From Candidatus Hydrogenedentota bacterium (GTDB lineage: Bacteria; Hydrogenedentota; Hydrogenedentia; Hydrogenedentales; SLHB01): a DNA stretch of 64,000 bases. The position numbers and the translations under genes were made by a program. Numbering within the stretch: position 1 is the first letter of the stretch; every line of letters starts with the position of its first letter. The notes beneath the pieces were generated by a model that ran no database searches, was not told the origin of the DNA, and saw only the letters and a list, made by a program, of their open reading frames with translations. Below, piece by piece: positions 1-64,000 of this stretch. Where the stretch lies: positions 96,001-160,000 of the forward strand of contig BTVY01000003.1 of the NCBI GenBank assembly GCA_045863335.1. Direction: 5' to 3'.

Positions 1-275
1 ACGCGATTTAAGACGTCCTGAAGCTCGGGGATGCTCAACTCGCGGTTGTTCAACACGATCTGTCCGTCGTTACGCAGATTGATGATGATCTCACCGCGGG
101 TGCGTTCGCTCGTAACCGCCGAACTCGCCGTGGGCAACGCGATGTCGATCTCGCTTTCCAGCGAGGTGTACACGGCCGTCGTCATGAAGAACACCAGGGT
201 GAGAAACACGATGTCGATGAGCGGCGCGAGTTGGATTGTGTCCTCGGATTCGTGTGCGGGTTTGCCGAACTTCAT
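1..275 (-). CDS. exbD: ExbD/TolR biopolymer transport protein (3' end runs off the window)
   Basis: Manual translation from ATG at 275: MKFGKPAHESEDTIQLAPLIDIVFLTLVFFMTTA, the ExbD 'PLID.VF..L.FFM' motif. The start overlaps the exbB stop (ATGA). Confidence 0.88.
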   Translation of the reverse strand, partial: MKFGKPAHESEDTIQLAPLIDIVFLTLVFFMTTAVYTSLESEIDIALPTASSAVTSERTRGEIIINLRNDGQIVLNNRELSIPELQDVLNR

Positions 276-1072
276 CGTCCCGCGCCTCCCGCGAGCAGTT
301 CGATGAACTCGGTCGCCTGCGCTTCCACTTCGGCCACAATCTTCACGACCCGCCCGCGCAGGTAGTAGTACATCACCATGCACGGAATCGCGAGCATCAG
401 TCCTGCCGCCGTGGTGATCATCGCCTGCGCCACGTTGTAGGCCATCACCAGGCTGCGCGCTTCGGAATCGTTCAACGCCATCGCGCTGAAGGCGCCAATC
501 ATGCCCCAGACCGTGCCGAGCAGACCCAGCAGGGGAGCGATCGTGCCAATGTTGTTCAGATAGGAAATCTTCTGCCACAACGCCGCGGAACCGCGTTCGC
601 CCTCGCTCTCCATGGCTTCCTGAATGACGTAACGGTCATGGCCGTGCATCTTCAGTCCGGCGCGCAGGACGTTCGCGATCAGCTCGTCCCGGTCCTCGCA
701 CATCTGGTAAGCCCCACGCAGGTCGCCTGCGCGAATTTGGTTGTGGGCGCGTTTGATGAATTGGGCCGGCACCTCGCGCCGCGGTGTCACCGTGAGGAAA
801 CAGTAAATCGCCATGATGGCGGCTACGACGCTAAGTCCCACGATGATTGCCAGGATCAACCCGCCTTCCCGCAGCATGTCCCATAAGGTGAGCTGTTTGA
901 GTTCGTCGGGTCGCGAATCTGCCGCAACTTCGGCGGCTGTCTCCGCTTCCCCGCTTGCCGATTGCGCCGATGCATCCGCCGTGTCAGTGGGAGTGTCTTG
1001 AGCGATTACCACCCCTGTCATCACCAGCAAGACCAGCAAGATGCACGCCCCGAACTTAGCAGGCAAGGTCAT
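272..1072 (-). CDS. exbB: MotA/TolQ/ExbB proton channel protein
   Basis: Motifs APLLGLLGTVWGMIGAF and AQAMITTAAGL, an N-terminal signal peptide, and the adjacent exbD. Confidence 0.9.
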   Translation of the reverse strand: MTLPAKFGACILLVLLVMTGVVIAQDTPTDTADASAQSASGEAETAAEVAADSRPDELKQLTLWDMLREGGLILAIIVGLSVVAAIMAIYCFLTVTPRREVPAQFIKRAHNQIRAGDLRGAYQMCEDRDELIANVLRAGLKMHGHDRYVIQEAMESEGERGSAALWQKISYLNNIGTIAPLLGLLGTVWGMIGAFSAMALNDSEARSLVMAYNVAQAMITTAAGLMLAIPCMVMYYYLRGRVVKIVAEVEAQATEFIELLAGGAGR

Positions 1073-1289
1073 TTTCGGTATCTCCCATTCTTGACGGATA
1101 CGCTGTGGGTTTATGTTTGCCGCTCATAAGGTTAATTAGAGATTACACGAGACGCAAATCGGTCGCCGAAAACAGTTAACAGTATTATGCCGGGAGTGGT
1201 TGCAAAGTTGCAATTCGGCCTTTCGCAATGGGTTAGGAAGAGAGATTTTCGCCAACGTAATCTTTAATTGACGTGGACTAGGTCTACGA

Positions 1290-2426
1290 TTAGGGCATAA
1301 CCGCCGCCGGGCTTCCAACAAGCTCACCGTAGAGAGCCTCATACTGGCCGATGATCGCCGCTTCGGAAAAGCATTGCACCGCCCGTTCTCGACCCCTTCG
1401 ACCCATTTCGCGCGCCCAGTTTGGGTCAGTGAGAATCTCGATGGCGCGCACCGCCATCGATTCCGTGTCGCCAACTTCACAGAGGTACCCGGTAATCCCA
1501 TTCTCAACCACTTCGCGGACACCTCCGCTGTCGGTTCCGATTACCGGCACTTCGCAGGCCATGGCCTCCAGAGGAACCAACCCGAAGCTTTCATGCTCGC
1601 TGGGTTGCATGATGAGGTCCGCGCAGGGGATGAGGGATTCGATGGCCTCGTGGTTGCCCAGGTACTTTACGCGGTCGGTGAGCCCGAGTTGTTTGGCGAC
1701 CCCAACCGCGGACATGCGTTCGGGGCCGTCGCCGACCATAATCAGCCGTGCCGGAACCTGGTCGCTGATTTTCTTGAAGGCCCGGATCACATCCGTAACA
1801 CGTTTCACCGGCCGGAAGTTGGAGATGTGCATCACAATCTTCTCGTCCTTCTCGGCCAGCTTACAGCGCTCGGCGGGAGACGCATTAAACTTGTCCATGT
1901 TCAGGAAGTTGTAGATCGTCCGTACCGGCTTGGACAATGCGAACTCGCGTTCGGTCTCCTCGCTGAGCCAATGAGATACCGCCGTGACGGCGTCGCTGCT
2001 TTCCATGCCGTACTTGGTAATGCGAAAGAACGACGGGTCGGAACCTACGAGGGTGATGTCGGTCCCGTGTAGAGTGGTTACGAGTTTGAATCGCTTCTCC
2101 GGCGGGAGCATGTCGCGCGCGAGGATGGCGCACACGGCGTGGGGGATCGCATAGTGCGCATGCCACAGCTCGATGTTGTGCTCCAGCGCCACCTCGGAGA
2201 TCTTCGTGGCGAGCGCCAGGGAGTAGGGCGGATTGCGGAATAACGGATACGATACGATATCCACCGAGTGCGCGAAGATGTTGTCGTGAAACCCCTGCAA
2301 CCGGAATGGCGATTCATACGTCACGAAATGAACGGTATGCCCCCGTTCCGCAAGGGCGATTCCCAGCTCGGTCGCGAGGATTCCGCTGCCACCGGCGGAC
2401 GCATGGCAGGTTATGCCGATTCGCAT
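1290..2426 (-). CDS. bshA: N-acetyl-alpha-D-glucosaminyl L-malate synthase (GT4)
   Basis: GGSGILATELG, HAHYAIPHA, TTLHGTDIT, HISNFRPVKR, ESFGL; operonic with bshB1 and bshC. Confidence 0.95.
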   Translation of the reverse strand: MRIGITCHASAGGSGILATELGIALAERGHTVHFVTYESPFRLQGFHDNIFAHSVDIVSYPLFRNPPYSLALATKISEVALEHNIELWHAHYAIPHAVCAILARDMLPPEKRFKLVTTLHGTDITLVGSDPSFFRITKYGMESSDAVTAVSHWLSEETEREFALSKPVRTIYNFLNMDKFNASPAERCKLAEKDEKIVMHISNFRPVKRVTDVIRAFKKISDQVPARLIMVGDGPERMSAVGVAKQLGLTDRVKYLGNHEAIESLIPCADLIMQPSEHESFGLVPLEAMACEVPVIGTDSGGVREVVENGITGYLCEVGDTESMAVRAIEILTDPNWAREMGRRGRERAVQCFSEAAIIGQYEALYGELVGSPAAVMP

Positions 2427-3145
2427 GGCGATCCTTCCAGACCCGGCGGCAATGCAGCCCGGATCGGTTCCCGCGTGTAGAGGGGCTCCCCGTAGGTTAC
2501 GCCGATTTGGTTACCCCAATACAACGCGCGCGTGTGAATGAAGGTCCAGAACGCCTCCGACGATACATAGGTCGCGGTACCCGCGTATTCCGGATTGAAG
2601 AACTGCGTGCGATAGGCGCGCAACGCGGCCATCTTGTCGTCGAATGTCTCCGACACGTCGATCACCAACGAAGGCCGATCAGGGTCGCGATACACGCGGT
2701 AACAATACACCGTGGCCGCGCGATGCGGCTCGTCGCCTTCAATCTTTGACAGTCCGGCTAAGTAGTTGGCGTCCCGCACGAGGTCGTGGGCGGCCCCGTG
2801 ATCGGGATGCCGATCGTAGGCATCGGGGATAAACAACACGCGCGCGCGAAACGACCGTAGCAGCGGAATGAGTGTTTTCTGGAACTCGGTCGAGTTCGTA
2901 AGGCCCCCATCCGGAAGCCCCGCGTTTTCCCGTCGGCTAACGCCGAGGATTCGAGCGGCTTCAGCGGATTCCCCAGCACGCGACTCGACCGTACCGCGCG
3001 ACGCCATCTCTCCGCGGGTGAGATCGAGAATGCCGACACGGTACCCGGCCAACACCATCTTGCGGACCAGACCTCCGATCCCGACTTCCACGTCGTCGGG
3101 ATGCGCGCCGACACACAAGGCGTCTACCTGCTGTGATGCGTTCAT
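2411..3145 (-). CDS. bshB1: Bacillithiol biosynthesis deacetylase (PIG-L family)
   Basis: GAHPDDVE, DLTRGEMASRGT..R..E, RHPDH. Confidence 0.93.
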   Translation of the reverse strand: MNASQQVDALCVGAHPDDVEVGIGGLVRKMVLAGYRVGILDLTRGEMASRGTVESRAGESAEAARILGVSRRENAGLPDGGLTNSTEFQKTLIPLLRSFRARVLFIPDAYDRHPDHGAAHDLVRDANYLAGLSKIEGDEPHRAATVYCYRVYRDPDRPSLVIDVSETFDDKMAALRAYRTQFFNPEYAGTATYVSSEAFWTFIHTRALYWGNQIGVTYGEPLYTREPIRAALPPGLEGSPCESA

Positions 3146-3167
3146 CGTGTACGCGCTCTCCCCAAGG

Positions 3168-4703
3168 TCAAAGTTCTACTTCGTTCATTGAGAATCTTTC
3201 GATATCGAGGTCGTTCATCAACCGGTCGATCAATCCCCATCCCTGCCGGAAAAGAAACGAGAATACCGTGTAGAACCGTTCCTGCGGTTTGCGGCCGGGC
3301 GCGAGGGAATTACACAGGCGATTCAATTGCTGGGTCGTGGCCTGGAGCGCTGACTCGTCTGCCCGCAGGAGCCCGCGTTCGTAGCGATCCAGTTCGAGCC
3401 CGATGCGTTCGCGAAGCTGCCCTGTCATGTCGCCCATGTTCAAGTCGCGCTCCAACCGTTCGAGGGCGCCCTCGATCTCCGTTCGATGCGACCTGAACCG
3501 TTGGACCACCGCGCCGCTGGCGCCCGCGGCGAGCGAGCGCTCGAGCAACGCGTCGCTATCCTGATAGAGATCGTCAATGGTCAATCCGTGCTTGCGCAGC
3601 AGCTTGTTGAGCTTCAGGTCCGTGATGACCGCCCGCGCCCGCGGATAGACCACCGGCATTTGTTTGCCAAAGTGTTTGAAGACGGGTTTCAGTTGCGCCC
3701 AGTAGGCAATTTCCCCCGGACCGGCCACGTAGGCGGCCGCGGGGAAGAGTTGTTGCTGCACGATACATCGCAGGGTCACGTTCGGGCTGAAGCGTTCGGG
3801 TTCTGAACGCAAAACGCCCAGCAGTTCCGATTCGGAAAACTCCTGATTCGCCTCCGGCACGGTGAAATGGCCATCCTCGTATGCAACCTTGCGCCGTTTG
3901 CCATCGACCTCGAGAAAGAAGTTGCACGAGTTGCTGTCTTTGACGACCTGTACTTCGTAGCCCATGGCCCCGAGGCGGGCGCCGGTGTCGTTGAGGATGC
4001 GCGTGTCTTCCAAGGGATTCGCGATGGCCGTCTCCATAACAGGAATGGCCAGGGAACGGGCCACCGGCAGTTCCGGCGTGAAGAGGACAAGCGGCGTGTT
4101 CCGAAACAACCGCGCCAGGATTCGGACCGACCAATCGGCCAGTGAGGACGACACGTCCAGAGACTCGTGCAAAAAAGCCTGCACTTCGTCCCGGTGTTCC
4201 GAACCCGCGGCCGCGTCGGCGGCGCGGTCGATTAGATGCTTCAGCGACGGTTCCAGAGGCACGCGGTACATGGGAAGTCCCGCCACGTCGGCCCCGGGTT
4301 GGTACCGCAAAGTGACCGGTTCGTGAAGCTTGGAGAGTACGTGGGTGATGGAAGCTTCTTCGAAATCGTGATCTTCGCTCCCGACCCAGAACACGGGAAC
4401 GTATCGGGTGCCGTGCTTTTCGGTGAGGGACTCTGCAAGCTTGACCGTCGTTACAGCCTTATAGATCGTGTAGAGCGGTCCGCTGAGTAGTCCCGGCTGC
4501 TGGCCGGTCACGATAACCGGCTCGTCGCCCTGGAAGTTGGCGTTGCTGCCGACTTCCCCTTGGTACGCGCGCAATCTCTCCACCAGGGTCGGGTCCCAAG
4601 CCATGCGTGCTGCGGGTTGTTCAAACAACGCCCCAGGCCGGCCCGCGTAGAAGCGGAGCAAGTCTTCGGATTCCTGGATATAGTCCGTTGCGATATCCGT
4701 CAC
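3168..4703 (-). CDS. bshC: Bacillithiol biosynthesis cysteine-adding enzyme
   Basis: VTGQQPGLLSGPLYTIYKA, SEDHDFEE, RFSPNV.LR, YVAGPGEIAYWAQL, PQER. Confidence 0.95.
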   Translation of the reverse strand: MTDIATDYIQESEDLLRFYAGRPGALFEQPAARMAWDPTLVERLRAYQGEVGSNANFQGDEPVIVTGQQPGLLSGPLYTIYKAVTTVKLAESLTEKHGTRYVPVFWVGSEDHDFEEASITHVLSKLHEPVTLRYQPGADVAGLPMYRVPLEPSLKHLIDRAADAAAGSEHRDEVQAFLHESLDVSSSLADWSVRILARLFRNTPLVLFTPELPVARSLAIPVMETAIANPLEDTRILNDTGARLGAMGYEVQVVKDSNSCNFFLEVDGKRRKVAYEDGHFTVPEANQEFSESELLGVLRSEPERFSPNVTLRCIVQQQLFPAAAYVAGPGEIAYWAQLKPVFKHFGKQMPVVYPRARAVITDLKLNKLLRKHGLTIDDLYQDSDALLERSLAAGASGAVVQRFRSHRTEIEGALERLERDLNMGDMTGQLRERIGLELDRYERGLLRADESALQATTQQLNRLCNSLAPGRKPQERFYTVFSFLFRQGWGLIDRLMNDLDIERFSMNEVEL

Positions 4704-4706
4704 GCG

Positions 4707-5459
4707 CTATTCCTTATGTCCGGCAACCAGGATTCGAGGGCTTGCATCGGTGTGCAAATTTCCCGTGTGATCGCCGTAGACATGGTCGACTCGCAGTCCG
4801 CATTTCCCCAATAGGTCTTGCAGTTCGCACCGCCCGTACAGGCGCACAGACTCCTCACTCCGGTGAACTTTCACCCCGTCTCGAAACACGTGGGTAGTCT
4901 TGTTTATTCGGGAGCGCTCTTCGTCAATCCACCGGCGCTCCTGAATTTCATAGTCGCCCTGCGTTCGGGCGCTGGCCGGCACCAGCGTCGCGCGCAAATG
5001 CGTAGGGTTCGCGTGATCCAAAAAGAAGCGCCCGTCTCTCCGAAGCACCCGGGCAATTTCTTGAAGAACCAGCGCGTTCTCGTGTTCGTCGTCAAAGTAC
5101 CCGAAACTCGTGAAGAAGCTCGTGACCACATCGAATGTATTCGCGAACGGGATCTGCCTCATGTCTGCTCGCACGAGAGATGCTGCGGAACCCAGGGTGG
5201 CCCGTGCCCGGGTGAGCAGCGCGGGGGAGTAGTCCAATCCAAAGGTACAGTTTGAAATCCGCGCCATGTGGTAGAGATGACGGCCGGTGCCGCAGCACAA
5301 GTCGAGCACCCGATCTTCCCGGGTCACCGAAAGGACCGAAGCTGCGAACGCGACTTCGGGTTGGGCAGCTTCGATCGTCCGGTGCGCATAGACGATTTCG
5401 TAGTAGTCCCCAAAGGCGTCCTCATACCAGGTCGGTGATATATGATGGGGAACGTCCAT
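4707..5459 (-). CDS. Class I SAM-dependent methyltransferase (candidate NmbA-like bacillithiol N-methyltransferase)
   Basis: VLDLCCGTGRH, ADMRQIPF, FTSFGYF; ends 3 bp before bshC starts. Confidence 0.85.
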   Translation of the reverse strand: MDVPHHISPTWYEDAFGDYYEIVYAHRTIEAAQPEVAFAASVLSVTREDRVLDLCCGTGRHLYHMARISNCTFGLDYSPALLTRARATLGSAASLVRADMRQIPFANTFDVVTSFFTSFGYFDDEHENALVLQEIARVLRRDGRFFLDHANPTHLRATLVPASARTQGDYEIQERRWIDEERSRINKTTHVFRDGVKVHRSEESVRLYGRCELQDLLGKCGLRVDHVYGDHTGNLHTDASPRILVAGHKE

Positions 5460-5465
5460 GGAGGA

Positions 5466-6923
5466 TCATGCTTGCACGGCGCGCGACTCGTTCTCGCCGA
5501 CGCGGTGCAGGTGGAGCAGATTGGTTCGGCCGCCCACCCCGAGCGGTGTGCCGGCCACGGTGACGATCGGATCGCCTGGCTGAGCCAGGTTCTTTTCGAG
5601 AACAATGCGGTCGATTACGTGAACCATGTCGTCCATACTCTCCACGACAGCCGATTGGACCGCGTCCACCCCCCAGATGAGCGCACACAGGCGGCGCGTC
5701 TCTTCGCTGAGCGTGATCGCCGTGATGGGAATGCGTGGACGGTATCTCGCGATCGTTTCCGCCGAGTATCCCGATTGCGTCAACACTACGATGTGGCGCA
5801 GATCCGTCACCTGTGTCATCCGGACCACGGCTTGTCCAATGGCATCCTTGAAGGATGCCTGCCGCTTGCCGCTGGAGAAGCGCTCTTGCGCCGGACGGTC
5901 AGGGGAAGTGGCAAGCGCTTCGTCGGCGCTCTCCGCGATCCTGGCCATGACCTGTACCGCTTCGACCGGGTACTTGCCGTTTGCCGTTTCGCCGGACAGC
6001 ATCACCGCGTCGGTACCGTCGTAGATGGCGTTGGCCACGTCATTCGCTTCCGCGCGCGTAGGGCGGGGGCTCGAGATCATGGACTCCAGCATCTGCGTCG
6101 CAGTAATTACGGGGATTCCACGATCGACGCACATGCGAATCAGTGACTTTTGAATTTGCGGTACGCGGTGCAATTCGACCTCAACGCCGAGATCGCCGCG
6201 TGCCACCATGATCCCGTCCGCCTCGTCCATGATCTCGTCGAAGCACGTCAAGGCTTCCGGGCGCTCGATCTTCGCAATAACGGGTGTCGTCTTATCCGCT
6301 TCGGCAATCCGTGTTTTTAGCCCGCGCACGTCTTCCGCACTGCGGACGAAGGACAAGGCCACGTAGTCGACGCCGAGATCGAGACCAAACGCGAGATCTT
6401 CGATATCCTTTTCCGTCATGGAGGGCGCGCTCACCGCAATGCCGGGCAAGTTCATGCCTTTGTGTTGCCCCAACATGCCGCCGCGCACCACGCGGCAATA
6501 TACTTCCGTATCCTTGACGTTCTCGACGGCCAACTCCATGGAGCCGTCGGCGATCAGAATTCGGGAATCCTTTCGGACATCCTGCGGCAGATTCTCGTAG
6601 GTCGTCGAGATTCGGCTCGCGTTGCCTTCGATGTCTTGGGTAGTGATGACAATCTTCGCGGAATTGCGAAGTTCCACCGGTTCTCCGTCGCGCAGGCGGC
6701 CGGTGCGGATCTTCGGTCCCTGGAGATCCATGAGAATCGCGATATTGGAGTCCTTGTCCGCGGCTACGCGCCGAAGGGTTTCGAAGACACGACGATGATC
6801 TTCGTGGCTGCCGTGGGAGAAGTTCAGCCGGGCAACGTTCATCCCGGCATCAATGAGGCGCCCGATGGTTTCTGCATCGTTTGAGCTGGGTCCTAGCGTG
6901 CAGACGATTTTCGTTCTTCGCAT
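5466..6923 (-). CDS. pyk: Pyruvate kinase
   Basis: RRTKIVCTLGP, ARLNFSHG, DLQGPKIR, MVARGDLGVE, ATQMLESM, DAVMLSGETA. Confidence 0.97.
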   Translation of the reverse strand: MRRTKIVCTLGPSSNDAETIGRLIDAGMNVARLNFSHGSHEDHRRVFETLRRVAADKDSNIAILMDLQGPKIRTGRLRDGEPVELRNSAKIVITTQDIEGNASRISTTYENLPQDVRKDSRILIADGSMELAVENVKDTEVYCRVVRGGMLGQHKGMNLPGIAVSAPSMTEKDIEDLAFGLDLGVDYVALSFVRSAEDVRGLKTRIAEADKTTPVIAKIERPEALTCFDEIMDEADGIMVARGDLGVEVELHRVPQIQKSLIRMCVDRGIPVITATQMLESMISSPRPTRAEANDVANAIYDGTDAVMLSGETANGKYPVEAVQVMARIAESADEALATSPDRPAQERFSSGKRQASFKDAIGQAVVRMTQVTDLRHIVVLTQSGYSAETIARYRPRIPITAITLSEETRRLCALIWGVDAVQSAVVESMDDMVHVIDRIVLEKNLAQPGDPIVTVAGTPLGVGGRTNLLHLHRVGENESRAVQA

Positions 6924-6965
6924 GGAACACCCCTATGCGTGCACAAACCGCGCTCGACGAGAACG

Positions 6966-8291
6966 TTACTCAGTGAACGCGGAGTAGATCGCGCGTACCG
7001 CGGAATCCAAATCCTTGTCTTCCACACCCACGATGATGTTGTTTTCAGAGGACCCCTGGTCGATGACGCGAATGTTCACGCTCGCATTCGCAAGCGCGCC
7101 GGTGAGCTTGGCCGCCACGCCGGTGTGACCGGCCATCCCTTGGCCGACCGTGGCGATGATCGCCAGACCGGGAGATAGGGAGACGCGGTCGGGCTGGCAC
7201 GTGCGTTCGATGGCTTTAAGCACCGCAGGACCGTGATTGGCGATTTCCTCGTCTCTCACAATGAGCGAAATCGTGTCGATGCCGGTCGGCATGTGTTCGA
7301 AGCTTACGCCGTGCTCTTCCAATACGGTGAGCACCCGGCGGCCAAATCCACGCTCCTTGTTCATCAGCGCCTTCTCGATATTGATCATCGTGAAACCCGA
7401 CCGGCCTGCCACACCGCAGATAATATCTTTCGATTCGCGCGCCGGGAGGATCATGGTCCCGGGATTGTCGGGATCCTTGGTGTTGCGGATATTGATGGGG
7501 ATGCCCGAATCGCGCACGGGGAAGATGGCTTCATCATGAAGGACCTGCGCCCCCATGTAGGCCAACTCGCGCAACTCCTGGTACGTAACCTCGTCGATGC
7601 GTTTGGCGCCCGGCACGATGCGCGGATCAGCCATGAGGAAACCCGATACGTCTGTCCAATTCTCGTACAGGCGCGATTTCGATGCGCGCGCCACGATCGC
7701 GCCGGTCACATCGCTGCCGCCACGGGAAAAGGTCCGAATCCGTCCGTCCGGCATGGAACCATAGAAACCCGGTATGACGAAACGTGTATCGCCTTTTAGT
7801 TTTGCGCCGAGCAGATCGTAGGTGACGGGATCGAGCAACCCTTCGTCGTCGAACTTGATGCACTCCGCCGGATCCACAAAAACGGCGCCCAACAATTTCG
7901 CGAGCAATTGACCGTTCAAGTACTCGCCGCGCGACGCCATGTAGTCCGGCGTGTCGTATTTCGCCGCTTCCTTGGCAATCTCTTCAAGCAGATCGTGCAC
8001 GGGAAACGCAATCTTGAGTTCCGTCGCAAGTTGCTCAAACCGGGCCGCGATCATCCCTCGCGGTTGGCTGGCGTCCAGATCTTGTCGCAGGAGATTGTGC
8101 CACGCGTACAAGAGATCCGTTATTTTCTTATCGTCGGGGCGGCGCTTGCCCGGCGCGGATGGCACGATGTGCTTGCGTTCATCGCTCGACAGGATGATTT
8201 TTTCGACTGCCCGGAAACAGTCGGAATCCGCTAAAGAACTTCCCCCGAATTTGCACGTAATCTGGCTCATGGCGGTACTGTGTGACTCCAT
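6966..8291 (-). CDS. lysC: Aspartate kinase with two ACT domains
   Basis: KFGGSSLA, VPSAPGK, FSRGGSDVTGA, WTDVSG, ELRELAYMGA.VLH. Confidence 0.93.
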   Translation of the reverse strand: MESHSTAMSQITCKFGGSSLADSDCFRAVEKIILSSDERKHIVPSAPGKRRPDDKKITDLLYAWHNLLRQDLDASQPRGMIAARFEQLATELKIAFPVHDLLEEIAKEAAKYDTPDYMASRGEYLNGQLLAKLLGAVFVDPAECIKFDDEGLLDPVTYDLLGAKLKGDTRFVIPGFYGSMPDGRIRTFSRGGSDVTGAIVARASKSRLYENWTDVSGFLMADPRIVPGAKRIDEVTYQELRELAYMGAQVLHDEAIFPVRDSGIPINIRNTKDPDNPGTMILPARESKDIICGVAGRSGFTMINIEKALMNKERGFGRRVLTVLEEHGVSFEHMPTGIDTISLIVRDEEIANHGPAVLKAIERTCQPDRVSLSPGLAIIATVGQGMAGHTGVAAKLTGALANASVNIRVIDQGSSENNIIVGVEDKDLDSAVRAIYSAFTE

Positions 8292-8356
8292 CTCGTCGTC
8301 CGCGCGAACGCGGAACTCGCTATTGGCAAACGGGGCCTACATGCCCCGATCGATGT

Positions 8357-10315
8357 CTACGGCAAGAATGTGTCGAAGAAATAACGCTTGATATCGTTGA
8401 ACGTGACGAACAGCATCAACGCGATAATCAGGACTAGCCCAGCCTGTTGCACCCACTCCATGACGCGCGGACTCACGGGCTTGCGACGCACGCCCTCGAT
8501 GGTCAAGAAGACCAGGTGTCCCCCGTCGAGCACCGGCAGTGGCAGTAGATTGAACACGGCCAGGTTGATGCTGATGAACGCCGTGATTTCGAGCAACCAC
8601 GAATAGCCGATGCGCGCAGCCTGTGTCGTAATCTGGAAGATCATGACAGGGCCGCCGATGTCGTTCACCTTCAACCCGCCCGTCACCAGCAGCTCAAGCG
8701 TGCGCACGGTGCGGGTCAACGCCTGCCACGACAGATGAAACGCCTCGGGGATCACCTCTGACGGCGCGGCGCGATGAAACACCATCTTCGGCGCCCACGT
8801 TACGCCGACCTGTCCCGTGGGTACGACTGGCAACGTGACTTCCCGTGTTTCTCCTTCGCGCAGCACGCCAAAGCCGACCTCTGGAGTGCGCACGGTCAAC
8901 GTCACTGTCTCCCCAGGCCGGTCTTCAATGACGCCAAGGCCTTCCACGGTTGCCGGCTCGCCGTCGATCGCTTCGACGACGTCGTTGCGGAGCAATCCAG
9001 TCGCTTTCTGAACCTCATCGCTCAAATCCGCAATCACCGGTTTTGCCTGAAGATCGTAGGATGTCACCGCCTGCCGGATCTGGGCGAGCGTCAGTTGATT
9101 CTCCAGTTCTTCTGTTGAACCGCCGAAGAGTCCCGATTCGCGCTGAATGGTTACAGTGAGCGGTTCTGTCGAGCCGGATTCCGCCAAATCGCTCAACAAG
9201 CGCACATCGGCGGGCTGCCCATTGATGGTCTTGATCACGTCGCCGGTTTCCAGTTTGGTCGATCCAAGAAATCCGGGATCGGCGAAGAGCACGCTAAGCG
9301 ATTTGGGATCCGGCACAGCCAAGTACGAATGGGGCGCGGCAAACTGTAGGTCTTCGAACTGCCCAACGATGGCAGGCGTGATCGTTATGTCGACGGTTTC
9401 ATCTTCACGAAGCACCTTGAGTTCAATGGGGTTCTCGCCGGGATTCTCACTGACCATTTTGGTGAAGGTCTGGGAATCGACGATCTGTCCATTAGCGTGC
9501 GTGATAACGTCGTCGGCTTGAAGTCCTGCCTTGTCCGCGGCCGAGCCTTCGAGGACGCGTCCGACCAGGGCTGTCTGAAATGGCGCAACGCCGAACTGGG
9601 GATGATCTTCCTCCGTCTCGCGAATCGGTTGAACCTGCGAATGGTAGCGCGTCGTTTCGCCCGACGGGCCTGTGCGTTCGATCTCAATCCGCATCGGCTC
9701 GCCCGCGCTCAACACGGCATCGATAGCGACGTCGCTGATGTTGGCGACGGGCTTCCCATTGATGCTGACAATCCGGTCCCCTGTTTGCCACCCGAAGGCG
9801 TCCGGCTCTCCCGTGAGGTTTGCCGTTCCTCCATCCGGAATCTCAAACAGTGTGGCCGTCGCCGCGGGAGAATCGGGCCGGACCATGCCGATCCGGTTAT
9901 CGACCTTGTACTCCGGCACGTTGGCGCCAACGGCCGCAACGATTCCATACAAGAGCACCGCAAGGACGAGGTTCATGAATGGTCCCGCTGCGATTACGAT
10001 GACCCGTTGCCACACGGGCTTGTTTGAAAACCACCGCTCCGGCGGAATGTTGCCGTATTGCTCCTTGCGTTCATCATCGCTCAAGGGAACGTCTTCCTGC
10101 CCCGCCATCTTGACGTATCCCCCAATGGGGAGGAGGCCGATGCAATAGTCCGTCTCGCCGAACCGGAACCCGAACAGGCGCGGCGGCATGCCGAGGCTGA
10201 ATCGCTCGCAATAGATTCCGCAGGCTTTCGCAGCGAGGAAATGGCCCATTTCATGGAAGAAGACCAACTCCCCCAGTACAACGATGAAAACGACGATATT
10301 AAACAGATAATCCAA
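8357..10315 (-). CDS. rseP: RIP metalloprotease RseP (M50) with an extended PDZ region
   Basis: HEMGH zinc motif, LPIGGYVKM, AGPFMN, NLLPLPVLDGG; directly downstream of dxr. Confidence 0.93.
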   Translation of the reverse strand: MDYLFNIVVFIVVLGELVFFHEMGHFLAAKACGIYCERFSLGMPPRLFGFRFGETDYCIGLLPIGGYVKMAGQEDVPLSDDERKEQYGNIPPERWFSNKPVWQRVIVIAAGPFMNLVLAVLLYGIVAAVGANVPEYKVDNRIGMVRPDSPAATATLFEIPDGGTANLTGEPDAFGWQTGDRIVSINGKPVANISDVAIDAVLSAGEPMRIEIERTGPSGETTRYHSQVQPIRETEEDHPQFGVAPFQTALVGRVLEGSAADKAGLQADDVITHANGQIVDSQTFTKMVSENPGENPIELKVLREDETVDITITPAIVGQFEDLQFAAPHSYLAVPDPKSLSVLFADPGFLGSTKLETGDVIKTINGQPADVRLLSDLAESGSTEPLTVTIQRESGLFGGSTEELENQLTLAQIRQAVTSYDLQAKPVIADLSDEVQKATGLLRNDVVEAIDGEPATVEGLGVIEDRPGETVTLTVRTPEVGFGVLREGETREVTLPVVPTGQVGVTWAPKMVFHRAAPSEVIPEAFHLSWQALTRTVRTLELLVTGGLKVNDIGGPVMIFQITTQAARIGYSWLLEITAFISINLAVFNLLPLPVLDGGHLVFLTIEGVRRKPVSPRVMEWVQQAGLVLIIALMLFVTFNDIKRYFFDTFLP

Positions 10316-10316
10316 T

Positions 10317-11471
10317 TCAGACTCCCAGAGCAGTCATCGCGCGTTCGGCGCGCGCGCGCGCATCCTGGTCCGCGGCAATCACGGACTCCAACGTTATCTC
10401 CGATTCGAAGGTTGATTCTTCCAGTACTTCATGAACAACATCGCTAATGCGAAGAAATTCCAATCGTCCTTGGCAAAAGGCGCTTACGGCAGCCTCGTTT
10501 GCAGCATTCAGAATCGCCGGCGCGTTTCCACCCAGGCGTGCCACTTCCAAGGCATAAGCCAGGCAGGGAAATTCGGAAAAGTCCGGCTTCGCGAAAGTCA
10601 GTTCGCGCATGGTCGTCAGATCCAAACGTCCCATCGGCGTGGGAACGCGATCGGGCCATGTCAGGGCGAACTGAATCGGGAACTTCATATCCGTCAATCC
10701 GAGGTGCGCCAGAATGCTTCCATCCGTGAATTCGACCAGGCTGTGAATGATGCTCTGCGGATGAATCACGACCTCCACTTTGCTGAGCGGAAGGCCGAAC
10801 AGCCACATGGCCTCGATCACTTCGAGACCCTTGTTCATCAACGTGGCCGAGTCCACACTGATCTTCGCGCCCATGTCCCACGTGGGGTGCCGCGTCGCCT
10901 GGGCCGGCGTCACGCCGACGAGCGACTCGCGCGGCTTGCCGTAGAAGGGACCGCCCGAAGCCGTGAGGTGGATGCACTGAAGGTTCTCGATGCCGTGTCC
11001 ATGCAGACACTGGAAAATGGCGTTGTGCTCGCTGTCGACGGGCAATACGTCCACGCCCTGCTTCCGCGCGCGCTCCATAACGACCGGCCCGGCCATCACC
11101 AGTGGTTCCTTATTGGCCAGCGCGATCCGGTTCCCGGCGTCGATGGCCCGGAGAATGGGTTTCAGGCCGACCGCGCCGACCATGCCGCAAAGGACGACGT
11201 CGACCGGAACCGAAGCGAGTTCTTCAAGGGCTTCGAGACCCGCCGCGAAGGCGCAAGATTCGGGACATGGCGAGAATCGCTTGGCGGCCTCACCATCCAC
11301 GAGTACTGCATGTTTCGGCGCGAACTCCGCGACTTGTTCCGCCAACAATTCCGCGTTGGACCGTGCGGCGAGTCCGGCCACTTCAAAACGCTCGGGATAA
11401 TGGCGCACCACGTCCAACGCGCTGCGCCCGATGGATCCAGTGGAACCCAGTATCGTAATTCGCTTCTTCAA
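10317..11471 (-). CDS. dxr: 1-deoxy-D-xylulose-5-phosphate reductoisomerase
   Basis: ILGSTGSIG, LANKE, PVDSEH, TASGGPF, HPTWDMGAKISVDSATLMNKGLE; probable TTG start at 11471 overlapping the ptsI stop. Confidence 0.96.
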   Translation of the reverse strand: MKKRITILGSTGSIGRSALDVVRHYPERFEVAGLAARSNAELLAEQVAEFAPKHAVLVDGEAAKRFSPCPESCAFAAGLEALEELASVPVDVVLCGMVGAVGLKPILRAIDAGNRIALANKEPLVMAGPVVMERARKQGVDVLPVDSEHNAIFQCLHGHGIENLQCIHLTASGGPFYGKPRESLVGVTPAQATRHPTWDMGAKISVDSATLMNKGLEVIEAMWLFGLPLSKVEVVIHPQSIIHSLVEFTDGSILAHLGLTDMKFPIQFALTWPDRVPTPMGRLDLTTMRELTFAKPDFSEFPCLAYALEVARLGGNAPAILNAANEAAVSAFCQGRLEFLRISDVVHEVLEESTFESEITLESVIAADQDARARAERAMTALGV

Positions 11472-13249
11472 GAGGCGTCGTCCTGTTGCGATTTCGCGAG
11501 GATATCGTGCATGTACACGTCCATCGACCGGCGCTGGGCGTACCGTTTGTGCAGCGTCTCCCGGATTTCGGCGACGGAACCCATCCGCATGATTCGTGCC
11601 GCGAAGCGCTTCGCCTGAGAATAGCGAACGCTGGCAATCTCCGCGCGCACCGCCGGAATGGCCACCGCGGACATGCTGAGCGACGTAATGCCAAGTCCGA
11701 TGAGCAGCTCGGTGAAGACCGGGTCGCCGGCCATTTCGCCACACACCGCGCAGGGGATCTTTGCGGTTCCGGCCGCCTTGATCGTGCGCCGGATCATGCG
11801 AAGCACCGCGGGATGTCCGGGTTCGTACATGTGCGCGATCTTCTCGTTCACCCGGTCGACCGCGAGAGAGTATTGGATGAGATCGTTGGTCCCGATGCTG
11901 AAAAAATCACATTCCTTGGCGAGAAGATCCGCGATCTCCACCGCCGACGGCACCTCGATCATGGTGCCGATGGGTATCTTCTTCTTGAAGGGAACCCCGC
12001 GCTTTTCGAGGTCTGCCGCAACCTCGCGGACAATGTCCTTGACGCGGAGGAACTCGTCGAGCCCGCTGATGAGGGGGAACATAATCTGCACGTGGCCATG
12101 CACGCTCGCCCGGAACATGGCCCGTAGTTGCGCCTTGAAAATGTCCGGGCGCTCCAGGCAAAAACGGATCGCTCGCCAGCCCAACTGGGGATTGATCTCC
12201 TGCGCCAGGTGCAGATGGCTCACAAACTTGTCTCCGCCCAGATCGAGCGTCCGAAGCGTGACCGGCGCCGGGTTCATCGCCTTGGCTGCTTCGCTGTACG
12301 CTTCGTACTGCTCCTCTTCTGTGGGCAAGGTCGTGCGGTTCAGGAAGAGGTACTCGGTACGATACAACCCAATGCCCTGGGCCTTCGATTTCAGGCTGTG
12401 GGACAACTCGAGGGGAAGCTCGATGTTGGCCTGCGTCGGCACCTTGTGTCCGTCCTTCGTCACGCTCGGACGAAGCTCTGCGGCGAGCAAGGCCTTCCGG
12501 CTACGTTCTTCCCGGGCCTTTTCCTCGGTATACCGGGACAACGTTTTCTCGTTCGGCCTAATTACGACGACGCCGTTCGTGCCATCCACCACGATGGTGT
12601 CACCCGGCAACGCATGGGATCCCACAAACTTCAATCCCACGACAGCGGGAATCTCGAACGCGCGCGCGAGAATAGCGGTGTGCGATGTGGGTCCGCTCAA
12701 GTCAGTCGCCAGTCCCAGCGTGTTTGTCATGTCCAGCTTGGCGGCGTCCGAAGGCGAAAGATCGTGCGCTACAACAACTGACGGCTGATCCATATGGTCG
12801 AGCCCGTCCACGTTTGCGTTCAGCAGCCGGCCAAGAATCCGGTTGCCCACGTCCACCAGGTCCTGCGTACGTTCGCGAAATCGCATGTCGGGTACGGACG
12901 CCATGATCTTGGTGTACCGGGCAATCCATTCACCGACGAGAAATTCCGCGTTGAGGTGTTCGTCCACAACGCGGCGCTCAACCTCTTCGCGGAGGGTCAC
13001 ATCCTCAAGAAACATGAGGTGCGCCTTGAAGATGTCCGCGTGCTCTTCACCAATCGCTTCCGCAGTTCGCTCGTAAAGCCGCTCGAGTTCGCCCCGCACC
13101 GCAATCACGGCCCGCTCGAAGCGCGCAAGCTCCGCATCGACATCCTTTACTTCATACTTGGGGATGTCGAAGGACTGGACTCCAAACGTGAGTGTGGGTC
13201 CAATGGCGATACCAGGAGACACGCCTATGCCACGAATGGTGACTTCCAC
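11468..13249 (-). CDS. ptsI: PEP-protein phosphotransferase (PTS enzyme I)
   Basis: GPTSHTAILARA (phospho-His), GIGLYRTE, RTLDLGGDK, MIEVPSA, SIGTNDLIQY, CGEMAG; no N-terminal GAF domain. Confidence 0.96.
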   Translation of the reverse strand: MEVTIRGIGVSPGIAIGPTLTFGVQSFDIPKYEVKDVDAELARFERAVIAVRGELERLYERTAEAIGEEHADIFKAHLMFLEDVTLREEVERRVVDEHLNAEFLVGEWIARYTKIMASVPDMRFRERTQDLVDVGNRILGRLLNANVDGLDHMDQPSVVVAHDLSPSDAAKLDMTNTLGLATDLSGPTSHTAILARAFEIPAVVGLKFVGSHALPGDTIVVDGTNGVVVIRPNEKTLSRYTEEKAREERSRKALLAAELRPSVTKDGHKVPTQANIELPLELSHSLKSKAQGIGLYRTEYLFLNRTTLPTEEEQYEAYSEAAKAMNPAPVTLRTLDLGGDKFVSHLHLAQEINPQLGWRAIRFCLERPDIFKAQLRAMFRASVHGHVQIMFPLISGLDEFLRVKDIVREVAADLEKRGVPFKKKIPIGTMIEVPSAVEIADLLAKECDFFSIGTNDLIQYSLAVDRVNEKIAHMYEPGHPAVLRMIRRTIKAAGTAKIPCAVCGEMAGDPVFTELLIGLGITSLSMSAVAIPAVRAEIASVRYSQAKRFAARIMRMGSVAEIRETLHKRYAQRRSMDVYMHDILAKSQQDDAS

Positions 13250-13522
13250 TTACGTCTCTCCGAAGCCGGACTCGATCAGGTCCCGCACGGCCTTCATGGC
13301 TTCCTCGGCATCCGGACCGCTGCAGGTCACTTGGAGGACGCTGCCCTGCGCGGCTGCCAGGGTTAACAACCCCATGATGCTCTTCGCGTTAACGCGGTGT
13401 CCGTTCAGCGAAATGTGGACATCGCTCTGGTACTTCAGAACCGTCTGCACCACCGACGCCGCCGGTCTCGCGTGAAGGCCTAGGGTATTTGTAATCCGCA
13501 ATTCTTCTGTTAAATCAGGCAT
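13250..13522 (-). CDS. ptsH: Phosphocarrier protein HPr
   Basis: GLHARPA (His15) and NAKSIMG (Ser46); start reassigned to the ATG at 13522 (90 aa). Confidence 0.94.
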   Translation of the reverse strand: MPDLTEELRITNTLGLHARPAASVVQTVLKYQSDVHISLNGHRVNAKSIMGLLTLAAAQGSVLQVTCSGPDAEEAMKAVRDLIESGFGET

Positions 13523-13681
13523 GATGAGGTCAACTACGGTCCATTTGTGTGTTAAACGCGCGTGCCGGAGGGGGCGCGTGGTCCATTTGAACACAAGACA
13601 GAAGCGTCGGCGGGTCGCGCCGAGGCATCAACACGGGCAGCGCAGTTCCCGGTTCTACGTGCAACCGGTGCGCGGCTACTA

Positions 13682-13710
13682 AGTATAAGTCAGGAAAAGC
13701 CAGAAATCAA
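13682..13710 (-). promoter_or_regulatory. Putative sigma70 promoter for ptsH-ptsI-dxr
   Basis: TTGATT-N17-TATACT on the minus strand. Confidence 0.55.
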
Positions 13711-13740
13711 AAGGATTTAGCTTTGGCCAGCGCCCCGAAG

Positions 13741-14625
13741 CTAAGCCCCGCCCTCCGGCGATCGCGCAATGTCCCGATGGCGCAATCGGGTGGGGAGATC
13801 CATCTCCCGGACGCAACCCGCAAGCTCCCGCGCAACCGCCACGGACCGGTGCCGGCCGCCCGTGCACCCCACCGCGATCGTCAGATACGCCTTGGGTTCC
13901 GCAGCGTATCGGGGAACGAGGAATCGCAGCAACCCTTTGACGCGATCCAGGAACTCTACCGCCTCGGGATTGTCGAGAACGTACGCGCTCACGCGGGGCT
14001 CTTCTCCGCTGTACGGACGAAGCTCGGCATCGTAATGGGGGTTCGGCAGGAATCGAACATCGAATACCAGGTCAGCTTCCGGAGGGACGCCATGTTTGAA
14101 ACCGAAGGACAGAACGCCGACAGACATCTTGTGGGTCTTCTGATCCGCCTGAAACACGCCCGCGACCCGTTCCCGAAGTTGCGCTATCGACAAGGTGCTC
14201 GTATCCACCAGAAGGTCTGCGCGGCCGCGAATGGGGGAGAGCAGTTCCCGTTCGCGCGCGATCCCTTCCTCCACGCTCCCCCGGGAAGCCGCGGGATGAC
14301 GGCGGCGAGTTTCGCTGTACCGTTTGAGCAACACCGCATCGGTGCTTTCGAGGAACAGCACCTCGGGACGGATCCCCATCTCCGCTACCTCGTCGAGGTA
14401 GGCGGGCAGATTCCGCAGGTCTTCTCCGCCGCGCACGTCCACGCAGACCGCAATGCGCGCCCGCGGTTTCACGCTCCGGGCGCCGAGTTCGGCAATGGTG
14501 GGAACCAGCGAAGGGGGGAGGTTGTCGACGCAGTAGTAGCCGAGGTCTTCGAGCATCCGGAGAACCTGGCTCTTGCCCGCGCCCGATAACCCCGATACCA
14601 CCACGAACCGGGACTGTTCAGGCAT
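13741..14625 (-). CDS. rapZ: RapZ/YvcJ P-loop nucleotide-binding protein
   Basis: GLSGAGKS, CVDNLP, SFGFKHG.P, DVRFLPNPH, GCTGGRHRS. Confidence 0.94.
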   Translation of the reverse strand: MPEQSRFVVVSGLSGAGKSQVLRMLEDLGYYCVDNLPPSLVPTIAELGARSVKPRARIAVCVDVRGGEDLRNLPAYLDEVAEMGIRPEVLFLESTDAVLLKRYSETRRRHPAASRGSVEEGIARERELLSPIRGRADLLVDTSTLSIAQLRERVAGVFQADQKTHKMSVGVLSFGFKHGVPPEADLVFDVRFLPNPHYDAELRPYSGEEPRVSAYVLDNPEAVEFLDRVKGLLRFLVPRYAAEPKAYLTIAVGCTGGRHRSVAVARELAGCVREMDLPTRLRHRDIARSPEGGA

Positions 14626-15589
14626 CTCCGCTGCTCATCAGGCTCAGGAGCCTTTCATTGAGTTTCTGCGCGGGATGCACGCCCAACTCTTTCAGGCGAT
14701 GGTTGAGCGCCGCCACTTCGAGGATAATGGCGATGTTGCGGCCCGGACGTACGGGAATCAGCAGGTAGGGGATGCGCACGCCCAGCACGGTCACGAATTC
14801 TTCCGTCAGGCCCGTGCGATCGTATTCGGACTCCTTGCTCCATTCCTCCAATTCGACCACGAGACCGATGCGCTTCGAGTTGCGCACCCGGCCCACGCCG
14901 TAGACGCTCTTGATGTCGATGATGCCGATCCCGCGGATTTCCATGTGGTGCTCGATGACTGGCGACGACTCCGCATAAAGCGAGTCTTCGCGGCGGCGTT
15001 TTAAGGCCACGACATCGTCCGCCACAATGCGGTGCCCGCGTTCGACCAGTTCCAGCGCCGTTTCACTCTTACCAATGCCAGGCGCACCGACAATCAGACA
15101 GCCTACGCCGTAACAGTCCACCGCCGACCCGTGCACGATCGTCTCCGGCGAGAATTCCTCCGCGAGAAACAGGATGATGCGGCTGATAACTTCGTCCGTC
15201 GTTTTCTTGCTGCGCAATACCGGAATCCCGCGACGGTTGCACATGTCCATGAAGATGTTGCTGGGCTTCAATCCGCGGGAAAGGAGAAAGGCGGGGACTT
15301 CAAAGGAAAACATGTTTTCCAGGCGGTGCTGCAACTCCGCCGGAGACAGTTGCTCCATGTAGTGAATCTCGGTATTGCCGAGGATCTGGATGCGGTCGCT
15401 GGCGAAGTAGTCGAGATACCCGCCCAACGCCAGCCCCGGGCGATTGATATCCGACGTGAACACGGACCGGCCAATCCCCTGGAATCCGCACATCACTTCC
15501 AGTTCCAGGTCCGCCGACATGGCGTCGAGCAGTCGCGCCACGGCGATACTGCTCTTGCGGTTCACTGGAAGATTGAGGGTGTCCATCAA
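14618..15589 (-). CDS. hprK: HPr kinase/phosphorylase
   Basis: RPGLAL.G, G.PGIGKSETALELVERGHRIVADD, EIRGIGII. Confidence 0.96.
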   Translation of the reverse strand: MMDTLNLPVNRKSSIAVARLLDAMSADLELEVMCGFQGIGRSVFTSDINRPGLALGGYLDYFASDRIQILGNTEIHYMEQLSPAELQHRLENMFSFEVPAFLLSRGLKPSNIFMDMCNRRGIPVLRSKKTTDEVISRIILFLAEEFSPETIVHGSAVDCYGVGCLIVGAPGIGKSETALELVERGHRIVADDVVALKRRREDSLYAESSPVIEHHMEIRGIGIIDIKSVYGVGRVRNSKRIGLVVELEEWSKESEYDRTGLTEEFVTVLGVRIPYLLIPVRPGRNIAIILEVAALNHRLKELGVHPAQKLNERLLSLMSSGDA

Positions 15590-15656
15590 TACCCCTTAAG
15601 GACGGGTCGCTTGCTGGAGGGACGCCTACGAGGCCTTCCCTCACCCACGCGTAGAA

Positions 15657-16223
15657 TCAGAATTCCTGTTCGATCAACCCGAATGTGCCGTCGTTCTTGG
15701 CGTAAAGCACATTGACCTGCTGCGAGTCGGCATTCAGGAAGACGAGGAACGTGTCGTTGCTCAGGTCCAACTGAAGCGCCGCCTCGTCCACGCTCATCGG
15801 CTTCATCGTGAGCGGTTCCCGCACGATGGTGCGCGGTCCGCCCGTTTCGGTCGCGACCGCCGCTTCCTCATGCTCTGCTTCTACCGCCGCGCTCATTTCG
15901 CCCGTCGGCATCACCGTCACCTTGCCCTTGCGTGGCTGGAATCGATGGTTCTTGTCCTTGAACTTCAGGATTTGCCGGTCAATCTTGTCGATGACCGTGT
16001 CCACCGAAGCGTACATGTCGCCCGACGACTCTTTGCCGTGAATTCGAACGCCGTTCGCGTGGACCGTGATTTCTGCAATGTGCCGGTGCTTTTCCACCGT
16101 CAACACGACGTCCACGTCGATGACCTTGTCGAAGTGCGCCCGAACTTTGTTCAGGCGGTCTTCCACATGGGACTTCAACGCATCCGTCATTTCCAAGTGT
16201 CGGCCCGCAATCGAAACGCGCAT
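15657..16223 (-). CDS. hpf: Long ribosome hibernation promoting factor (HPF/RaiA)
   Basis: S30AE N-terminal domain (DMYASVD..IDKIDRQI.K.K) plus C-terminal KPMSVDEA..QL....FLVF. Confidence 0.92.
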   Translation of the reverse strand: MRVSIAGRHLEMTDALKSHVEDRLNKVRAHFDKVIDVDVVLTVEKHRHIAEITVHANGVRIHGKESSGDMYASVDTVIDKIDRQILKFKDKNHRFQPRKGKVTVMPTGEMSAAVEAEHEEAAVATETGGPRTIVREPLTMKPMSVDEAALQLDLSNDTFLVFLNADSQQVNVLYAKNDGTFGLIEQEF

Positions 16224-16334
16224 AATCTCCCGTACCTCCACTACTTACCAAGACCTTGAGGGGCAATTCAGGATCGTAGCACCGCACGCCGCACTCTGTC
16301 AATTTGTATACCCTGGCAGCACGTGCGGCCGGCC

Positions 16335-17447
16335 TTAGTCTTGCGCCGGTTTCGCGGAAAACTCTGTGTATACGCGCTTCATCACCTCCATCTTGCCGTC
16401 ATCCGCCGCGACGCTGCCGATGGCAAACATCATGACACCGGCACTCGTTGCTTCGAGTCCGTGACGCAATACGGTTTCGAATTCCGCGGGCGGGATGTGG
16501 GGCCGGTCCTGCGCCTGCACGATGGGGATCATCTTCGGGAACGTACCTGGTTCCTGCGAGATCGGATGCCGTTTGCTGAAATACTCGACGTATTCGCGCA
16601 CGTAGTCCGGCGACTTGCCCGCCCGCCCGTGGTAGATCATGGGCGAATATACGTCCACATACGGTTCCATGGCCTTGTAGTCGAGGCCGAGACAGCGCCG
16701 GCGCGCGCCCCAGAGGTCCTCGTCTTTCCAGGCGGCCTGATAATTGCCGACCAGCGCGTTTGGCCGCAGTTCCTTCACGGTGTCGTGAATCTCGCGCGCC
16801 CAATCGACGATGATGAAAACGCGCCAGTCTTCCCATTGCTTCGCCGCGTTCAGAAAAATCCATTCCGCCCGCTCCGGAATGGTCTCGCCGGGCACTTCCA
16901 ATTCCGCCCACGCCTCGAAGGCGGAAACACAGGAATCATTGAAACAAGTCTTCACAAACACGGGATAAGGATCCTCGAATTGCCCGTGCCAGTGGAGGTA
17001 GTCCATCCAGACCCCGTCAACCTCGTAATTCGTCAACAGCTCGCGCAACGCCGTCATGCGGTATTCGCGAAACGCCTCGTTTGTCGGACACACGCCCATG
17101 AACCAGGTCGCCGCAGGCGCGGGATTCCCCGTATCGTCAATGGGATGGGCCTCGGGGTGGTTCTGCACGTAGTCGCCGTACTTCCCGTTCAGCGTGGCGA
17201 ATTCCGCGAACAGCAGGCATCCCTCGGCGCGCACCCGCTCCACGGTTTCAGCGTTGATCGCCCCTGCATGAATGAATGCGGCATTGACCCCGTACTCGCC
17301 CAGGTGCCCGCCTTTATCCCAGAACGCCTTCGGGTGCCCATAGGTTCCCAACACGGGTTGCGGCAACGTCACCGGTTCCGCGAGCGCAGGAACTCCGAAG
17401 CCCGCGCCAAGTGCGACGAAAATGAATATCGAGCGGATTTCAATCAT
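16335..17447 (-). CDS. Secreted glycoside hydrolase-like (GHL10/DUF187-type) protein
   Basis: Signal peptide, YEVDGVWMDYL, DVYSPMIYH; RBS GGAGG before the ATG at 17447. Confidence 0.6.
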   Translation of the reverse strand: MIEIRSIFIFVALGAGFGVPALAEPVTLPQPVLGTYGHPKAFWDKGGHLGEYGVNAAFIHAGAINAETVERVRAEGCLLFAEFATLNGKYGDYVQNHPEAHPIDDTGNPAPAATWFMGVCPTNEAFREYRMTALRELLTNYEVDGVWMDYLHWHGQFEDPYPVFVKTCFNDSCVSAFEAWAELEVPGETIPERAEWIFLNAAKQWEDWRVFIIVDWAREIHDTVKELRPNALVGNYQAAWKDEDLWGARRRCLGLDYKAMEPYVDVYSPMIYHGRAGKSPDYVREYVEYFSKRHPISQEPGTFPKMIPIVQAQDRPHIPPAEFETVLRHGLEATSAGVMMFAIGSVAADDGKMEVMKRVYTEFSAKPAQD

Positions 17448-17598
17448 GCTAGACAGCCTCCCAGCAGGTTTCATCCACCTTACCATACGCCTGGCGAGGC
17501 ATGCTTTTGGATCAACGTGGGCGAGGAGAAGGGCCGGGATCCAACGTACCGCAACCAGTCCGCCATAGTACCAACGAAAGACTTACAGTAGTTCGTGT

Positions 17599-18804
17599 TT
17601 ACTTATCAGGCCCGTGCGCCTCGGCCGTTGCTTCGGGAATTTCCGACTTGGTGATCAGCTCATCTGGATTGTGGTTTTCGGCGAGGTACGCATCATATCC
17701 CGTCTGCCCCTTGAGATAGCGGCCGAAGAACGCGGTTGTATAACCGTTGACTAGCTCGAAAGCCACGTCTTTGGTCACATAGGTGATCGGTTCGTCATTG
17801 GTAATGCGCGTGCCGGTGCCGACGCCATCGCCGAAGTTCGGATTAAACTGATACATCTCGGTGAAGGAATAATGCCCGCCGTTCTTGAATTCGACGAGGT
17901 AACGGGGGCCGGTGGATTCGTTGTAGTAGGTTCGCACCCGTTCGTTGCCGTCGGCGCCAATGGTGTCGTCTTCGGTGGCGGGTAGAATCAGGGCGGGGCA
18001 ATCGTACCGGCTGCGCGTGAGGGCAACACCGGCCATCGGGGCAATCGCCTTCACGCGGGGGTCCTGATCGGCCACGGCGGTCGTTGTGTATCCACCAAAG
18101 GAATGGCCCGACACGCCGATCTGGTCCATATCGACCTTCCCGAAGAAGCGGCTGTCATTGCCTTTGTTCATGCGTTCCATACAGTCGATGAGAAACCGAA
18201 TGTCCTTCGGCCTGTCCTCGGACGCGCGCTTACGTCCCTCTGGATCATCACTGAAAAAGACCGGTTCGCCATTGATGAACGTGATCAGACAATTGCCCGT
18301 GTGGTCCGGCGCCATAACGATGTAGCCGTGACTCGCCAGGTGTTCGCACCAGAACACATTCTGGCTTCGCATGCCGCCATTGCCATGCGAAAACAAAAGC
18401 AAAGGATATACGCCGTCGCGGATTCGCGCGTCGCGCACCGCGAAGTTCTCGAATGTCTCGTTCGAGGCCGTCAGGTCCGCTCCAAACGCCAGTTTCATCA
18501 CGGCCGCCGTAGCTTCGACGCCCCCGTTGTAAAACTCGATTAACTCATTGGGCGGCAGTCCGCGCGTTTCGTCCGTTGCGGGGTACCAGATCTCAGTCAG
18601 CAGCGACCGAGGACCGTTATCGGTTGCCACATCGGTGCGGCTGTGATCGACGAGCATCAACGTGGTTACGCCGACGGGGTAAGGACCAGGCTTCTCTGGA
18701 TCCGGGAGGTCCTCCGCGGCAAAGGTGGTATGGCCGGCAAACACCGAAACGAAGATGGCGAGAACGAGGGACACGTGGGACCTATAAAGACATCGTAGCA
18801 TCAT
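17599..18804 (-). CDS. Secreted alpha/beta hydrolase (PAF-acetylhydrolase/dienelactone hydrolase-like)
   Basis: PGPYPVG, FSHGNGG, LASHGYIV, nucleophile elbow GHSFGG. Confidence 0.85.
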   Translation of the reverse strand: MMLRCLYRSHVSLVLAIFVSVFAGHTTFAAEDLPDPEKPGPYPVGVTTLMLVDHSRTDVATDNGPRSLLTEIWYPATDETRGLPPNELIEFYNGGVEATAAVMKLAFGADLTASNETFENFAVRDARIRDGVYPLLLFSHGNGGMRSQNVFWCEHLASHGYIVMAPDHTGNCLITFINGEPVFFSDDPEGRKRASEDRPKDIRFLIDCMERMNKGNDSRFFGKVDMDQIGVSGHSFGGYTTTAVADQDPRVKAIAPMAGVALTRSRYDCPALILPATEDDTIGADGNERVRTYYNESTGPRYLVEFKNGGHYSFTEMYQFNPNFGDGVGTGTRITNDEPITYVTKDVAFELVNGYTTAFFGRYLKGQTGYDAYLAENHNPDELITKSEIPEATAEAHGPDK

Positions 18805-18920
18805 GTTCTCCTTGGAAGGACTTCAATCGCCGACTCTAAAATGAGGGTCTTATCGGGTAGTACAGTACTTGCTGAAGGCGTGGATGCTCAAGGCCCGCAG
18901 ACAAACGAAATTGACATTCA

Positions 18921-19631
18921 TTAGCGCGCAACCGGACTGGAGGGGCCGGGATCGGCTGCTGCGGCTCGAGCCTTATTCGAACGTTCCAGTAAGTCTACGA
19001 GGGCCTCGCCGACACGCTGCGCGATCACGCGCTGGCCTTCCGCGTTGGGGTGAATCTGGTCGACCATCATGCTGGGACGGCCGAATATGCCGTCCATGAG
19101 GTCCGGCACGAGTAGAGCGCCGTAGCGTTCGGCGATGGCCTCGTATTCGTCGAGGTACTTGTCGCTGAAGAATCCGAATTGAATGTGCACGAGAATGACC
19201 ATGGCGCCAGCGTCGATGCACTGCGCGACGATCTGGTCCAGATTGGCGAAAGTCTCTTCGCGAGGGACCTTGTTCAGGAAGTCGTTGCCGCCGAGTTCCA
19301 CGATGACGATGCGCGGATCATGGTCGAGCACGTCCCGTTCGAGCCGTTGCAGTCCTGAGGCAGTCGTGTCGCCGTTGCGTCCGGCGTTGATGATCTCCTC
19401 GCCGAGGGCCTCGGACAGGAGCGCGGGGTAGGTCTGCTCGGCTGGCACCCCGTGCCCGTACGTGATGCTGTCGCCGAAAGCCACAATCGCAATACCGGCC
19501 GAATCCAGGTTCGCGATTTTCCGTTCGCCCCCGCAACCGGCGGCGAGGATCGCCAACGTGCCCAAGGCCCAGCGAGAAAAGAACAGGGCGGCCATGGGTG
19601 ATCCCGATGGCCGCCCCGGATGCGTCTTCAT
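18921..19631 (-). CDS. SGNH/GDSL arylesterase (TesA-like) lipoprotein
   Basis: FGDSIT, NAG..GDT, ELGGND, DQIHPN; lipobox LAAGC. Confidence 0.9.
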   Translation of the reverse strand: MKTHPGRPSGSPMAALFFSRWALGTLAILAAGCGGERKIANLDSAGIAIVAFGDSITYGHGVPAEQTYPALLSEALGEEIINAGRNGDTTASGLQRLERDVLDHDPRIVIVELGGNDFLNKVPREETFANLDQIVAQCIDAGAMVILVHIQFGFFSDKYLDEYEAIAERYGALLVPDLMDGIFGRPSMMVDQIHPNAEGQRVIAQRVGEALVDLLERSNKARAAAADPGPSSPVAR

Positions 19632-19636
19632 GAGGC

Positions 19637-20098
19637 CTACGGTTCAATGACCGGCAAGGTTTCCGGATCGATCACCTGGTGGCACTTGTTGCAGGACTCC
19701 ACCAGCGCGGTGTAGTTCGTCTGGCTCGCCGCGAAGTCGCGTGCCTTGGCCGACTCAGCCAGTGCGACGGATGCGTCAAACATGGCTTTCGTCAAGTTCT
19801 GCCACTCCGGATTCTGCGAGTATTCGTCATTCCGGATTGCAATCAAATTGGCGATCTCGGCCCCGCTTCCGGCTTCATCTTCAAGGCTGCGCCAATCCCG
19901 AGGGCTGGCTGGCTCCTTTGCCATGGCGCCATGCAGGTTCTCCATAAGCGGATCGGCAAACTTCTTCATGAACCGGCCCGTTTCCATCACGGGCTGTGAA
20001 AGTGCGGGCTTCTCCTGGGCAAATGCCTGCCGCATTTCCAAACCGCACACCGTTAGCACCAGCGCCACCACCAGCAGTCCAGCAAACCACTTCGACAT
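19637..20098 (-). CDS. Cytochrome c'-like (class II) exported cytochrome
   Basis: Signal peptide, helical body, single C-terminal CxxCH (CNKCH). Confidence 0.75.
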   Translation of the reverse strand: MSKWFAGLLVVALVLTVCGLEMRQAFAQEKPALSQPVMETGRFMKKFADPLMENLHGAMAKEPASPRDWRSLEDEAGSGAEIANLIAIRNDEYSQNPEWQNLTKAMFDASVALAESAKARDFAASQTNYTALVESCNKCHQVIDPETLPVIEP

Positions 20099-20583
20099 CG
20101 TGAAAAACCTCCGAAGCCTGAGTTATTGCAACCACGTTCCGGCAGAATCGCCAGAACCTTACAGCACAAAACGCGTAGCCTACCGGGGAACCCCCCAGAG
20201 ATCAAGTCGGCGAATCGAGCAGGCCCTTGAAAGGCAGCTCGATCGACCAGATCAGTTGACTTCATTACGCGACAAATATTCAGACAACGCGATATAATGA
20301 AAGTGCTCATTGCCCGTGGCGGGGGATTGGCAACGGTGACAGAACGCTCCTGAATAACAACCCTGAGACGTAACCAACCTGATCCTCGTAGCGCATGCCA
20401 GGTACAACTTTGTACGATTCAGCGGCGATGCTCTCAGAAAATTTTTGACTAAAATGAGAATTCCGAGTAGAATTATCTCGCAGTTCGGTTTGCAACGATT
20501 CCGAAGGTTGTTGGTTCTACCCTTATTGTGTTGCAATTAAACAGTTTGTACTGTTTGTTGCGGGTTCGAGGGAGGGTCGAGAC

Positions 20584-22290
20584 GTGGTTCGGCGGTCGCT
20601 CGTTACGTGTAGTTTCGGCGCTTTTGCGGTTCTCACGCTAGCGTTTCCGGCGTTTGCCCAGGTGACTTCGCCCGTCAAGCCTCCCCGAAATGCCGTCGAA
20701 TCGGTGGGAAAGTCCATCGAGTTGGAGACAAAGGGGCTGCTGAGTTGGCTGTTTCGTCCCCGGGCCGCCAAGTTCCCCCGTGAGTTCCGGACCATTGACG
20801 CATCCGAGAATAATCCCATGCACCCCGGATGGGGAGGGGCCGGCTCGGAGCTGATGCGGTTGATGGAGGCCGACTACGCCGACGGATCGTCAGCACCCGC
20901 GGGCGGCACGCGGCTCAGTCCCCGTGCCATCAGCAACGGCTGCGTGGCGCAGACTCAGGACATTCCAAATTCCCACCAGATATCAGACATGTTCTGGCAG
21001 TGGGGGCAGTTCCTCGACCACGATCTGAGCCTCGTCGGCACGATGGACCCCGTCGAACCCTTTGATGTCGCCGTACCCATGGGTGATCCGTTTTTTGATC
21101 CTATGTCCACGGGTACGAAAGTAATCCCAGTCGAGCGGTCGTTCTACCGGATGATCGACGGCGTGCGTGAGCAGGTCAACGAACTGACCGCGTATATCGA
21201 CGCCTCGCAGGTCTATGGTTCCGATGCGGTGCGCGCGCAAGCCTTGCGCAAATTGGACGGCACCGGCCGCATGAAGATGAGCAAGGGGCGCTTGCTACCT
21301 TACAACACGCAGGGTCTCGAAAACGCCATGGGCACGGACCCCAGCTTCTTCCTGGCAGGGGATATCCGCGCCAACGAGCAGGTCGCGCTCACGGCGATGC
21401 ACACCGTTTTCGTGCGCGAGCACAACTGGTGGGCCAAACGCATCCGTCAGGAATACCCCAACATGGATGGGGAGAAAGTGTATCAGTGTGCCCGCGCCCT
21501 GGTCGCCGCCGAGATGCAAGCCATCACCTACAACGAATTCCTGCCTATTCTCCTCGGCCCCGATGCATTGAAGCCCTACGTGGGATACAAGGCCTACATC
21601 AACTCCGGCATCATGAACGAATTCGCCACGGCGGCCTACCGCTTCGGCCATACGATGTTGTCGTCCGAACTCAAACGGCTCGACGCCAACATGCAGCCCA
21701 TTCCGGAAGGCCATCTCGCGTTGGCGGATGCCTTCTTCAATCCGACCGAATACAGTGATATCGGCATCGAACCCTACCTGCGCGGCCAGTCGTTCCAAAT
21801 CGCGCAGGAGGTCGACAGCTTCATCGTCGACGACGTCCGCAATTTCCTCTTCGGACCTCCCGGATCCGGCGGATTCGACCTGGCCTCGCTCAACATCCAG
21901 CGCGGCCGCGACCACGGTCTCCCCGACTACAACGCCGTGCGCGTGGCGGCAGGGCTTCCAGCGCGCACAGATTTCACCCAGATTTCGTCCGACCCGGGCG
22001 TGCAGAATGCCCTGGCGAGCATGTACGCCTCCGTGGACGACATCGATCTCTGGGTGGGCGGTCTGGCGGAAGATCATGTGCCGGGCGCCATAGTCGGCGA
22101 GACGTTCTGGACGATCATCAAGATCCAGTTTGAAGCCCTCCGCGACGGCGACCGCTTCTGGTACAAGGAATACCTTCCCGGCTACCTCGTCGAAATGGTC
22201 GAAGCGCGTACCCTCAGCAAGATCATCCGCCGGAACACCAAGATCGGCAGCGAACTGCAGCAGAACGTATTTGTTGTGCCCAATCCATAA
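20584..22290 (+). CDS. Secreted haem peroxidase, peroxidase-cyclooxygenase (animal peroxidase) superfamily
   Basis: WGQFLDHD (distal His), TAYIDASQVYG, GDIRANEQ, AYRFGHT (proximal His), NIQRGRDHG, LRDGDRFWY. Confidence 0.93.
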   Translation: MVRRSLVTCSFGAFAVLTLAFPAFAQVTSPVKPPRNAVESVGKSIELETKGLLSWLFRPRAAKFPREFRTIDASENNPMHPGWGGAGSELMRLMEADYADGSSAPAGGTRLSPRAISNGCVAQTQDIPNSHQISDMFWQWGQFLDHDLSLVGTMDPVEPFDVAVPMGDPFFDPMSTGTKVIPVERSFYRMIDGVREQVNELTAYIDASQVYGSDAVRAQALRKLDGTGRMKMSKGRLLPYNTQGLENAMGTDPSFFLAGDIRANEQVALTAMHTVFVREHNWWAKRIRQEYPNMDGEKVYQCARALVAAEMQAITYNEFLPILLGPDALKPYVGYKAYINSGIMNEFATAAYRFGHTMLSSELKRLDANMQPIPEGHLALADAFFNPTEYSDIGIEPYLRGQSFQIAQEVDSFIVDDVRNFLFGPPGSGGFDLASLNIQRGRDHGLPDYNAVRVAAGLPARTDFTQISSDPGVQNALASMYASVDDIDLWVGGLAEDHVPGAIVGETFWTIIKIQFEALRDGDRFWYKEYLPGYLVEMVEARTLSKIIRRNTKIGSELQQNVFVVPNP

Positions 22291-22456
22291 TCGGTTCGCA
22301 TCAGTTCGTCTCGTTACGCTCTTCCCGTAGAAGTATTCGCGAATAAATCTCGCTTTAATGTGAACTTTTCCGTACTTCTGGGCATCATATCGGGGAGCAG
22401 AACTGTTCTTACTAGACCCGGGCGGATCGTTCCGCCGAGGGGCTACTGACAAGGAA

Positions 22457-23350
22457 ATGCTTGTGACAGAACAGGTTCCAGAAGAATCGAAGAAGCCGGA
22501 ACTGGTGGAAGCGAAGCCGGTATCCAAGCCGGAAACCGAATCCGAGGGTCCGGATATCACGCGGATCATCGTGCGGACCCGTGCCGCCGCGCCATGGGCC
22601 ATTGCCGCGGTGCTGATTACCGCTATCGTGGTCGTCGGCTTCCTTGTTTACAGCGTGACCTACCGCCTTCCCCGCGAAGCCGCCACGGTCGCCGTGGACA
22701 CCGTCGAGAAAACCGTCAACCGCATGAGCGAATTGCCGACCGGGATCGCCGCTGCCTTCAAGCCCAATGTGAACGTGAACACCACCATTCATCGCGCCGT
22801 TGACGATCTGAAGCAGGAGGCCAAGCTCGTGGTCATGACGGCTGGCGTGGATGTGGAAGTACAGAAGACGAGTGAGAAGGCAATTCTGTGGGACTACCTG
22901 CAACTCGGCGATACCTCCGTGCGGCTTCGCGCCCAGGACAACAAGGTGCAGTACTACATCCCCGTCGCCGAACTGTCGCGCGACAACTTCGAATACGATG
23001 CGGAAGCCGGCGCGGTCTGCCTTCATCTACCCGAACCCGTGCTCGACACCGATTTCGTTGATGTCCAAAGCAACCCCGACCTGTACCAGGTTCAGACCGA
23101 AGTGGGCTGGGGTCGTCTTGAAATGTACTCAGGCCGCTATCTCGAAGACGAAGCCCGGCGAACCCTTCGCGGCACCGTGCTCGAGGAAGGCGATAGCGAA
23201 TTACTCAGGGAACGCGCTCGCAAGGAAGCAGAGCAGGTGGTAACTGCAATGCTGTCGAATCTCGTGTCCGGGCTTAGGGAGGACGTGGCGTTTCGCGTTG
23301 AATTTGACGTAGCGCCATCCGAAACAACAAGCGTGTGGGTCAATGGGTAA
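22457..23350 (+). CDS. Membrane-anchored DUF4230-like protein
   Basis: Single TM segment, LHLPEP.L motif, helical C-terminus LRERARKEAE. Confidence 0.6.
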   Translation: MLVTEQVPEESKKPELVEAKPVSKPETESEGPDITRIIVRTRAAAPWAIAAVLITAIVVVGFLVYSVTYRLPREAATVAVDTVEKTVNRMSELPTGIAAAFKPNVNVNTTIHRAVDDLKQEAKLVVMTAGVDVEVQKTSEKAILWDYLQLGDTSVRLRAQDNKVQYYIPVAELSRDNFEYDAEAGAVCLHLPEPVLDTDFVDVQSNPDLYQVQTEVGWGRLEMYSGRYLEDEARRTLRGTVLEEGDSELLRERARKEAEQVVTAMLSNLVSGLREDVAFRVEFDVAPSETTSVWVNG

Positions 23351-23636
23351 AGAAAAAGTATTCGTTGTGGAGGACAAGAGTCCCGGGTGCATCGGGCAGG
23401 GGATGGCCGTGCTCGGGATACTCGTGTCTACCTTCTGGTTGCTGAATTTCACGTTTGGCGTCGTTGAGTTGCCCGACAATATGCCCTTCGTGGGCAACCT
23501 CGACGAGGCGGCCGCCGCCGCAGTGCTCTTTTCCTGCTTGCGCTACCTCGGTTTTGATGTGCTCCCCTTTGGCAGACGCGGAAAGAAATCGAACGACGAC
23601 GTTATCGACGTCAAGGTGGAAAAGTCGGAAGACTGA
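23343..23636 (+). CDS. Small membrane protein, DUF1232/YkvA-like
   Basis: ELPDNMPFVGNLDE matches the family D.IPD.IP..G.LDD motif; overlaps the upstream stop. Confidence 0.75.
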   Translation: MGKEKVFVVEDKSPGCIGQGMAVLGILVSTFWLLNFTFGVVELPDNMPFVGNLDEAAAAAVLFSCLRYLGFDVLPFGRRGKKSNDDVIDVKVEKSED

Positions 23637-24161
23637 CTACCGTCCCTCTTTCCGGGCGATATCTGCTTCCAGCGCGTCCACCACGTTTTGAAAGAGTTTG
23701 CGGTTTTCCTCGTTCATCTCGGACAGGGTCAGGTGGGCATCGAGGATCATCCGCGCCACATTGACCTCTGCTTCCGGTGCCTCCGGCAGGGGCTGAAGTT
23801 TCCCCTGAATCGGCGCGTCCATGATGAAGATGGTGTATAGCGCGTCGAATCCCGTGACCTTCAAAGCCTTCGCGACGCGCCCCTCCCGCACAATGAGCGT
23901 CGCCTTGCGGCCGAATTCATCCTTGGAGAAGCGGGCAACCTCGGCGAGTAACCCCAGATTCGTGCTGTCGATGCCCGTGGCTTCGGTCAGGTCAACGACG
24001 ATGTTATCAAAGTCCTTCTCAGTGAAGAGCTTGTCCAAGAACACGCGCAAGGCCTTGCTCAGCGGGAAGGTCCAGTTCGAGGTGAAGCCGATGGACCCCA
24101 CGAACTTGAGAACGCACACGTCGCCAAACCGCGCGTGGAAGACCTGACCCTGTGGCTCCAT
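23637..24161 (-). CDS. STAS-domain anti-sigma factor antagonist
   Basis: VVDLTEATGIDSTNLGLL with the conserved phosphorylatable Ser; C-terminal ILDAH..L..MN..N...F..V. Confidence 0.85.
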   Translation of the reverse strand: MEPQGQVFHARFGDVCVLKFVGSIGFTSNWTFPLSKALRVFLDKLFTEKDFDNIVVDLTEATGIDSTNLGLLAEVARFSKDEFGRKATLIVREGRVAKALKVTGFDALYTIFIMDAPIQGKLQPLPEAPEAEVNVARMILDAHLTLSEMNEENRKLFQNVVDALEADIARKEGR

Positions 24162-24282
24162 GCCCAATTCCTTTCCCTGCCTTGAACTAGCTGTATTGTT
24201 CACTGAAAGCGGTAGAATATCAATAGCCGGCGTAGGGTCGCGGACCGGGGTATAATGGGGTGAGGCGCAGCTAAAACACCTC

Positions 24283-24311
24283 TTGCATTTTTGTCAACAT
24301 TTTACTATACT
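24283..24311 (+). promoter_or_regulatory. Putative sigma70 promoter
   Basis: TTGCAT-N17-TATACT, 73 bp upstream of the ORF at 24385. Confidence 0.65.
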
Positions 24312-24384
24312 CGGCTCTGGGGAATCCGGTAAAGGCCAACCGGCAACCGGATCCTGGGGAACCTGAAGTCAGCAGGTAATTACT

Positions 24385-24882
24385 ATGAGCAAGCAGATCA
24401 CCCAAGCCAAGCAGGAGCGAATCGTCGAGGCCGTCCGCCACGGGCTTGAAGGCATGGCCGCCGTGGAGTTCGTCCAGAACAACGGCTTCGCCATGACCAC
24501 GGCGGGCATTGCGAAAAACCTGCGCAGCATGGGAGGGAGGGGACGCGTACAGGAACTGATCAACGACGGGAAGACCAACATCGAGATCATGGAACTGTGC
24601 TTTCCGGAAGCAGACCTTTCGCACCTGCACCCGGAACCACCCAGCCAGCAGGAGTTGTTCGGAAAAGAGCCCGCCACGCGCCGCAGCAGCGTCGTGCCCT
24701 TCCGAGACGACCCGCTCTACGAATCGAGGAAAATGTCCATCAAAGTCCCCGCCGACCTCTACGAAGCCATCCGCCTCGCCGCCAAAGCCGAAGGCAAATC
24801 TCAAAACGAACTCATCGTCGACGTCCTCACCTCCGCCCTCTCCCGAATCCCCGGCCCCCCTAGAGAAGACCAGGAAGACTGA
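24385..24882 (+). CDS. Hypothetical protein with a C-terminal ribbon-helix-helix-like DNA-binding domain
   Basis: KMSIKVPADLYEAIRLAAKAEGKSQNELIVDVL; strong GC3 codon bias; upstream promoter. Confidence 0.7.
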   Translation: MSKQITQAKQERIVEAVRHGLEGMAAVEFVQNNGFAMTTAGIAKNLRSMGGRGRVQELINDGKTNIEIMELCFPEADLSHLHPEPPSQQELFGKEPATRRSSVVPFRDDPLYESRKMSIKVPADLYEAIRLAAKAEGKSQNELIVDVLTSALSRIPGPPREDQED

Positions 24883-24902
24883 GTGTCTTGCGATTCGAAG
24901 TT

Positions 24903-25024
24903 CGAGGTGCCACGGGCTTCCAGCCCGTGAACCCCATGGGCAGGATGCCCATCCCTCTTCAAACGCAACATCGAAGATCCGAAACTGACGCGGAAATGCA
25001 ACGCCGGTCGAAAGCCGCCGCTAC
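24903..25024. repeat. REP-like palindrome cluster, copy A
   Basis: CGAGGTGCCACGGGCTTCCAGCCCGTG plus ATGGGCAGGATGCCCAT; an additional GTAG-type hairpin (reverse) at about 25003-25024. Confidence 0.8.
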
Positions 25025-25036
25025 GAAAGGTACTCC

Positions 25037-25336
25037 ATGGTCCTGTTACGCATTCTGGGCTGCACGGCGATAGCACTTGCTTTGATTGGTCTCGTGCTCA
25101 GCGATCCCACGGGGGTTCTATACCAGGGTCAGGACGCCGCCGGTCGTGGCATGTTCTCCGGGCTCGTATTCGCCTTCTTCGGCTTCCACAGCTTCGTCGT
25201 CAGTTTCGTTGCATTCGGAGTGTCGTTCTTGAAGAAGTATCAACCGCTCGATAAGTTGACGCTGGTTCTCGCGCGGGGCCCCTTCATTCTCTTCCTCCTC
25301 GCGATCATGGTTTCGCTCTTCTGGAACCCATACTAA
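25037..25336 (+). CDS. Small hypothetical membrane protein (about 3 TM)
   Basis: 99-aa hydrophobic ORF with an AAAGG RBS, lying between two REP clusters. Confidence 0.55.
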   Translation: MVLLRILGCTAIALALIGLVLSDPTGVLYQGQDAAGRGMFSGLVFAFFGFHSFVVSFVAFGVSFLKKYQPLDKLTLVLARGPFILFLLAIMVSLFWNPY

Positions 25337-25357
25337 TCCGAGAACCGAAGATGAGGG

Positions 25358-25518
25358 AACGAGGTGCCACGGGCTTCCAGCCCGTGATCCTTCATGGGCG
25401 GAAACGCCCATCCCTCTTCAATCGAGTTTTCCAACAGTCGCGACAACTCCGCCCCAGAGACATGGCCTGGAAGGCACTGACACCTCGAAATCACGGCCTG
25501 GAAGGCCGTGGCACCTCG
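25358..25518. repeat. REP/REPIN-like cluster, copy B
   Basis: 25358-25425 is identical to 28081-28148 (68 bp), followed by inverted units such as CACGGCCTGGAAGGCCGTGGCACCTCG. Confidence 0.85.
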
Positions 25519-25534
25519 AGGCAGTGCGTTCGCG

Positions 25535-26557
25535 TCAATCGTAGTGAGGGAAGTAATCCGGCCGGTCGTGGCGTAGCGAATCTGACGGACGGCCTGTCAA
25601 ACGTTGCGCGAACCAATACACGGCGCGTCCCCCATAGCCTATGGCGGCGCTGGCGCCGAAGGCCGTAGCCAGCGTGTTCGCCATGCCCATGTAGAATGGC
25701 GCCAACGTAAGCGACCATGTCGCATCGGCAAACTGTCCGAGGTGGAGCGACCCCGGACTCCCTTCGTTTGAGACCGACAACACGAGGAAGGGCATCGCAC
25801 CATAGATTCCCAGCAGAATCCACGCGAGGGTGGCGTACGACAAATTCCGCTTAATACGAGGCGGACGGTCGCACCACCACAGCCACGCGACCGATTGAAC
25901 GATGATCGCGAGGAATGCGAGAGCCACGAAAACGCCGGCGGTGGGCCCCGACGTTCCGAAATTCCCAGTAGAGATTCCAATGCTGGGCACCATGCAGAAC
26001 AACAGCAGCGCGCCCGCTAAACACTGCCAAATCCGGACCGGCGTCCAGCGGATGAACCAGGGACGCTCGCCGCGCGCCACCTGTCGTTCCCAATGCAACA
26101 CGACGAACCACGTGAATGCCACCAGCAAGGTTATCAGCGTCACGTTGTACAAGGTCCAAACCATCCCCACGTAGGGTTGGAGTGCTGGTGCACCGCTGGA
26201 TAGGGCCAGCAACACGGACAGGGTAAACGCGTTTAGGATCCGGCCGGCGCCGTAGCAACCGAGGCCGAGCATCGCGATCGCTGCCGGTCGCCGCCCCAAG
26301 CTTACCGTCGCCTCCTGCACGTGGGCGTGTTGCAGCAGTTCCTTCACGACCGCCGGATTCCCGAAGTGCTCACGGACGAGCAGGAACGCGTCTTCCTCCG
26401 TGATGGGGTCTTTTCCGTGGAGGTAACCGTTGAACCGATCCTCCACGTGGGACATCAGCTCTTCCTGAATCTCGGGGTCGATCTCTTCCGCAACGGTGAT
26501 CTGCCTGCACAAGGCACGCAGCCGTTCCTGTATCTCCGAACTGGGTGTCTTATCCAT
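25535..26557 (-). CDS. PadR-associated membrane protein (permease-prefix/HAAS-like N-terminal domain), paralogue 2
   Basis: IQEELMSHVED...EEDAFLLVREHFGNPA followed by several TM helices. Confidence 0.75.
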   Translation of the reverse strand: MDKTPSSEIQERLRALCRQITVAEEIDPEIQEELMSHVEDRFNGYLHGKDPITEEDAFLLVREHFGNPAVVKELLQHAHVQEATVSLGRRPAAIAMLGLGCYGAGRILNAFTLSVLLALSSGAPALQPYVGMVWTLYNVTLITLLVAFTWFVVLHWERQVARGERPWFIRWTPVRIWQCLAGALLLFCMVPSIGISTGNFGTSGPTAGVFVALAFLAIIVQSVAWLWWCDRPPRIKRNLSYATLAWILLGIYGAMPFLVLSVSNEGSPGSLHLGQFADATWSLTLAPFYMGMANTLATAFGASAAIGYGGRAVYWFAQRLTGRPSDSLRHDRPDYFPHYD

Positions 26558-27689
26558 GGGTGTCCTCCGCGAGCCGCAGCATCATGCTATTTGCTGCACT
26601 AGAGTCATGCGCGTGCGCGCTTCTTTCTTGTAACCGAACGCGTCGTCCATCTCATTGCGAGGTCGCTCGCGAACTGTCTGCACTTCGGCGGTAGCGCTGT
26701 AGGTACACGTAAGCTGCGCGTGCCAGAATTCCGACCACTGCAACGTATGCTAGTAAAAAAATGACACCAACGACATTGCTTGTGTGGAGTCCAGACCACC
26801 AACCACCAAACTCGATGGCGGATAGTCTTAGGGGGATAGCAGAGTCGCTCTGTGTGTGAATCGGAATGTATGCGACTGTGGCGGAAAGCGAAGAGTATGT
26901 AGTGACGAGTATCCATGTCGCCATTGTGTGTCGAAGAGTGCGCCGCGATCGGGGTGGAGTATCGCACCACCAAAACCAGGCCGCGGCTTGTGCAATCAGG
27001 CATAGCCCGGCATAACGCGGGAAACGCGTTGCGTATGAATACGTCGCTGTGACGGAATTGTCTAGACTAACGAATGCGAAAGATATGTAATCGATATCAG
27101 GGGTGATATGAACGATAAGCGCTACGGCAAACCCAATGAATACGATTCGACGAATGGACCATCTGGAAAACCAGAAATGCCGTCCGCGCCGGAGTCCGCG
27201 GCGCCAGTAGACTACGGTCGCCCAAATCACACAGGCTACCGCCACGTACGCGAGCAGGACGTACATGCTCCCAAGAGGAGGGAACGTAATTGCTGTGGCA
27301 AAACCGAGAGCGCCCATGACGATGAACAATGTGTGAAGCAGTTTCGCTATACCGAAGCAAATCAGACTCACGATTCCGATCGCTGCCAGTCGCCGCCCCA
27401 AGCTTACCGTCGCCTCCTGCACGTGGGCGTGTTGCAGCAGTTCCTTCACGACCGCCGGATTCCCGAAGTGCTCACGGACGAGCAGGAACGCGTCTTCCTC
27501 CGTGATGGGGTCTTTTCCGTGGAGGTAACCGTTGAACCGATCCTCCACGTGGGACATCAGCTCTTCCTGAATCTCGGGGTCGATCTCTTCCGCAACGGTG
27601 ATCTGCCTGCACAAGGCACGCAGCCGTTCCTGTATCTCCGAACTGGGTGTCTTATCCATGGGTGTCCTCCGCGAGCCGCAGCATCATGC
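26275..27689. repeat. 313-bp direct repeat (26275-26587 and 27377-27689), one mismatch
   Basis: Read directly. Offset is 1102 bp; it covers the padR 3' end and the first ~94 codons of both membrane genes; G/A difference at 26286/27388. Confidence 0.93.
26652..27659 (-). CDS. PadR-associated membrane protein (permease-prefix/HAAS-like N-terminal domain), paralogue 1
   Basis: Same N-terminus as 25535..26557; start overlaps the padR end; more AT-rich TM C-terminus. Confidence 0.75.
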   Translation of the reverse strand: MDKTPSSEIQERLRALCRQITVAEEIDPEIQEELMSHVEDRFNGYLHGKDPITEEDAFLLVREHFGNPAVVKELLQHAHVQEATVSLGRRLAAIGIVSLICFGIAKLLHTLFIVMGALGFATAITFPPLGSMYVLLAYVAVACVIWATVVYWRRGLRRGRHFWFSRWSIRRIVFIGFAVALIVHITPDIDYISFAFVSLDNSVTATYSYATRFPRYAGLCLIAQAAAWFWWCDTPPRSRRTLRHTMATWILVTTYSSLSATVAYIPIHTQSDSAIPLRLSAIEFGGWWSGLHTSNVVGVIFLLAYVAVVGILARAAYVYLQRYRRSADSSRATSQ

Positions 27690-27987
27690 CGTGCAGCGTG
27701 CTCCACCGTTCCGACCCCTCCGCCAGGGCTTCGCGACCCTTGGCCGTGATGTAGTAATACTTCCGGCGACGCCCGACCTCGGACTCCTGCCACTGCGACC
27801 GCACGAGCCCTTCCTTCTCCAGCTTGTGTAGGACCGGGTACATGGTCCCTTCCTGCCAGACGAAGGTTCCGTCGGCCTCCGTATTGACCTCTTTGATGAT
27901 CTCGTACCCGTAGCTGGACTTCTTGGCGAGGACCGTCAACACGAGTATCCGCGTACTCGCGCCCAGCAATTCTTTGTCGAAGTTCAT
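27652..27987 (-). CDS. PadR family transcriptional regulator
   Basis: ELLGAS...VL..L....SYGYEII, EGTMYPVLHKLEKEGLV, RRRKYY.IT.KG; RBS AGGAG before the ATG at 27987. Confidence 0.93.
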   Translation of the reverse strand: MNFDKELLGASTRILVLTVLAKKSSYGYEIIKEVNTEADGTFVWQEGTMYPVLHKLEKEGLVRSQWQESEVGRRRKYYYITAKGREALAEGSERWSTLHGMMLRLAEDTHG

Positions 27988-28000
27988 GGCATTGGCTCCT

Positions 28001-28041
28001 GTACCTAGAAGTACTATACCAAGAACTGCAAGGGTTGTCAA
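28001..28041 (-). promoter_or_regulatory. sigma70 promoter of padR with an overlapping imperfect palindrome (possible autoregulatory operator)
   Basis: TTGACA-N17-TATAGT; GTACTTCTAGGTAC (28001-28014) overlaps the -10 element. Confidence 0.7.
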
Positions 28042-28080
28042 GCGGTATTCAGAAATGACATTGAGGTGCGGTTGAGGTGC

Positions 28081-28236
28081 AACGAGGTGCCACGGGCTTC
28101 CAGCCCGTGATCCTTCATGGGCGGAAACGCCCATCCCTCTTCAATCGAACCAACAAGGGAACGCGAATGCCCCGCACCGAAGACATGGCCTGGAAGGCCA
28201 TGGCACCTCGAATCATGGGCGGGAAGCCCATGCCAA
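28081..28236. repeat. REP/REPIN-like cluster, copy C
   Basis: 68 bp identical to copy B, then inverted CATGGCCTGGAAGGCCATGGCACCTCG and CATGGGCGGGAAGCCCATG. Confidence 0.85.
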
Positions 28237-28242
28237 CTCGGG

Positions 28243-29193
28243 TCATAAATCGGGACGAATTGACTTCAGGAGAGATACGTTGCGCCGCATGCCGCGATGT
28301 TTCGCGCGAAGGATGGGAGTCCCGGAGAACTCTTCCCGAAAGGCATCCTCATCGATTTCAGAAATCCAATCCGGGTCGAGGTTCGCATGTCCGGGACGAG
28401 GATGAAAATCAGCCACGTCCGTCTCACTTGCTTTGCGATTCCACGGGCACACGTCCTGACAGATATCGCAACCGAAGACCCAGCCATCAAAACTCGACCG
28501 CAACTCGTTCGGGATTTCCCCGCGATTCTCGATGGTTTGGTAGGAAATGCAACGACGCGAATCGACGACTCCCGTTTCCACAATTGCATCGGTTGGACAC
28601 GCATCGATGCACGCGCGGCAGCTACCGCACTGGTCCGGCACCGGCGAATCCGGCTTCAGTTCCACCGTCGTAAGGATTGTCCCCAGGAAGAACCAGGACC
28701 CCAAATCGCGGCGTAGCACGAGACTGTTCTTGCCGATCCAGCCAATGCCGGCACGCGCGGCCCACGCCCGTTCCAGCACCGGACCGCTGTCGATGCTGCA
28801 GTAGGTCTGCACGCCATCTTCGAGGGTTTCGATGAACCGTGCCAACCGGCGCAGCGGCTTCAACATGACGCGGTGATAATCCCGCCCCCACGCGTACCGC
28901 GCCACTTTCCCAGCACCCTCTTCCGCGTCCGGACGCGGCGCATAGTAGTTTCGCGCAACCACGACCACGGATTTAGTGCCCGGCAATTTCTTCTGCACGT
29001 CCTGCCGGATGTCGCGCGTGCGCTCCATCCAGTCCATATCTGCATGATAGCCCTTGCGCAGCCACTCGCCAAGACGGTCTTCGGGATCAATTGGCGTAGC
29101 CGCAGCGATACCGCACGCGTCGAAGCGCTCTTCGCGCGCGCGTTGTTGGATAAGAATTGTGTGGAGCGAGCTCTTGGAAGGCGAGTTTCGCAT
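28243..29193 (-). CDS. queG: Epoxyqueuosine reductase
   Basis: ARYAWGRDYH, DSGPVLER, GIGWIGKN, CGSCRACIDACPT, CISYQTIE, GCDICQDVCPWN. Confidence 0.96.
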   Translation of the reverse strand: MRNSPSKSSLHTILIQQRAREERFDACGIAAATPIDPEDRLGEWLRKGYHADMDWMERTRDIRQDVQKKLPGTKSVVVVARNYYAPRPDAEEGAGKVARYAWGRDYHRVMLKPLRRLARFIETLEDGVQTYCSIDSGPVLERAWAARAGIGWIGKNSLVLRRDLGSWFFLGTILTTVELKPDSPVPDQCGSCRACIDACPTDAIVETGVVDSRRCISYQTIENRGEIPNELRSSFDGWVFGCDICQDVCPWNRKASETDVADFHPRPGHANLDPDWISEIDEDAFREEFSGTPILRAKHRGMRRNVSLLKSIRPDL

Positions 29194-29210
29194 GGTCTCA
29201 TTGGAGTCCC

Positions 29211-29311
29211 TTTATGGACAGTATGGACGACATGGACTCTATGGACATTATGCCTCTGGCAATGCTCTGCGGCCTGTCCATATCGTCCATTTAGTCCATA
29301 CCGTCCATAAA
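29211..29311. repeat. Inverted pair of 9-bp-period tandem repeats (4x ATGGAC-N3 and 4x GTCCAT-N3)
   Basis: tttATGGACagtATGGACgacATGGACtctATGGAC ... GTCCATatcGTCCATttaGTCCATaccGTCCATaaa. Confidence 0.85.
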
Positions 29312-29368
29312 CCGATCTCAGCAGGCGGAGACATGCTCTGAGCGCTATGAACGCGCACTCGCTTCGAT

Positions 29369-30097
29369 TTATCGCAAATTCACCCGCGCGCCGTACAACT
29401 CGATCATGCGGCGGTTCCATTCGTCGCCGCCGGGCAGGTTCGCGGTCTTGAACACGGGCGGTTCGGCGCCGCTTTCCGCGAACCGGCGCGACACGCCATA
29501 GACGATCTGCTCCACGATCGCGATGCCCACAAGGCTCGATGTGGGACCCGTCATGAGATCGGTTCCGGGAATCGGCAAGGCCGCGTCTCCCGGTCCGCCG
29601 CAATTATCGATGACCACGTCGCAGATCTCGTAGAGTTTCTTGTCCTGTCCCGCGCCGTATTTCGCGGCCCTCGATTGCTCCAACGAGGTAATCGCGACGG
29701 TCTTGATCCCGCGTCCCTTCGCGATGAGCGCCATCTCCACCGGGACGGCGTTTTTCCCGCTCGTCGAAACGATGGTCAACACTTCTCCGGCGCGGATGTC
29801 CTGCTTATCGAGCACCACCTTCGCGAGCCCTGGCAGGCGCTCGAGGTCGGTGCTGGTGATCGGTCCTTCATGTTGCATGAGCGCGGGGAAGAGGATGGCA
29901 TTCACCGGCACCAAACCGCCCGCGCGGTAGTACACCTCCTCGCCGATGAAATGGGAGTGCCCCGTGCCGAAAATGTGCCAGACGCCGCCGTCCAACAGGC
30001 TCTCCGCCACCAGACTAATCGCGGCGTCGATGGTTTTGGCCTGCGTTTGTTCTACTTGTTCCAGAATTTTGCGTGCGATGGAAAAGAATTCGAGCAT
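29369..30097 (-). CDS. SIS (sugar isomerase) domain protein, UPF0309-like
   Basis: IFGTGHS...EE..YRAGGL, STSGKN.VP.EMA, PPVFKTAN..GGD; RBS GGAGG before the ATG at 30097. Confidence 0.85.
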   Translation of the reverse strand: MLEFFSIARKILEQVEQTQAKTIDAAISLVAESLLDGGVWHIFGTGHSHFIGEEVYYRAGGLVPVNAILFPALMQHEGPITSTDLERLPGLAKVVLDKQDIRAGEVLTIVSTSGKNAVPVEMALIAKGRGIKTVAITSLEQSRAAKYGAGQDKKLYEICDVVIDNCGGPGDAALPIPGTDLMTGPTSSLVGIAIVEQIVYGVSRRFAESGAEPPVFKTANLPGGDEWNRRMIELYGARVNLR

Positions 30098-30196
30098 GAT
30101 GGTCAATACCTCCGATGGATTAGTATACCGAACGTTGCGGACTTTTGTTAGCATGCGCCTTACAACGACGCGGCCGGATGCAATGGAGGGTACGAA

Positions 30197-32593
30197 ATGC
30201 CGGGGAATCGTCGAAGTTTCTTCAAACGCGTGCTGGGCTTGTTCGGCGGAGGCGGCTTGCTGTCGGTCCCAACATCGGCCGCAGATCATCCTGGTGAGAC
30301 AGCGGGGGAGCACGCGGCGCCGGATCCCGCGGCAACACACGTGCTGCTCGACGGTCAAAGCACTGATGTCCATACGGACCTGGACTTCGACCTCGTCATC
30401 GTCGGCGGAGGCATCGCCGGAACCACGGCCGCCATCAGCGCGGCGCGTAACGGCGTGAAAGTTGCCCTGGTGCATGAGCGTTCCATGCTCGGCGGCAATT
30501 CCTCCAGCGAGGTGAAGCTCGTCCCCGAGAATATTGCGGGACATCGCGCGTGGGTGAAAGAAATGGGCATCCACGACGAGTTCCACACGGAAGAACGCGT
30601 GCGCGATCATCAGGTCGGCCGCGAGGGCCTCATGAACTGCCACTGGGATCTGGTCCTATATGAGAAGGTCATCCTGGAACCCAACATTACGCTGTTTCTC
30701 AATACCCACATGCACCGCGTTACCATGCGCGACTCGGCTCGTATCGATTCCATCTACTGCATCCAACTGGGTTCCGAACGAACCTTTACGCTTCGCGCGC
30801 CGCTTTTCCTCGACGCCACCGGCGATGGCGTGCTGGCCCACCGCGCCGGAGCGGAATGCCGCTGGGGCCGTGAAGCGCGAGCGGAGTTCGGCGAAGAGGC
30901 CGCGCCGGAAGCGCCCGACGACAAGAAGATGGGTAGCACGCTCTTCTTCCGCGCCATGGACACGGGACGTCCGGTACCGTTTGCGCGACCCGAGTGGGCA
31001 GCGGAGTTTCCCACCGAGGACGACTTGTACAAGCGCGGACATTCCCACATCGAAGGCGGGTACTGGTGGATCGAAGTCGGCACGCCGTACCACCAAATCC
31101 ATGACAACAACGCCATGACCCACGAAGCGTTGCGGCAATTGCTCGGCGTCTGGGATCACATCAAGAATCGCGGCGACCACGGCGCTGAGAACTACGGGCT
31201 GGAATTCGTCGGCTGGTGGCCGTACAAGCGCGAGTGCCGCCGGATCATGGGGGACTACGTCATTTCGCAGCAACATCTCCAGAATCCGAAACTCCTCGAC
31301 GACGCGGTCGCCTACGGCGCGTGGAGCATCGATATTCACACGCAAGGCGGTGTGCTCGCTCGGGATCAGATTCCCTGCCCGCCGCTGCGGAACGACGAGT
31401 ATTGGGACGAGGTAAGCACCTACCCTTACGGCATTCCCCTCCGCGCGCTCTACTCGAAGAATGTCGACAACCTCATGATGGCGGGTCGGCCGATCAGTTG
31501 TTCCTACGTGGGGTTCTCATCGTCCCGCGTACTCTCGACCGGCTGCATCGTCGGACAAGCTGTGGGTGTGGCGGCCGCTGTATGCATCAAGCGCGGTGCA
31601 TCTCCCCGTGGCGTGGCGCGGCGTCACGCGCGCGAAGTGCAACAACTCATCCTTAAACAGGACGGCCACATTCCCGGGGTCGCCAATGAAGATCCCAACG
31701 ACCTCGCCCGGCAGGCAAAGGTTACCGCAAGCAGCAGCGCGGCACTGCACTTTCCCGAAGGGGCCGAACCTTTCGATCTTTCCTTTCCCCACGCGCAGAT
31801 ATTCCCGGTTTCCGGCGATCGTGTCGATGAAATTGCGTTGTTCCTTGAGTCAGAACTCTACGTGGATACAAAAGTCTCACTCACGCTGCGAGAAGCCCCG
31901 CACGTGTGGGATTTTCGCGCGACCGAGGACCTGGCGAGCGCGACTGGCGTTGTGCCGGCGCGATCGCGCGGTTGGGTGACCTTTCCGATGAACGTTCGCG
32001 TGACGCCAGAGCGCTTCTACGCGGTATTTCTACCAGCCATGCCCGGCCTGCACTGGTTGGGATACCAAGACGTACACGGCATGCCTTGCGTCAGTCCCGT
32101 CGGCGTTACCCCGGCCGACCTTCCCGGCGCGAAACGGTGGCGACCCATGGTTGGCGGAGTTTCCCTGGCCATGCGCATGACGCCCAAGAGCCGCCCCTTC
32201 GAAGCAGCCAATGTGAACCGTGGTACGAACCGGCCGGATCGGTGGACCAATCTCTGGATGTCCGACCCGACACACCCGTTTCCCGCGACGCTCGAACTGG
32301 GCTGGCCAAAGGCGATTGCTTGTAGCACGATTCAACTGACCTTCGACACCAACGCAAATTACCGCGTACGCGACGCCCTGTTCCGATACCCGGAATGCGT
32401 ACGCGACTACCGATTGGATTACCGGGATGGTTCGGCGTGGAAGCGCATTGTGGAAGTAACCGGGAACTATGTGCGCCGCCGCGTACATCGCTTTGATCGC
32501 GTCAGGTCCGACGCGATTCGACTGACCGCGCTGGCAACGAACGGCAGCCCCAGCGCGCGGGTTTACGAAGTTCGGGTGTATGACGAAGCGTGA
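30197..32593 (+). CDS. Tat-exported FAD-dependent oxidoreductase with C-terminal F5/8-like domain
   Basis: NRRSFFK twin-arginine signal, VGGGIAG..AA..AAR, LGGNSSSE, DATGDG, KRECRR, NLMMAGR.IS. Confidence 0.85.
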   Translation: MPGNRRSFFKRVLGLFGGGGLLSVPTSAADHPGETAGEHAAPDPAATHVLLDGQSTDVHTDLDFDLVIVGGGIAGTTAAISAARNGVKVALVHERSMLGGNSSSEVKLVPENIAGHRAWVKEMGIHDEFHTEERVRDHQVGREGLMNCHWDLVLYEKVILEPNITLFLNTHMHRVTMRDSARIDSIYCIQLGSERTFTLRAPLFLDATGDGVLAHRAGAECRWGREARAEFGEEAAPEAPDDKKMGSTLFFRAMDTGRPVPFARPEWAAEFPTEDDLYKRGHSHIEGGYWWIEVGTPYHQIHDNNAMTHEALRQLLGVWDHIKNRGDHGAENYGLEFVGWWPYKRECRRIMGDYVISQQHLQNPKLLDDAVAYGAWSIDIHTQGGVLARDQIPCPPLRNDEYWDEVSTYPYGIPLRALYSKNVDNLMMAGRPISCSYVGFSSSRVLSTGCIVGQAVGVAAAVCIKRGASPRGVARRHAREVQQLILKQDGHIPGVANEDPNDLARQAKVTASSSAALHFPEGAEPFDLSFPHAQIFPVSGDRVDEIALFLESELYVDTKVSLTLREAPHVWDFRATEDLASATGVVPARSRGWVTFPMNVRVTPERFYAVFLPAMPGLHWLGYQDVHGMPCVSPVGVTPADLPGAKRWRPMVGGVSLAMRMTPKSRPFEAANVNRGTNRPDRWTNLWMSDPTHPFPATLELGWPKAIACSTIQLTFDTNANYRVRDALFRYPECVRDYRLDYRDGSAWKRIVEVTGNYVRRRVHRFDRVRSDAIRLTALATNGSPSARVYEVRVYDEA

Positions 32594-32661
32594 GCATGTG
32601 AGAAGGCAAAAGCAAAACAGTCACATACCGTCATTCTGAGCGAAGTGAGCAACGAGAATTA

Positions 32662-33525
32662 TCATTCGTCTTCGCTGCCACCGATCTTGAGATGCGCCAC
32701 GACGGGAAAATGGTCGCTCGGGTAGCGCCCGTCGTAATTGTACGTCACCGTTTCACACCGATCCGCAACGATGCCGCCGCGGGTCATGATCCAGTCGATG
32801 CGCCGGTCGGAATCGACTTCCGGCGCCTTGAAGGCGCCCCACGTGACCGCCGGTCCAACACGTTCCGCTGCCGTGTCCCATGCGTCAGCGAGTCCGCCGT
32901 CGATCAGAATCGAATACGGGATGCTGTTTGCAGCGATGGAATTGAAGTCGCCTGTTAGAACCAAGGGAACATCGTCCGGCAATGTCTCGATAAAATCGAG
33001 CACCACCTTCGACCCGCCTTGCCGCGCCGGTTCGCTGCGATGATCGAGGTGGGTGTTGATCAAATAGAAGGCCTGACCGCTGGCGTGGTGGTGGAACCGC
33101 GCCCAAGTCGCCATGCGGTTGCACGCCGAGTCCCAGGAGGAACTGCCAGGCGCCTTGGGCGTTTCCGAAAGCCAGAAGTTGCCGGATTCGATTGGACTGA
33201 TTAAGTCGGCCCGATACAGTACGGCCATCCGCTCGCCGCTGCCGTCCGCTTCGCGTGCCACGCCGAACCAGCGAAAGTGGGGGAGTTGCTCCACCAGATA
33301 ATCCGCCTGGAAGTCGAGGCATTCCTGCGTGCCGATGACGATCGGGTCTTGTTCGCGGATCATGTCGACGACAATTTCTTTGCGATTTTCCCAGGAATTG
33401 TCGCCGTCGTTCGCAGAACCAAACCGGATGTTGAACGACATGACGCGGAGATCCACCTCTTCTGCAAGGGACTGTGCACTTGCGGTGGCAAGCAGACCCA
33501 GCACAACAAGAATTCGAAGGAACAT
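32662..33525 (-). CDS. Secreted endonuclease/exonuclease/phosphatase family protein
   Basis: VMSFNIR, GTQE, NTHLDH, TGDFN, RIDWI, SDHFPV. Confidence 0.9.
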   Translation of the reverse strand: MFLRILVVLGLLATASAQSLAEEVDLRVMSFNIRFGSANDGDNSWENRKEIVVDMIREQDPIVIGTQECLDFQADYLVEQLPHFRWFGVAREADGSGERMAVLYRADLISPIESGNFWLSETPKAPGSSSWDSACNRMATWARFHHHASGQAFYLINTHLDHRSEPARQGGSKVVLDFIETLPDDVPLVLTGDFNSIAANSIPYSILIDGGLADAWDTAAERVGPAVTWGAFKAPEVDSDRRIDWIMTRGGIVADRCETVTYNYDGRYPSDHFPVVAHLKIGGSEDE

Positions 33526-33559
33526 AAGTGCAAATCCTTTCCCATCTCAATGGCACTGA

Positions 33560-34495
33560 TTACGACTTGGCCGCAGGCGAGGACGCGCAACACGGACATT
33601 CGACGGCGGCGAATAACGCGCGAACCCGGTCTATTGCAGGTTCGGAAAAGAAGCCGGTGCTGGTGCGTTCATAAGATTCCCGCAATGCGTCCACTTCGCG
33701 ATCCAACTGGCTGTGGAGCGCCGATATCCCCTCGCGCGCATCCCGGTCCAACTTCTTTGCAAGCCGTTCCACATGATCGCGCAGGATGCGGATGTCGTTC
33801 CAATCGCCCAGCGTCTGTTGGGTCTCTTTGAGGATAGCTAAAAAAGTCGTCATGGGTTCGTCATACAGGGGATGAAAAACTTCGCAGGTGTAGCGCAGCC
33901 GCTTGAACGCGATTCGGACCTGATGGAGATCTTCGTCGCCGTGGGACTCGATCCACATCGCGTTTTTCGCCACGACTTTGTCCAACCGCTTGTTCAGATT
34001 CGCGGCGGCCGCATCCGCGTAGCACCTCTTTCTACTCTTTACGTTGGAGAGAAGCTTCTCGAGGCTGGTCGAGAAGCGGCCATCCTGAATGAGATGTACG
34101 GAAGCGTCCACATTGGGATCTTCATCCTGACGCTCGGCGCGCAACGCGCGGAGGACTTTGGTGGCGGCGGTACGGGCCGGACCCTTCAGGGTCTTTCGGC
34201 GCTGACTCAGAAGATCAACGGTCACATCCAGTTCTCGAGCCGTACCGAGGCCCCGGGTCACGGCGCGCACCCGGCACTGAAACTCCTCCAGAACCTTCTT
34301 TTTGAATGTTTTTTTGTGCGCGCGGAGGTGGGAGCGGATTCTGCGTGACGCGACCCGGACGTCGTGAATCGCATCGGCATCGTTGTCGCCGGCTGGTCCC
34401 GCGGCAGCCTCCAAGGCTTCCACTCGCTCGGCAAGCGACTGGGTCGCAAATTCCTCATAAAGACTGCAGTGCTTAGGCACGTCGAACTCCGTCAA
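33560..34495 (-). CDS. CHAD-domain (polyphosphate-binding) protein
   Basis: IHDVRVASRRIRS, LG.ARELDV, LHQVRIAFKRLRY, Q..LGDWND. Confidence 0.9.
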   Translation of the reverse strand: MTEFDVPKHCSLYEEFATQSLAERVEALEAAAGPAGDNDADAIHDVRVASRRIRSHLRAHKKTFKKKVLEEFQCRVRAVTRGLGTARELDVTVDLLSQRRKTLKGPARTAATKVLRALRAERQDEDPNVDASVHLIQDGRFSTSLEKLLSNVKSRKRCYADAAAANLNKRLDKVVAKNAMWIESHGDEDLHQVRIAFKRLRYTCEVFHPLYDEPMTTFLAILKETQQTLGDWNDIRILRDHVERLAKKLDRDAREGISALHSQLDREVDALRESYERTSTGFFSEPAIDRVRALFAAVECPCCASSPAAKS

Positions 34496-35205
34496 TCTTC
34501 GTGGCGGATACGGCCCCTCCAGCCTTCCGGAAGGCCATAGGCATGCACAATGCGCACATCCGGCGAACGGGATATTCCGCCAGGATTCAACCCCGGCTCC
34601 CCTTCCGGGACCGGCACTCCCAACTCCTCATAGTAGTCTACCCAAGGTCCGAAAGTCTCTCCGGTCTTCGGGTCGCGAAAGGTCATGGGTTCCACGGCAA
34701 AAACAGGCTCCCCTTCGTTTGCCAGCCGGAAGGCTTCGTACACGAGTTCCGAGCAGTAGAAAGTCGAGTCCTCCATGACATACACCGAGTCGTATGGCAA
34801 TCCCATGAAGCGGCGCGCTGTGTCGAGCGCGTCCGGTATGAGCGCAGCGTATGGTTCGTCCAAGCGGCCAACCAGGACTTTGGGGTGGCCTTGGGCGTCG
34901 TGGCTTCGGTCCAGGAATGTGGACAAGGGTGTCTCGACGACTCCCGCGCTGACCGCTTCCAGGATCAGGGGTTCGGTACCATCCACTTTGGAGACGATTC
35001 CGACGTGCGAAAGGTGCGCCCCATCGATGCCGCGCGTGACGGTTTCAATGGCATCGCAGAGGGGACCGCAGTCGATATCCTGAAACAAGAGATCGCCCGG
35101 TTGCAGCGCGAAGTCCGCGTCATGCGAACGATTCGATTGACACCCCGACGAAACTAGCCCAATTGTCCATAGTGCTATCAGCGTTTTTGCAAGGGGTCTT
35201 CTCAT
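34492..35205 (-). CDS. YiiX/YebB-like permuted papain (NlpC/P60) lipoprotein
   Basis: LQPGDLLFQ, SHVGIV, FYCSELV; lipobox VSSGC; start reassigned to the ATG at 35205. Confidence 0.85.
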   Translation of the reverse strand: MRRPLAKTLIALWTIGLVSSGCQSNRSHDADFALQPGDLLFQDIDCGPLCDAIETVTRGIDGAHLSHVGIVSKVDGTEPLILEAVSAGVVETPLSTFLDRSHDAQGHPKVLVGRLDEPYAALIPDALDTARRFMGLPYDSVYVMEDSTFYCSELVYEAFRLANEGEPVFAVEPMTFRDPKTGETFGPWVDYYEELGVPVPEGEPGLNPGGISRSPDVRIVHAYGLPEGWRGRIRHED

Positions 35206-35825
35206 CTCTCCTCGACTTCTCCGGTAATCTCCACTTCGAGACCGAATGTATCCTCGAATAGCCCGCGTTTTCGCTGCCCGCCCCAGATATCGGTGGGGCT
35301 GGATCGACGGAGTCCCACCGTGATGGCGATCCGGGCATCCTGCAGCTCCGCGCGAAGATCTCGCACGGCCGCGTCGTGCGCGCGGTCCAGTCCGTCCGCG
35401 ATTCGGAGTAGTGCTGCGAGCTTCGTGACCAATGCCTGCGAATCGGAGTCCAACTCGCAAAAAATCTTGTGCGACTTACTTGGATGCGTCTTCCGGTGAT
35501 ACCGGGCAATCATCGCTACAACCGCCCGTTCCGTCTCCGAGAACCCCGGCAGTTCATAACCCAGGATCAAATCTCGTGCGTGTTTATGGTGCCCTTGTTC
35601 GCTAATCGTATGGCCGATGTCGTGCAATAACGCGCCCGCAGACAGCAAGCGACGCGCGTCCGCACCCAGGCCATGGATAAACGTGGTCCGATCAAACAGG
35701 ATCTCCGCCAACTTGCACACCTGGAACGCGTGTTCCGGCTCGGGGTCAACCTCCCGGGCGAGACGCCGTACCGACGCAATTCCTGGGTCGGCGGCACGCG
35801 CTTTATCCGGTTGGCGTCTCGTCAC
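35202..35825 (-). CDS. Stand-alone HD domain protein resembling the C-terminal half of Ppx/GppA
   Basis: HA.QV..LA..LFD, ALLHDIG..IS...HHKH, ARYHRK, LLRIADGLDR.H; no ASKHA catalytic domain. Confidence 0.85.
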   Translation of the reverse strand: MTRRQPDKARAADPGIASVRRLAREVDPEPEHAFQVCKLAEILFDRTTFIHGLGADARRLLSAGALLHDIGHTISEQGHHKHARDLILGYELPGFSETERAVVAMIARYHRKTHPSKSHKIFCELDSDSQALVTKLAALLRIADGLDRAHDAAVRDLRAELQDARIAITVGLRRSSPTDIWGGQRKRGLFEDTFGLEVEITGEVEER

Positions 35826-35840
35826 AGCGGCGATCCCAGA

Positions 35841-38800
35841 TCATTCCTTGGTGAGCGCGCTCAAACCCAGGTCGACGAATTGCCCGCCACTGGTCTGGCG
35901 GCAGTGCATGGCGATGGCATTTTCTTTTCCGGGTTTGAACAGCTTCCGTTGCTCCGGCGTAAGGGGAATCCGCTCGTAATCGCGGAGGTAGCCCTTGCGC
36001 TCCACCAGCAAATCGCCGTTAACGTACACCTCGACATCCTCATCGTGATGCAGCATCAGCCACGCCGGGGCCGTGTCGAAACCTTTCGGTATAGCGACGC
36101 GCGTTCGCAACCAGATATCTGCGGTGGTCCAGTCAGTGCCGACGCGGGCGTTCGGCGTGCCATTCGTCCCAAACCCCGCCTTTCCGCTGGGCCAACCACC
36201 GTCATCGAAATCCCCCGCGCGCCATCCATCGCCGGGGTCAGCCGTCGTGTACCGCCACTCCGCGCCGTTGGGACCAGTCTTGATCAGCGTTTCCGCGCGG
36301 CTGGCGATCGCGTTCACGGCCTTCGCCGATTCCTCGGGTTTGGCAGCGCCTGGCGTCAATTCCAGCAAGAGCGTCGGATCCATGGGCCACTGCCCCATGG
36401 TCGCGCCGTAGAGCGCCAGGCCGCCGATATGCGTTGCGTCAGCCGCCACTTCGAATCGAATGGGAATGGTGCGGTCACTGCTCATCGCGGATTGAACAGC
36501 TTTCAAGGCCTCGCCTTCGAGCGGCAGGTTCACGATGCGCCCGTAGGAACCGTGATGGTATGCGGCCACGTGCGACAGCACACCCTTGGCGTCGGCGAAG
36601 TCCGAGGCAATCGTGACCGTATCGACCGGCACTCCGGCAATCGACACCGTGACGTCAGTCGGCCATTCCTTCCCGTCGGTCTGCGGGTAGTCTTCGGGCT
36701 TGGTGCGCGCGGGCCAGTCGAGGCGTTCCTGGTCGGCCTTGGCCCCGATCTCCGCGACCAGCCGGGCACCCACGATATCTGCAGGTTTCATCCCCTTCGG
36801 AAACTGGAGTTGATACTCGAAGAAGGTGGATTTGAAACCGCATACCTTATCCGCCTCCGCTGGCATGACTTCCCCGGAATCACCGAGGTTGGTGCCGGAG
36901 TACGACTGGACTGGGAAAGTTGATGCGTACAGATTCGGCTCGTTCCACACGGAACCACCAGTGACGTGGACGACACAATAATTTGCGCCAACCCTTTTGC
37001 CTTCGGCCAACACCTCGGCGACCACCGAAATCAACCCGGTCCCATTCGGCGCGGTGAAGTCAAAGGTCCCTTGCGGCGTGACGCGAAATGGCGTTGCTTC
37101 GACGCCGCGCTCGACCGCGGGAATCCACTCGTTCCAGGGGCGTCCATCGACGGTCTTCCCGTGGACTGAATACCGAATCTTCAAGTTCTGCCGTTGCGAC
37201 CAATGGCTGAGCAGCACGGGAATCTGCACCGTGTCTCCTGCCGCGACCTTCTGGTAGGGTGGACAATCCAGCACGGGAAAATCGGCGCTCTGGAGATCGG
37301 CCACGGAGATGTCGGCGGGATAGTTGTAGACCTTGTCGGATCGGTCGTAATTCATGAATCCGTTGTGTTCCCACTCGATATCGGACAACTCCGTGTAAAT
37401 GTATCCGGTAATCTTGTCGTACTTGCGAAGCAGGTTGGTCAGGAACAGGAAGACCCATGAGATGTCGCGGTCGCCGGAGCCGGCGCTGACCCCACCGTAT
37501 TCCGAATTCATGAGCGGCGCGGTTCCCTGAACCCATCCCTCGGCATAGTTGAACTGCGACCCCGGGTAGGTTTTCTCAACGACCTCCGCGATGTGATCCC
37601 GGGCGCGCTCGAAATTGTCGATGTAGAAGTGCCAGGAATTGATATCCGTCTCTGTGTGGTCGTAATTGCACGGTGAGTTCTCTTCAACAAGTCGCGTAGG
37701 GTCCAGCTCCTTGGTGAGTTTCCACATGGAGTGCGCCCACTCTTGTGCTGCCTTGTCGTAGCCCTCGTGTCCGATGCCCCAGGTCTCGTTAAAATCGACC
37801 CACGCAAAAATGCTCGGGTGGTTGAAATCCCGGTCGACCTGTTTGCGCAGCGTGTATTCCCATGCGCCGTACGCCCGGTCCGACTTGTCCCAGAAATTCG
37901 GCACGTCGCACATGAGCAGCACGCCCAGCTTGTCCGCCCAATACAAGGCCCGCGGTTCCTCGGTCTTGATATGGATGCGCAGGCAATTCAGGCCGTATTC
38001 CTTCGCCTTCTCATAGTCGCGCCGGATGTATTCGTCGTCGGGATGGGTATAGATGCCTTTCGGATTGAATGACTGGTGCAGCGCACCCCGGAGGTAAATC
38101 GGCTTGTTGTTCAGCAGGATATATTCAAACTCGCTGCCGCCGTAGGTTCCGCGCGACACTTTGCGCATGCCGAAGTACGTGCTCACCTCATCGACCACGA
38201 CGTCGCCGCGCTGCAGCCGGACCGTGACGTCGTACAGGGCGGGGAAATCGGGAGACCAGAGCGCCGGGTTCGGAACGGCCAATTCCAAGGTCGCTTGGTT
38301 GGGGCCTTCTTGTAAAGCGACCTGCTGCGACTGCGACACCGTTTGCTCTTCGTGGCGCGCTTCAATTGCCAGCGTGTAATCGCCGGCCTCCGGCGCGAGA
38401 ACGGTCGCATTCACGACCGCGCGCTCGGCATCAATGTCCGGGCTGACGTGGGCGCGCTCGAAATAGGCCGCGCCGCGCGATTCGAGGTAGACCGTCTGCC
38501 AGATGCCGCCGACGTGCGTGTACCAGCGGACCTGTTTGCCGGTCGGGAGGTCCGGCGCGTTGTAGTCCTCGACGCGCAAGGTCACGAGGGCCGTTTCTCC
38601 GGGCTTGACCAGATCACTCAGCTCGATCTCGAAAGGCGTGTACCCGCCTTCGTGCGTCAAAATCTCCTGGCCGTTGACCCAAACCGTGGCCTTCCAATCC
38701 ACGGCGCCAAACACGAGAAAGTATCGCGGTCCCGCGTCGGTTGGAATCGGTATGTCGCGCTGGTACCATGCGACCCCGTCATAGTCGACGTTGTGAATGC

Positions 38801-39038
38801 CGGAAAGTTCGCTCTGCCACGGGTACGGCACATTGATCTGTTCGCCGAACTCGTGCGTCTCGAACCAGCGTTCCGCGACGCCTTTGTCGTCGGGGTCGAA
38901 GTCGAACTGCCACGGTCCGTTTAAATTCACCCACGGACGCGCCCAGTCCGGCCGGGGGTGAGATTCGAGCGACTGCCAGGCTTGGGACCAGGCTGGTGTA
39001 CATGCCAATACCAATGCGACGACACTCCGGCTGCTCAT
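35841..39038 (-). CDS. Secreted glycoside hydrolase family 2 with extra C-terminal domains
   Basis: LNGPWQFDFD, FGAVDW, HEGGYTPF, GIWQTVYLE, LWSP..P.LY, NHPSIFAW..FNETWG, NSEYGG. Confidence 0.88.
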   Translation of the reverse strand: MSSRSVVALVLACTPAWSQAWQSLESHPRPDWARPWVNLNGPWQFDFDPDDKGVAERWFETHEFGEQINVPYPWQSELSGIHNVDYDGVAWYQRDIPIPTDAGPRYFLVFGAVDWKATVWVNGQEILTHEGGYTPFEIELSDLVKPGETALVTLRVEDYNAPDLPTGKQVRWYTHVGGIWQTVYLESRGAAYFERAHVSPDIDAERAVVNATVLAPEAGDYTLAIEARHEEQTVSQSQQVALQEGPNQATLELAVPNPALWSPDFPALYDVTVRLQRGDVVVDEVSTYFGMRKVSRGTYGGSEFEYILLNNKPIYLRGALHQSFNPKGIYTHPDDEYIRRDYEKAKEYGLNCLRIHIKTEEPRALYWADKLGVLLMCDVPNFWDKSDRAYGAWEYTLRKQVDRDFNHPSIFAWVDFNETWGIGHEGYDKAAQEWAHSMWKLTKELDPTRLVEENSPCNYDHTETDINSWHFYIDNFERARDHIAEVVEKTYPGSQFNYAEGWVQGTAPLMNSEYGGVSAGSGDRDISWVFLFLTNLLRKYDKITGYIYTELSDIEWEHNGFMNYDRSDKVYNYPADISVADLQSADFPVLDCPPYQKVAAGDTVQIPVLLSHWSQRQNLKIRYSVHGKTVDGRPWNEWIPAVERGVEATPFRVTPQGTFDFTAPNGTGLISVVAEVLAEGKRVGANYCVVHVTGGSVWNEPNLYASTFPVQSYSGTNLGDSGEVMPAEADKVCGFKSTFFEYQLQFPKGMKPADIVGARLVAEIGAKADQERLDWPARTKPEDYPQTDGKEWPTDVTVSIAGVPVDTVTIASDFADAKGVLSHVAAYHHGSYGRIVNLPLEGEALKAVQSAMSSDRTIPIRFEVAADATHIGGLALYGATMGQWPMDPTLLLELTPGAAKPEESAKAVNAIASRAETLIKTGPNGAEWRYTTADPGDGWRAGDFDDGGWPSGKAGFGTNGTPNARVGTDWTTADIWLRTRVAIPKGFDTAPAWLMLHHDEDVEVYVNGDLLVERKGYLRDYERIPLTPEQRKLFKPGKENAIAMHCRQTSGGQFVDLGLSALTKE

Positions 39039-39099
39039 GTGACTTCTCCATAGAAAAACGAGGCGCCCCTACAACGATCTGACGTGGAAACGGTATCCT

Positions 39100-40884
39100 A
39101 TGGCGGCTTGGACCGGGGAGTCAACCGATCCTTCAGGGAGGCGATTGGAACCGCTCAGTACAGAACTTATCGCGCCGAACGCAAAGACACGGCTTGTTGT
39201 CGTGCGGCTCGCGCTGGTTTGCGCGACATTGGTCGCGTGCGCAAGTGCTTACTCCGCGCATCTCACGTCCTTCCTTCACGCCAAGGAGTACGCGCTGGCC
39301 ATTGGCGTCGCGGCGTTGGGCATGCTGACCTTGATGAACGGCAGGGTCTCCCGGGTGGGCGTATCATTTCTCATTCCGCTCTTGGCGCTGGTAATCGTTG
39401 CCGTGAGTGCAGGTCTCGCCGGATTTACCACGCTGAACCGCGCAGCGGCCATCGAACTGCTCCGGTGGTCTGTTCTCGCCTTGTTCGTCTTGAACGTGTT
39501 TGACATCTTGGCGGCAGAGCGGGGGAGACGAGTGGTTTGCGCCGGCATAATCGCTTCCGCGGTAGCCGTGAGTGCCTTGGCGCTCGCTCAGTTCGCTGGT
39601 CTCGTGCCGGTGCTCTTCCCGGTGTACGAAGGACATGCGCACCCCTTGTATTCCGTCTTCGGGAATCCGGGTCTCATGGGCGGCTATGTCGCTCTCGGAC
39701 TCCCCATCGCGTTCCATTTTGCGTCCGGAAAAACCGGGGCGAGGTTCGTATGGATGGCGTCTATCGTTCCCATTTGCGCCGGACTAGCGATCTCCGGCAC
39801 CCGGTCCGCCTGGGCCGCTGCCCTGGCTGGGGTCCTATTCGTCCTGGCCTATGAACGCCTGTGGAATCGCTATGCCGCCGCTACCTTGCTGCTAGTCTTG
39901 TTGGCCGTCGCCGCACTTGTCCTCATCGCTCCCGACCAGACCATCGGTCGTTTCGAATCCGCAGCCTTGGGCGGAGATTCCAGTTCGAGCCTCCGCTTCT
40001 GGTTTTGGTCTGGAGCCATTGAACTTATTCGAGAATTCCCCGTCTTTGGCGTGGGACCGGGGAATTTCGCCTATCACAGTCCTGAAGCGCTTGCGCACGT
40101 GCTGCACGGTCCCGGTGGAGTGCAGTTCGCCCACAACGAAGTCCACACCTTGCATGCCCATAACGACTTCCTGGAACTCGCGGCGGAAACCGGTGCCGTT
40201 GGCTTGCTCCTGATACTCTGGTGGTGCCTGAGACTCGTACGATGCCCCGGACCGGAGTGGGGAAGTCTGATTGCGTACGCCGTGTTCGCGGCATTCTATT
40301 TCCCCACCTTCAGCTCTCCGCACGCCCTGGTCGCGCTCATTCTGGCAGCCGTGCTTTTTGCCCGCCGTCATGATGCCGAGGCGAAACCGGCTGGCCGCGC
40401 AGCCGCCTCGCTGGTGGGTCTCATATCCATGGCCGTGTTGGGACTCGTGGTCTGGATGGTCCTGATCCCAAGCTTCGAGTACCGCGAAGCATTGGACCGG
40501 CATCTAGCGAAGGACGATCCCATTCCAGCCTACGAACGTCTTGCCGCGCACCCTTGGGCGCCGACCGGAGTCCATGAGAAACTGGGGCTGGCGTTGCTCC
40601 AGGCGGGTCAGAACGAGGCTGCGGAAACCGAGTTCAAGAATGCACTGATCTCGATTGACACCGGCGCCGTGTATCTCGGACTCGGTGTCGCCCTTTTCCA
40701 GCAGGGCAAGTTGGACGAAGCGCGAGAAGCCTTTGAATCCTGCGTTTACCGCTGGCCGTCCCACGCTTACGCCTGGGAATTGCTCCTTCGTGTCACGCCG
40801 CAGGAAGATCGCGGCAAGGTCCTTGAGCGCGCCACCACCTGGTTAAGCAGGGAAGATATCGAGCGGATCGATAAGTTGGAATAG
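39100..40884 (+). CDS. O-antigen ligase (Wzy_C) family protein with C-terminal TPR
   Basis: SVFGNPG, SGTRSAW, R...W, PVFGVGPGNF, HAHNDFLELAAETG; TPR-like tail. Confidence 0.85.
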   Translation: MAAWTGESTDPSGRRLEPLSTELIAPNAKTRLVVVRLALVCATLVACASAYSAHLTSFLHAKEYALAIGVAALGMLTLMNGRVSRVGVSFLIPLLALVIVAVSAGLAGFTTLNRAAAIELLRWSVLALFVLNVFDILAAERGRRVVCAGIIASAVAVSALALAQFAGLVPVLFPVYEGHAHPLYSVFGNPGLMGGYVALGLPIAFHFASGKTGARFVWMASIVPICAGLAISGTRSAWAAALAGVLFVLAYERLWNRYAAATLLLVLLAVAALVLIAPDQTIGRFESAALGGDSSSSLRFWFWSGAIELIREFPVFGVGPGNFAYHSPEALAHVLHGPGGVQFAHNEVHTLHAHNDFLELAAETGAVGLLLILWWCLRLVRCPGPEWGSLIAYAVFAAFYFPTFSSPHALVALILAAVLFARRHDAEAKPAGRAAASLVGLISMAVLGLVVWMVLIPSFEYREALDRHLAKDDPIPAYERLAAHPWAPTGVHEKLGLALLQAGQNEAAETEFKNALISIDTGAVYLGLGVALFQQGKLDEAREAFESCVYRWPSHAYAWELLLRVTPQEDRGKVLERATTWLSREDIERIDKLE

Positions 40885-40896
40885 ACCGGACTGGCT

Positions 40897-42348
40897 TCAC
40901 AGTCCAATCGTGAGGGGCAGGAAGCCCGTGACAGTTCCCTGGAACGCCCCATCTTCGGGCGTGGCAATTCGCAGCGTGTAACGTGTTTCGGGCGTGATTG
41001 GGTGTACAAATCGATACGGTGCCTGGCTTGTCGCGTGCTGGATGGCACCGTTAGCGGACAGTTCCACGGTCATGGGCAAACCTGGGCTTCCGGTTTCGAG
41101 GTTGAAAAAGACGCGATCGCACTGCGCGTCCAGCCAAGGGGAGCCCGAGGTCGACCAGACCAGAGTGCATATGTAAGGCGCTTTACCCCCGGGAATGGGC
41201 AATTCACGGGGTTCGTTCTGCGAGAGTTCGGCGTAGCGCGCGATCAACGGCCAGTCCCGCACCGGCTCCATTCCGACCATGCTGATCCAAACGACGAGCG
41301 CAAGGGTCGTGGCGAGCAGCGAGTGCGCTAGCCACGCGACTACCACCCGGCCGTAATTTCCATCCGGGAGAAATAGTGCAAGCACGAACGCGCTCGCGGC
41401 CGCCGGCCCGGCAATCGCATAGGGTTGATACTTCAACGGTGTCCAGAGCAGCAGGTACGTGCACGATGCGACAAGAAGTCCCGCGCCGGACGCGTCCACG
41501 AGATTGAGTCCTCGAATCCTTGCGATCCGAAAGATGGCAAACAACAGGAAGGGACCGCCCACCGCGAGCGAGACTCCCACGGCCGCACGGGGCATATACA
41601 GGCTCTGGCCGAGTGCTTCGTAAAGGCTTGCAGGCATTTCCGCGACCGCCGTTTCCGAAGGGAATCGGACCAGCGCGACGTAGAGGGCCGCGGCAAAAGA
41701 GGCGACTGCTGCGATTCCACCCAGCAAGGGCCTGAGCCAGAGCATAACGGACGACGGAGCGGCCTCACTTGGTCGAAGGTCTGCCGGAGTATGCCGTTGA
41801 TTCAACTGGGCGTGGCACTGCCAACAGCGATCAAATTCCTCACTATTCTGAGCGCCGCAGTTCCTGCAGACCCTTCCCGTGCTGAGATTGATTCCGCTGT
41901 CGCTGTCCCCGAGGTGAAGTTTGTCCCGAGGCGTATCGGCGGGACCAATCCGAAGGCGCTCGATGGCCCGGCCCGCAATGGAATGATCGGGATCGAGCCG
42001 AACTACCTCTTCCCATGCTTCGGCGGCCTTCTCGTAGTCGCCCATGACCTCCCGCACTTTGGCGAGTTGTTCCCAAACGGGAAGCTCCAAGGGCCACTGG
42101 CCGAGGATGCCTTCCAATTCGTCGACCGCCTCCTGGTAACGCCCTAAACGATAGAGCGTTGCGGCCAGATACCGGAGCACGTTCAGTTTCCGGGTCCAGT
42201 CTTTCTTAAGGATGAGGAGATGCCGGAGGGCTTCGTTATACTCCCACGCCATGTACAGCTTCTTCGCGAGGCGCCAACGGTAATCGTAGGCCTCGGGATG
42301 CTCGACGACGTAGTCCGCCAACTCCTTCAGATCGTTCATTTCGTTCAC
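40897..42348 (-). CDS. TPR + RanBP2-type zinc finger membrane protein
   Basis: N-terminal TPR helices, CRNCGAQNSEEFDRCWQC, several TM segments. Confidence 0.7.
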   Translation of the reverse strand: MNEMNDLKELADYVVEHPEAYDYRWRLAKKLYMAWEYNEALRHLLILKKDWTRKLNVLRYLAATLYRLGRYQEAVDELEGILGQWPLELPVWEQLAKVREVMGDYEKAAEAWEEVVRLDPDHSIAGRAIERLRIGPADTPRDKLHLGDSDSGINLSTGRVCRNCGAQNSEEFDRCWQCHAQLNQRHTPADLRPSEAAPSSVMLWLRPLLGGIAAVASFAAALYVALVRFPSETAVAEMPASLYEALGQSLYMPRAAVGVSLAVGGPFLLFAIFRIARIRGLNLVDASGAGLLVASCTYLLLWTPLKYQPYAIAGPAAASAFVLALFLPDGNYGRVVVAWLAHSLLATTLALVVWISMVGMEPVRDWPLIARYAELSQNEPRELPIPGGKAPYICTLVWSTSGSPWLDAQCDRVFFNLETGSPGLPMTVELSANGAIQHATSQAPYRFVHPITPETRYTLRIATPEDGAFQGTVTGFLPLTIGL

Positions 42349-42400
42349 AAACCTGATTCCAGCCCGGTTCCGGGCGGAGCTGCTTGCCGGACCTGATGGA

Positions 42401-42661
42401 TCATCGCTTTTTGGACTTCTTGCGCGCCGTTTCGTGGAACCGTTTGGCGCGCAGGTGGAGTACCGCGTTCACGACCCAAGCGACGATTCCCGCAATGAAT
42501 CCGGCGAGTATGACGCCCATGCCCACCGGGATGGGTGGGGCCTGGTCTTCGTTCACAATCTGAAACGCGAAATACACGGAAGGTATCAACGCAACCGCGA
42601 ACACGATGAACCAAAACAACCAGCCGACACTGTCCAGGGGTTTACGCTCTTGCTTTGCCAT
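42401..42661 (-). CDS. Small 2-TM hypothetical protein
   Basis: Two hydrophobic helices, basic C-terminus, operonic spacing. Confidence 0.65.
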   Translation of the reverse strand: MAKQERKPLDSVGWLFWFIVFAVALIPSVYFAFQIVNEDQAPPIPVGMGVILAGFIAGIVAWVVNAVLHLRAKRFHETARKKSKKR

Positions 42662-42668
42662 ATATCTT

Positions 42669-43925
42669 CTACGAGTGATTCCGCGGGATCACGATGCGAA
42701 ACAGCGCGCCGCCTTCCTTGGATTGTCCCACGGTTATGTTTCCATGATGTTCTGCGATGATTTTCTGACAAACAGCCAATCCAAGTCCAGTTCCCTGTGA
42801 TCCCTTCGTCGAAAAGAACGGATCGAAGATTCGCTTGCGATCGCGCTCGGGAATCCCCGGCCCGTTGTCGCCCACCTCGATCACCAGCGTATCCGTTTCG
42901 GCGATTCGCGCGGCAATCCGAATGAACCCGCCCTCCTTGGGCATCGCTTCGGCGGCATTGAGGACGAGGTTGAGAAGACAGCGATACAATCCACGCGCGT
43001 CCACCTCGAATGGTCCGGCGAGTTCGGTCACGACCACATCTAGTTCGACCTTCTTCCTCGACAGCATTGCCCAGAACGTCTGCGAAACATCCTCGATAAG
43101 CGCCTGGATATCGGCGGGTTCCCGTTTCGGCACGCGCGGCTTGCTGAAGGCGAGCATGTCCTCCACAAAATTGGCGATCCGCCTCGTACTCCGCTTCAGA
43201 ATGGGCCAACTTCGTTCCAAAAACTCCGTATTGTTTCGTTCCAGTCCCTGATCGATCAGGTCCACGCTGCCGCTCATCCCGGTGATGATGTTCTTTGTGT
43301 AATGGGCGAGCCCCGCTACGGCCTGTCCTAAAGCCGCGAGGCGTTCGGCCTGGAGGTTCTCTTCAATGAGGCGCGCGTTGGCAATGGATGTGGCGACGAG
43401 CCCCCCGAAGATCTCCATGACATGGAGGTCGGTGTCGGTGAAGTGCGGCCCGCCCACTTTGTTGACCACTTCAATGACGCCGATGAGTTCATCCCGATCC
43501 AGGAGCGGCACGGCCAGGATCGATCGCGTCTCAAAACGGCTGGTCTCGTCCGCAAAACGGAAAAACCGGGGATCTTTTCGCACGTCGTGTACGTTAACCG
43601 ATTGCCGCTCCCCGGCAGCCACGCCCGCGATTCCTTCGCCTTTGGCCAGCCGGATTTCGCGTTTCAGTGCTTCCTGGTCACCCGATTCGCCCAAGGCGAC
43701 TTCAAAGTACAATTCCTCCGTCGACGGGTCGTACAACATGAGCGAACAGGCTTCGGCCTTGGCCACCTGTTTGCTCTCTTCCATGATGCGGGCGAGCAGG
43801 GTGTTGAGGTCGGTAATCAGGGAAATAAAGCGATGAACCCGGTAGAGCACGTCAACGATACGGCGAAGCTCTTCCGGGGAGACGTTGTCGAGCCAGGCGG
43901 CGTTTTCTGGTAGGTTGGCACTCAC
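42669..43925 (-). CDS. Cytoplasmic GAF-domain sensor histidine kinase
   Basis: GAF (GEGIAGVAA, D.RF...D....F.TRSILAVPL), H-box GLAHYTKN, NLVLNA, DNGPGI, FFSTKGSQGTGLGL; start uncertain (43925 or 43946). Confidence 0.9.
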   Translation of the reverse strand: MSANLPENAAWLDNVSPEELRRIVDVLYRVHRFISLITDLNTLLARIMEESKQVAKAEACSLMLYDPSTEELYFEVALGESGDQEALKREIRLAKGEGIAGVAAGERQSVNVHDVRKDPRFFRFADETSRFETRSILAVPLLDRDELIGVIEVVNKVGGPHFTDTDLHVMEIFGGLVATSIANARLIEENLQAERLAALGQAVAGLAHYTKNIITGMSGSVDLIDQGLERNNTEFLERSWPILKRSTRRIANFVEDMLAFSKPRVPKREPADIQALIEDVSQTFWAMLSRKKVELDVVVTELAGPFEVDARGLYRCLLNLVLNAAEAMPKEGGFIRIAARIAETDTLVIEVGDNGPGIPERDRKRIFDPFFSTKGSQGTGLGLAVCQKIIAEHHGNITVGQSKEGGALFRIVIPRNHS

Positions 43926-43926
43926 G

Positions 43927-44964
43927 TCAGTTTGGCGCCCGCTCATTAAGGACAAGATCCAAGTCCGGCAAGGCATGATAGAGCACGTCGCCAACCACCT
44001 GCAAACTGTCCGCGCTCACGTGTTCGATGGTGTCATTGGGCGTGTGCCACAGATTGCTATGGTCAAGACGGGAGCCCCCGTACTCAAAGTCGATGAGGTT
44101 GATGGCCGCGATACCCGCCAGCCGGAACGGCATGTGATCGTCCTGAATGACCGAGGACTGGGCCAGAAAGTGGCCGGAGTACCCGAGCCCGGCCGCGGTC
44201 GACCAGATAAGGTTGCTCAGCCAGGCCGGCGCGCCAGAATCCCGAATAATGCCCAGGTACTTGTCGCCGATCATGTCCACGTTAATCATGGCTTCGACGG
44301 AATTGAGCTTCCCTTGCGTTCTCAAATCGCGGACGAACTGCCGGCTCCCGTACAGGCTGTCGGACTCCGTCCACTCCTGAAACGCCTCTTCGCCATCGAA
44401 CCACACCAGCCAGACACTGCGCCCCTCGCGGCGGGGACCCAACGCGCGCGCCATTTCGATCATCCAGGCCGTCGTGGAACCGCCGTCGTTCGCGCCGACG
44501 AACCGGAATTCGGGAAAATACTTGGTGTCGTAATGGTTCCCGAGAATGATGATGCCGTCCTCGGTGCCTTCCACGTATCCCACCACATTGACCATTTTCT
44601 TGGGACCGAGCGGTGTTTTCGCGTCAAAGGGATATTCTTTGGACGGCACGCCGCAGGCTTCCAGTTCCGCGTGGATGAGCGCGCGCAATTGCGCGGCCTC
44701 GGGAGAACCGGGTGGACGCGGTCCCAGCGCGCAGATGCGCTCCAGATCGGCAAAGGCTCGCTGCCCATCAAAAGACGACCGCGCCCGTACCGCGTTCGGG
44801 ACTTGCGAATCGTCCCGAACCGCAAGTTGCCGCATCCCCGCATTGAACAGCAACAGCAGCGCGAATACACCAACTCCACCAGCCACGATGACCTTGAGCG
44901 CGGTCTTTCCCTGGTTTGCTCGCTGCCGTTTGATTGGTGCGTTTGCTCTCTTCGCTTCTTTCAT
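43927..44964 (-). CDS. M28 family metalloenzyme, animal-type glutaminyl cyclase-like
   Basis: HYDTK, GANDGGS, FDGEE, SLYGSR, DMIG, IQDDH.PF, WHT; N-terminal membrane anchor. Confidence 0.82.
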   Translation of the reverse strand: MKEAKRANAPIKRQRANQGKTALKVIVAGGVGVFALLLLFNAGMRQLAVRDDSQVPNAVRARSSFDGQRAFADLERICALGPRPPGSPEAAQLRALIHAELEACGVPSKEYPFDAKTPLGPKKMVNVVGYVEGTEDGIIILGNHYDTKYFPEFRFVGANDGGSTTAWMIEMARALGPRREGRSVWLVWFDGEEAFQEWTESDSLYGSRQFVRDLRTQGKLNSVEAMINVDMIGDKYLGIIRDSGAPAWLSNLIWSTAAGLGYSGHFLAQSSVIQDDHMPFRLAGIAAINLIDFEYGGSRLDHSNLWHTPNDTIEHVSADSLQVVGDVLYHALPDLDLVLNERAPN

Positions 44965-45012
44965 GCCGGCATTATGCGCGTCTGAGACTGCAAGGACAAC
45001 TGTCTGACCGGG

Positions 45013-45738
45013 TTAGCCAGGGATACTCGACGCGAGTGAACAGTGCCGGATAAACGCGAGAAGAAGCCAGTTCGGTTGCGAGGGATCGCGTTCCGGATGC
45101 CATTGCACTCCAATGACGAATTCGCGATCGGTACGCTCCATGGCTTCGATGATTCCGTCGTCGCTTACGGCTGCAAGCCGGAATCCAGAGGGTACTTCAC
45201 GAATAGCTTGATGGTGCGAAGACGTGATCGTGATGCGTTCCGATGGCGCCAACGCCGCCAGCCTGGTCTCCCGCTGGATTGCCACCTCGTGGCGAAGCAT
45301 TCGGGACTCGTCTCCGTGGGTCCCGCTCCCCGGCCGTTGATCGGGAATGTCCTGAATCATGCCGCCCCCGGCGACGACATTCATGACTTGCATCCCCAGA
45401 CAGATCCCCAGAATCGGCTTCTCAAGGGCCATGGCCCCTTCGAGCCAACGCGTCTCGCTTTCCCACCGCTCCATGGGGAGTGGGACCGACGCCGGATGCT
45501 GGGGTTCCCCGAGAAGGTGCGCGGGAATATCGTCATTGCCTCCGGAAAGGATGATCCCGTCCAGGCGATCGAGTATCGGCTCCACGATGCCGGGCTCCGC
45601 GGTCGGAAGAATAATGGGCAGACCCCCTGCATGGATAACGCCGGTGCAATAACTGGAGAGAAGATGGTTTGCGTTCCACGGAACCCCCTGCAGTACGCCG
45701 GGCAGAAATTCGCTGGTGACTCCGATAAGTGGTTTCAT
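45013..45738 (-). CDS. Peptidase C26 / PuuD-like glutamine amidotransferase
   Basis: LDGIILSGG, PILGICLGMQ..NV..GG, SSHHQA, GVQWHPE. Confidence 0.9.
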   Translation of the reverse strand: MKPLIGVTSEFLPGVLQGVPWNANHLLSSYCTGVIHAGGLPIILPTAEPGIVEPILDRLDGIILSGGNDDIPAHLLGEPQHPASVPLPMERWESETRWLEGAMALEKPILGICLGMQVMNVVAGGGMIQDIPDQRPGSGTHGDESRMLRHEVAIQRETRLAALAPSERITITSSHHQAIREVPSGFRLAAVSDDGIIEAMERTDREFVIGVQWHPERDPSQPNWLLLAFIRHCSLASSIPG

Positions 45739-45972
45739 TTCAGAGGTATCTCCTGGGGGTAACATCCAATTCAAGGGTATCGATACTGAGTGATCGCTGG
45801 CCTGCTCAAATCGTCGGCGCGTCTTGTTAAGCTATTCATAATAAAGTGCTTACATTGGAAACGCATCCCCGCATCGCATCGGCCTGGGCTGAAGTCGCCG
45901 GGAGTATACCACGAGGGAGGATGAAGAACCTCACCCCCGGAGAGGATTCAGAAAGAATTTGTATACAGTTGC

Positions 45973-46001
45973 GAAACCTGCGGCGGGGCGGAGCAGTCTA
46001 A
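45973..46001 (+). promoter_or_regulatory. Possible ECF-sigma promoter upstream of the RND operon
   Basis: GAAACC-N17-GTCTAA. Confidence 0.35.
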
Positions 46002-46129
46002 ATCCGTGAATTGAAGTACGTCACGTCGGCGCGCACTACTTTAGTAGATCGAAGAAATTTTCGTAATCGCTACAGTCCGGATCGCATGGCGTGAATTGTA
46101 AGTAGCTTGTTTACAGCGTTTTGGAGGCT

Positions 46130-47359
46130 ATGATGCAAAGGGTCATTCTTGGGTCGGTTCTCGTGCTCCTCGTCACAGTCCTGACGGGTTGTCCGGATTC
46201 GGAGAAGAAGGAAGCCAGTGCGGCGGCGACCCCACCGGCCGCCGAGAAGCGCACGTCCATTCCGGTTGAGGCCCAGCTGCCCACCCGTGGTCCCGTTTCG
46301 GAGTACTTCGAGACCGATTCCCGCGTCGAGGCGGAACGCAAGGTGACCGCCACCTCCGAAGGCATGGGGAAATGTGTTCGCGTCTTTGTGGACGAGGGCG
46401 ATCGGGTCAGTTCCGGTGACGTGCTTGCGGAGTTGGACAAGGAAGAGTTGAATGCCCAACTTCGGTCTGCCAACGCCCAGCTGCAGAAACTGAAAAGCGA
46501 CTACGATCGCTCGAAGCAGCTCTACGAAGAGGGCTTGGCGGCCAAGGCCGAGTACGATAACGCCCGGTACAGCTACGAGCAGCAGCTTGCCTCGGTCAAC
46601 CAGCAACAAGTCCAACTGGATAACATGACGATCCGCGCTCCCATCAGCGGCGTCGTCACGATCCGGCACATCCAGCAGGGTGATTTGGTGTCTTCCGGCG
46701 CGCCTGCCTTCGATATCGTGGACACCAATTCCTACATCCTCACCATCAATCCCCCGGAGCAGTTGCTTCCGCGCGTCGAGAAAGGGCAGAAGGCCCTCGT
46801 TAGTATCGACGCCGTAAAAGGAGATCCTTTTGAAGCCACCGTTCGCCGGATCAACCCGGCGGTCGATCCTGCCACGGGGACAGTGAAAGTGACGCTCGAT
46901 TTTCGCAAGGACATTATGAGTCAGCTTCGCGAGGCTGCTTTTGCGCGTGTCCGCTTGGTCATGGATACGCGGGAGAATGCGCTGCTGGTTCCGAAAGACG
47001 CGGTCATCGAGGAAAACGCGCGCAAATATCTCTTCATTGTTGGACCCGAAGAGCAGGTGTCTCCGGAAGGGACCGAGGCATCCGATGCCGCTGCAGATAC
47101 GATGATTGCAACCCGCGTCGAAGTGAAAACTGGACTCGAAGACAACGCGAAGATTGAGATCCTTGAGGGAATCGACGAGAACTCCCCGATTGTCACGGTG
47201 GGTCAGCAGACCTTGAAGTCCGGTTCGGAAGTGAAATTGACCACGACCCAGGAAGAACTGCTGGCGAAGGCGGGCCTGAGTGCGGAAGAGGCCCTGGCCG
47301 CGGCAGAAGCGGAACGTGCGCGCGGCGCGAAGAACGTCGATCGTCGAACCGGCTTGTAG
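46130..47359 (+). CDS. RND efflux periplasmic adaptor (MFP) lipoprotein
   Basis: Lipobox LTGC, VDEGD.V..GDVLA.LD, IRAPISGVV, INPAVDPATGT. Confidence 0.92.
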   Translation: MMQRVILGSVLVLLVTVLTGCPDSEKKEASAAATPPAAEKRTSIPVEAQLPTRGPVSEYFETDSRVEAERKVTATSEGMGKCVRVFVDEGDRVSSGDVLAELDKEELNAQLRSANAQLQKLKSDYDRSKQLYEEGLAAKAEYDNARYSYEQQLASVNQQQVQLDNMTIRAPISGVVTIRHIQQGDLVSSGAPAFDIVDTNSYILTINPPEQLLPRVEKGQKALVSIDAVKGDPFEATVRRINPAVDPATGTVKVTLDFRKDIMSQLREAAFARVRLVMDTRENALLVPKDAVIEENARKYLFIVGPEEQVSPEGTEASDAAADTMIATRVEVKTGLEDNAKIEILEGIDENSPIVTVGQQTLKSGSEVKLTTTQEELLAKAGLSAEEALAAAEAERARGAKNVDRRTGL

Positions 47360-47423
47360 TACGAGGACGCGGCGTGCGGCGTCATGGATGATGTGGTGTT
47401 GACCTACTGCGGATTGAATTTCT

Positions 47424-50400
47424 ATGTCTGATCCCCTTTCTGAACCTTCCGAGAAACACTTTAGTTTGCCTGTCCGGCGGCCCGTCACGATGGCGATGCT
47501 GTTTCTCACCATCGTCGTGTTCGGGTGGAAGTCCTACCAGGAACTTCCCATCAATCTGATGCCGGACATTTCCTATCCCACGCTTACGGTGCGCACCGAA
47601 TACGAAGGCGCCGCCCCGGAAGACGTGGAGAAACTCGTCACGCGCCCGCTTGAAGAACAACTGAGCATCGTGAGCGGGCTCGTCGAACTCACCAGCACCT
47701 CCTCAGCGGGACTTTCCGAAATCGTGATGGAGTTCACGTGGGGCACGGACATGAATCTGGCCCAGCAGGATGTTCGCGACCGGCTCGACCTCTTCGATCC
47801 CCCCCGTGAGGTGACGGAAAAACCCGTAATCCTCCGCTACGACCCAACCTTAGACCCGGTAATGCGCGTTGCCGTCACTGGCGAGGACCTGTCCCATATT
47901 GCGGATCCCGCGGAACGGGAAGCCCGCAGCCGCGAACAGCTCACGGCCATTCGCGAGGCCGCCGAACGCTACGTGAAGAGCGACCTTGAAGCCGAAATCG
48001 GAATCGCCCAGGTGCTCGTGAAAGGCGGCCGGGAAATCGAAGTCGAGGTCATGGTCGACGCCGCCATCGTGAAGAATATCGGCCTCTCAGTCGAAGGCGT
48101 CGTCCAGGCCCTCGCGCAACAGAATATTAATCTCTCGGGCGGTATTCTGCGGGAAGGCAAGACTGAATACCTCGTTCGTACCAAGAACGAGTGGCAGGAC
48201 GTGAACGAAATCCCGGACTCCGTAATTGGCAGCACCAGCACCGGCCAGCCCGTCCGGTTGTCCGATGTCGCGACCGTGCGTATTGGAGAAAAGGACCGCG
48301 AATCCATCGTCCGCATCAACGGCAGTGAAGCCGTCGAACTGGACATCTTCAAATGGGGCGACGCCAATACGGTGCGCACCTGCAACACGGTGAAGGATCT
48401 CCTCGGCTTCGCGCGCGAGAAGAATAGCCTGGAACGTTTGCGCGACTACATGAACGAGGCATCCCAGCCGCCGCCCGACGCGGACCTGCCATCGGTCATC
48501 GTCATGCAGCAACTCGCGAAGGAAATGGAAAAGTCGCGTACCCTGCGCAACAAGCTTCCGGACTACGCCCAATTCCACATCGTGAGCGACCAGTCGCGGT
48601 TCATTTCGTCGGCAATTAAAGAGGTCCAGTCGGCGGCGGTGAACGGCGGGTTCCTCGCGATTATCGTGCTCTACTTCTTCCTGCGGAAGTTGAAGCCTAC
48701 GATCATTATGGGGGTCGCGATTCCCATCTCGATCGTCGCTACCTTCATCCCGATGTTCATGCAGGATCTCACACTCAACATCATGTCTCTTGGCGGACTC
48801 GCCATGGGTGTTGGCATGTTGGTGGACAACTCCATCGTCGTTATGGAGAGCATCTCGCGATGCATGGAAGAAGGGGACGATACCTCGGCCTCGGCCAATC
48901 GCGGCCGGCAGGAGGTCTTTGGCGCGCTCATCGCCTCGACACTGACGTCAATTGCCGTTTTCATGCCCCTCGCCTTTGTGCAAGGCGTGGCGGGCCAACT
49001 CTTTCGCGACCACGCGCTCACAGTAACGTACTCGCTGCTTGCCTCGTTGCTCGTGGCGCTGTATCTCGTGCCTATGATCGCGTCCCGCACGAAGCTCGCC
49101 CTCATCGCTTCAGGCGACGTGGTATGGATCCTGAAAGCTTATCACCAGTCACGCCAGGAAGACGGGAAAGGCCGGCTCGCGTCAGCCCTGGCGATCCCCC
49201 TCAACGCGGCGCTGGCTTCCGCACAATGGCTGATCGATCAGGCAACCGTGAACTACGGCCCGGCCCTTGCCCGGTTGCGCTCCGCCCTATCCGGCGGCGA
49301 AGGACCAGCGTTGCTCGGACCCCTGCGTAGAGTCTGGAATCTCGTCATTGGCGCGGTCCTGATCGTCCTCGTCACCTTGTTGTTCAGTATTCAATGCGCG
49401 CTGCAAGTATTCCTGCAGTTTCTTATCACGCTGCTGTTTTTTGTCAGCATCTTGTTCGGCGCGCTCTTCGGGCTCGTGGCTGGACTATTGCACGTCATCC
49501 TCTGGATTCCCTTGTATCTCTTCGACCTCCTGTTTGAAACCTTTCGGAGTAGCTACGCCGTGTGGCTCCGGTACGCCCTGCGGTGGAGCCCGGCAATTCT
49601 CCTTCTGGTCGCGTTACTCGCCGTCCACAGCGCGACCCTGGTGCCCACACTCGGCAGGGAGTTGATCCCGGCCATGAATCAAGGGGAATTCGGCGTTCGC
49701 CTCGAAGAGCCGCCCGGAACCCGGCTGGAAGAAACCGAACGCCGCTCTCTGGATATCGAACGCCTGGCGCTCGCCATGCCCGAAATAGGCAATGTTGCCG
49801 TCGAAATTGGCCAGGAGTCGGAGAAAGCGAACTCCGAACGCGGCGAGAACGTCGCAGAGTTTTCAATTTCCCTCAAGAATCCGAAGGAAGACGTCATCCA
49901 TCAAGACGCAATCATGAACCGGTTGCGCGACGCCATCGCCGGCGTTAGCAGCGGCGAGGTTACGTTCTCGCTGCCGAGTCTCTTCAGTTTCAAAACGGCA
50001 ATTGAACTGCAGATCCGCGGTGACCAGTACGACGAGTTGGAACGAATCGGAAAGCGCGTCGTGGACGCCATCGACTCCGTGCCCGGTGTGAAAGACCCCG
50101 AACTGAACATGAAGGAAGGGTCTCCGGAGATCATCATCGAACTGGATCGCGATCTGCTGGCCGCCAAAGGCATCGCGCCGGAAACGGTGGCGCAGCGCCT
50201 GCGCACTGAGGTCCAGGGCGATCTCCCCACCGAACTCAACCGGCAAGGCGAAAAAGTCGACATCCGCGTTCGCACCGATCGAAAGATGCTTAGCAGCGTC
50301 GACGACTTGCGGCGCCTTTCCGTCACGGACGGGTATCCGCCCATTCCTTTGGATTCGGTCGCTCGCATCAGCGTCCAGGAAGGTCCTAACGAAATCCGTC

Positions 50401-51059
50401 GAATTGACCAACGGCAAGTGGCGCTTGTAACCGCAAACGTTACCGGCCGCGACCTTGGTGCAGTCATGGACGATGTGCTCGTGGCAGTCTCGGATGTTGA
50501 CGTGCCGCGCGGATACGAGATTAGCCCGAGCGGCCAGGATCGGGAATTGCGCACGGCCTATTCAAGCCTGCAGTTCGCGCTCATCCTCGCCATTTTCCTC
50601 GTATACGTGGTGATGGCCTGTCAGTTTGAATCGATCTTACACCCCGCGCTCGTCATGACAACCGTGCCGCTTGCGACCATCGGCGTGATCTACACCCTGG
50701 CCGCCATGGAAGTCAGCATCAGTATTCTCGTGTACATCGGCGTTATCGTGCTCGCCGGTATCGTCGTGAATAACGCCATCGTACTGGTCGATTACATCAA
50801 TCAACTCATCGATCGCGGCATGACCAAGACGGATGCAGTCGTGGAAGCGGGTCGCGTCCGGCTTCGTCCGATTTTGATGACGACGCTCACGACCATTCTC
50901 GGCCTTTGGCCCATGGCCGTCGCCACGGGGGAAGGCGACGAAATTCGCCGTCCCATGGCGCTTACGATCATGGCGGGTCTGGCTTCGTCTACGCTGCTCA
51001 CCCTCGTCGTGATCCCGATGGTCTACCACCTCTTCGGCGGGCGGGACAAGAAAGCATGA
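47424..51059 (+). CDS. RND efflux permease (AcrB family), subunit 1
   Basis: LPINLMPDISYP, VTRPLEE, GMLVDNSIVV.E, GIVVNNAIVLVD, RLRPILMT. Confidence 0.93.
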   Translation: MSDPLSEPSEKHFSLPVRRPVTMAMLFLTIVVFGWKSYQELPINLMPDISYPTLTVRTEYEGAAPEDVEKLVTRPLEEQLSIVSGLVELTSTSSAGLSEIVMEFTWGTDMNLAQQDVRDRLDLFDPPREVTEKPVILRYDPTLDPVMRVAVTGEDLSHIADPAEREARSREQLTAIREAAERYVKSDLEAEIGIAQVLVKGGREIEVEVMVDAAIVKNIGLSVEGVVQALAQQNINLSGGILREGKTEYLVRTKNEWQDVNEIPDSVIGSTSTGQPVRLSDVATVRIGEKDRESIVRINGSEAVELDIFKWGDANTVRTCNTVKDLLGFAREKNSLERLRDYMNEASQPPPDADLPSVIVMQQLAKEMEKSRTLRNKLPDYAQFHIVSDQSRFISSAIKEVQSAAVNGGFLAIIVLYFFLRKLKPTIIMGVAIPISIVATFIPMFMQDLTLNIMSLGGLAMGVGMLVDNSIVVMESISRCMEEGDDTSASANRGRQEVFGALIASTLTSIAVFMPLAFVQGVAGQLFRDHALTVTYSLLASLLVALYLVPMIASRTKLALIASGDVVWILKAYHQSRQEDGKGRLASALAIPLNAALASAQWLIDQATVNYGPALARLRSALSGGEGPALLGPLRRVWNLVIGAVLIVLVTLLFSIQCALQVFLQFLITLLFFVSILFGALFGLVAGLLHVILWIPLYLFDLLFETFRSSYAVWLRYALRWSPAILLLVALLAVHSATLVPTLGRELIPAMNQGEFGVRLEEPPGTRLEETERRSLDIERLALAMPEIGNVAVEIGQESEKANSERGENVAEFSISLKNPKEDVIHQDAIMNRLRDAIAGVSSGEVTFSLPSLFSFKTAIELQIRGDQYDELERIGKRVVDAIDSVPGVKDPELNMKEGSPEIIIELDRDLLAAKGIAPETVAQRLRTEVQGDLPTELNRQGEKVDIRVRTDRKMLSSVDDLRRLSVTDGYPPIPLDSVARISVQEGPNEIRRIDQRQVALVTANVTGRDLGAVMDDVLVAVSDVDVPRGYEISPSGQDRELRTAYSSLQFALILAIFLVYVVMACQFESILHPALVMTTVPLATIGVIYTLAAMEVSISILVYIGVIVLAGIVVNNAIVLVDYINQLIDRGMTKTDAVVEAGRVRLRPILMTTLTTILGLWPMAVATGEGDEIRRPMALTIMAGLASSTLLTLVVIPMVYHLFGGRDKKA

Positions 51060-54000
51060 AACGGTCCCTCCCCGGTATAGCGCTCAGCCGTCCCATCACG
51101 GTGATCATGCTCGTTATCACGGTAATCGGATTGGGCATTATTGCGCGCTACCGGATTCCCCTGGAATTCCTGCCGCCTATGGATCTGCCCTTCATCATCT
51201 GCCAGATCCCCTATGTGGGCGCTACACCGGAACAGGTCGAGAAGGAAGTCGCCATTCCCGCCGAAGGCGAGTTCCGCACCGTGTCCAGTCTGAAACGAAT
51301 CCAGACCACATCGGACATGAACGGCTGTCTCGTGCGCATGTTCTTTGACATGGGCACGGACATGTCGCTCGCCACAGCGGAAGTGCGGGACCGTATCGAA
51401 CGGCTCAAGCTAGTCCTCCCGGACGAGATCGAGCGCGTGGCCCTCAGGAAGTTTAGCGCCAACTCCATGCCGGTCATGGCGCTCGCCCTGTACAGCCCTG
51501 AAGACGACGAAGAACTCACCTACCGTGTGCGCACCATTCTTCAGCCCCGCATGATGCGCCTCGAAGGCGTCGCGGATGTCAGCGTATTCGGAAAGCCCGA
51601 ACGGGAAGTCTTGATCGAGTTTAATCAATCCGAACTCCGCAGCCGCGGGCTGAGCCTCTTCCAGGTCGTGTCGTCGTTGCGCCAGACCAGCATCAATATG
51701 ACCGTGGGCGACATGGTCGACGGCAATATGCGCTACTACGTGCGCGCCATCGATGAGTTCACCACGCCGGAAGACCTCGGCCAGTTGGTAGTCGGTCCCA
51801 ACTCCCTCCGCCTGCGCGACGTGGCCAATGTGGGTTACCGTACGCGCGAAGTGGATTCCGGCTATGCCATCGACGGCCAATCCGGCACCTTCCTGCTGGT
51901 GCGCAAGGAATCCGAGGCGAACGCCATCAACACCTGCGCCGAAGTGCGCGCGGAACTGGCGCGTATGACCGAAGATCCGCTCTTTAAAGACGTTCAGTAC
52001 TTCATGTTCTTCGATCAGAGCGAGGTCATTCTCTCCGCGCTCGAGGGCCTCGTCGCGGCGGGCCAATTCGGCGGTGCGCTCGCGGTCGTCGTATTATTCC
52101 TGTTCCTCGGCCGCATCCGGCCAACCCTTATCGTCGCGCTCGCCATTCCCGCATCGGTCGTCGTCGCACTTGTGTTCATGTTTTTCATCGGCATGAGCCT
52201 GAACCTCGTCACTATGATCTCGCTGATCATTGGACTCGGCATGCTCGTGGACAACTCCATCGTCGTGATCGAGAACATCACGCGCCACGTGCAGCTCGGG
52301 TACAAGCCGAAGGAAGCCGCACTGCGCGGCGCCTCGGAAATGGCCATGGCGATCACCGCGTCGACCCTCACCACCTGCGTGGTCTTTATTCCCATCCTTT
52401 ACATGGGCGTGGGGGAGATGTCGACCTACATGCGCGCCTTCGCCGTGCCCATCACCGTATCGTTGGGCGCAAGTTTGGTGATCGCCCTCACCGTGATCCC
52501 GCTCGCCGCAAGCCGCATGAAACCCCGGCATGAGTTGGCCCTCGCGCGCGTATTCAATCGCCCCGCCATGGCCCAAACGCCGGGCAGCGCCGCGGTGACA
52601 ACCGAAAAGCGCCGTTCGCGGTTCCCGAAACTCATGCATCCCATTCATTATCTCATCAGCACCTACATCAAATGCCTCGATTGGGTGCTGCGCTGGCGCT
52701 TGGCAACCGCCATCGTGGTTCTCTTTGTGCTGGCGCTCACGTACCTCATACCCTTCAGTCATCTCAAACGCCAGGGCATGCCTACGGTAGACACACGACG
52801 GATTTCCATTGAAGTCGTCTTGGACCAGGGATTCACGTTGGATCAGTCGCGCGCCACTTTCCTCGAAATCGAGGACATTCTCGATGAGCAGCGGGAAGAA
52901 CTAGGCATCAAGAACGTGTTCAGCCGCTACGACCCCTCCGGCGGCGAAGTCGATATCTACCTCTACACCGACGAGGATCTCGAGGAATCCGGCGAAGAAC
53001 TCGCCTACTCCACGGAAGACGCCATGGACATCCTCTGGCAGCGTCTCCCGTCCCGCGTGCCCGGCGGCGAACTGCGCTTCTCCATCGCCGAAGCCAGCGA
53101 GACGTCGTCCCGATCGTTCGCGCTGCAGATCCGCGGCGACGACGCACGCACGCTGGCTACCTACGCCGACCGCCTCAAGGTGCTCATGCAGGAGAATATC
53201 CCCGAGATTACCGAGGTCATCACCGATTCGGAACGGGCCAAACAAGAAGTGCAGCTCGACGTCAACGAGACGCTCGCCGAGTTCTACGGACTCACGCCCC
53301 TCGCCATCGCGCAGACTGTCGATTTCGCCCTCCGCGGCATACAGATCACCAAGCTAAAGCAGGGCGGACGCGAGATCCCCGTCTGGGCCCAGTTCCAGGA
53401 AGAAGACCGCAAGTCGCGCGGCAACCTCGAGAACGTGACCGTCTACGGCGCGAAAGGCGAGCCCGTCCCCATCAACCGCGTCGTGGAGTTCTCCAAGGGA
53501 CGCAGCCCCCAGGCCATCTCGCGCGTGAATGGAAAGAACGTGGTGACCGTCACCGCCAAGATCCGCGGCGAGAACCTCGGCGGCGTCCTGGATGAACTCA
53601 AGACGATCCTGAACGACTTCGACATGCCCACCGGATACAGCGTCGAATTCGGCGACGAACTCATGGCCCTCGACGAAAACATGGCCAGCTTCAGCACGGC
53701 GCTCTTTCTGGCCGTAATTCTCATCTACATCGTCATGGGCTCAGTATTTGAGTCCTATCTGCTGCCCTGGTCCATCCTGACCACCTTGCCCCTCGCCGGT
53801 GTGGGCGTCGCGTGGTCCCTCTACATTTTCGACTCCGCCGTCGACACCGTCACCATGATCGGCGTTATCCTCCTCGCCGGCATCGTCGTCAACAACGGCA
53901 TCGTGCTCATCGACTACATCAACCAGATGCGCAAGACCGGCATGGACCGGCACGACGCGATCATCGGATCCGGCCGCGACCGCTTCCGCCCCGTCATGAT

Positions 54001-54226
54001 GACCGCCCTCACCACCATCCTCGGCTGCGTGCCCCTCGCCCTCGGCAGCGCCATCGGCGGCGAAGTCTCCTTCGGCGGCCTCGGCCAGGCCCTTATCGGC
54101 GGCCTCACCACCGGCACCGTCCTTACCCTCTTCATCGTCCCCCTCACCTACACCGTCTTCGACGATATCCGCATCTGGTTCCTCGAATTCTTCTCCAACG
54201 TCGCCGGCATCTTCCACCGCGCGTAA
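51056..54226 (+). CDS. RND efflux permease (AcrB family), subunit 2
   Basis: ATG at 51056 overlaps the upstream TGA; GMLVDNSIVV.E, GIVVNNGIVLID, RFRPVMMT. Confidence 0.93.
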   Translation: MKRSLPGIALSRPITVIMLVITVIGLGIIARYRIPLEFLPPMDLPFIICQIPYVGATPEQVEKEVAIPAEGEFRTVSSLKRIQTTSDMNGCLVRMFFDMGTDMSLATAEVRDRIERLKLVLPDEIERVALRKFSANSMPVMALALYSPEDDEELTYRVRTILQPRMMRLEGVADVSVFGKPEREVLIEFNQSELRSRGLSLFQVVSSLRQTSINMTVGDMVDGNMRYYVRAIDEFTTPEDLGQLVVGPNSLRLRDVANVGYRTREVDSGYAIDGQSGTFLLVRKESEANAINTCAEVRAELARMTEDPLFKDVQYFMFFDQSEVILSALEGLVAAGQFGGALAVVVLFLFLGRIRPTLIVALAIPASVVVALVFMFFIGMSLNLVTMISLIIGLGMLVDNSIVVIENITRHVQLGYKPKEAALRGASEMAMAITASTLTTCVVFIPILYMGVGEMSTYMRAFAVPITVSLGASLVIALTVIPLAASRMKPRHELALARVFNRPAMAQTPGSAAVTTEKRRSRFPKLMHPIHYLISTYIKCLDWVLRWRLATAIVVLFVLALTYLIPFSHLKRQGMPTVDTRRISIEVVLDQGFTLDQSRATFLEIEDILDEQREELGIKNVFSRYDPSGGEVDIYLYTDEDLEESGEELAYSTEDAMDILWQRLPSRVPGGELRFSIAEASETSSRSFALQIRGDDARTLATYADRLKVLMQENIPEITEVITDSERAKQEVQLDVNETLAEFYGLTPLAIAQTVDFALRGIQITKLKQGGREIPVWAQFQEEDRKSRGNLENVTVYGAKGEPVPINRVVEFSKGRSPQAISRVNGKNVVTVTAKIRGENLGGVLDELKTILNDFDMPTGYSVEFGDELMALDENMASFSTALFLAVILIYIVMGSVFESYLLPWSILTTLPLAGVGVAWSLYIFDSAVDTVTMIGVILLAGIVVNNGIVLIDYINQMRKTGMDRHDAIIGSGRDRFRPVMMTALTTILGCVPLALGSAIGGEVSFGGLGQALIGGLTTGTVLTLFIVPLTYTVFDDIRIWFLEFFSNVAGIFHRA

Positions 54227-54228
54227 TC

Positions 54229-54552
54229 AGCACGAACACCGCCCGCACCGCCGTGTTCCCATTCACCACCACATTCACCGGGTTCGCCGTCCCCGACGCC
54301 CCGCCTTCCCAATGGTCGAACACCGAATTGGTCCCCGCCGCCGCCGTCAACGTAACCGTCGTGCCCTCTGCCACCTCGTAGAACGCGCCCGTCACGCAGC
54401 TATCGCTAATCTGATATCCCGTCACGGGTTGAATCGGCGGCGAGAGCGACACAGTCCCCGTCTCTGCCCCCGGCATGCACGGCGCCATGTCCTTGGATAC
54501 ATCCAGTTCCCGCAGTGGGTGGAATGCCGCATTGACGGACGTATCGACACGT
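54229..54552 (-). pseudogene. Fragment of a surface protein with an InlB B-repeat-like domain
   Basis: GTVSLSPP...EGTTVTLTAAAGTNSVFDHWEGGASGTANPVNVVVNGNTAVRAVF; no credible start; homology stops at the 42-bp repeat. Confidence 0.6.
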
Positions 54553-54558
54553 CTACAT

Positions 54559-55533
54559 CTATTTGTCCTCCGGCTTCTCGGGCGCAATGAAGGTCAGCGA
54601 ATCCAGCGTAACCTCGGTAATCTTCCCCTCGTGCCATATCTTGAATGTATCGCCTTCGATGGGGAAGGTAATCACCTCGCCCGGCAGTACGCATTGTGTG
54701 TCCGTTTCAATGTTCAAGAGTGTGTCGCGGAAGATGCCAGAAGTCTGCGATGGCCTGATCAGAATCGAGTCGTTCAACCATCCTCGTGGCCAGAAGATTG
54801 CATCTTCGCCAATACTCGTCACGCCTTCCGTCACGTCCGTGTCGGATTCCGTCAAGTACAGCACAAATGGACTGCCCTCGTACGACGGCCGAAAGTAATG
54901 TCTTCCATTAGGGGAAAAGAAGATCGCTCGATGAGGAGTTTCTCTGGTTTCCTTGTCGCGCGGGTCATATTGATAGACGTTGACCCCGGTCTTGAATCCG
55001 AGATCTCGGACATACAGGTTTCCATCGTGCTCCGCCCACGCAAGATCGTAGCCTAGGCAGGTCAGTTTGCGCGCTACTGAATCGTCAATCCGATAGACCC
55101 AGATACTCGCGGGCCGGAATCCCGGGTAGTCTTCATCGTTTATTCCCAGAATGTAAGCAATTGATTTTCCATCAGGTGCCCACGAAAAATGATATACGTC
55201 CGGAATTCTTAGCGTGATTTCCCCCTTCATATCGACAAGTATGAGCGATCTCTGCCCGCCGATGGCTTCTGTGCATGCGACATAGTCGCACCGAGGAGAA
55301 AGCGCTACCTCGATAAGCGTTTCGGCGGCGGTGTACAGCACCTCCTTGTGTCCATCTTCTGGATCGATAATGCACAGTTCCTTCCGGCTAAGGTCCTTAT
55401 CGTGCAGGCTATAATAGACGCCTCCTGCAACGATGAAGTTACACCTACTTTGTGCCGAGATTCCCGATATCTGCCCAAGCGCCGATGCAGCGATAAGCAT
55501 TGGTGTCAGGATACGAATCGTCCTCGCGATCAT
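54559..55533 (-). CDS. Secreted TolB-like beta-propeller hypothetical protein
   Basis: Signal peptide, LSPRCDYVA, FSWAPDGKSIAY, FSPNGRH; GGAG RBS; more AT-rich than the flanks. Confidence 0.6.
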   Translation of the reverse strand: MIARTIRILTPMLIAASALGQISGISAQSRCNFIVAGGVYYSLHDKDLSRKELCIIDPEDGHKEVLYTAAETLIEVALSPRCDYVACTEAIGGQRSLILVDMKGEITLRIPDVYHFSWAPDGKSIAYILGINDEDYPGFRPASIWVYRIDDSVARKLTCLGYDLAWAEHDGNLYVRDLGFKTGVNVYQYDPRDKETRETPHRAIFFSPNGRHYFRPSYEGSPFVLYLTESDTDVTEGVTSIGEDAIFWPRGWLNDSILIRPSQTSGIFRDTLLNIETDTQCVLPGEVITFPIEGDTFKIWHEGKITEVTLDSLTFIAPEKPEDK

Positions 55534-55571
55534 CGTTCGACTCCTATCAGTTGTCCAGCCCATCCGGGTGC

Positions 55572-56472
55572 AATAAATGGGGACAGAAACCATTTATTGC
55601 AACCCTTTCTTCTTTGATCCCTCGCGGGTAAATCCGTGCTCCCGTGAGCCTTTTGTAATACTAGCACTTCGGCCCGGAATTAGCAATGGAGTCGCGTGCT
55701 GGCTCCCATTCACCGGCGTTTGCGGCGGACGCGGTCTTTGCTGCCGTGGGGGCGGCCGCGGGGGATGGCGCGTACGCGACGGCCCAGGTAGGTCTCGACC
55801 TTGCTGAGGAAGGAGCCGCTGCCGAGAGGGCGCCCCGTGCGCGTGTGCAGGCGAAGGAGATCCACCTCGGGGCCGGAATCTGCAATAGCGGCAAGCGTGG
55901 CCTTCCATCTGGCGGCGGGGATTTCCTCAAACCACGCGCCGAGGTCCAGCAACCGGGCCGGGTCGCCCCCTTCGCCGCAGTGGGCAGCCGCGCTGGACCA
56001 CGCGTAGTCCCATGCCGAAGCAGTCATTGCCGCGCGCACGGGATTAAGTTCCACGTACGCCCTCGCATTGTGCGCGTAGGCCTCATCCATGGGGCACGAG
56101 TAAAACCGGCTTTGCCAAAGGTGGCCCAGGCGTCCGTGGAGCCGGTGGATGTACTGGGCGTACATGAGGTGCGTACGCCCCATGGTGTTCGCCAACGATT
56201 CTTCCCGCTCCGGCGTGACCACGAGGTGGACGTGATTCGTCATGAGGCAATACGCCGACACTGCCAGGCCATGGCGTTGCGCGCTCTCCCGCAGAAAGGA
56301 CAAGTAGACGCGCCGGTCGTCATCGGTGAAAAACACGTCTTGCCGGTAGTTGCCCCGCTGCGTGACATGATGAGCCACTCCGGGGAGAACGATTCGCGCC
56401 TGTCGTGCCATGATGAGACGATAGCACGGGGCGGGGAGGGGATGCAATAAATGGTTACTGTCCCCATTTATT
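55572..56472. mobile_element. RAYT element bounded by 30-bp inverted, internally palindromic repeats
   Basis: AATAAATGGGGACAG(A/T)AACCATTTATTGCA at 55572-55601 and inverted at 56443-56472. Confidence 0.8.
55710..56411 (-). CDS. REP-associated tyrosine transposase (Y1 HUH, IS200 superfamily)
   Basis: HHVTQRGN, AYCLMTNHVHLVV (HUH), GHLWQSRFYS, YVELNPVRA, YAWSS. Confidence 0.93.
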   Translation of the reverse strand: MARQARIVLPGVAHHVTQRGNYRQDVFFTDDDRRVYLSFLRESAQRHGLAVSAYCLMTNHVHLVVTPEREESLANTMGRTHLMYAQYIHRLHGRLGHLWQSRFYSCPMDEAYAHNARAYVELNPVRAAMTASAWDYAWSSAAAHCGEGGDPARLLDLGAWFEEIPAARWKATLAAIADSGPEVDLLRLHTRTGRPLGSGSFLSKVETYLGRRVRAIPRGRPHGSKDRVRRKRR

Positions 56473-56514
56473 CTTCTCCAACGTCGCCGGCATCTTCCAC
56501 CGCGCGTAATCCAC

Positions 56515-56534
56515 CTTCAGCGCGAAAGCTGAAG
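56515..56534 (+). terminator. Hairpin directly after the second copy of the RND stop codon
   Basis: CTTCAGC-GCGAAA-GCTGAAG; no U-tract. Confidence 0.35.
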
Positions 56535-56548
56535 TGCTCCCCCCTCAA

Positions 56549-56723
56549 GTAGGTCGGGAATGATTCCCGACCAGTGCATGCAGATAACCCGCGTCACAAC
56601 CCAACGCGCTATCCCTGCGCCAGGCCGCACGAATGACCGTCCCCCTTCCTCAGAACGCGCGCCGCCCCTCGCCGGAATCGAAACCGCCGCCCTGATTCAG
56701 GTCGGGAATCATTCCCGACCTAC
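56549..56723. repeat. GTAG-type REP doublet (REPIN)
   Basis: GTAGGTCGGGAATGATTCCCGACC (56549-56572) and its exact reverse complement (56700-56723). Confidence 0.88.
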
Positions 56724-56857
56724 GGGGGCACGCTACCATCTCCCCGTGAACGTCGCTCGGTATGTCGCTGCCTAGGCTAGTCGTCTGTGACCGGAGCGGC
56801 TCAGACAGGGGTGACTTGAGTAGATTGCTGTCAATGACGCTTGGTTTCAAGAGTCTT

Positions 56858-58993
56858 TTATCGGATTGGTAGCTCATCGGCCCCTTGGGAGCCGTCCACA
56901 AGCGAAACCGCAACATGGCTGTCCCCGTCGAGGGCCGCTGTGGCAAACGCTTCGATATCCTGCAAGGAATTGGCGGGCGAGACGGCTTGCCATTCCTCGA
57001 TGTTCCACACACCATCATTGTCTGCATCGCGTTCCCATAAGAAGTACACTTGCGACGACCGGTCGTAATTGTTGCGGTCAATGGTAACTCCAGACAACGC
57101 GTTCTCAACCAAATCCCGCACGCTCTCCACCGTATCAAAATCCCCGAGCGTCATGTATCCGGCAACGATGCGGACAATGCGCGGGTCGTAGCCACTCAGG
57201 TCAATGGATGCTCGTGCAAGGTTGGCGCGCCAGGCCTCCCAAACCGGTTCGTGAGCGATGGCACTCCGTGCGGTCCAATCGAGATGGCGGGTCTTGAGCA
57301 CCGTTTCGAGGAGGTATAGTTCCGCGGCATCTAGAATACCGTTGCCCACGTACACGCGCTCCCCGGAATCGAACACCACTTCGTTCCGGTCGAACGTGGC
57401 CGACGTCGCACTCTCGCCCACGGCCTGAAGGAAATAGTCGAGATCGCCCACCATATCCAGGTCGGTCAATCCCGGCCTCTCGATAAAATGAGCATAGACT
57501 TCCAACGCGCCTTCGATGGTGGCCGAAGTCTTTTCTGAAAGCCAATTCACATGACCGGGAAAGTTTCCAATCCAATAGTCAAAAGCCCAGTTCGGCGCCG
57601 GGGTGGCCGTGAACTCCACCTTCGTGCCTTCGCGCAAGAGACCTGATTCTGGCGTGATGGTTCCGTTGCCGACAACGCCGGTCCTGACCTGATGGTACCG
57701 CGGTCCCGTGTCCGAGATGTCGGGGCGAGTCGCGGTGCTTGCGTGGATGCGCTGTATCGCTCTCGAAAGCTCCTCATTGATGTATGGAAACAGTTCCGAG
57801 CCTGAACCGTTACCGAATTCGGTCTGAATTACGCTCTGGATACTTCTCAGTAGTCCCTCCTGCACTCCATAGAGGTCTTGTCGCCACTGGCCTTTTTCAG
57901 TGGTTTCATAAGCGTGCAATGCTGCGTCAAAACATTGCCGGGCCGCTTCTATGTCCGCCGCATCCTCCCTGGCCGCTGCACGCTGGCACACGGAATGCAG
58001 CGTGACATCGATTTGGAGTCCGCGGCGCATCAGATTGACAAGTTCATCTGAAGCAGCGCTCCCGCCGACCTGCGTTCCATCGATGGCGAGCCGTCGAATA
58101 GCGGTCTTGGTTACGAGGTCGCCGTTCGGAAACGCGTCATCCCTGTGTTTCATCGCGATACGCGCCAGCCGCTCCGGCGGCGCGTCCATCAAGGAAAGGA
58201 ATGTTTCTTCCGCGACCAGTCTGCGATTCCCTGTAAGCCCTGTCAACGGATCGACTTTAGTTCCGGACAGCGCGTTCTCGTCACGATACAAACGCTGTTC
58301 GGGCACGTTTTCTGTAAGGAATTGTAGAATCTCGTCGTAACGCTCCTGGCAGACAAATCCAATCCAGGAGACTTTGCGGCGTACCAACCAGCGCACCTCT
58401 TGATCGGGATGTGCCACGTATTCCTTCAGAATCTCCAGAATTGCGCTTGTACCGTCGCGGGGAGTAACCTCCGGCGCATAAAACGTCGTGGCGTACGCGA
58501 CTTTTAAGATCGCACCAATCTCTTCCGGATCCGATGTGGCGCTCAGTTGCGCCTCCAATGCCTTCAGCAAGACACCTCGGTGTCGTGCGCGATCGTCGGG
58601 CGACTCAAAGCGCATGCGTTTGTTGCACTCCGCCAGCCACAACAGAATCTGCAGCTCACCAGACGGTAGATCCTCTGTCCAATCATCTATGAATCGCTCC
58701 TCGAATGCGTTGGCGAGTAGTTTGTCGTCAAGTGGTTGAGTTCGTTCCTCAGCCCGCAGCAGCAAGGTGTCGAAATACCGATCGAGGTTGGTCTCGGACT
58801 CGGTGGCGATAATCAAGAGTTCCGCGCCCTCGGTTGGGTCTCCATTCATGACACGTTCGATGTTAACCGGCCGGCTGCACGCGGCCATGGCGAGTGAGAG
58901 AACAACAAGCGCCAATGGGGCGCTCCTCCGAGTTGATCGCAGGTTGATCCGCTGCGGGTTCCTGCGCGTGCGGTAGTCCTCAATGCCCTTCAT
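56858..58993 (-). CDS. Hypothetical lipoprotein: helical N-terminal region, InlB B-repeat-like domain and acidic Ca-binding-like C-terminus
   Basis: GGAGG RBS before the ATG at 58993; LAMAAC lipobox; GNGTITPESG...GTKVEFTATPAPNWAFDYW; DADNDGVWNIEE. Confidence 0.65.
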   Translation of the reverse strand: MKGIEDYRTRRNPQRINLRSTRRSAPLALVVLSLAMAACSRPVNIERVMNGDPTEGAELLIIATESETNLDRYFDTLLLRAEERTQPLDDKLLANAFEERFIDDWTEDLPSGELQILLWLAECNKRMRFESPDDRARHRGVLLKALEAQLSATSDPEEIGAILKVAYATTFYAPEVTPRDGTSAILEILKEYVAHPDQEVRWLVRRKVSWIGFVCQERYDEILQFLTENVPEQRLYRDENALSGTKVDPLTGLTGNRRLVAEETFLSLMDAPPERLARIAMKHRDDAFPNGDLVTKTAIRRLAIDGTQVGGSAASDELVNLMRRGLQIDVTLHSVCQRAAAREDAADIEAARQCFDAALHAYETTEKGQWRQDLYGVQEGLLRSIQSVIQTEFGNGSGSELFPYINEELSRAIQRIHASTATRPDISDTGPRYHQVRTGVVGNGTITPESGLLREGTKVEFTATPAPNWAFDYWIGNFPGHVNWLSEKTSATIEGALEVYAHFIERPGLTDLDMVGDLDYFLQAVGESATSATFDRNEVVFDSGERVYVGNGILDAAELYLLETVLKTRHLDWTARSAIAHEPVWEAWRANLARASIDLSGYDPRIVRIVAGYMTLGDFDTVESVRDLVENALSGVTIDRNNYDRSSQVYFLWERDADNDGVWNIEEWQAVSPANSLQDIEAFATAALDGDSHVAVSLVDGSQGADELPIR

Positions 58994-59140
58994 CCGATTG
59001 ACCTCCTTTTGAACGCGTCTGCAATAGAGGTGCGAAAGATTGTAGAGGCTTGTACCCCGGAATCCGCGCTTGACCGCCCGTGGCTGATTTGGTTGAATGG
59101 CCGGATGCCTTGACGCGGAATGGTTGGGAAGGAGCGGACT

Positions 59141-61273
59141 GTGGAGCGCGCGATTAAAAATCCCCTGTGGAAACCTTCGAGCATCTTTTTGATTGCTTTG
59201 TCCTTGTCGATGGGGTGGGGGATGCGCGGGAACTTTGGACACGAGTCCGGCGCGTGGATCCCGGGGGCCTTGGCGGCCATGGCCATCGCCATCCTGTCGC
59301 AACGGGAGGACTGGCGGCAGCGCGTTCATTTCTTCGCTCTCTTTGGCGGGTTGGGCCTCGGGTTCGGTGGCTCCATTTCGTACATGTACGCCATCTCCTT
59401 CACCATGTCCGGACACCTGCCGTCCATCTGGTATGGCTACCTCCTCACCTTCTTCGAGGGCGCGCTCTGGTGCGGACTCGGCGGCGCGGGCATGGCCCTG
59501 GCCGCGACGGCCAAACGCGAGCGCTTGACCGGCCTCATCGTCCCCATGTGTTACGTCATCGTCGCGCTGGTGGTTCACAAACTCATTGAAGAACCCGTCG
59601 CGCGCCTCCTGAATCCGCCCGCGGCGGAGGCCATGGACGCGGTCTGGCACCGGCAGAAGAGTCCCCTTTACTGGTTCGACGCGGACTGGTTCTCGGCGCT
59701 GATGGCCTTCCTCGGCGTGTGCGTGTACGACCTCGTGAGCCGCGCGCGGGACAAGGCGTTCCCGCTGTCCGCCGCGATCCTGGTCATGTTCCTCGTGGGC
59801 GGCGCGGCGCTCGGCTTCCTCGTGCAGACGGGCGTCCGGGCTGTGGGCGTGGAAGACGCGATCACCAACGCGCTGAACGTGCCCCTTGGCGATCCCGCTG
59901 CCATCAATCCCGAAACGGGCATCGCGTATGGCGACGAGATCGATGAGCGCACGGAAGCGCCCTACGGGCTGACCAACTTCCTGACGAACTGGCCGCAACC
60001 CTTCAGCGACTACCCGCAACACGTGGGCTGGGTGCTCGGGCTTCTGATCGGTTGGACCCTCTATTTCCTCATTTTCGGCAAGTGGTATAACGACAGCGGG
60101 CTCTTCCTCTACATGTCCCTCGGTTGGCTAGTGAGTTTCATGCTCTTTCCCGTGCTCGGCACGGCCCTGCTGTACCATATCGGCATGGCCCTGCGCGAAG
60201 GCGGATCGGACGTGTACGTCCCGCTCTTCGGCGGGTTCCGGTTGATGCCGCCGCGCAGCGACGATTGGGCCGGCATCTTCGGCGTGTTCGTCGCCGCGAT
60301 CCTGTACTGCATGCGCAAGGGTTGGAAACCGGTTGCCCTCGGCGCGAGCCTGAGCGCCCTCATCGGCGGGATCATGTTCGCCACCATGCAACTTATCCGC
60401 AGCCTGCTCGTCGCGCCCGGCAACCAATTCCTGAACGACGGCACGACACCGCCGGAATGGGCCCACTACCAGAGCGCGAACTGGCACAGCTTCCTCGAAC
60501 AATCCCAGGGCTTCGGCCACGGCATGGCCTTCGCCGTCACCGCGGCCGTGTTGTGGTCCGTCGTGAAGACCCACAAGGACGAGCCGCGCGTGCGACCCTG
60601 GACCGAGATCTTCGCGGTCGCCTTCGTGCTGCTCTTCATGGTCTACGCGAACCTCTACAAAAACGTGGCGCAATGGACCGGCGGAGGCAAACCGCTCGTG
60701 CCCGAATCCATGAAGCCGCCGCTGATCGCGGAACTGTTCACGGGGCCGGAAAACCCCGTCACCTTCAGCGCGCTCACGTGGTTCAACCTCGTCTGGATCG
60801 CGGCGGGCGCGGCGCTCATCGGACTCATGATCGCCCACCTCCGCGGACGCCGCGTGGAGATCGTGCCGTCCAGTTGGGTGGGGAAGGGGCAGCTCCTCTA
60901 CGTGCTCGTCCTGTGGGGGATGGTGATCGGCAACTTCGAACGCGCCCTGCCCGGCTTCGCCGAAGGACGCCTCATCACCGAGTGGGTCATCTTCATCAAC
61001 GCGGCCCTCGCCACGTTCCTCCTGGGTTACCTGCCGCGTCCAACGGCGGAGACCCTCACCATCGAAGAGCCGGAACCTTTCCGCCCGCGCCTCGGCAAGG
61101 TCTGGGCCATCGGCCTGCCGGTTGCCATCGTCCTCATGACGCTCTACACCGGCATCATCCGCGGCGTCTACGGCGACGCCTCCGTCGGCCACCCCGACCT
61201 CTCCCACAAACGCTTCGGCCCTGAAGCCGTCTGGGCCGTGAAGCCGATCCTGAAAGAGGGCAAGCACCGGTAG
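59141..61273 (+). CDS. Large polytopic membrane protein of unknown function
   Basis: Many TM segments, strong GC3 bias, AAGGAG RBS before the GTG at 59141. Confidence 0.8.
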   Translation: MERAIKNPLWKPSSIFLIALSLSMGWGMRGNFGHESGAWIPGALAAMAIAILSQREDWRQRVHFFALFGGLGLGFGGSISYMYAISFTMSGHLPSIWYGYLLTFFEGALWCGLGGAGMALAATAKRERLTGLIVPMCYVIVALVVHKLIEEPVARLLNPPAAEAMDAVWHRQKSPLYWFDADWFSALMAFLGVCVYDLVSRARDKAFPLSAAILVMFLVGGAALGFLVQTGVRAVGVEDAITNALNVPLGDPAAINPETGIAYGDEIDERTEAPYGLTNFLTNWPQPFSDYPQHVGWVLGLLIGWTLYFLIFGKWYNDSGLFLYMSLGWLVSFMLFPVLGTALLYHIGMALREGGSDVYVPLFGGFRLMPPRSDDWAGIFGVFVAAILYCMRKGWKPVALGASLSALIGGIMFATMQLIRSLLVAPGNQFLNDGTTPPEWAHYQSANWHSFLEQSQGFGHGMAFAVTAAVLWSVVKTHKDEPRVRPWTEIFAVAFVLLFMVYANLYKNVAQWTGGGKPLVPESMKPPLIAELFTGPENPVTFSALTWFNLVWIAAGAALIGLMIAHLRGRRVEIVPSSWVGKGQLLYVLVLWGMVIGNFERALPGFAEGRLITEWVIFINAALATFLLGYLPRPTAETLTIEEPEPFRPRLGKVWAIGLPVAIVLMTLYTGIIRGVYGDASVGHPDLSHKRFGPEAVWAVKPILKEGKHR

Positions 61274-61692
61274 GGCATGAGTCGGTCGAGCTAGAACTTT
61301 GTCTCGCTCCGCAAACGCAGGGAACGTTCAGAAGTGGCGGACGACCCCGATGCACCCTGGTGATAGGGTGTCCTCTCACCGAGTTCACGATCTGCGCGAT
61401 TGCATCCTTATCAATGATCAGTAATTGCAATGCGTGTTCGACTTCATGAAAAGGGGGGTGAGGTGTTTCGTGGAAGTGCGGTGCGATAAATTCGATAATT
61501 TACGGGTATTCTAAGATATCTTAGAATTGACTTTTCGGGTGTCTTGACGTAATCTGAACTTGGTGTGGCTGGGCATATCTTGGGACCGTTTTCTGGGACA
61601 GCATCTTTGAACTGAACTCGGTGCAGAGCATCGCTGTGTCTCGCCATCGAGGGTTGGCGCTGCGCCCACCGCGCAGGGAAGGGAGTTTATGT

Positions 61693-64000
61693 ATGTTTGC
61701 TTTAATAGCACGACCCGTTTTTCGAAACCGGGTGGATGGCGTTGGGTACTTAATTTGGCGATCGCGCGTGAAGCGACAACTATTGGCAGTCGGGATGCTA
61801 ATGATTCTGGTCGCGCCACTGGCTGTCTCACAGGACGCCGATCTCGATCTTGATGTTTTCGCCATCGGCACGCCGCGCGCCGGCGGGGCGATGCACTACG
61901 AGTACAGTATCAAGAATTTGGGACCAGATCCCGCTGAGAACGTCACGCTCCGTGATTTCTTACCGGACGAGATTGAGTTCATCGATGCCTTTCTCGATCC
62001 GGATGGAGACGGACCGATCAATCCCCAGCCGCTGGGCATTACGATCGGGTCTGGCGCCATGTTTTGCAGCCTTGGCGATGTTCCCGTGACGGTTGACGTC
62101 CCAATATTTGTCTTCCTGAACTTCCGGATACTGCCGGACGTTCCCGATGGGACCGCATTCAGCAACAGCGCCGATCTCTTTCTGAGCGATACGAATGATC
62201 CCGACTTCTCCAACAACAGTGACAGTACAAATATCAATGTGCAGACGACTGCCGATGTGGCGATTGCTGCCACGGCTTTCCCCAATCCAGTGGTTGCCGG
62301 CGACATTTTGACCTACGACTTGGGAGTCTCCAACCTGGGACTAAGTGATGCGCAGGGCGTGGTCGTGTTCGCCGTGCTGCCGGACGAGGCCGAGGCGCTA
62401 CTTGGCAAGTCCATTCCCAATTGCACGCAACCCCCGAATCTGGTGGGACTACGGGCCTTACTGAACGGAGCGAATGAGGTTCCGCCTGCCGTCGCGCCCA
62501 CGGACCCGACTGGTGTGGCCACGTTTGTTCTGAATACGGATACGAACGAGTTGATCTACTCGATCGAGGTCTCGGACATTACGAGCGATATCACGCTATC
62601 GCATATCCATGCCGCCCCTGCGGGTGTGAACGGACCCGTCGAGGTCACCCTGTTCAGCGGCGGCCTGGATTTTGATTCCACCAAACCGCTCGTGGATTCC
62701 GTCACGATCGCGCCGGCTCAGACGGCCGACCTGATTGCGAATCCGCAGAATTATTATGTCAACGTGCACACGTCCGACTTTCCCGCGGGCGAGATCCGCG
62801 CACAGCTCGCACTGACCACGAATTCACCGGTCCGCTGCGAGATCGGCACGGTCGCGGCTGATGGCGAAGTTGCGTTCGAACTCCCGGCCCTCGTCGATCC
62901 GAATGCGACACCACTCGGCGAAATCCACAATGTCGCCATCGTGACGAGCGAGACAGACGACGATTCGGGCACGCACTTCAATGACATCGCCGCAACGGAC
63001 ACCTTGGTCGACACGTTGGCCGACCTGCAGGTGACTCAAGTCAGCGCGAAATCCACCACCGTTCAAGCGGGTGAAGTGTTCACGTACAGCATCTACGTGG
63101 ACAACTTCGGGCCCAGCTTCGCGTCGGGCGTCGCCGTTGGCGCTGTGCTTGAATCGACGGGCACCTTTGACCTCATCGATGTCACCTCCGATCGCGATAC
63201 CGATGTCTCCCTGACGCCGGGCGGCGGACCTTTTGCCGTCGCGGGTTCGGCGCTGCCTCCGGCGGCTCCGCCGGCGCCCTTCGGCGTGAACGCGCCGACG
63301 GGGATCGCCGACATCGACCGGCACCTGGAATTCACCTGCGATCTGACCGGCGGCGACGATCCGCTGTTGGCGGGATCGCTCGGGCTGCTGGATTCCGGCA
63401 CGCCGCCATCGACCGGGCGTTGGACGCTGATCGTCCGTGCCCGCGCGCGCAGTGCGCAGACGATCAATAGCGTGGTGACCGTGGTCTCGGATACGGCTGA
63501 AACCAATACGAGCAACAACCAGGCGGTGGACATGGTTTCCGTGCTGAACACCGCCGACCTGGAGATCACGAAGACTGCAACGGCCGGTCCGGTTATCCCC
63601 GGCGACACGATCACCTATGACATCACCGTGACCAATCTCGGGCCCTCGCCGGCGGCCGATGTCGTCATTCAGGACAATCTGCCCGCGGGCGTAGAGGTCG
63701 TGAGCGTGAGCGGCCTGACGCCGGGCGGCGGTGCGGCGGCCTGCGTGGGCGGAACGCCGGGGAATCCATTGGATCCCGCAACGTGCTTCCTCGGCACGGT
63801 TCTCGCGGGCGAGAGCGGCTCCATGTCCATCGAAGTGCGCGTGGGCGGAGACATCCCGCTGGATCCCTTGACCGGCGATCGCATTCTTCACAATGCCGCG
63901 CGCGTGTCGAGCGCGACCTTCGATCCGGTCAATGCAAACAACCTCGCGGGCACCTTCACGACCGTCGAATGCGCGATACTCGCCGCTCCGACCGGCTTGA
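61693..64000 (+). CDS. Secreted multi-DUF11 (Ig-like) protein with a CHRD domain (runs off the window end)
   Basis: Manual translation, open from ATG 61693: signal peptide, repeated ADL.I...Y.I.V.N.GP..A..V...D.LP units, CHRD motifs LNGANEVPP, SHIHAAPAGVNGPV, YYVNVHT..FPAGEIRAQL. Confidence 0.85.
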   Translation, partial: MFALIARPVFRNRVDGVGYLIWRSRVKRQLLAVGMLMILVAPLAVSQDADLDLDVFAIGTPRAGGAMHYEYSIKNLGPDPAENVTLRDFLPDEIEFIDAFLDPDGDGPINPQPLGITIGSGAMFCSLGDVPVTVDVPIFVFLNFRILPDVPDGTAFSNSADLFLSDTNDPDFSNNSDSTNINVQTTADVAIAATAFPNPVVAGDILTYDLGVSNLGLSDAQGVVVFAVLPDEAEALLGKSIPNCTQPPNLVGLRALLNGANEVPPAVAPTDPTGVATFVLNTDTNELIYSIEVSDITSDITLSHIHAAPAGVNGPVEVTLFSGGLDFDSTKPLVDSVTIAPAQTADLIANPQNYYVNVHTSDFPAGEIRAQLALTTNSPVRCEIGTVAADGEVAFELPALVDPNATPLGEIHNVAIVTSETDDDSGTHFNDIAATDTLVDTLADLQVTQVSAKSTTVQAGEVFTYSIYVDNFGPSFASGVAVGAVLESTGTFDLIDVTSDRDTDVSLTPGGGPFAVAGSALPPAAPPAPFGVNAPTGIADIDRHLEFTCDLTGGDDPLLAGSLGLLDSGTPPSTGRWTLIVRARARSAQTINSVVTVVSDTAETNTSNNQAVDMVSVLNTADLEITKTATAGPVIPGDTITYDITVTNLGPSPAADVVIQDNLPAGVEVVSVSGLTPGGGAAACVGGTPGNPLDPATCFLGTVLAGESGSMSIEVRVGGDIPLDPLTGDRILHNAARVSSATFDPVNANNLAGTFTTVECAILAAPTGL

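Follow-up and report, generated by a model that had tools for sequence, protein, structure and literature searches.

Two membrane protein genes with nearly identical 5' ends follow one padR gene

The locus lies on the minus strand of the window, by which we mean the whole 64,000-nucleotide stretch of DNA that was analysed, and runs from a promoter through padR, gene A and a 64-bp spacer to gene B (Table 1). The stop codon of padR and the start of gene A overlap by 8 nt. The PadR protein also scored 89.7 bits against TIGR03433 (padR_acidobact), below the curated cut-off of 101.8. Both membrane proteins were divided into an N-terminal head and a C-terminal tail.

Table 1 Features of the padR locus, in window coordinates
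Feature	Position	Strand	Description
REP-like hairpin cluster	28081..28225		upstream of promoter; flanking feature
sigma-70-type promoter	28013..28041	-	-35 TTGACA (28036-28041), 17-bp spacer, -10 TATAGT (28013-28018); read from sequence
putative PadR operator 1	28017..28035		palindromic, between -35 and -10; 4 mismatches to consensus
putative PadR operator 2	28002..28020		overlaps -10; 5 mismatches to the same consensus
padR	27652..27987	-	111 aa winged-helix repressor; PF03551 91 bits (cut-off 27)
repeat copy 1	27377..27689	-	padR 3' end with RBS and gene A head
gene A	26652..27659	-	335 aa; head 27378-27659 (94 codons), tail 26652-27377
spacer A-B	26588..26651	-	64 bp, unique
22-codon ORF	26582-26650	-	begins 1 nt past gene A stop; overlaps next ATG
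repeat copy 2	26275..26587	-	padR-end remnant with RBS and gene B head
mini-ORF MMLRLAEDTHG* (padR-end remnant)	26550-26585	-	within repeat copy 2
gene B	25535..26557	-	340 aa; head 26276-26557, tail 25535-26275
REP-like hairpin cluster	25358..25523		downstream of gene B; flanking feature

In the assembled sequence, the two repeat copies, offset by 1102, agree at all but one of 313 bp (26286 G / 27388 A). No other direct repeat found in the window comes near this length. Its ends are sharp on both sides. Of the 313 bp, 30 lie 5' of the start codon and 283 are coding (94 codons and one base); because padR overlaps gene A by 8 nt, the 30 bp before the start of gene A are the last codons of padR (MMLRLAEDTHG*), RBS included. 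A and B cease to be identical some 7 residues after the first hydrophobic helix begins (residues 87-105 in A). The first-pass annotation had described blocks identical except for one base, spanning the end of padR, the RBS and the N-terminal domain and ending abruptly at the first TM helix, and each of these points was borne out. The mismatch gives Pro91 in B and Leu in A. Only 1 of 138 aligned family members has Pro here, so that either B carries a private change or its base is in error. No synonymous difference was found between the two heads over about 66 synonymous sites. The repeat copies are separated by a unique segment of 789 bp (26588-27376), made of tail A and the spacer.

The tails of A and B are distant homologues

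The tails align end to end with a local score of 218 (1000 shuffles: mean 38, sd 6, maximum 74) and an identity of about 24%, their synonymous sites being saturated. Two alignment-based models, one for each protein (pLDDT 88 and 86), show the same helix order. The two tails are therefore distant homologues in one multi-helix membrane family and not different domains, and the earlier description of proteins that diverge completely was too strong. Of the 19 residues conserved in the tail, tail A retained 15, close to the family median of 15.5. Against a tail profile from which A and B had been left out it scored 126 bits, and the best of 200 shuffles gave -0.8. These values indicate that it is a maintained member of the family and not a decaying copy.

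As observed in the first-pass annotation, the padR-proximal tail is richer in AT (GC 0.533 versus 0.608; GC3 0.544 versus 0.74). Codon adaptation in tail A was 0.50; the window gave 0.73 +/- 0.04 for both GC3 and codon adaptation, measured on 38 chunks from 25 window genes, the lowest codon adaptation being 0.62. Tail B is host-like (GC3 0.744, codon adaptation 0.66) and has relatives elsewhere with 64-77% tail identity. The tail has a lower GC3 than the head in 40 of 52 genes, with a median difference of -0.05, and low GC3 is thus in part a trait of the family; the drop of 0.23 in A is still the second largest.

A search for the donor of tail A, using the tail only, matched just tail A itself among 1088 candidates, and none of the relatives yielded an A-type tail. 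Tail A forms a long branch within the local clade of the tail tree, and a clade of tail A with B types stayed unrejected in the AU test (p 0.35). Composition is the one pointer to a possible foreign origin of tail A. The earlier proposal of a foreign module recombined behind a constant head thus fared unevenly: the decoupling of heads from tails (see below) and the atypical codons of A speak for it, whereas the donor was not found and tail A falls in the local clade.

PadR is expected to repress its own operon

The promoter is conserved in the nearest relative found (L001, titled Nitrospiraceae) and in a second related locus (L002, titled Hydrogenedentes), and 29 of 34 padR upstream regions contain TTGACA. 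A 19-bp palindromic consensus, drawn by eye from the same padR upstream regions that were later scored with it, matched 33 of the 34 regions versus 1.1% of 1500 background stretches. It replaced a first guess, TAC-N6-GTA, which fitted just 3 of 34 regions. Because the palindrome overlaps the promoter, and by analogy with the Listeria PadR operons (PMC6624303, available part), we infer that PadR would repress its own operon.

The shared heads have the anatomy of HAAS domains

Hydropathy analysis indicated 4-5 hydrophobic segments, and both models contain six long helices. In the model of the head, helices at residues 7-24, 28-46 and 54-65 are followed by a break and by a helix from 68 onward, with a kink at G66-N67-P68; the GxP motif is found in at least 105 of 138 family members. 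The HAAS domain is defined by three helices, the third kinked at GxP, and is described as always lying beside a standalone PadR, often fused to uncharacterised multi-TM domains, in what is proposed to be an alternative to two-component signalling (PMC11237479, available part). The present locus has the three helices with the GxP kink, the adjacent standalone padR and a head placed N-terminal to an uncharacterised multi-TM domain, as in that description. It differs in that no Pfam HAAS model is matched and the tail has no named model or solved fold. Neither A nor B matched the Pfam HAAS models (DUF1700, DUF1129, DUF1048), which were also missing from the 25 families listed for the 138 members; across A, B and these members, Pfam gave nothing consistent. 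The assignment is therefore drawn from anatomy and context, and the locus is probably a HAAS-PadR system.

The heads of A and B matched NCBIfam perm_prefix_1 (NF038403) at E ~4e-6, with 26.4-26.5 bits, under the cut-off of 30, and this model matched 97 of 138 family members at E <= 0.001. Here, the head is not followed by a permease domain. The tail carries conserved W/G/P motifs. Structural searches matched no known fold for the tail: with the B model, Foldseek gave no match at E <= 0.001 and the best VIA match (Z 6.6, rmsd 6.5, 164 aligned) was an uninformative one, to a designed helical protein; with tail A, the ESM Atlas gave zero feature matches and structure matches with TM 0.42 or lower by query.

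Complex prediction for a PadR dimer with the head gave a score of 0.40 (runs 0.40, 0.14 and 0.50), and the best of 3 controls scored 0.00. The runs agreed in at least 45% of contacts, with a partner pLDDT of at least 64. Of 157 solved pairs 116 passed the mark used, and of 215 mismatched pairs 2 did; passing scores of 0.60 or lower came from just 18 of the 157 solved pairs, yet included both passing mismatches. The prediction weakly supports a contact between the head and the PadR dimer. Contact of HAAS domains with PadR, and signal transmission through it, are themselves proposals in PMC11237479 (available part). PadR identity followed head identity (Spearman 0.58) more than tail identity (0.40) over 1058 pairs, a difference that shared ancestry explains and that was not taken to indicate co-evolution of PadR and head.

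Decoupling of heads from tails across the family

The family has 386 representatives at E <= 0.001. Scanning species-representative genomes identified 38 loci, 18 from Hydrogenedentota and 8 from Latescibacterota by title. Constant heads with variable tails, which the first-pass annotation had proposed to look for, recurred in this survey: 2-4 family genes follow one padR in 13 of the 38 loci and a single gene in 17, the remaining 8 being unclassifiable as the contig was cut off or padR out of view. A padR gene lies directly upstream in 35 of the 38; in the other three, the contig ends within 170 bp (two loci) or another family tail lies upstream (one locus). Arrays were found on contigs of 0.9-7.9 Mb, among others. 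Downstream copies are whole genes with a start codon and RBS, usually separated by 10-160 bp that contain no gene. There are exceptions: L007 has a 518-aa ORF between copies and L010 ends with a truncated head.

Head and tail comparisons were made on 52 of 58 genes, six being excluded for short or cut tails. Among pairs with tails less than 40% identical, the head core reached a median synonymous identity of 0.76 for the 19 pairs within loci and of 0.47 for the 1295 pairs between loci. For 27 of 32 array genes the closest head came from their own locus, and for 17 of 32 the closest tail did. Outside the window there are 22 array pairs, of which 9 were picked for their high head identity and used to estimate dS. 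Six of them had a head dS of 0.26-0.56 and a tail dS of at least 1.67 or saturated, and three look like plain duplicates. In all three orthologue pairs, dS was alike in head (0.38-0.52) and tail (0.34-0.42), indicating that the head is under no special synonymous constraint and that the contrast within arrays needs recombination.

In each of the 10 array pairs plotted, DNA identity fell somewhere from codon 70 to codon 100, at no fixed site, whereas in the orthologue pair L014_4/L015_2 it continued at 70-100%. Nine proteins with heads at least 83% identical to that of B carry four tail types. Head and tail trees (19 rows) conflict: A+B as a clade of tails was rejected by the AU test (p 0.004), as was the grouping of heads by tail type (p 1.7e-6, 0.004 and 0.004), the groups having been chosen after the trees had been inspected. 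Collectively, these data show that heads and tails are evolutionarily decoupled across the family.

Partial homogenisation of heads is common (85-95% DNA identity over about 200 bp); L025, L002 and L010_3 show little or none. The 312/313 match in the window is the most recent case among the arrays, the next best array pair reaching 95.5% over 202 bp. When head proteins were at least 80% identical, the median synonymous identity was 0.795 within loci (14 pairs) and 0.80 between loci (15 pairs), which means that heads are about as young as species splits and not always younger. Head-tail decoupling is thus a recurrent feature and not a universal process.

Shared tails are distal in the two lineages compared

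The window is syntenic with L001 upstream (88% nucleotide identity) and with L002 on both sides. In L001, padR is followed by a B-type gene only; L002 has two copies of other types, with heads 74% identical. Window and L001 therefore share the distal B type, and the proximal A type is private to the window. The same order was found in L014, L015 and L016, whose PadR proteins are 98% identical and which have 4, 2 and 1 copies; L014 and L015 are syntenic on both sides. The three have only the last tail in common (81-89% identity), and the four proximal tails of L014 and L015 are about 20% identical to everything else. In both lineages with close comparators, the shared tail is distal and the private tails are proximal. 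Gain and loss fit this order alike, since insertion at a head and head-to-head deletion would both affect only non-terminal tails. The earlier idea that an older version was displaced downstream agrees with the B type alone in L001 and with a shared distal copy in two lineages, although loss alone also fits. A higher AT content of the proximal tail relative to the next copy was seen in 9 of 14 arrays only and was dropped as a sign of polarity.

A displacement model and its alternatives

We favour, with somewhat better than even confidence, an operon for PadR-HAAS-type signalling whose small array of membrane partners can change, in which the head serves as a recombination anchor and new tails displace old ones downstream. 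PadR would repress its own operon, one promoter driving padR and 1-4 genes of one family. The cytoplasmic three-helix head would bind the PadR dimer, and repression would be lifted once a stimulus reaches the membrane tail; this stimulus is probably envelope stress or a membrane-active compound. Different tails would broaden the responses of a single switch. The head, about 200-310 bp, may be the one part similar enough to start ordinary homologous recombination. DNA arriving from a close relative that has another tail would cross over in the padR-head stretch, either by a single crossover with a 1102-bp circle or by a homologous anchor with an illegitimate far end, and no recombinase would be needed. 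The 789-bp unique segment between the 313-bp copies is what either route is expected to leave. The new tail would land beside padR and the resident gene would be moved downstream whole, where it would stay expressible because the duplicated stretch includes the end of padR that holds the RBS. Head-to-head recombination would reverse the insertion, always deleting a proximal tail; the last tail of an array would thus persist and the proximal tails would turn over. In the window, A would be the newcomer and B the resident. That these are resistance proteins, as had been suggested earlier, is unsupported by the present results.

The main rival is gene conversion between old tandem paralogues: the head of A would recently have overwritten that of B with no outside DNA, and L001 would have lost A through a deletion between heads. 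Old arrays do exist, the syntenic L002 with its two dissimilar heads being one, and the common partial homogenisation of heads is what conversion would produce. The decayed padR end before copy 2 in L004 and L007 could let such a tract extend upstream of the start codon, and tail A lies inside the local clade with no donor found. Against this, the codon usage of tail A is unlike that of B and of the window in spite of a common promoter, the 64-bp spacer has no clear padR remnant beyond the exact repeat, and no A-type tail was found in any relative. Near-identical heads with different tails also occur in relatives, for which conversion would require gain or loss in addition. On balance we regard conversion as unlikely, if a serious contender.

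An assembly effect, with two strain alleles placed in tandem or similar heads collapsed to a consensus, appears improbable. A and B each occur on just one contig in the protein collection, and 312/313 stands far above the next best array pair. Collapse could raise identity in this way but cannot yield a head-tail conflict across the family, and 13 of 38 loci hold tandem arrays, in part on very long contigs. A tandem path would also need a real spacer-repeat junction, which two alleles alone would presumably not supply, and both frames and RBS are intact.

A programmed switch, that is, site-specific or phase-variable exchange of the tail expressed beside padR, is very improbable. The sharp repeat ends would suit it, as would the REP-like direct repeats that bracket the operon, the initial 68 bp of the downstream cluster being identical to 28081-28148 (offset 2723). 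These clusters are absent in L001 and L002 and are located where gene content differs, so that they find no support as part of the array. Both genes are whole and have an RBS in one operon with no silent cassette, the right-hand boundary varies from codon 70 to 100 among arrays, and the 9 neighbouring ORFs scanned were housekeeping-type or unnamed, with no recombinase among them.

One recent whole-gene duplication followed by fast tail divergence under selection can practically be dismissed: tails do evolve faster (dN/dS 0.21 in the tail and 0.04 in the head, B versus L001), but the contrast between identical synonymous sites in the head and saturated ones in the tail excludes plain duplication, as the first-pass annotation had argued, and relatives of tail B at 64-77% place the split of the A and B tails long before that of the heads (AU p 0.004).

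Comparison with known systems

The available part of PMC11237479 describes no tandem arrays with recombined heads, which the present locus has. We found no description of such head-tail arrays in the open-licence literature; the supplements or web tables of PMC11237479 may list the tail family. Each ingredient is known singly, and the combination was not found in that literature.

LftS is HAAS-like. In Listeria, autoregulated PadR repressors are co-transcribed with membrane proteins (lltR-lmo0600, encoding a DUF1700 membrane protein, lstR and lftRS), induction reaches about 150-fold, and induction through LftR by a membrane-active antibiotic needs the co-regulator LftS (PMC6624303; bioRxiv 10.1101/2023.07.27.550809; available parts). 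The membrane domain and operator of these operons differ from those of the present locus, and no arrays are described in the same parts.

C-terminal displacement has been reported for rhs, with circular intermediates or homology-facilitated illegitimate recombination as proposed routes (PMC2935791). Like routes were proposed for effector-immunity displacement in the Vibrio T6SS (PMC5361080), and Neisseria mafB-CT cassettes are a further case for comparison (PMC4287609). As far as the available parts of these papers describe, they share with the present locus 5' repeats that are nearly identical inside one locus and variable 3' parts of lower GC. Their incoming parts lie proximally, with the shared ancestral part pushed downstream; the two lineages compared here show this order, which loss alone would also give. 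Decoupled 5' and 3' parts with near-identical 5' parts within a locus, a feature of the rhs type, are found here. Laterally acquired 3' parts of the rhs type would have close matches elsewhere; tail A has atypical codon usage, and a close match to it was not found. Those systems end in toxin domains that lack homology to one another, for the most part silent fragments accompanied by immunity genes. At the present locus the tails are membrane domains that are homologous, the displaced gene has stayed whole and kept its RBS, immunity genes are lacking and the locus is regulatory. Membership among polymorphic toxins was rejected, since the tails are homologous with the same helix order, downstream copies are whole and immunity genes are absent. 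The likeness to polymorphic toxins drawn earlier is hence a fair analogy to rhs displacement, applied to homologous variants and not to unrelated modules.

A possible polymorphic sensor

The data suggest that related bacteria vary what one switch senses by trading back ends through recombination. More tentatively, and with some doubt, we consider a polymorphic-sensor system in which Hydrogenedentota, Latescibacterota and allies would draw on a mobile pool of old input domains in the membrane, which recombination in the head would join to a head matched to the resident PadR. Several inputs would feed one repressor, the newest beside the promoter, and selection for compatibility of head and PadR, as well as homology, would keep heads uniform. 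If so, C-terminal displacement would serve signalling instead of killing. If arrays gain tails laterally, the mechanism of displacement in toxin loci would also diversify sensors, leaving working genes and not orphans. As an alternative to two-component signalling, PadR-HAAS pairs have been proposed but hardly tested. Here, with the promoter and putative operators located, one PadR faces identical heads that carry very different membrane parts, a natural experiment in which input (tail) and output (head) can be told apart.

Two minor observations concern the DNA around the genes. An Rfam search of positions 20000-34000 returned zero matches. Short overlapping ORFs, among them the 22-codon ORF and the padR-end remnant (Table 1), bridge the distance from the stop codon of gene A to the start of gene B.

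Short ORFs at the A–B junction and a proline in protein B

Between genes A and B, the minus-strand operon carries a 22-codon ORF whose stop overlaps the mini-ORF formed by the duplicated padR end; the latter overlaps the start of gene B by 8 nt. These overlapping short ORFs, running from the stop of A to the start of B, are possibly a translational coupling chain, and it is also possible that they arose by chance. The sole mismatch of the repeat (26286) gives Pro91 in protein B, at the position where the first membrane helix begins. A proline at this position was found in only 1 of the 138 aligned members of the family. Pro91 may impair protein B, or it may reflect a base error.

Positions of features in the window and in three related padR loci
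Feature	Position	Strand	Remarks
22-codon ORF	within 26550-26650	-	starts 1 nt past gene A stop
Hydrophobic ORF, 99 aa	25037-25336	+	alone, REP-like cluster on each side
REP-like hairpin clusters	24901-24968, 25358-25523, 28081-28225
42-bp direct repeat	54187-54228 / 56470-56511		exact copies; encloses Y1 transposase gene and 344-aa ORF
344-aa ORF	54559-55593		lower GC; inside 42-bp repeat pair with Y1 transposase gene
34-bp inverted repeats	55572-55605 / 56439-56472		flank Y1 transposase gene
Y1 (IS200/RAYT-like) transposase gene	55710-56447	-	PF01797, 56 bits
~240-bp tandem repeats	L014 12539-13718; L015 9451-9935; L016 7166-7313		after 492-aa terminal gene

Repeats and gene content around the padR operon

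Two of the REP-like clusters share 68 identical bases as direct repeats 2723 bp apart, with the whole padR operon between them. No counterpart of the window's clusters was found in L001, the nearest relative found, or in L002, a locus syntenic on both sides. In both loci, queG and padR are separated by a gene for a family-2 glycosyltransferase (L001, 6029-7363; L002, 4908-6254), in place of which the window (28000-28243) carries a REP-like cluster. The 99-aa hydrophobic ORF gave no significant match in a family search and none in L001 or L002. Further along the window, the 42-bp direct repeat around the Y1 transposase gene is a copy of the 3'-terminal sequence of an efflux-pump-like gene.

Features of related loci

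The ~240-bp tandem repeats vary in number and lie 3' of a 492-aa terminal gene shared by L014, L015 and L016, close genomes with four, two and one copies of the family gene, respectively. In these three loci, and in the related loci L019 and L021, padR and the first head are separated by a gap of ~280-360 bp; in most loci they overlap or abut. In locus L007, the stretch between the two copies (6168-7918) contains a remnant of the padR end together with a 518-aa ORF. Another part of the locus has DNA with 98% identity to a portion of this ORF, and we infer that the ORF is IS-like. L001 and L008 are labelled Nitrospiraceae. The window and L001 have 88% nucleotide identity, and L001 has gene order in common with a Hydrogenedentes-labelled contig; the Nitrospiraceae label may be wrong.
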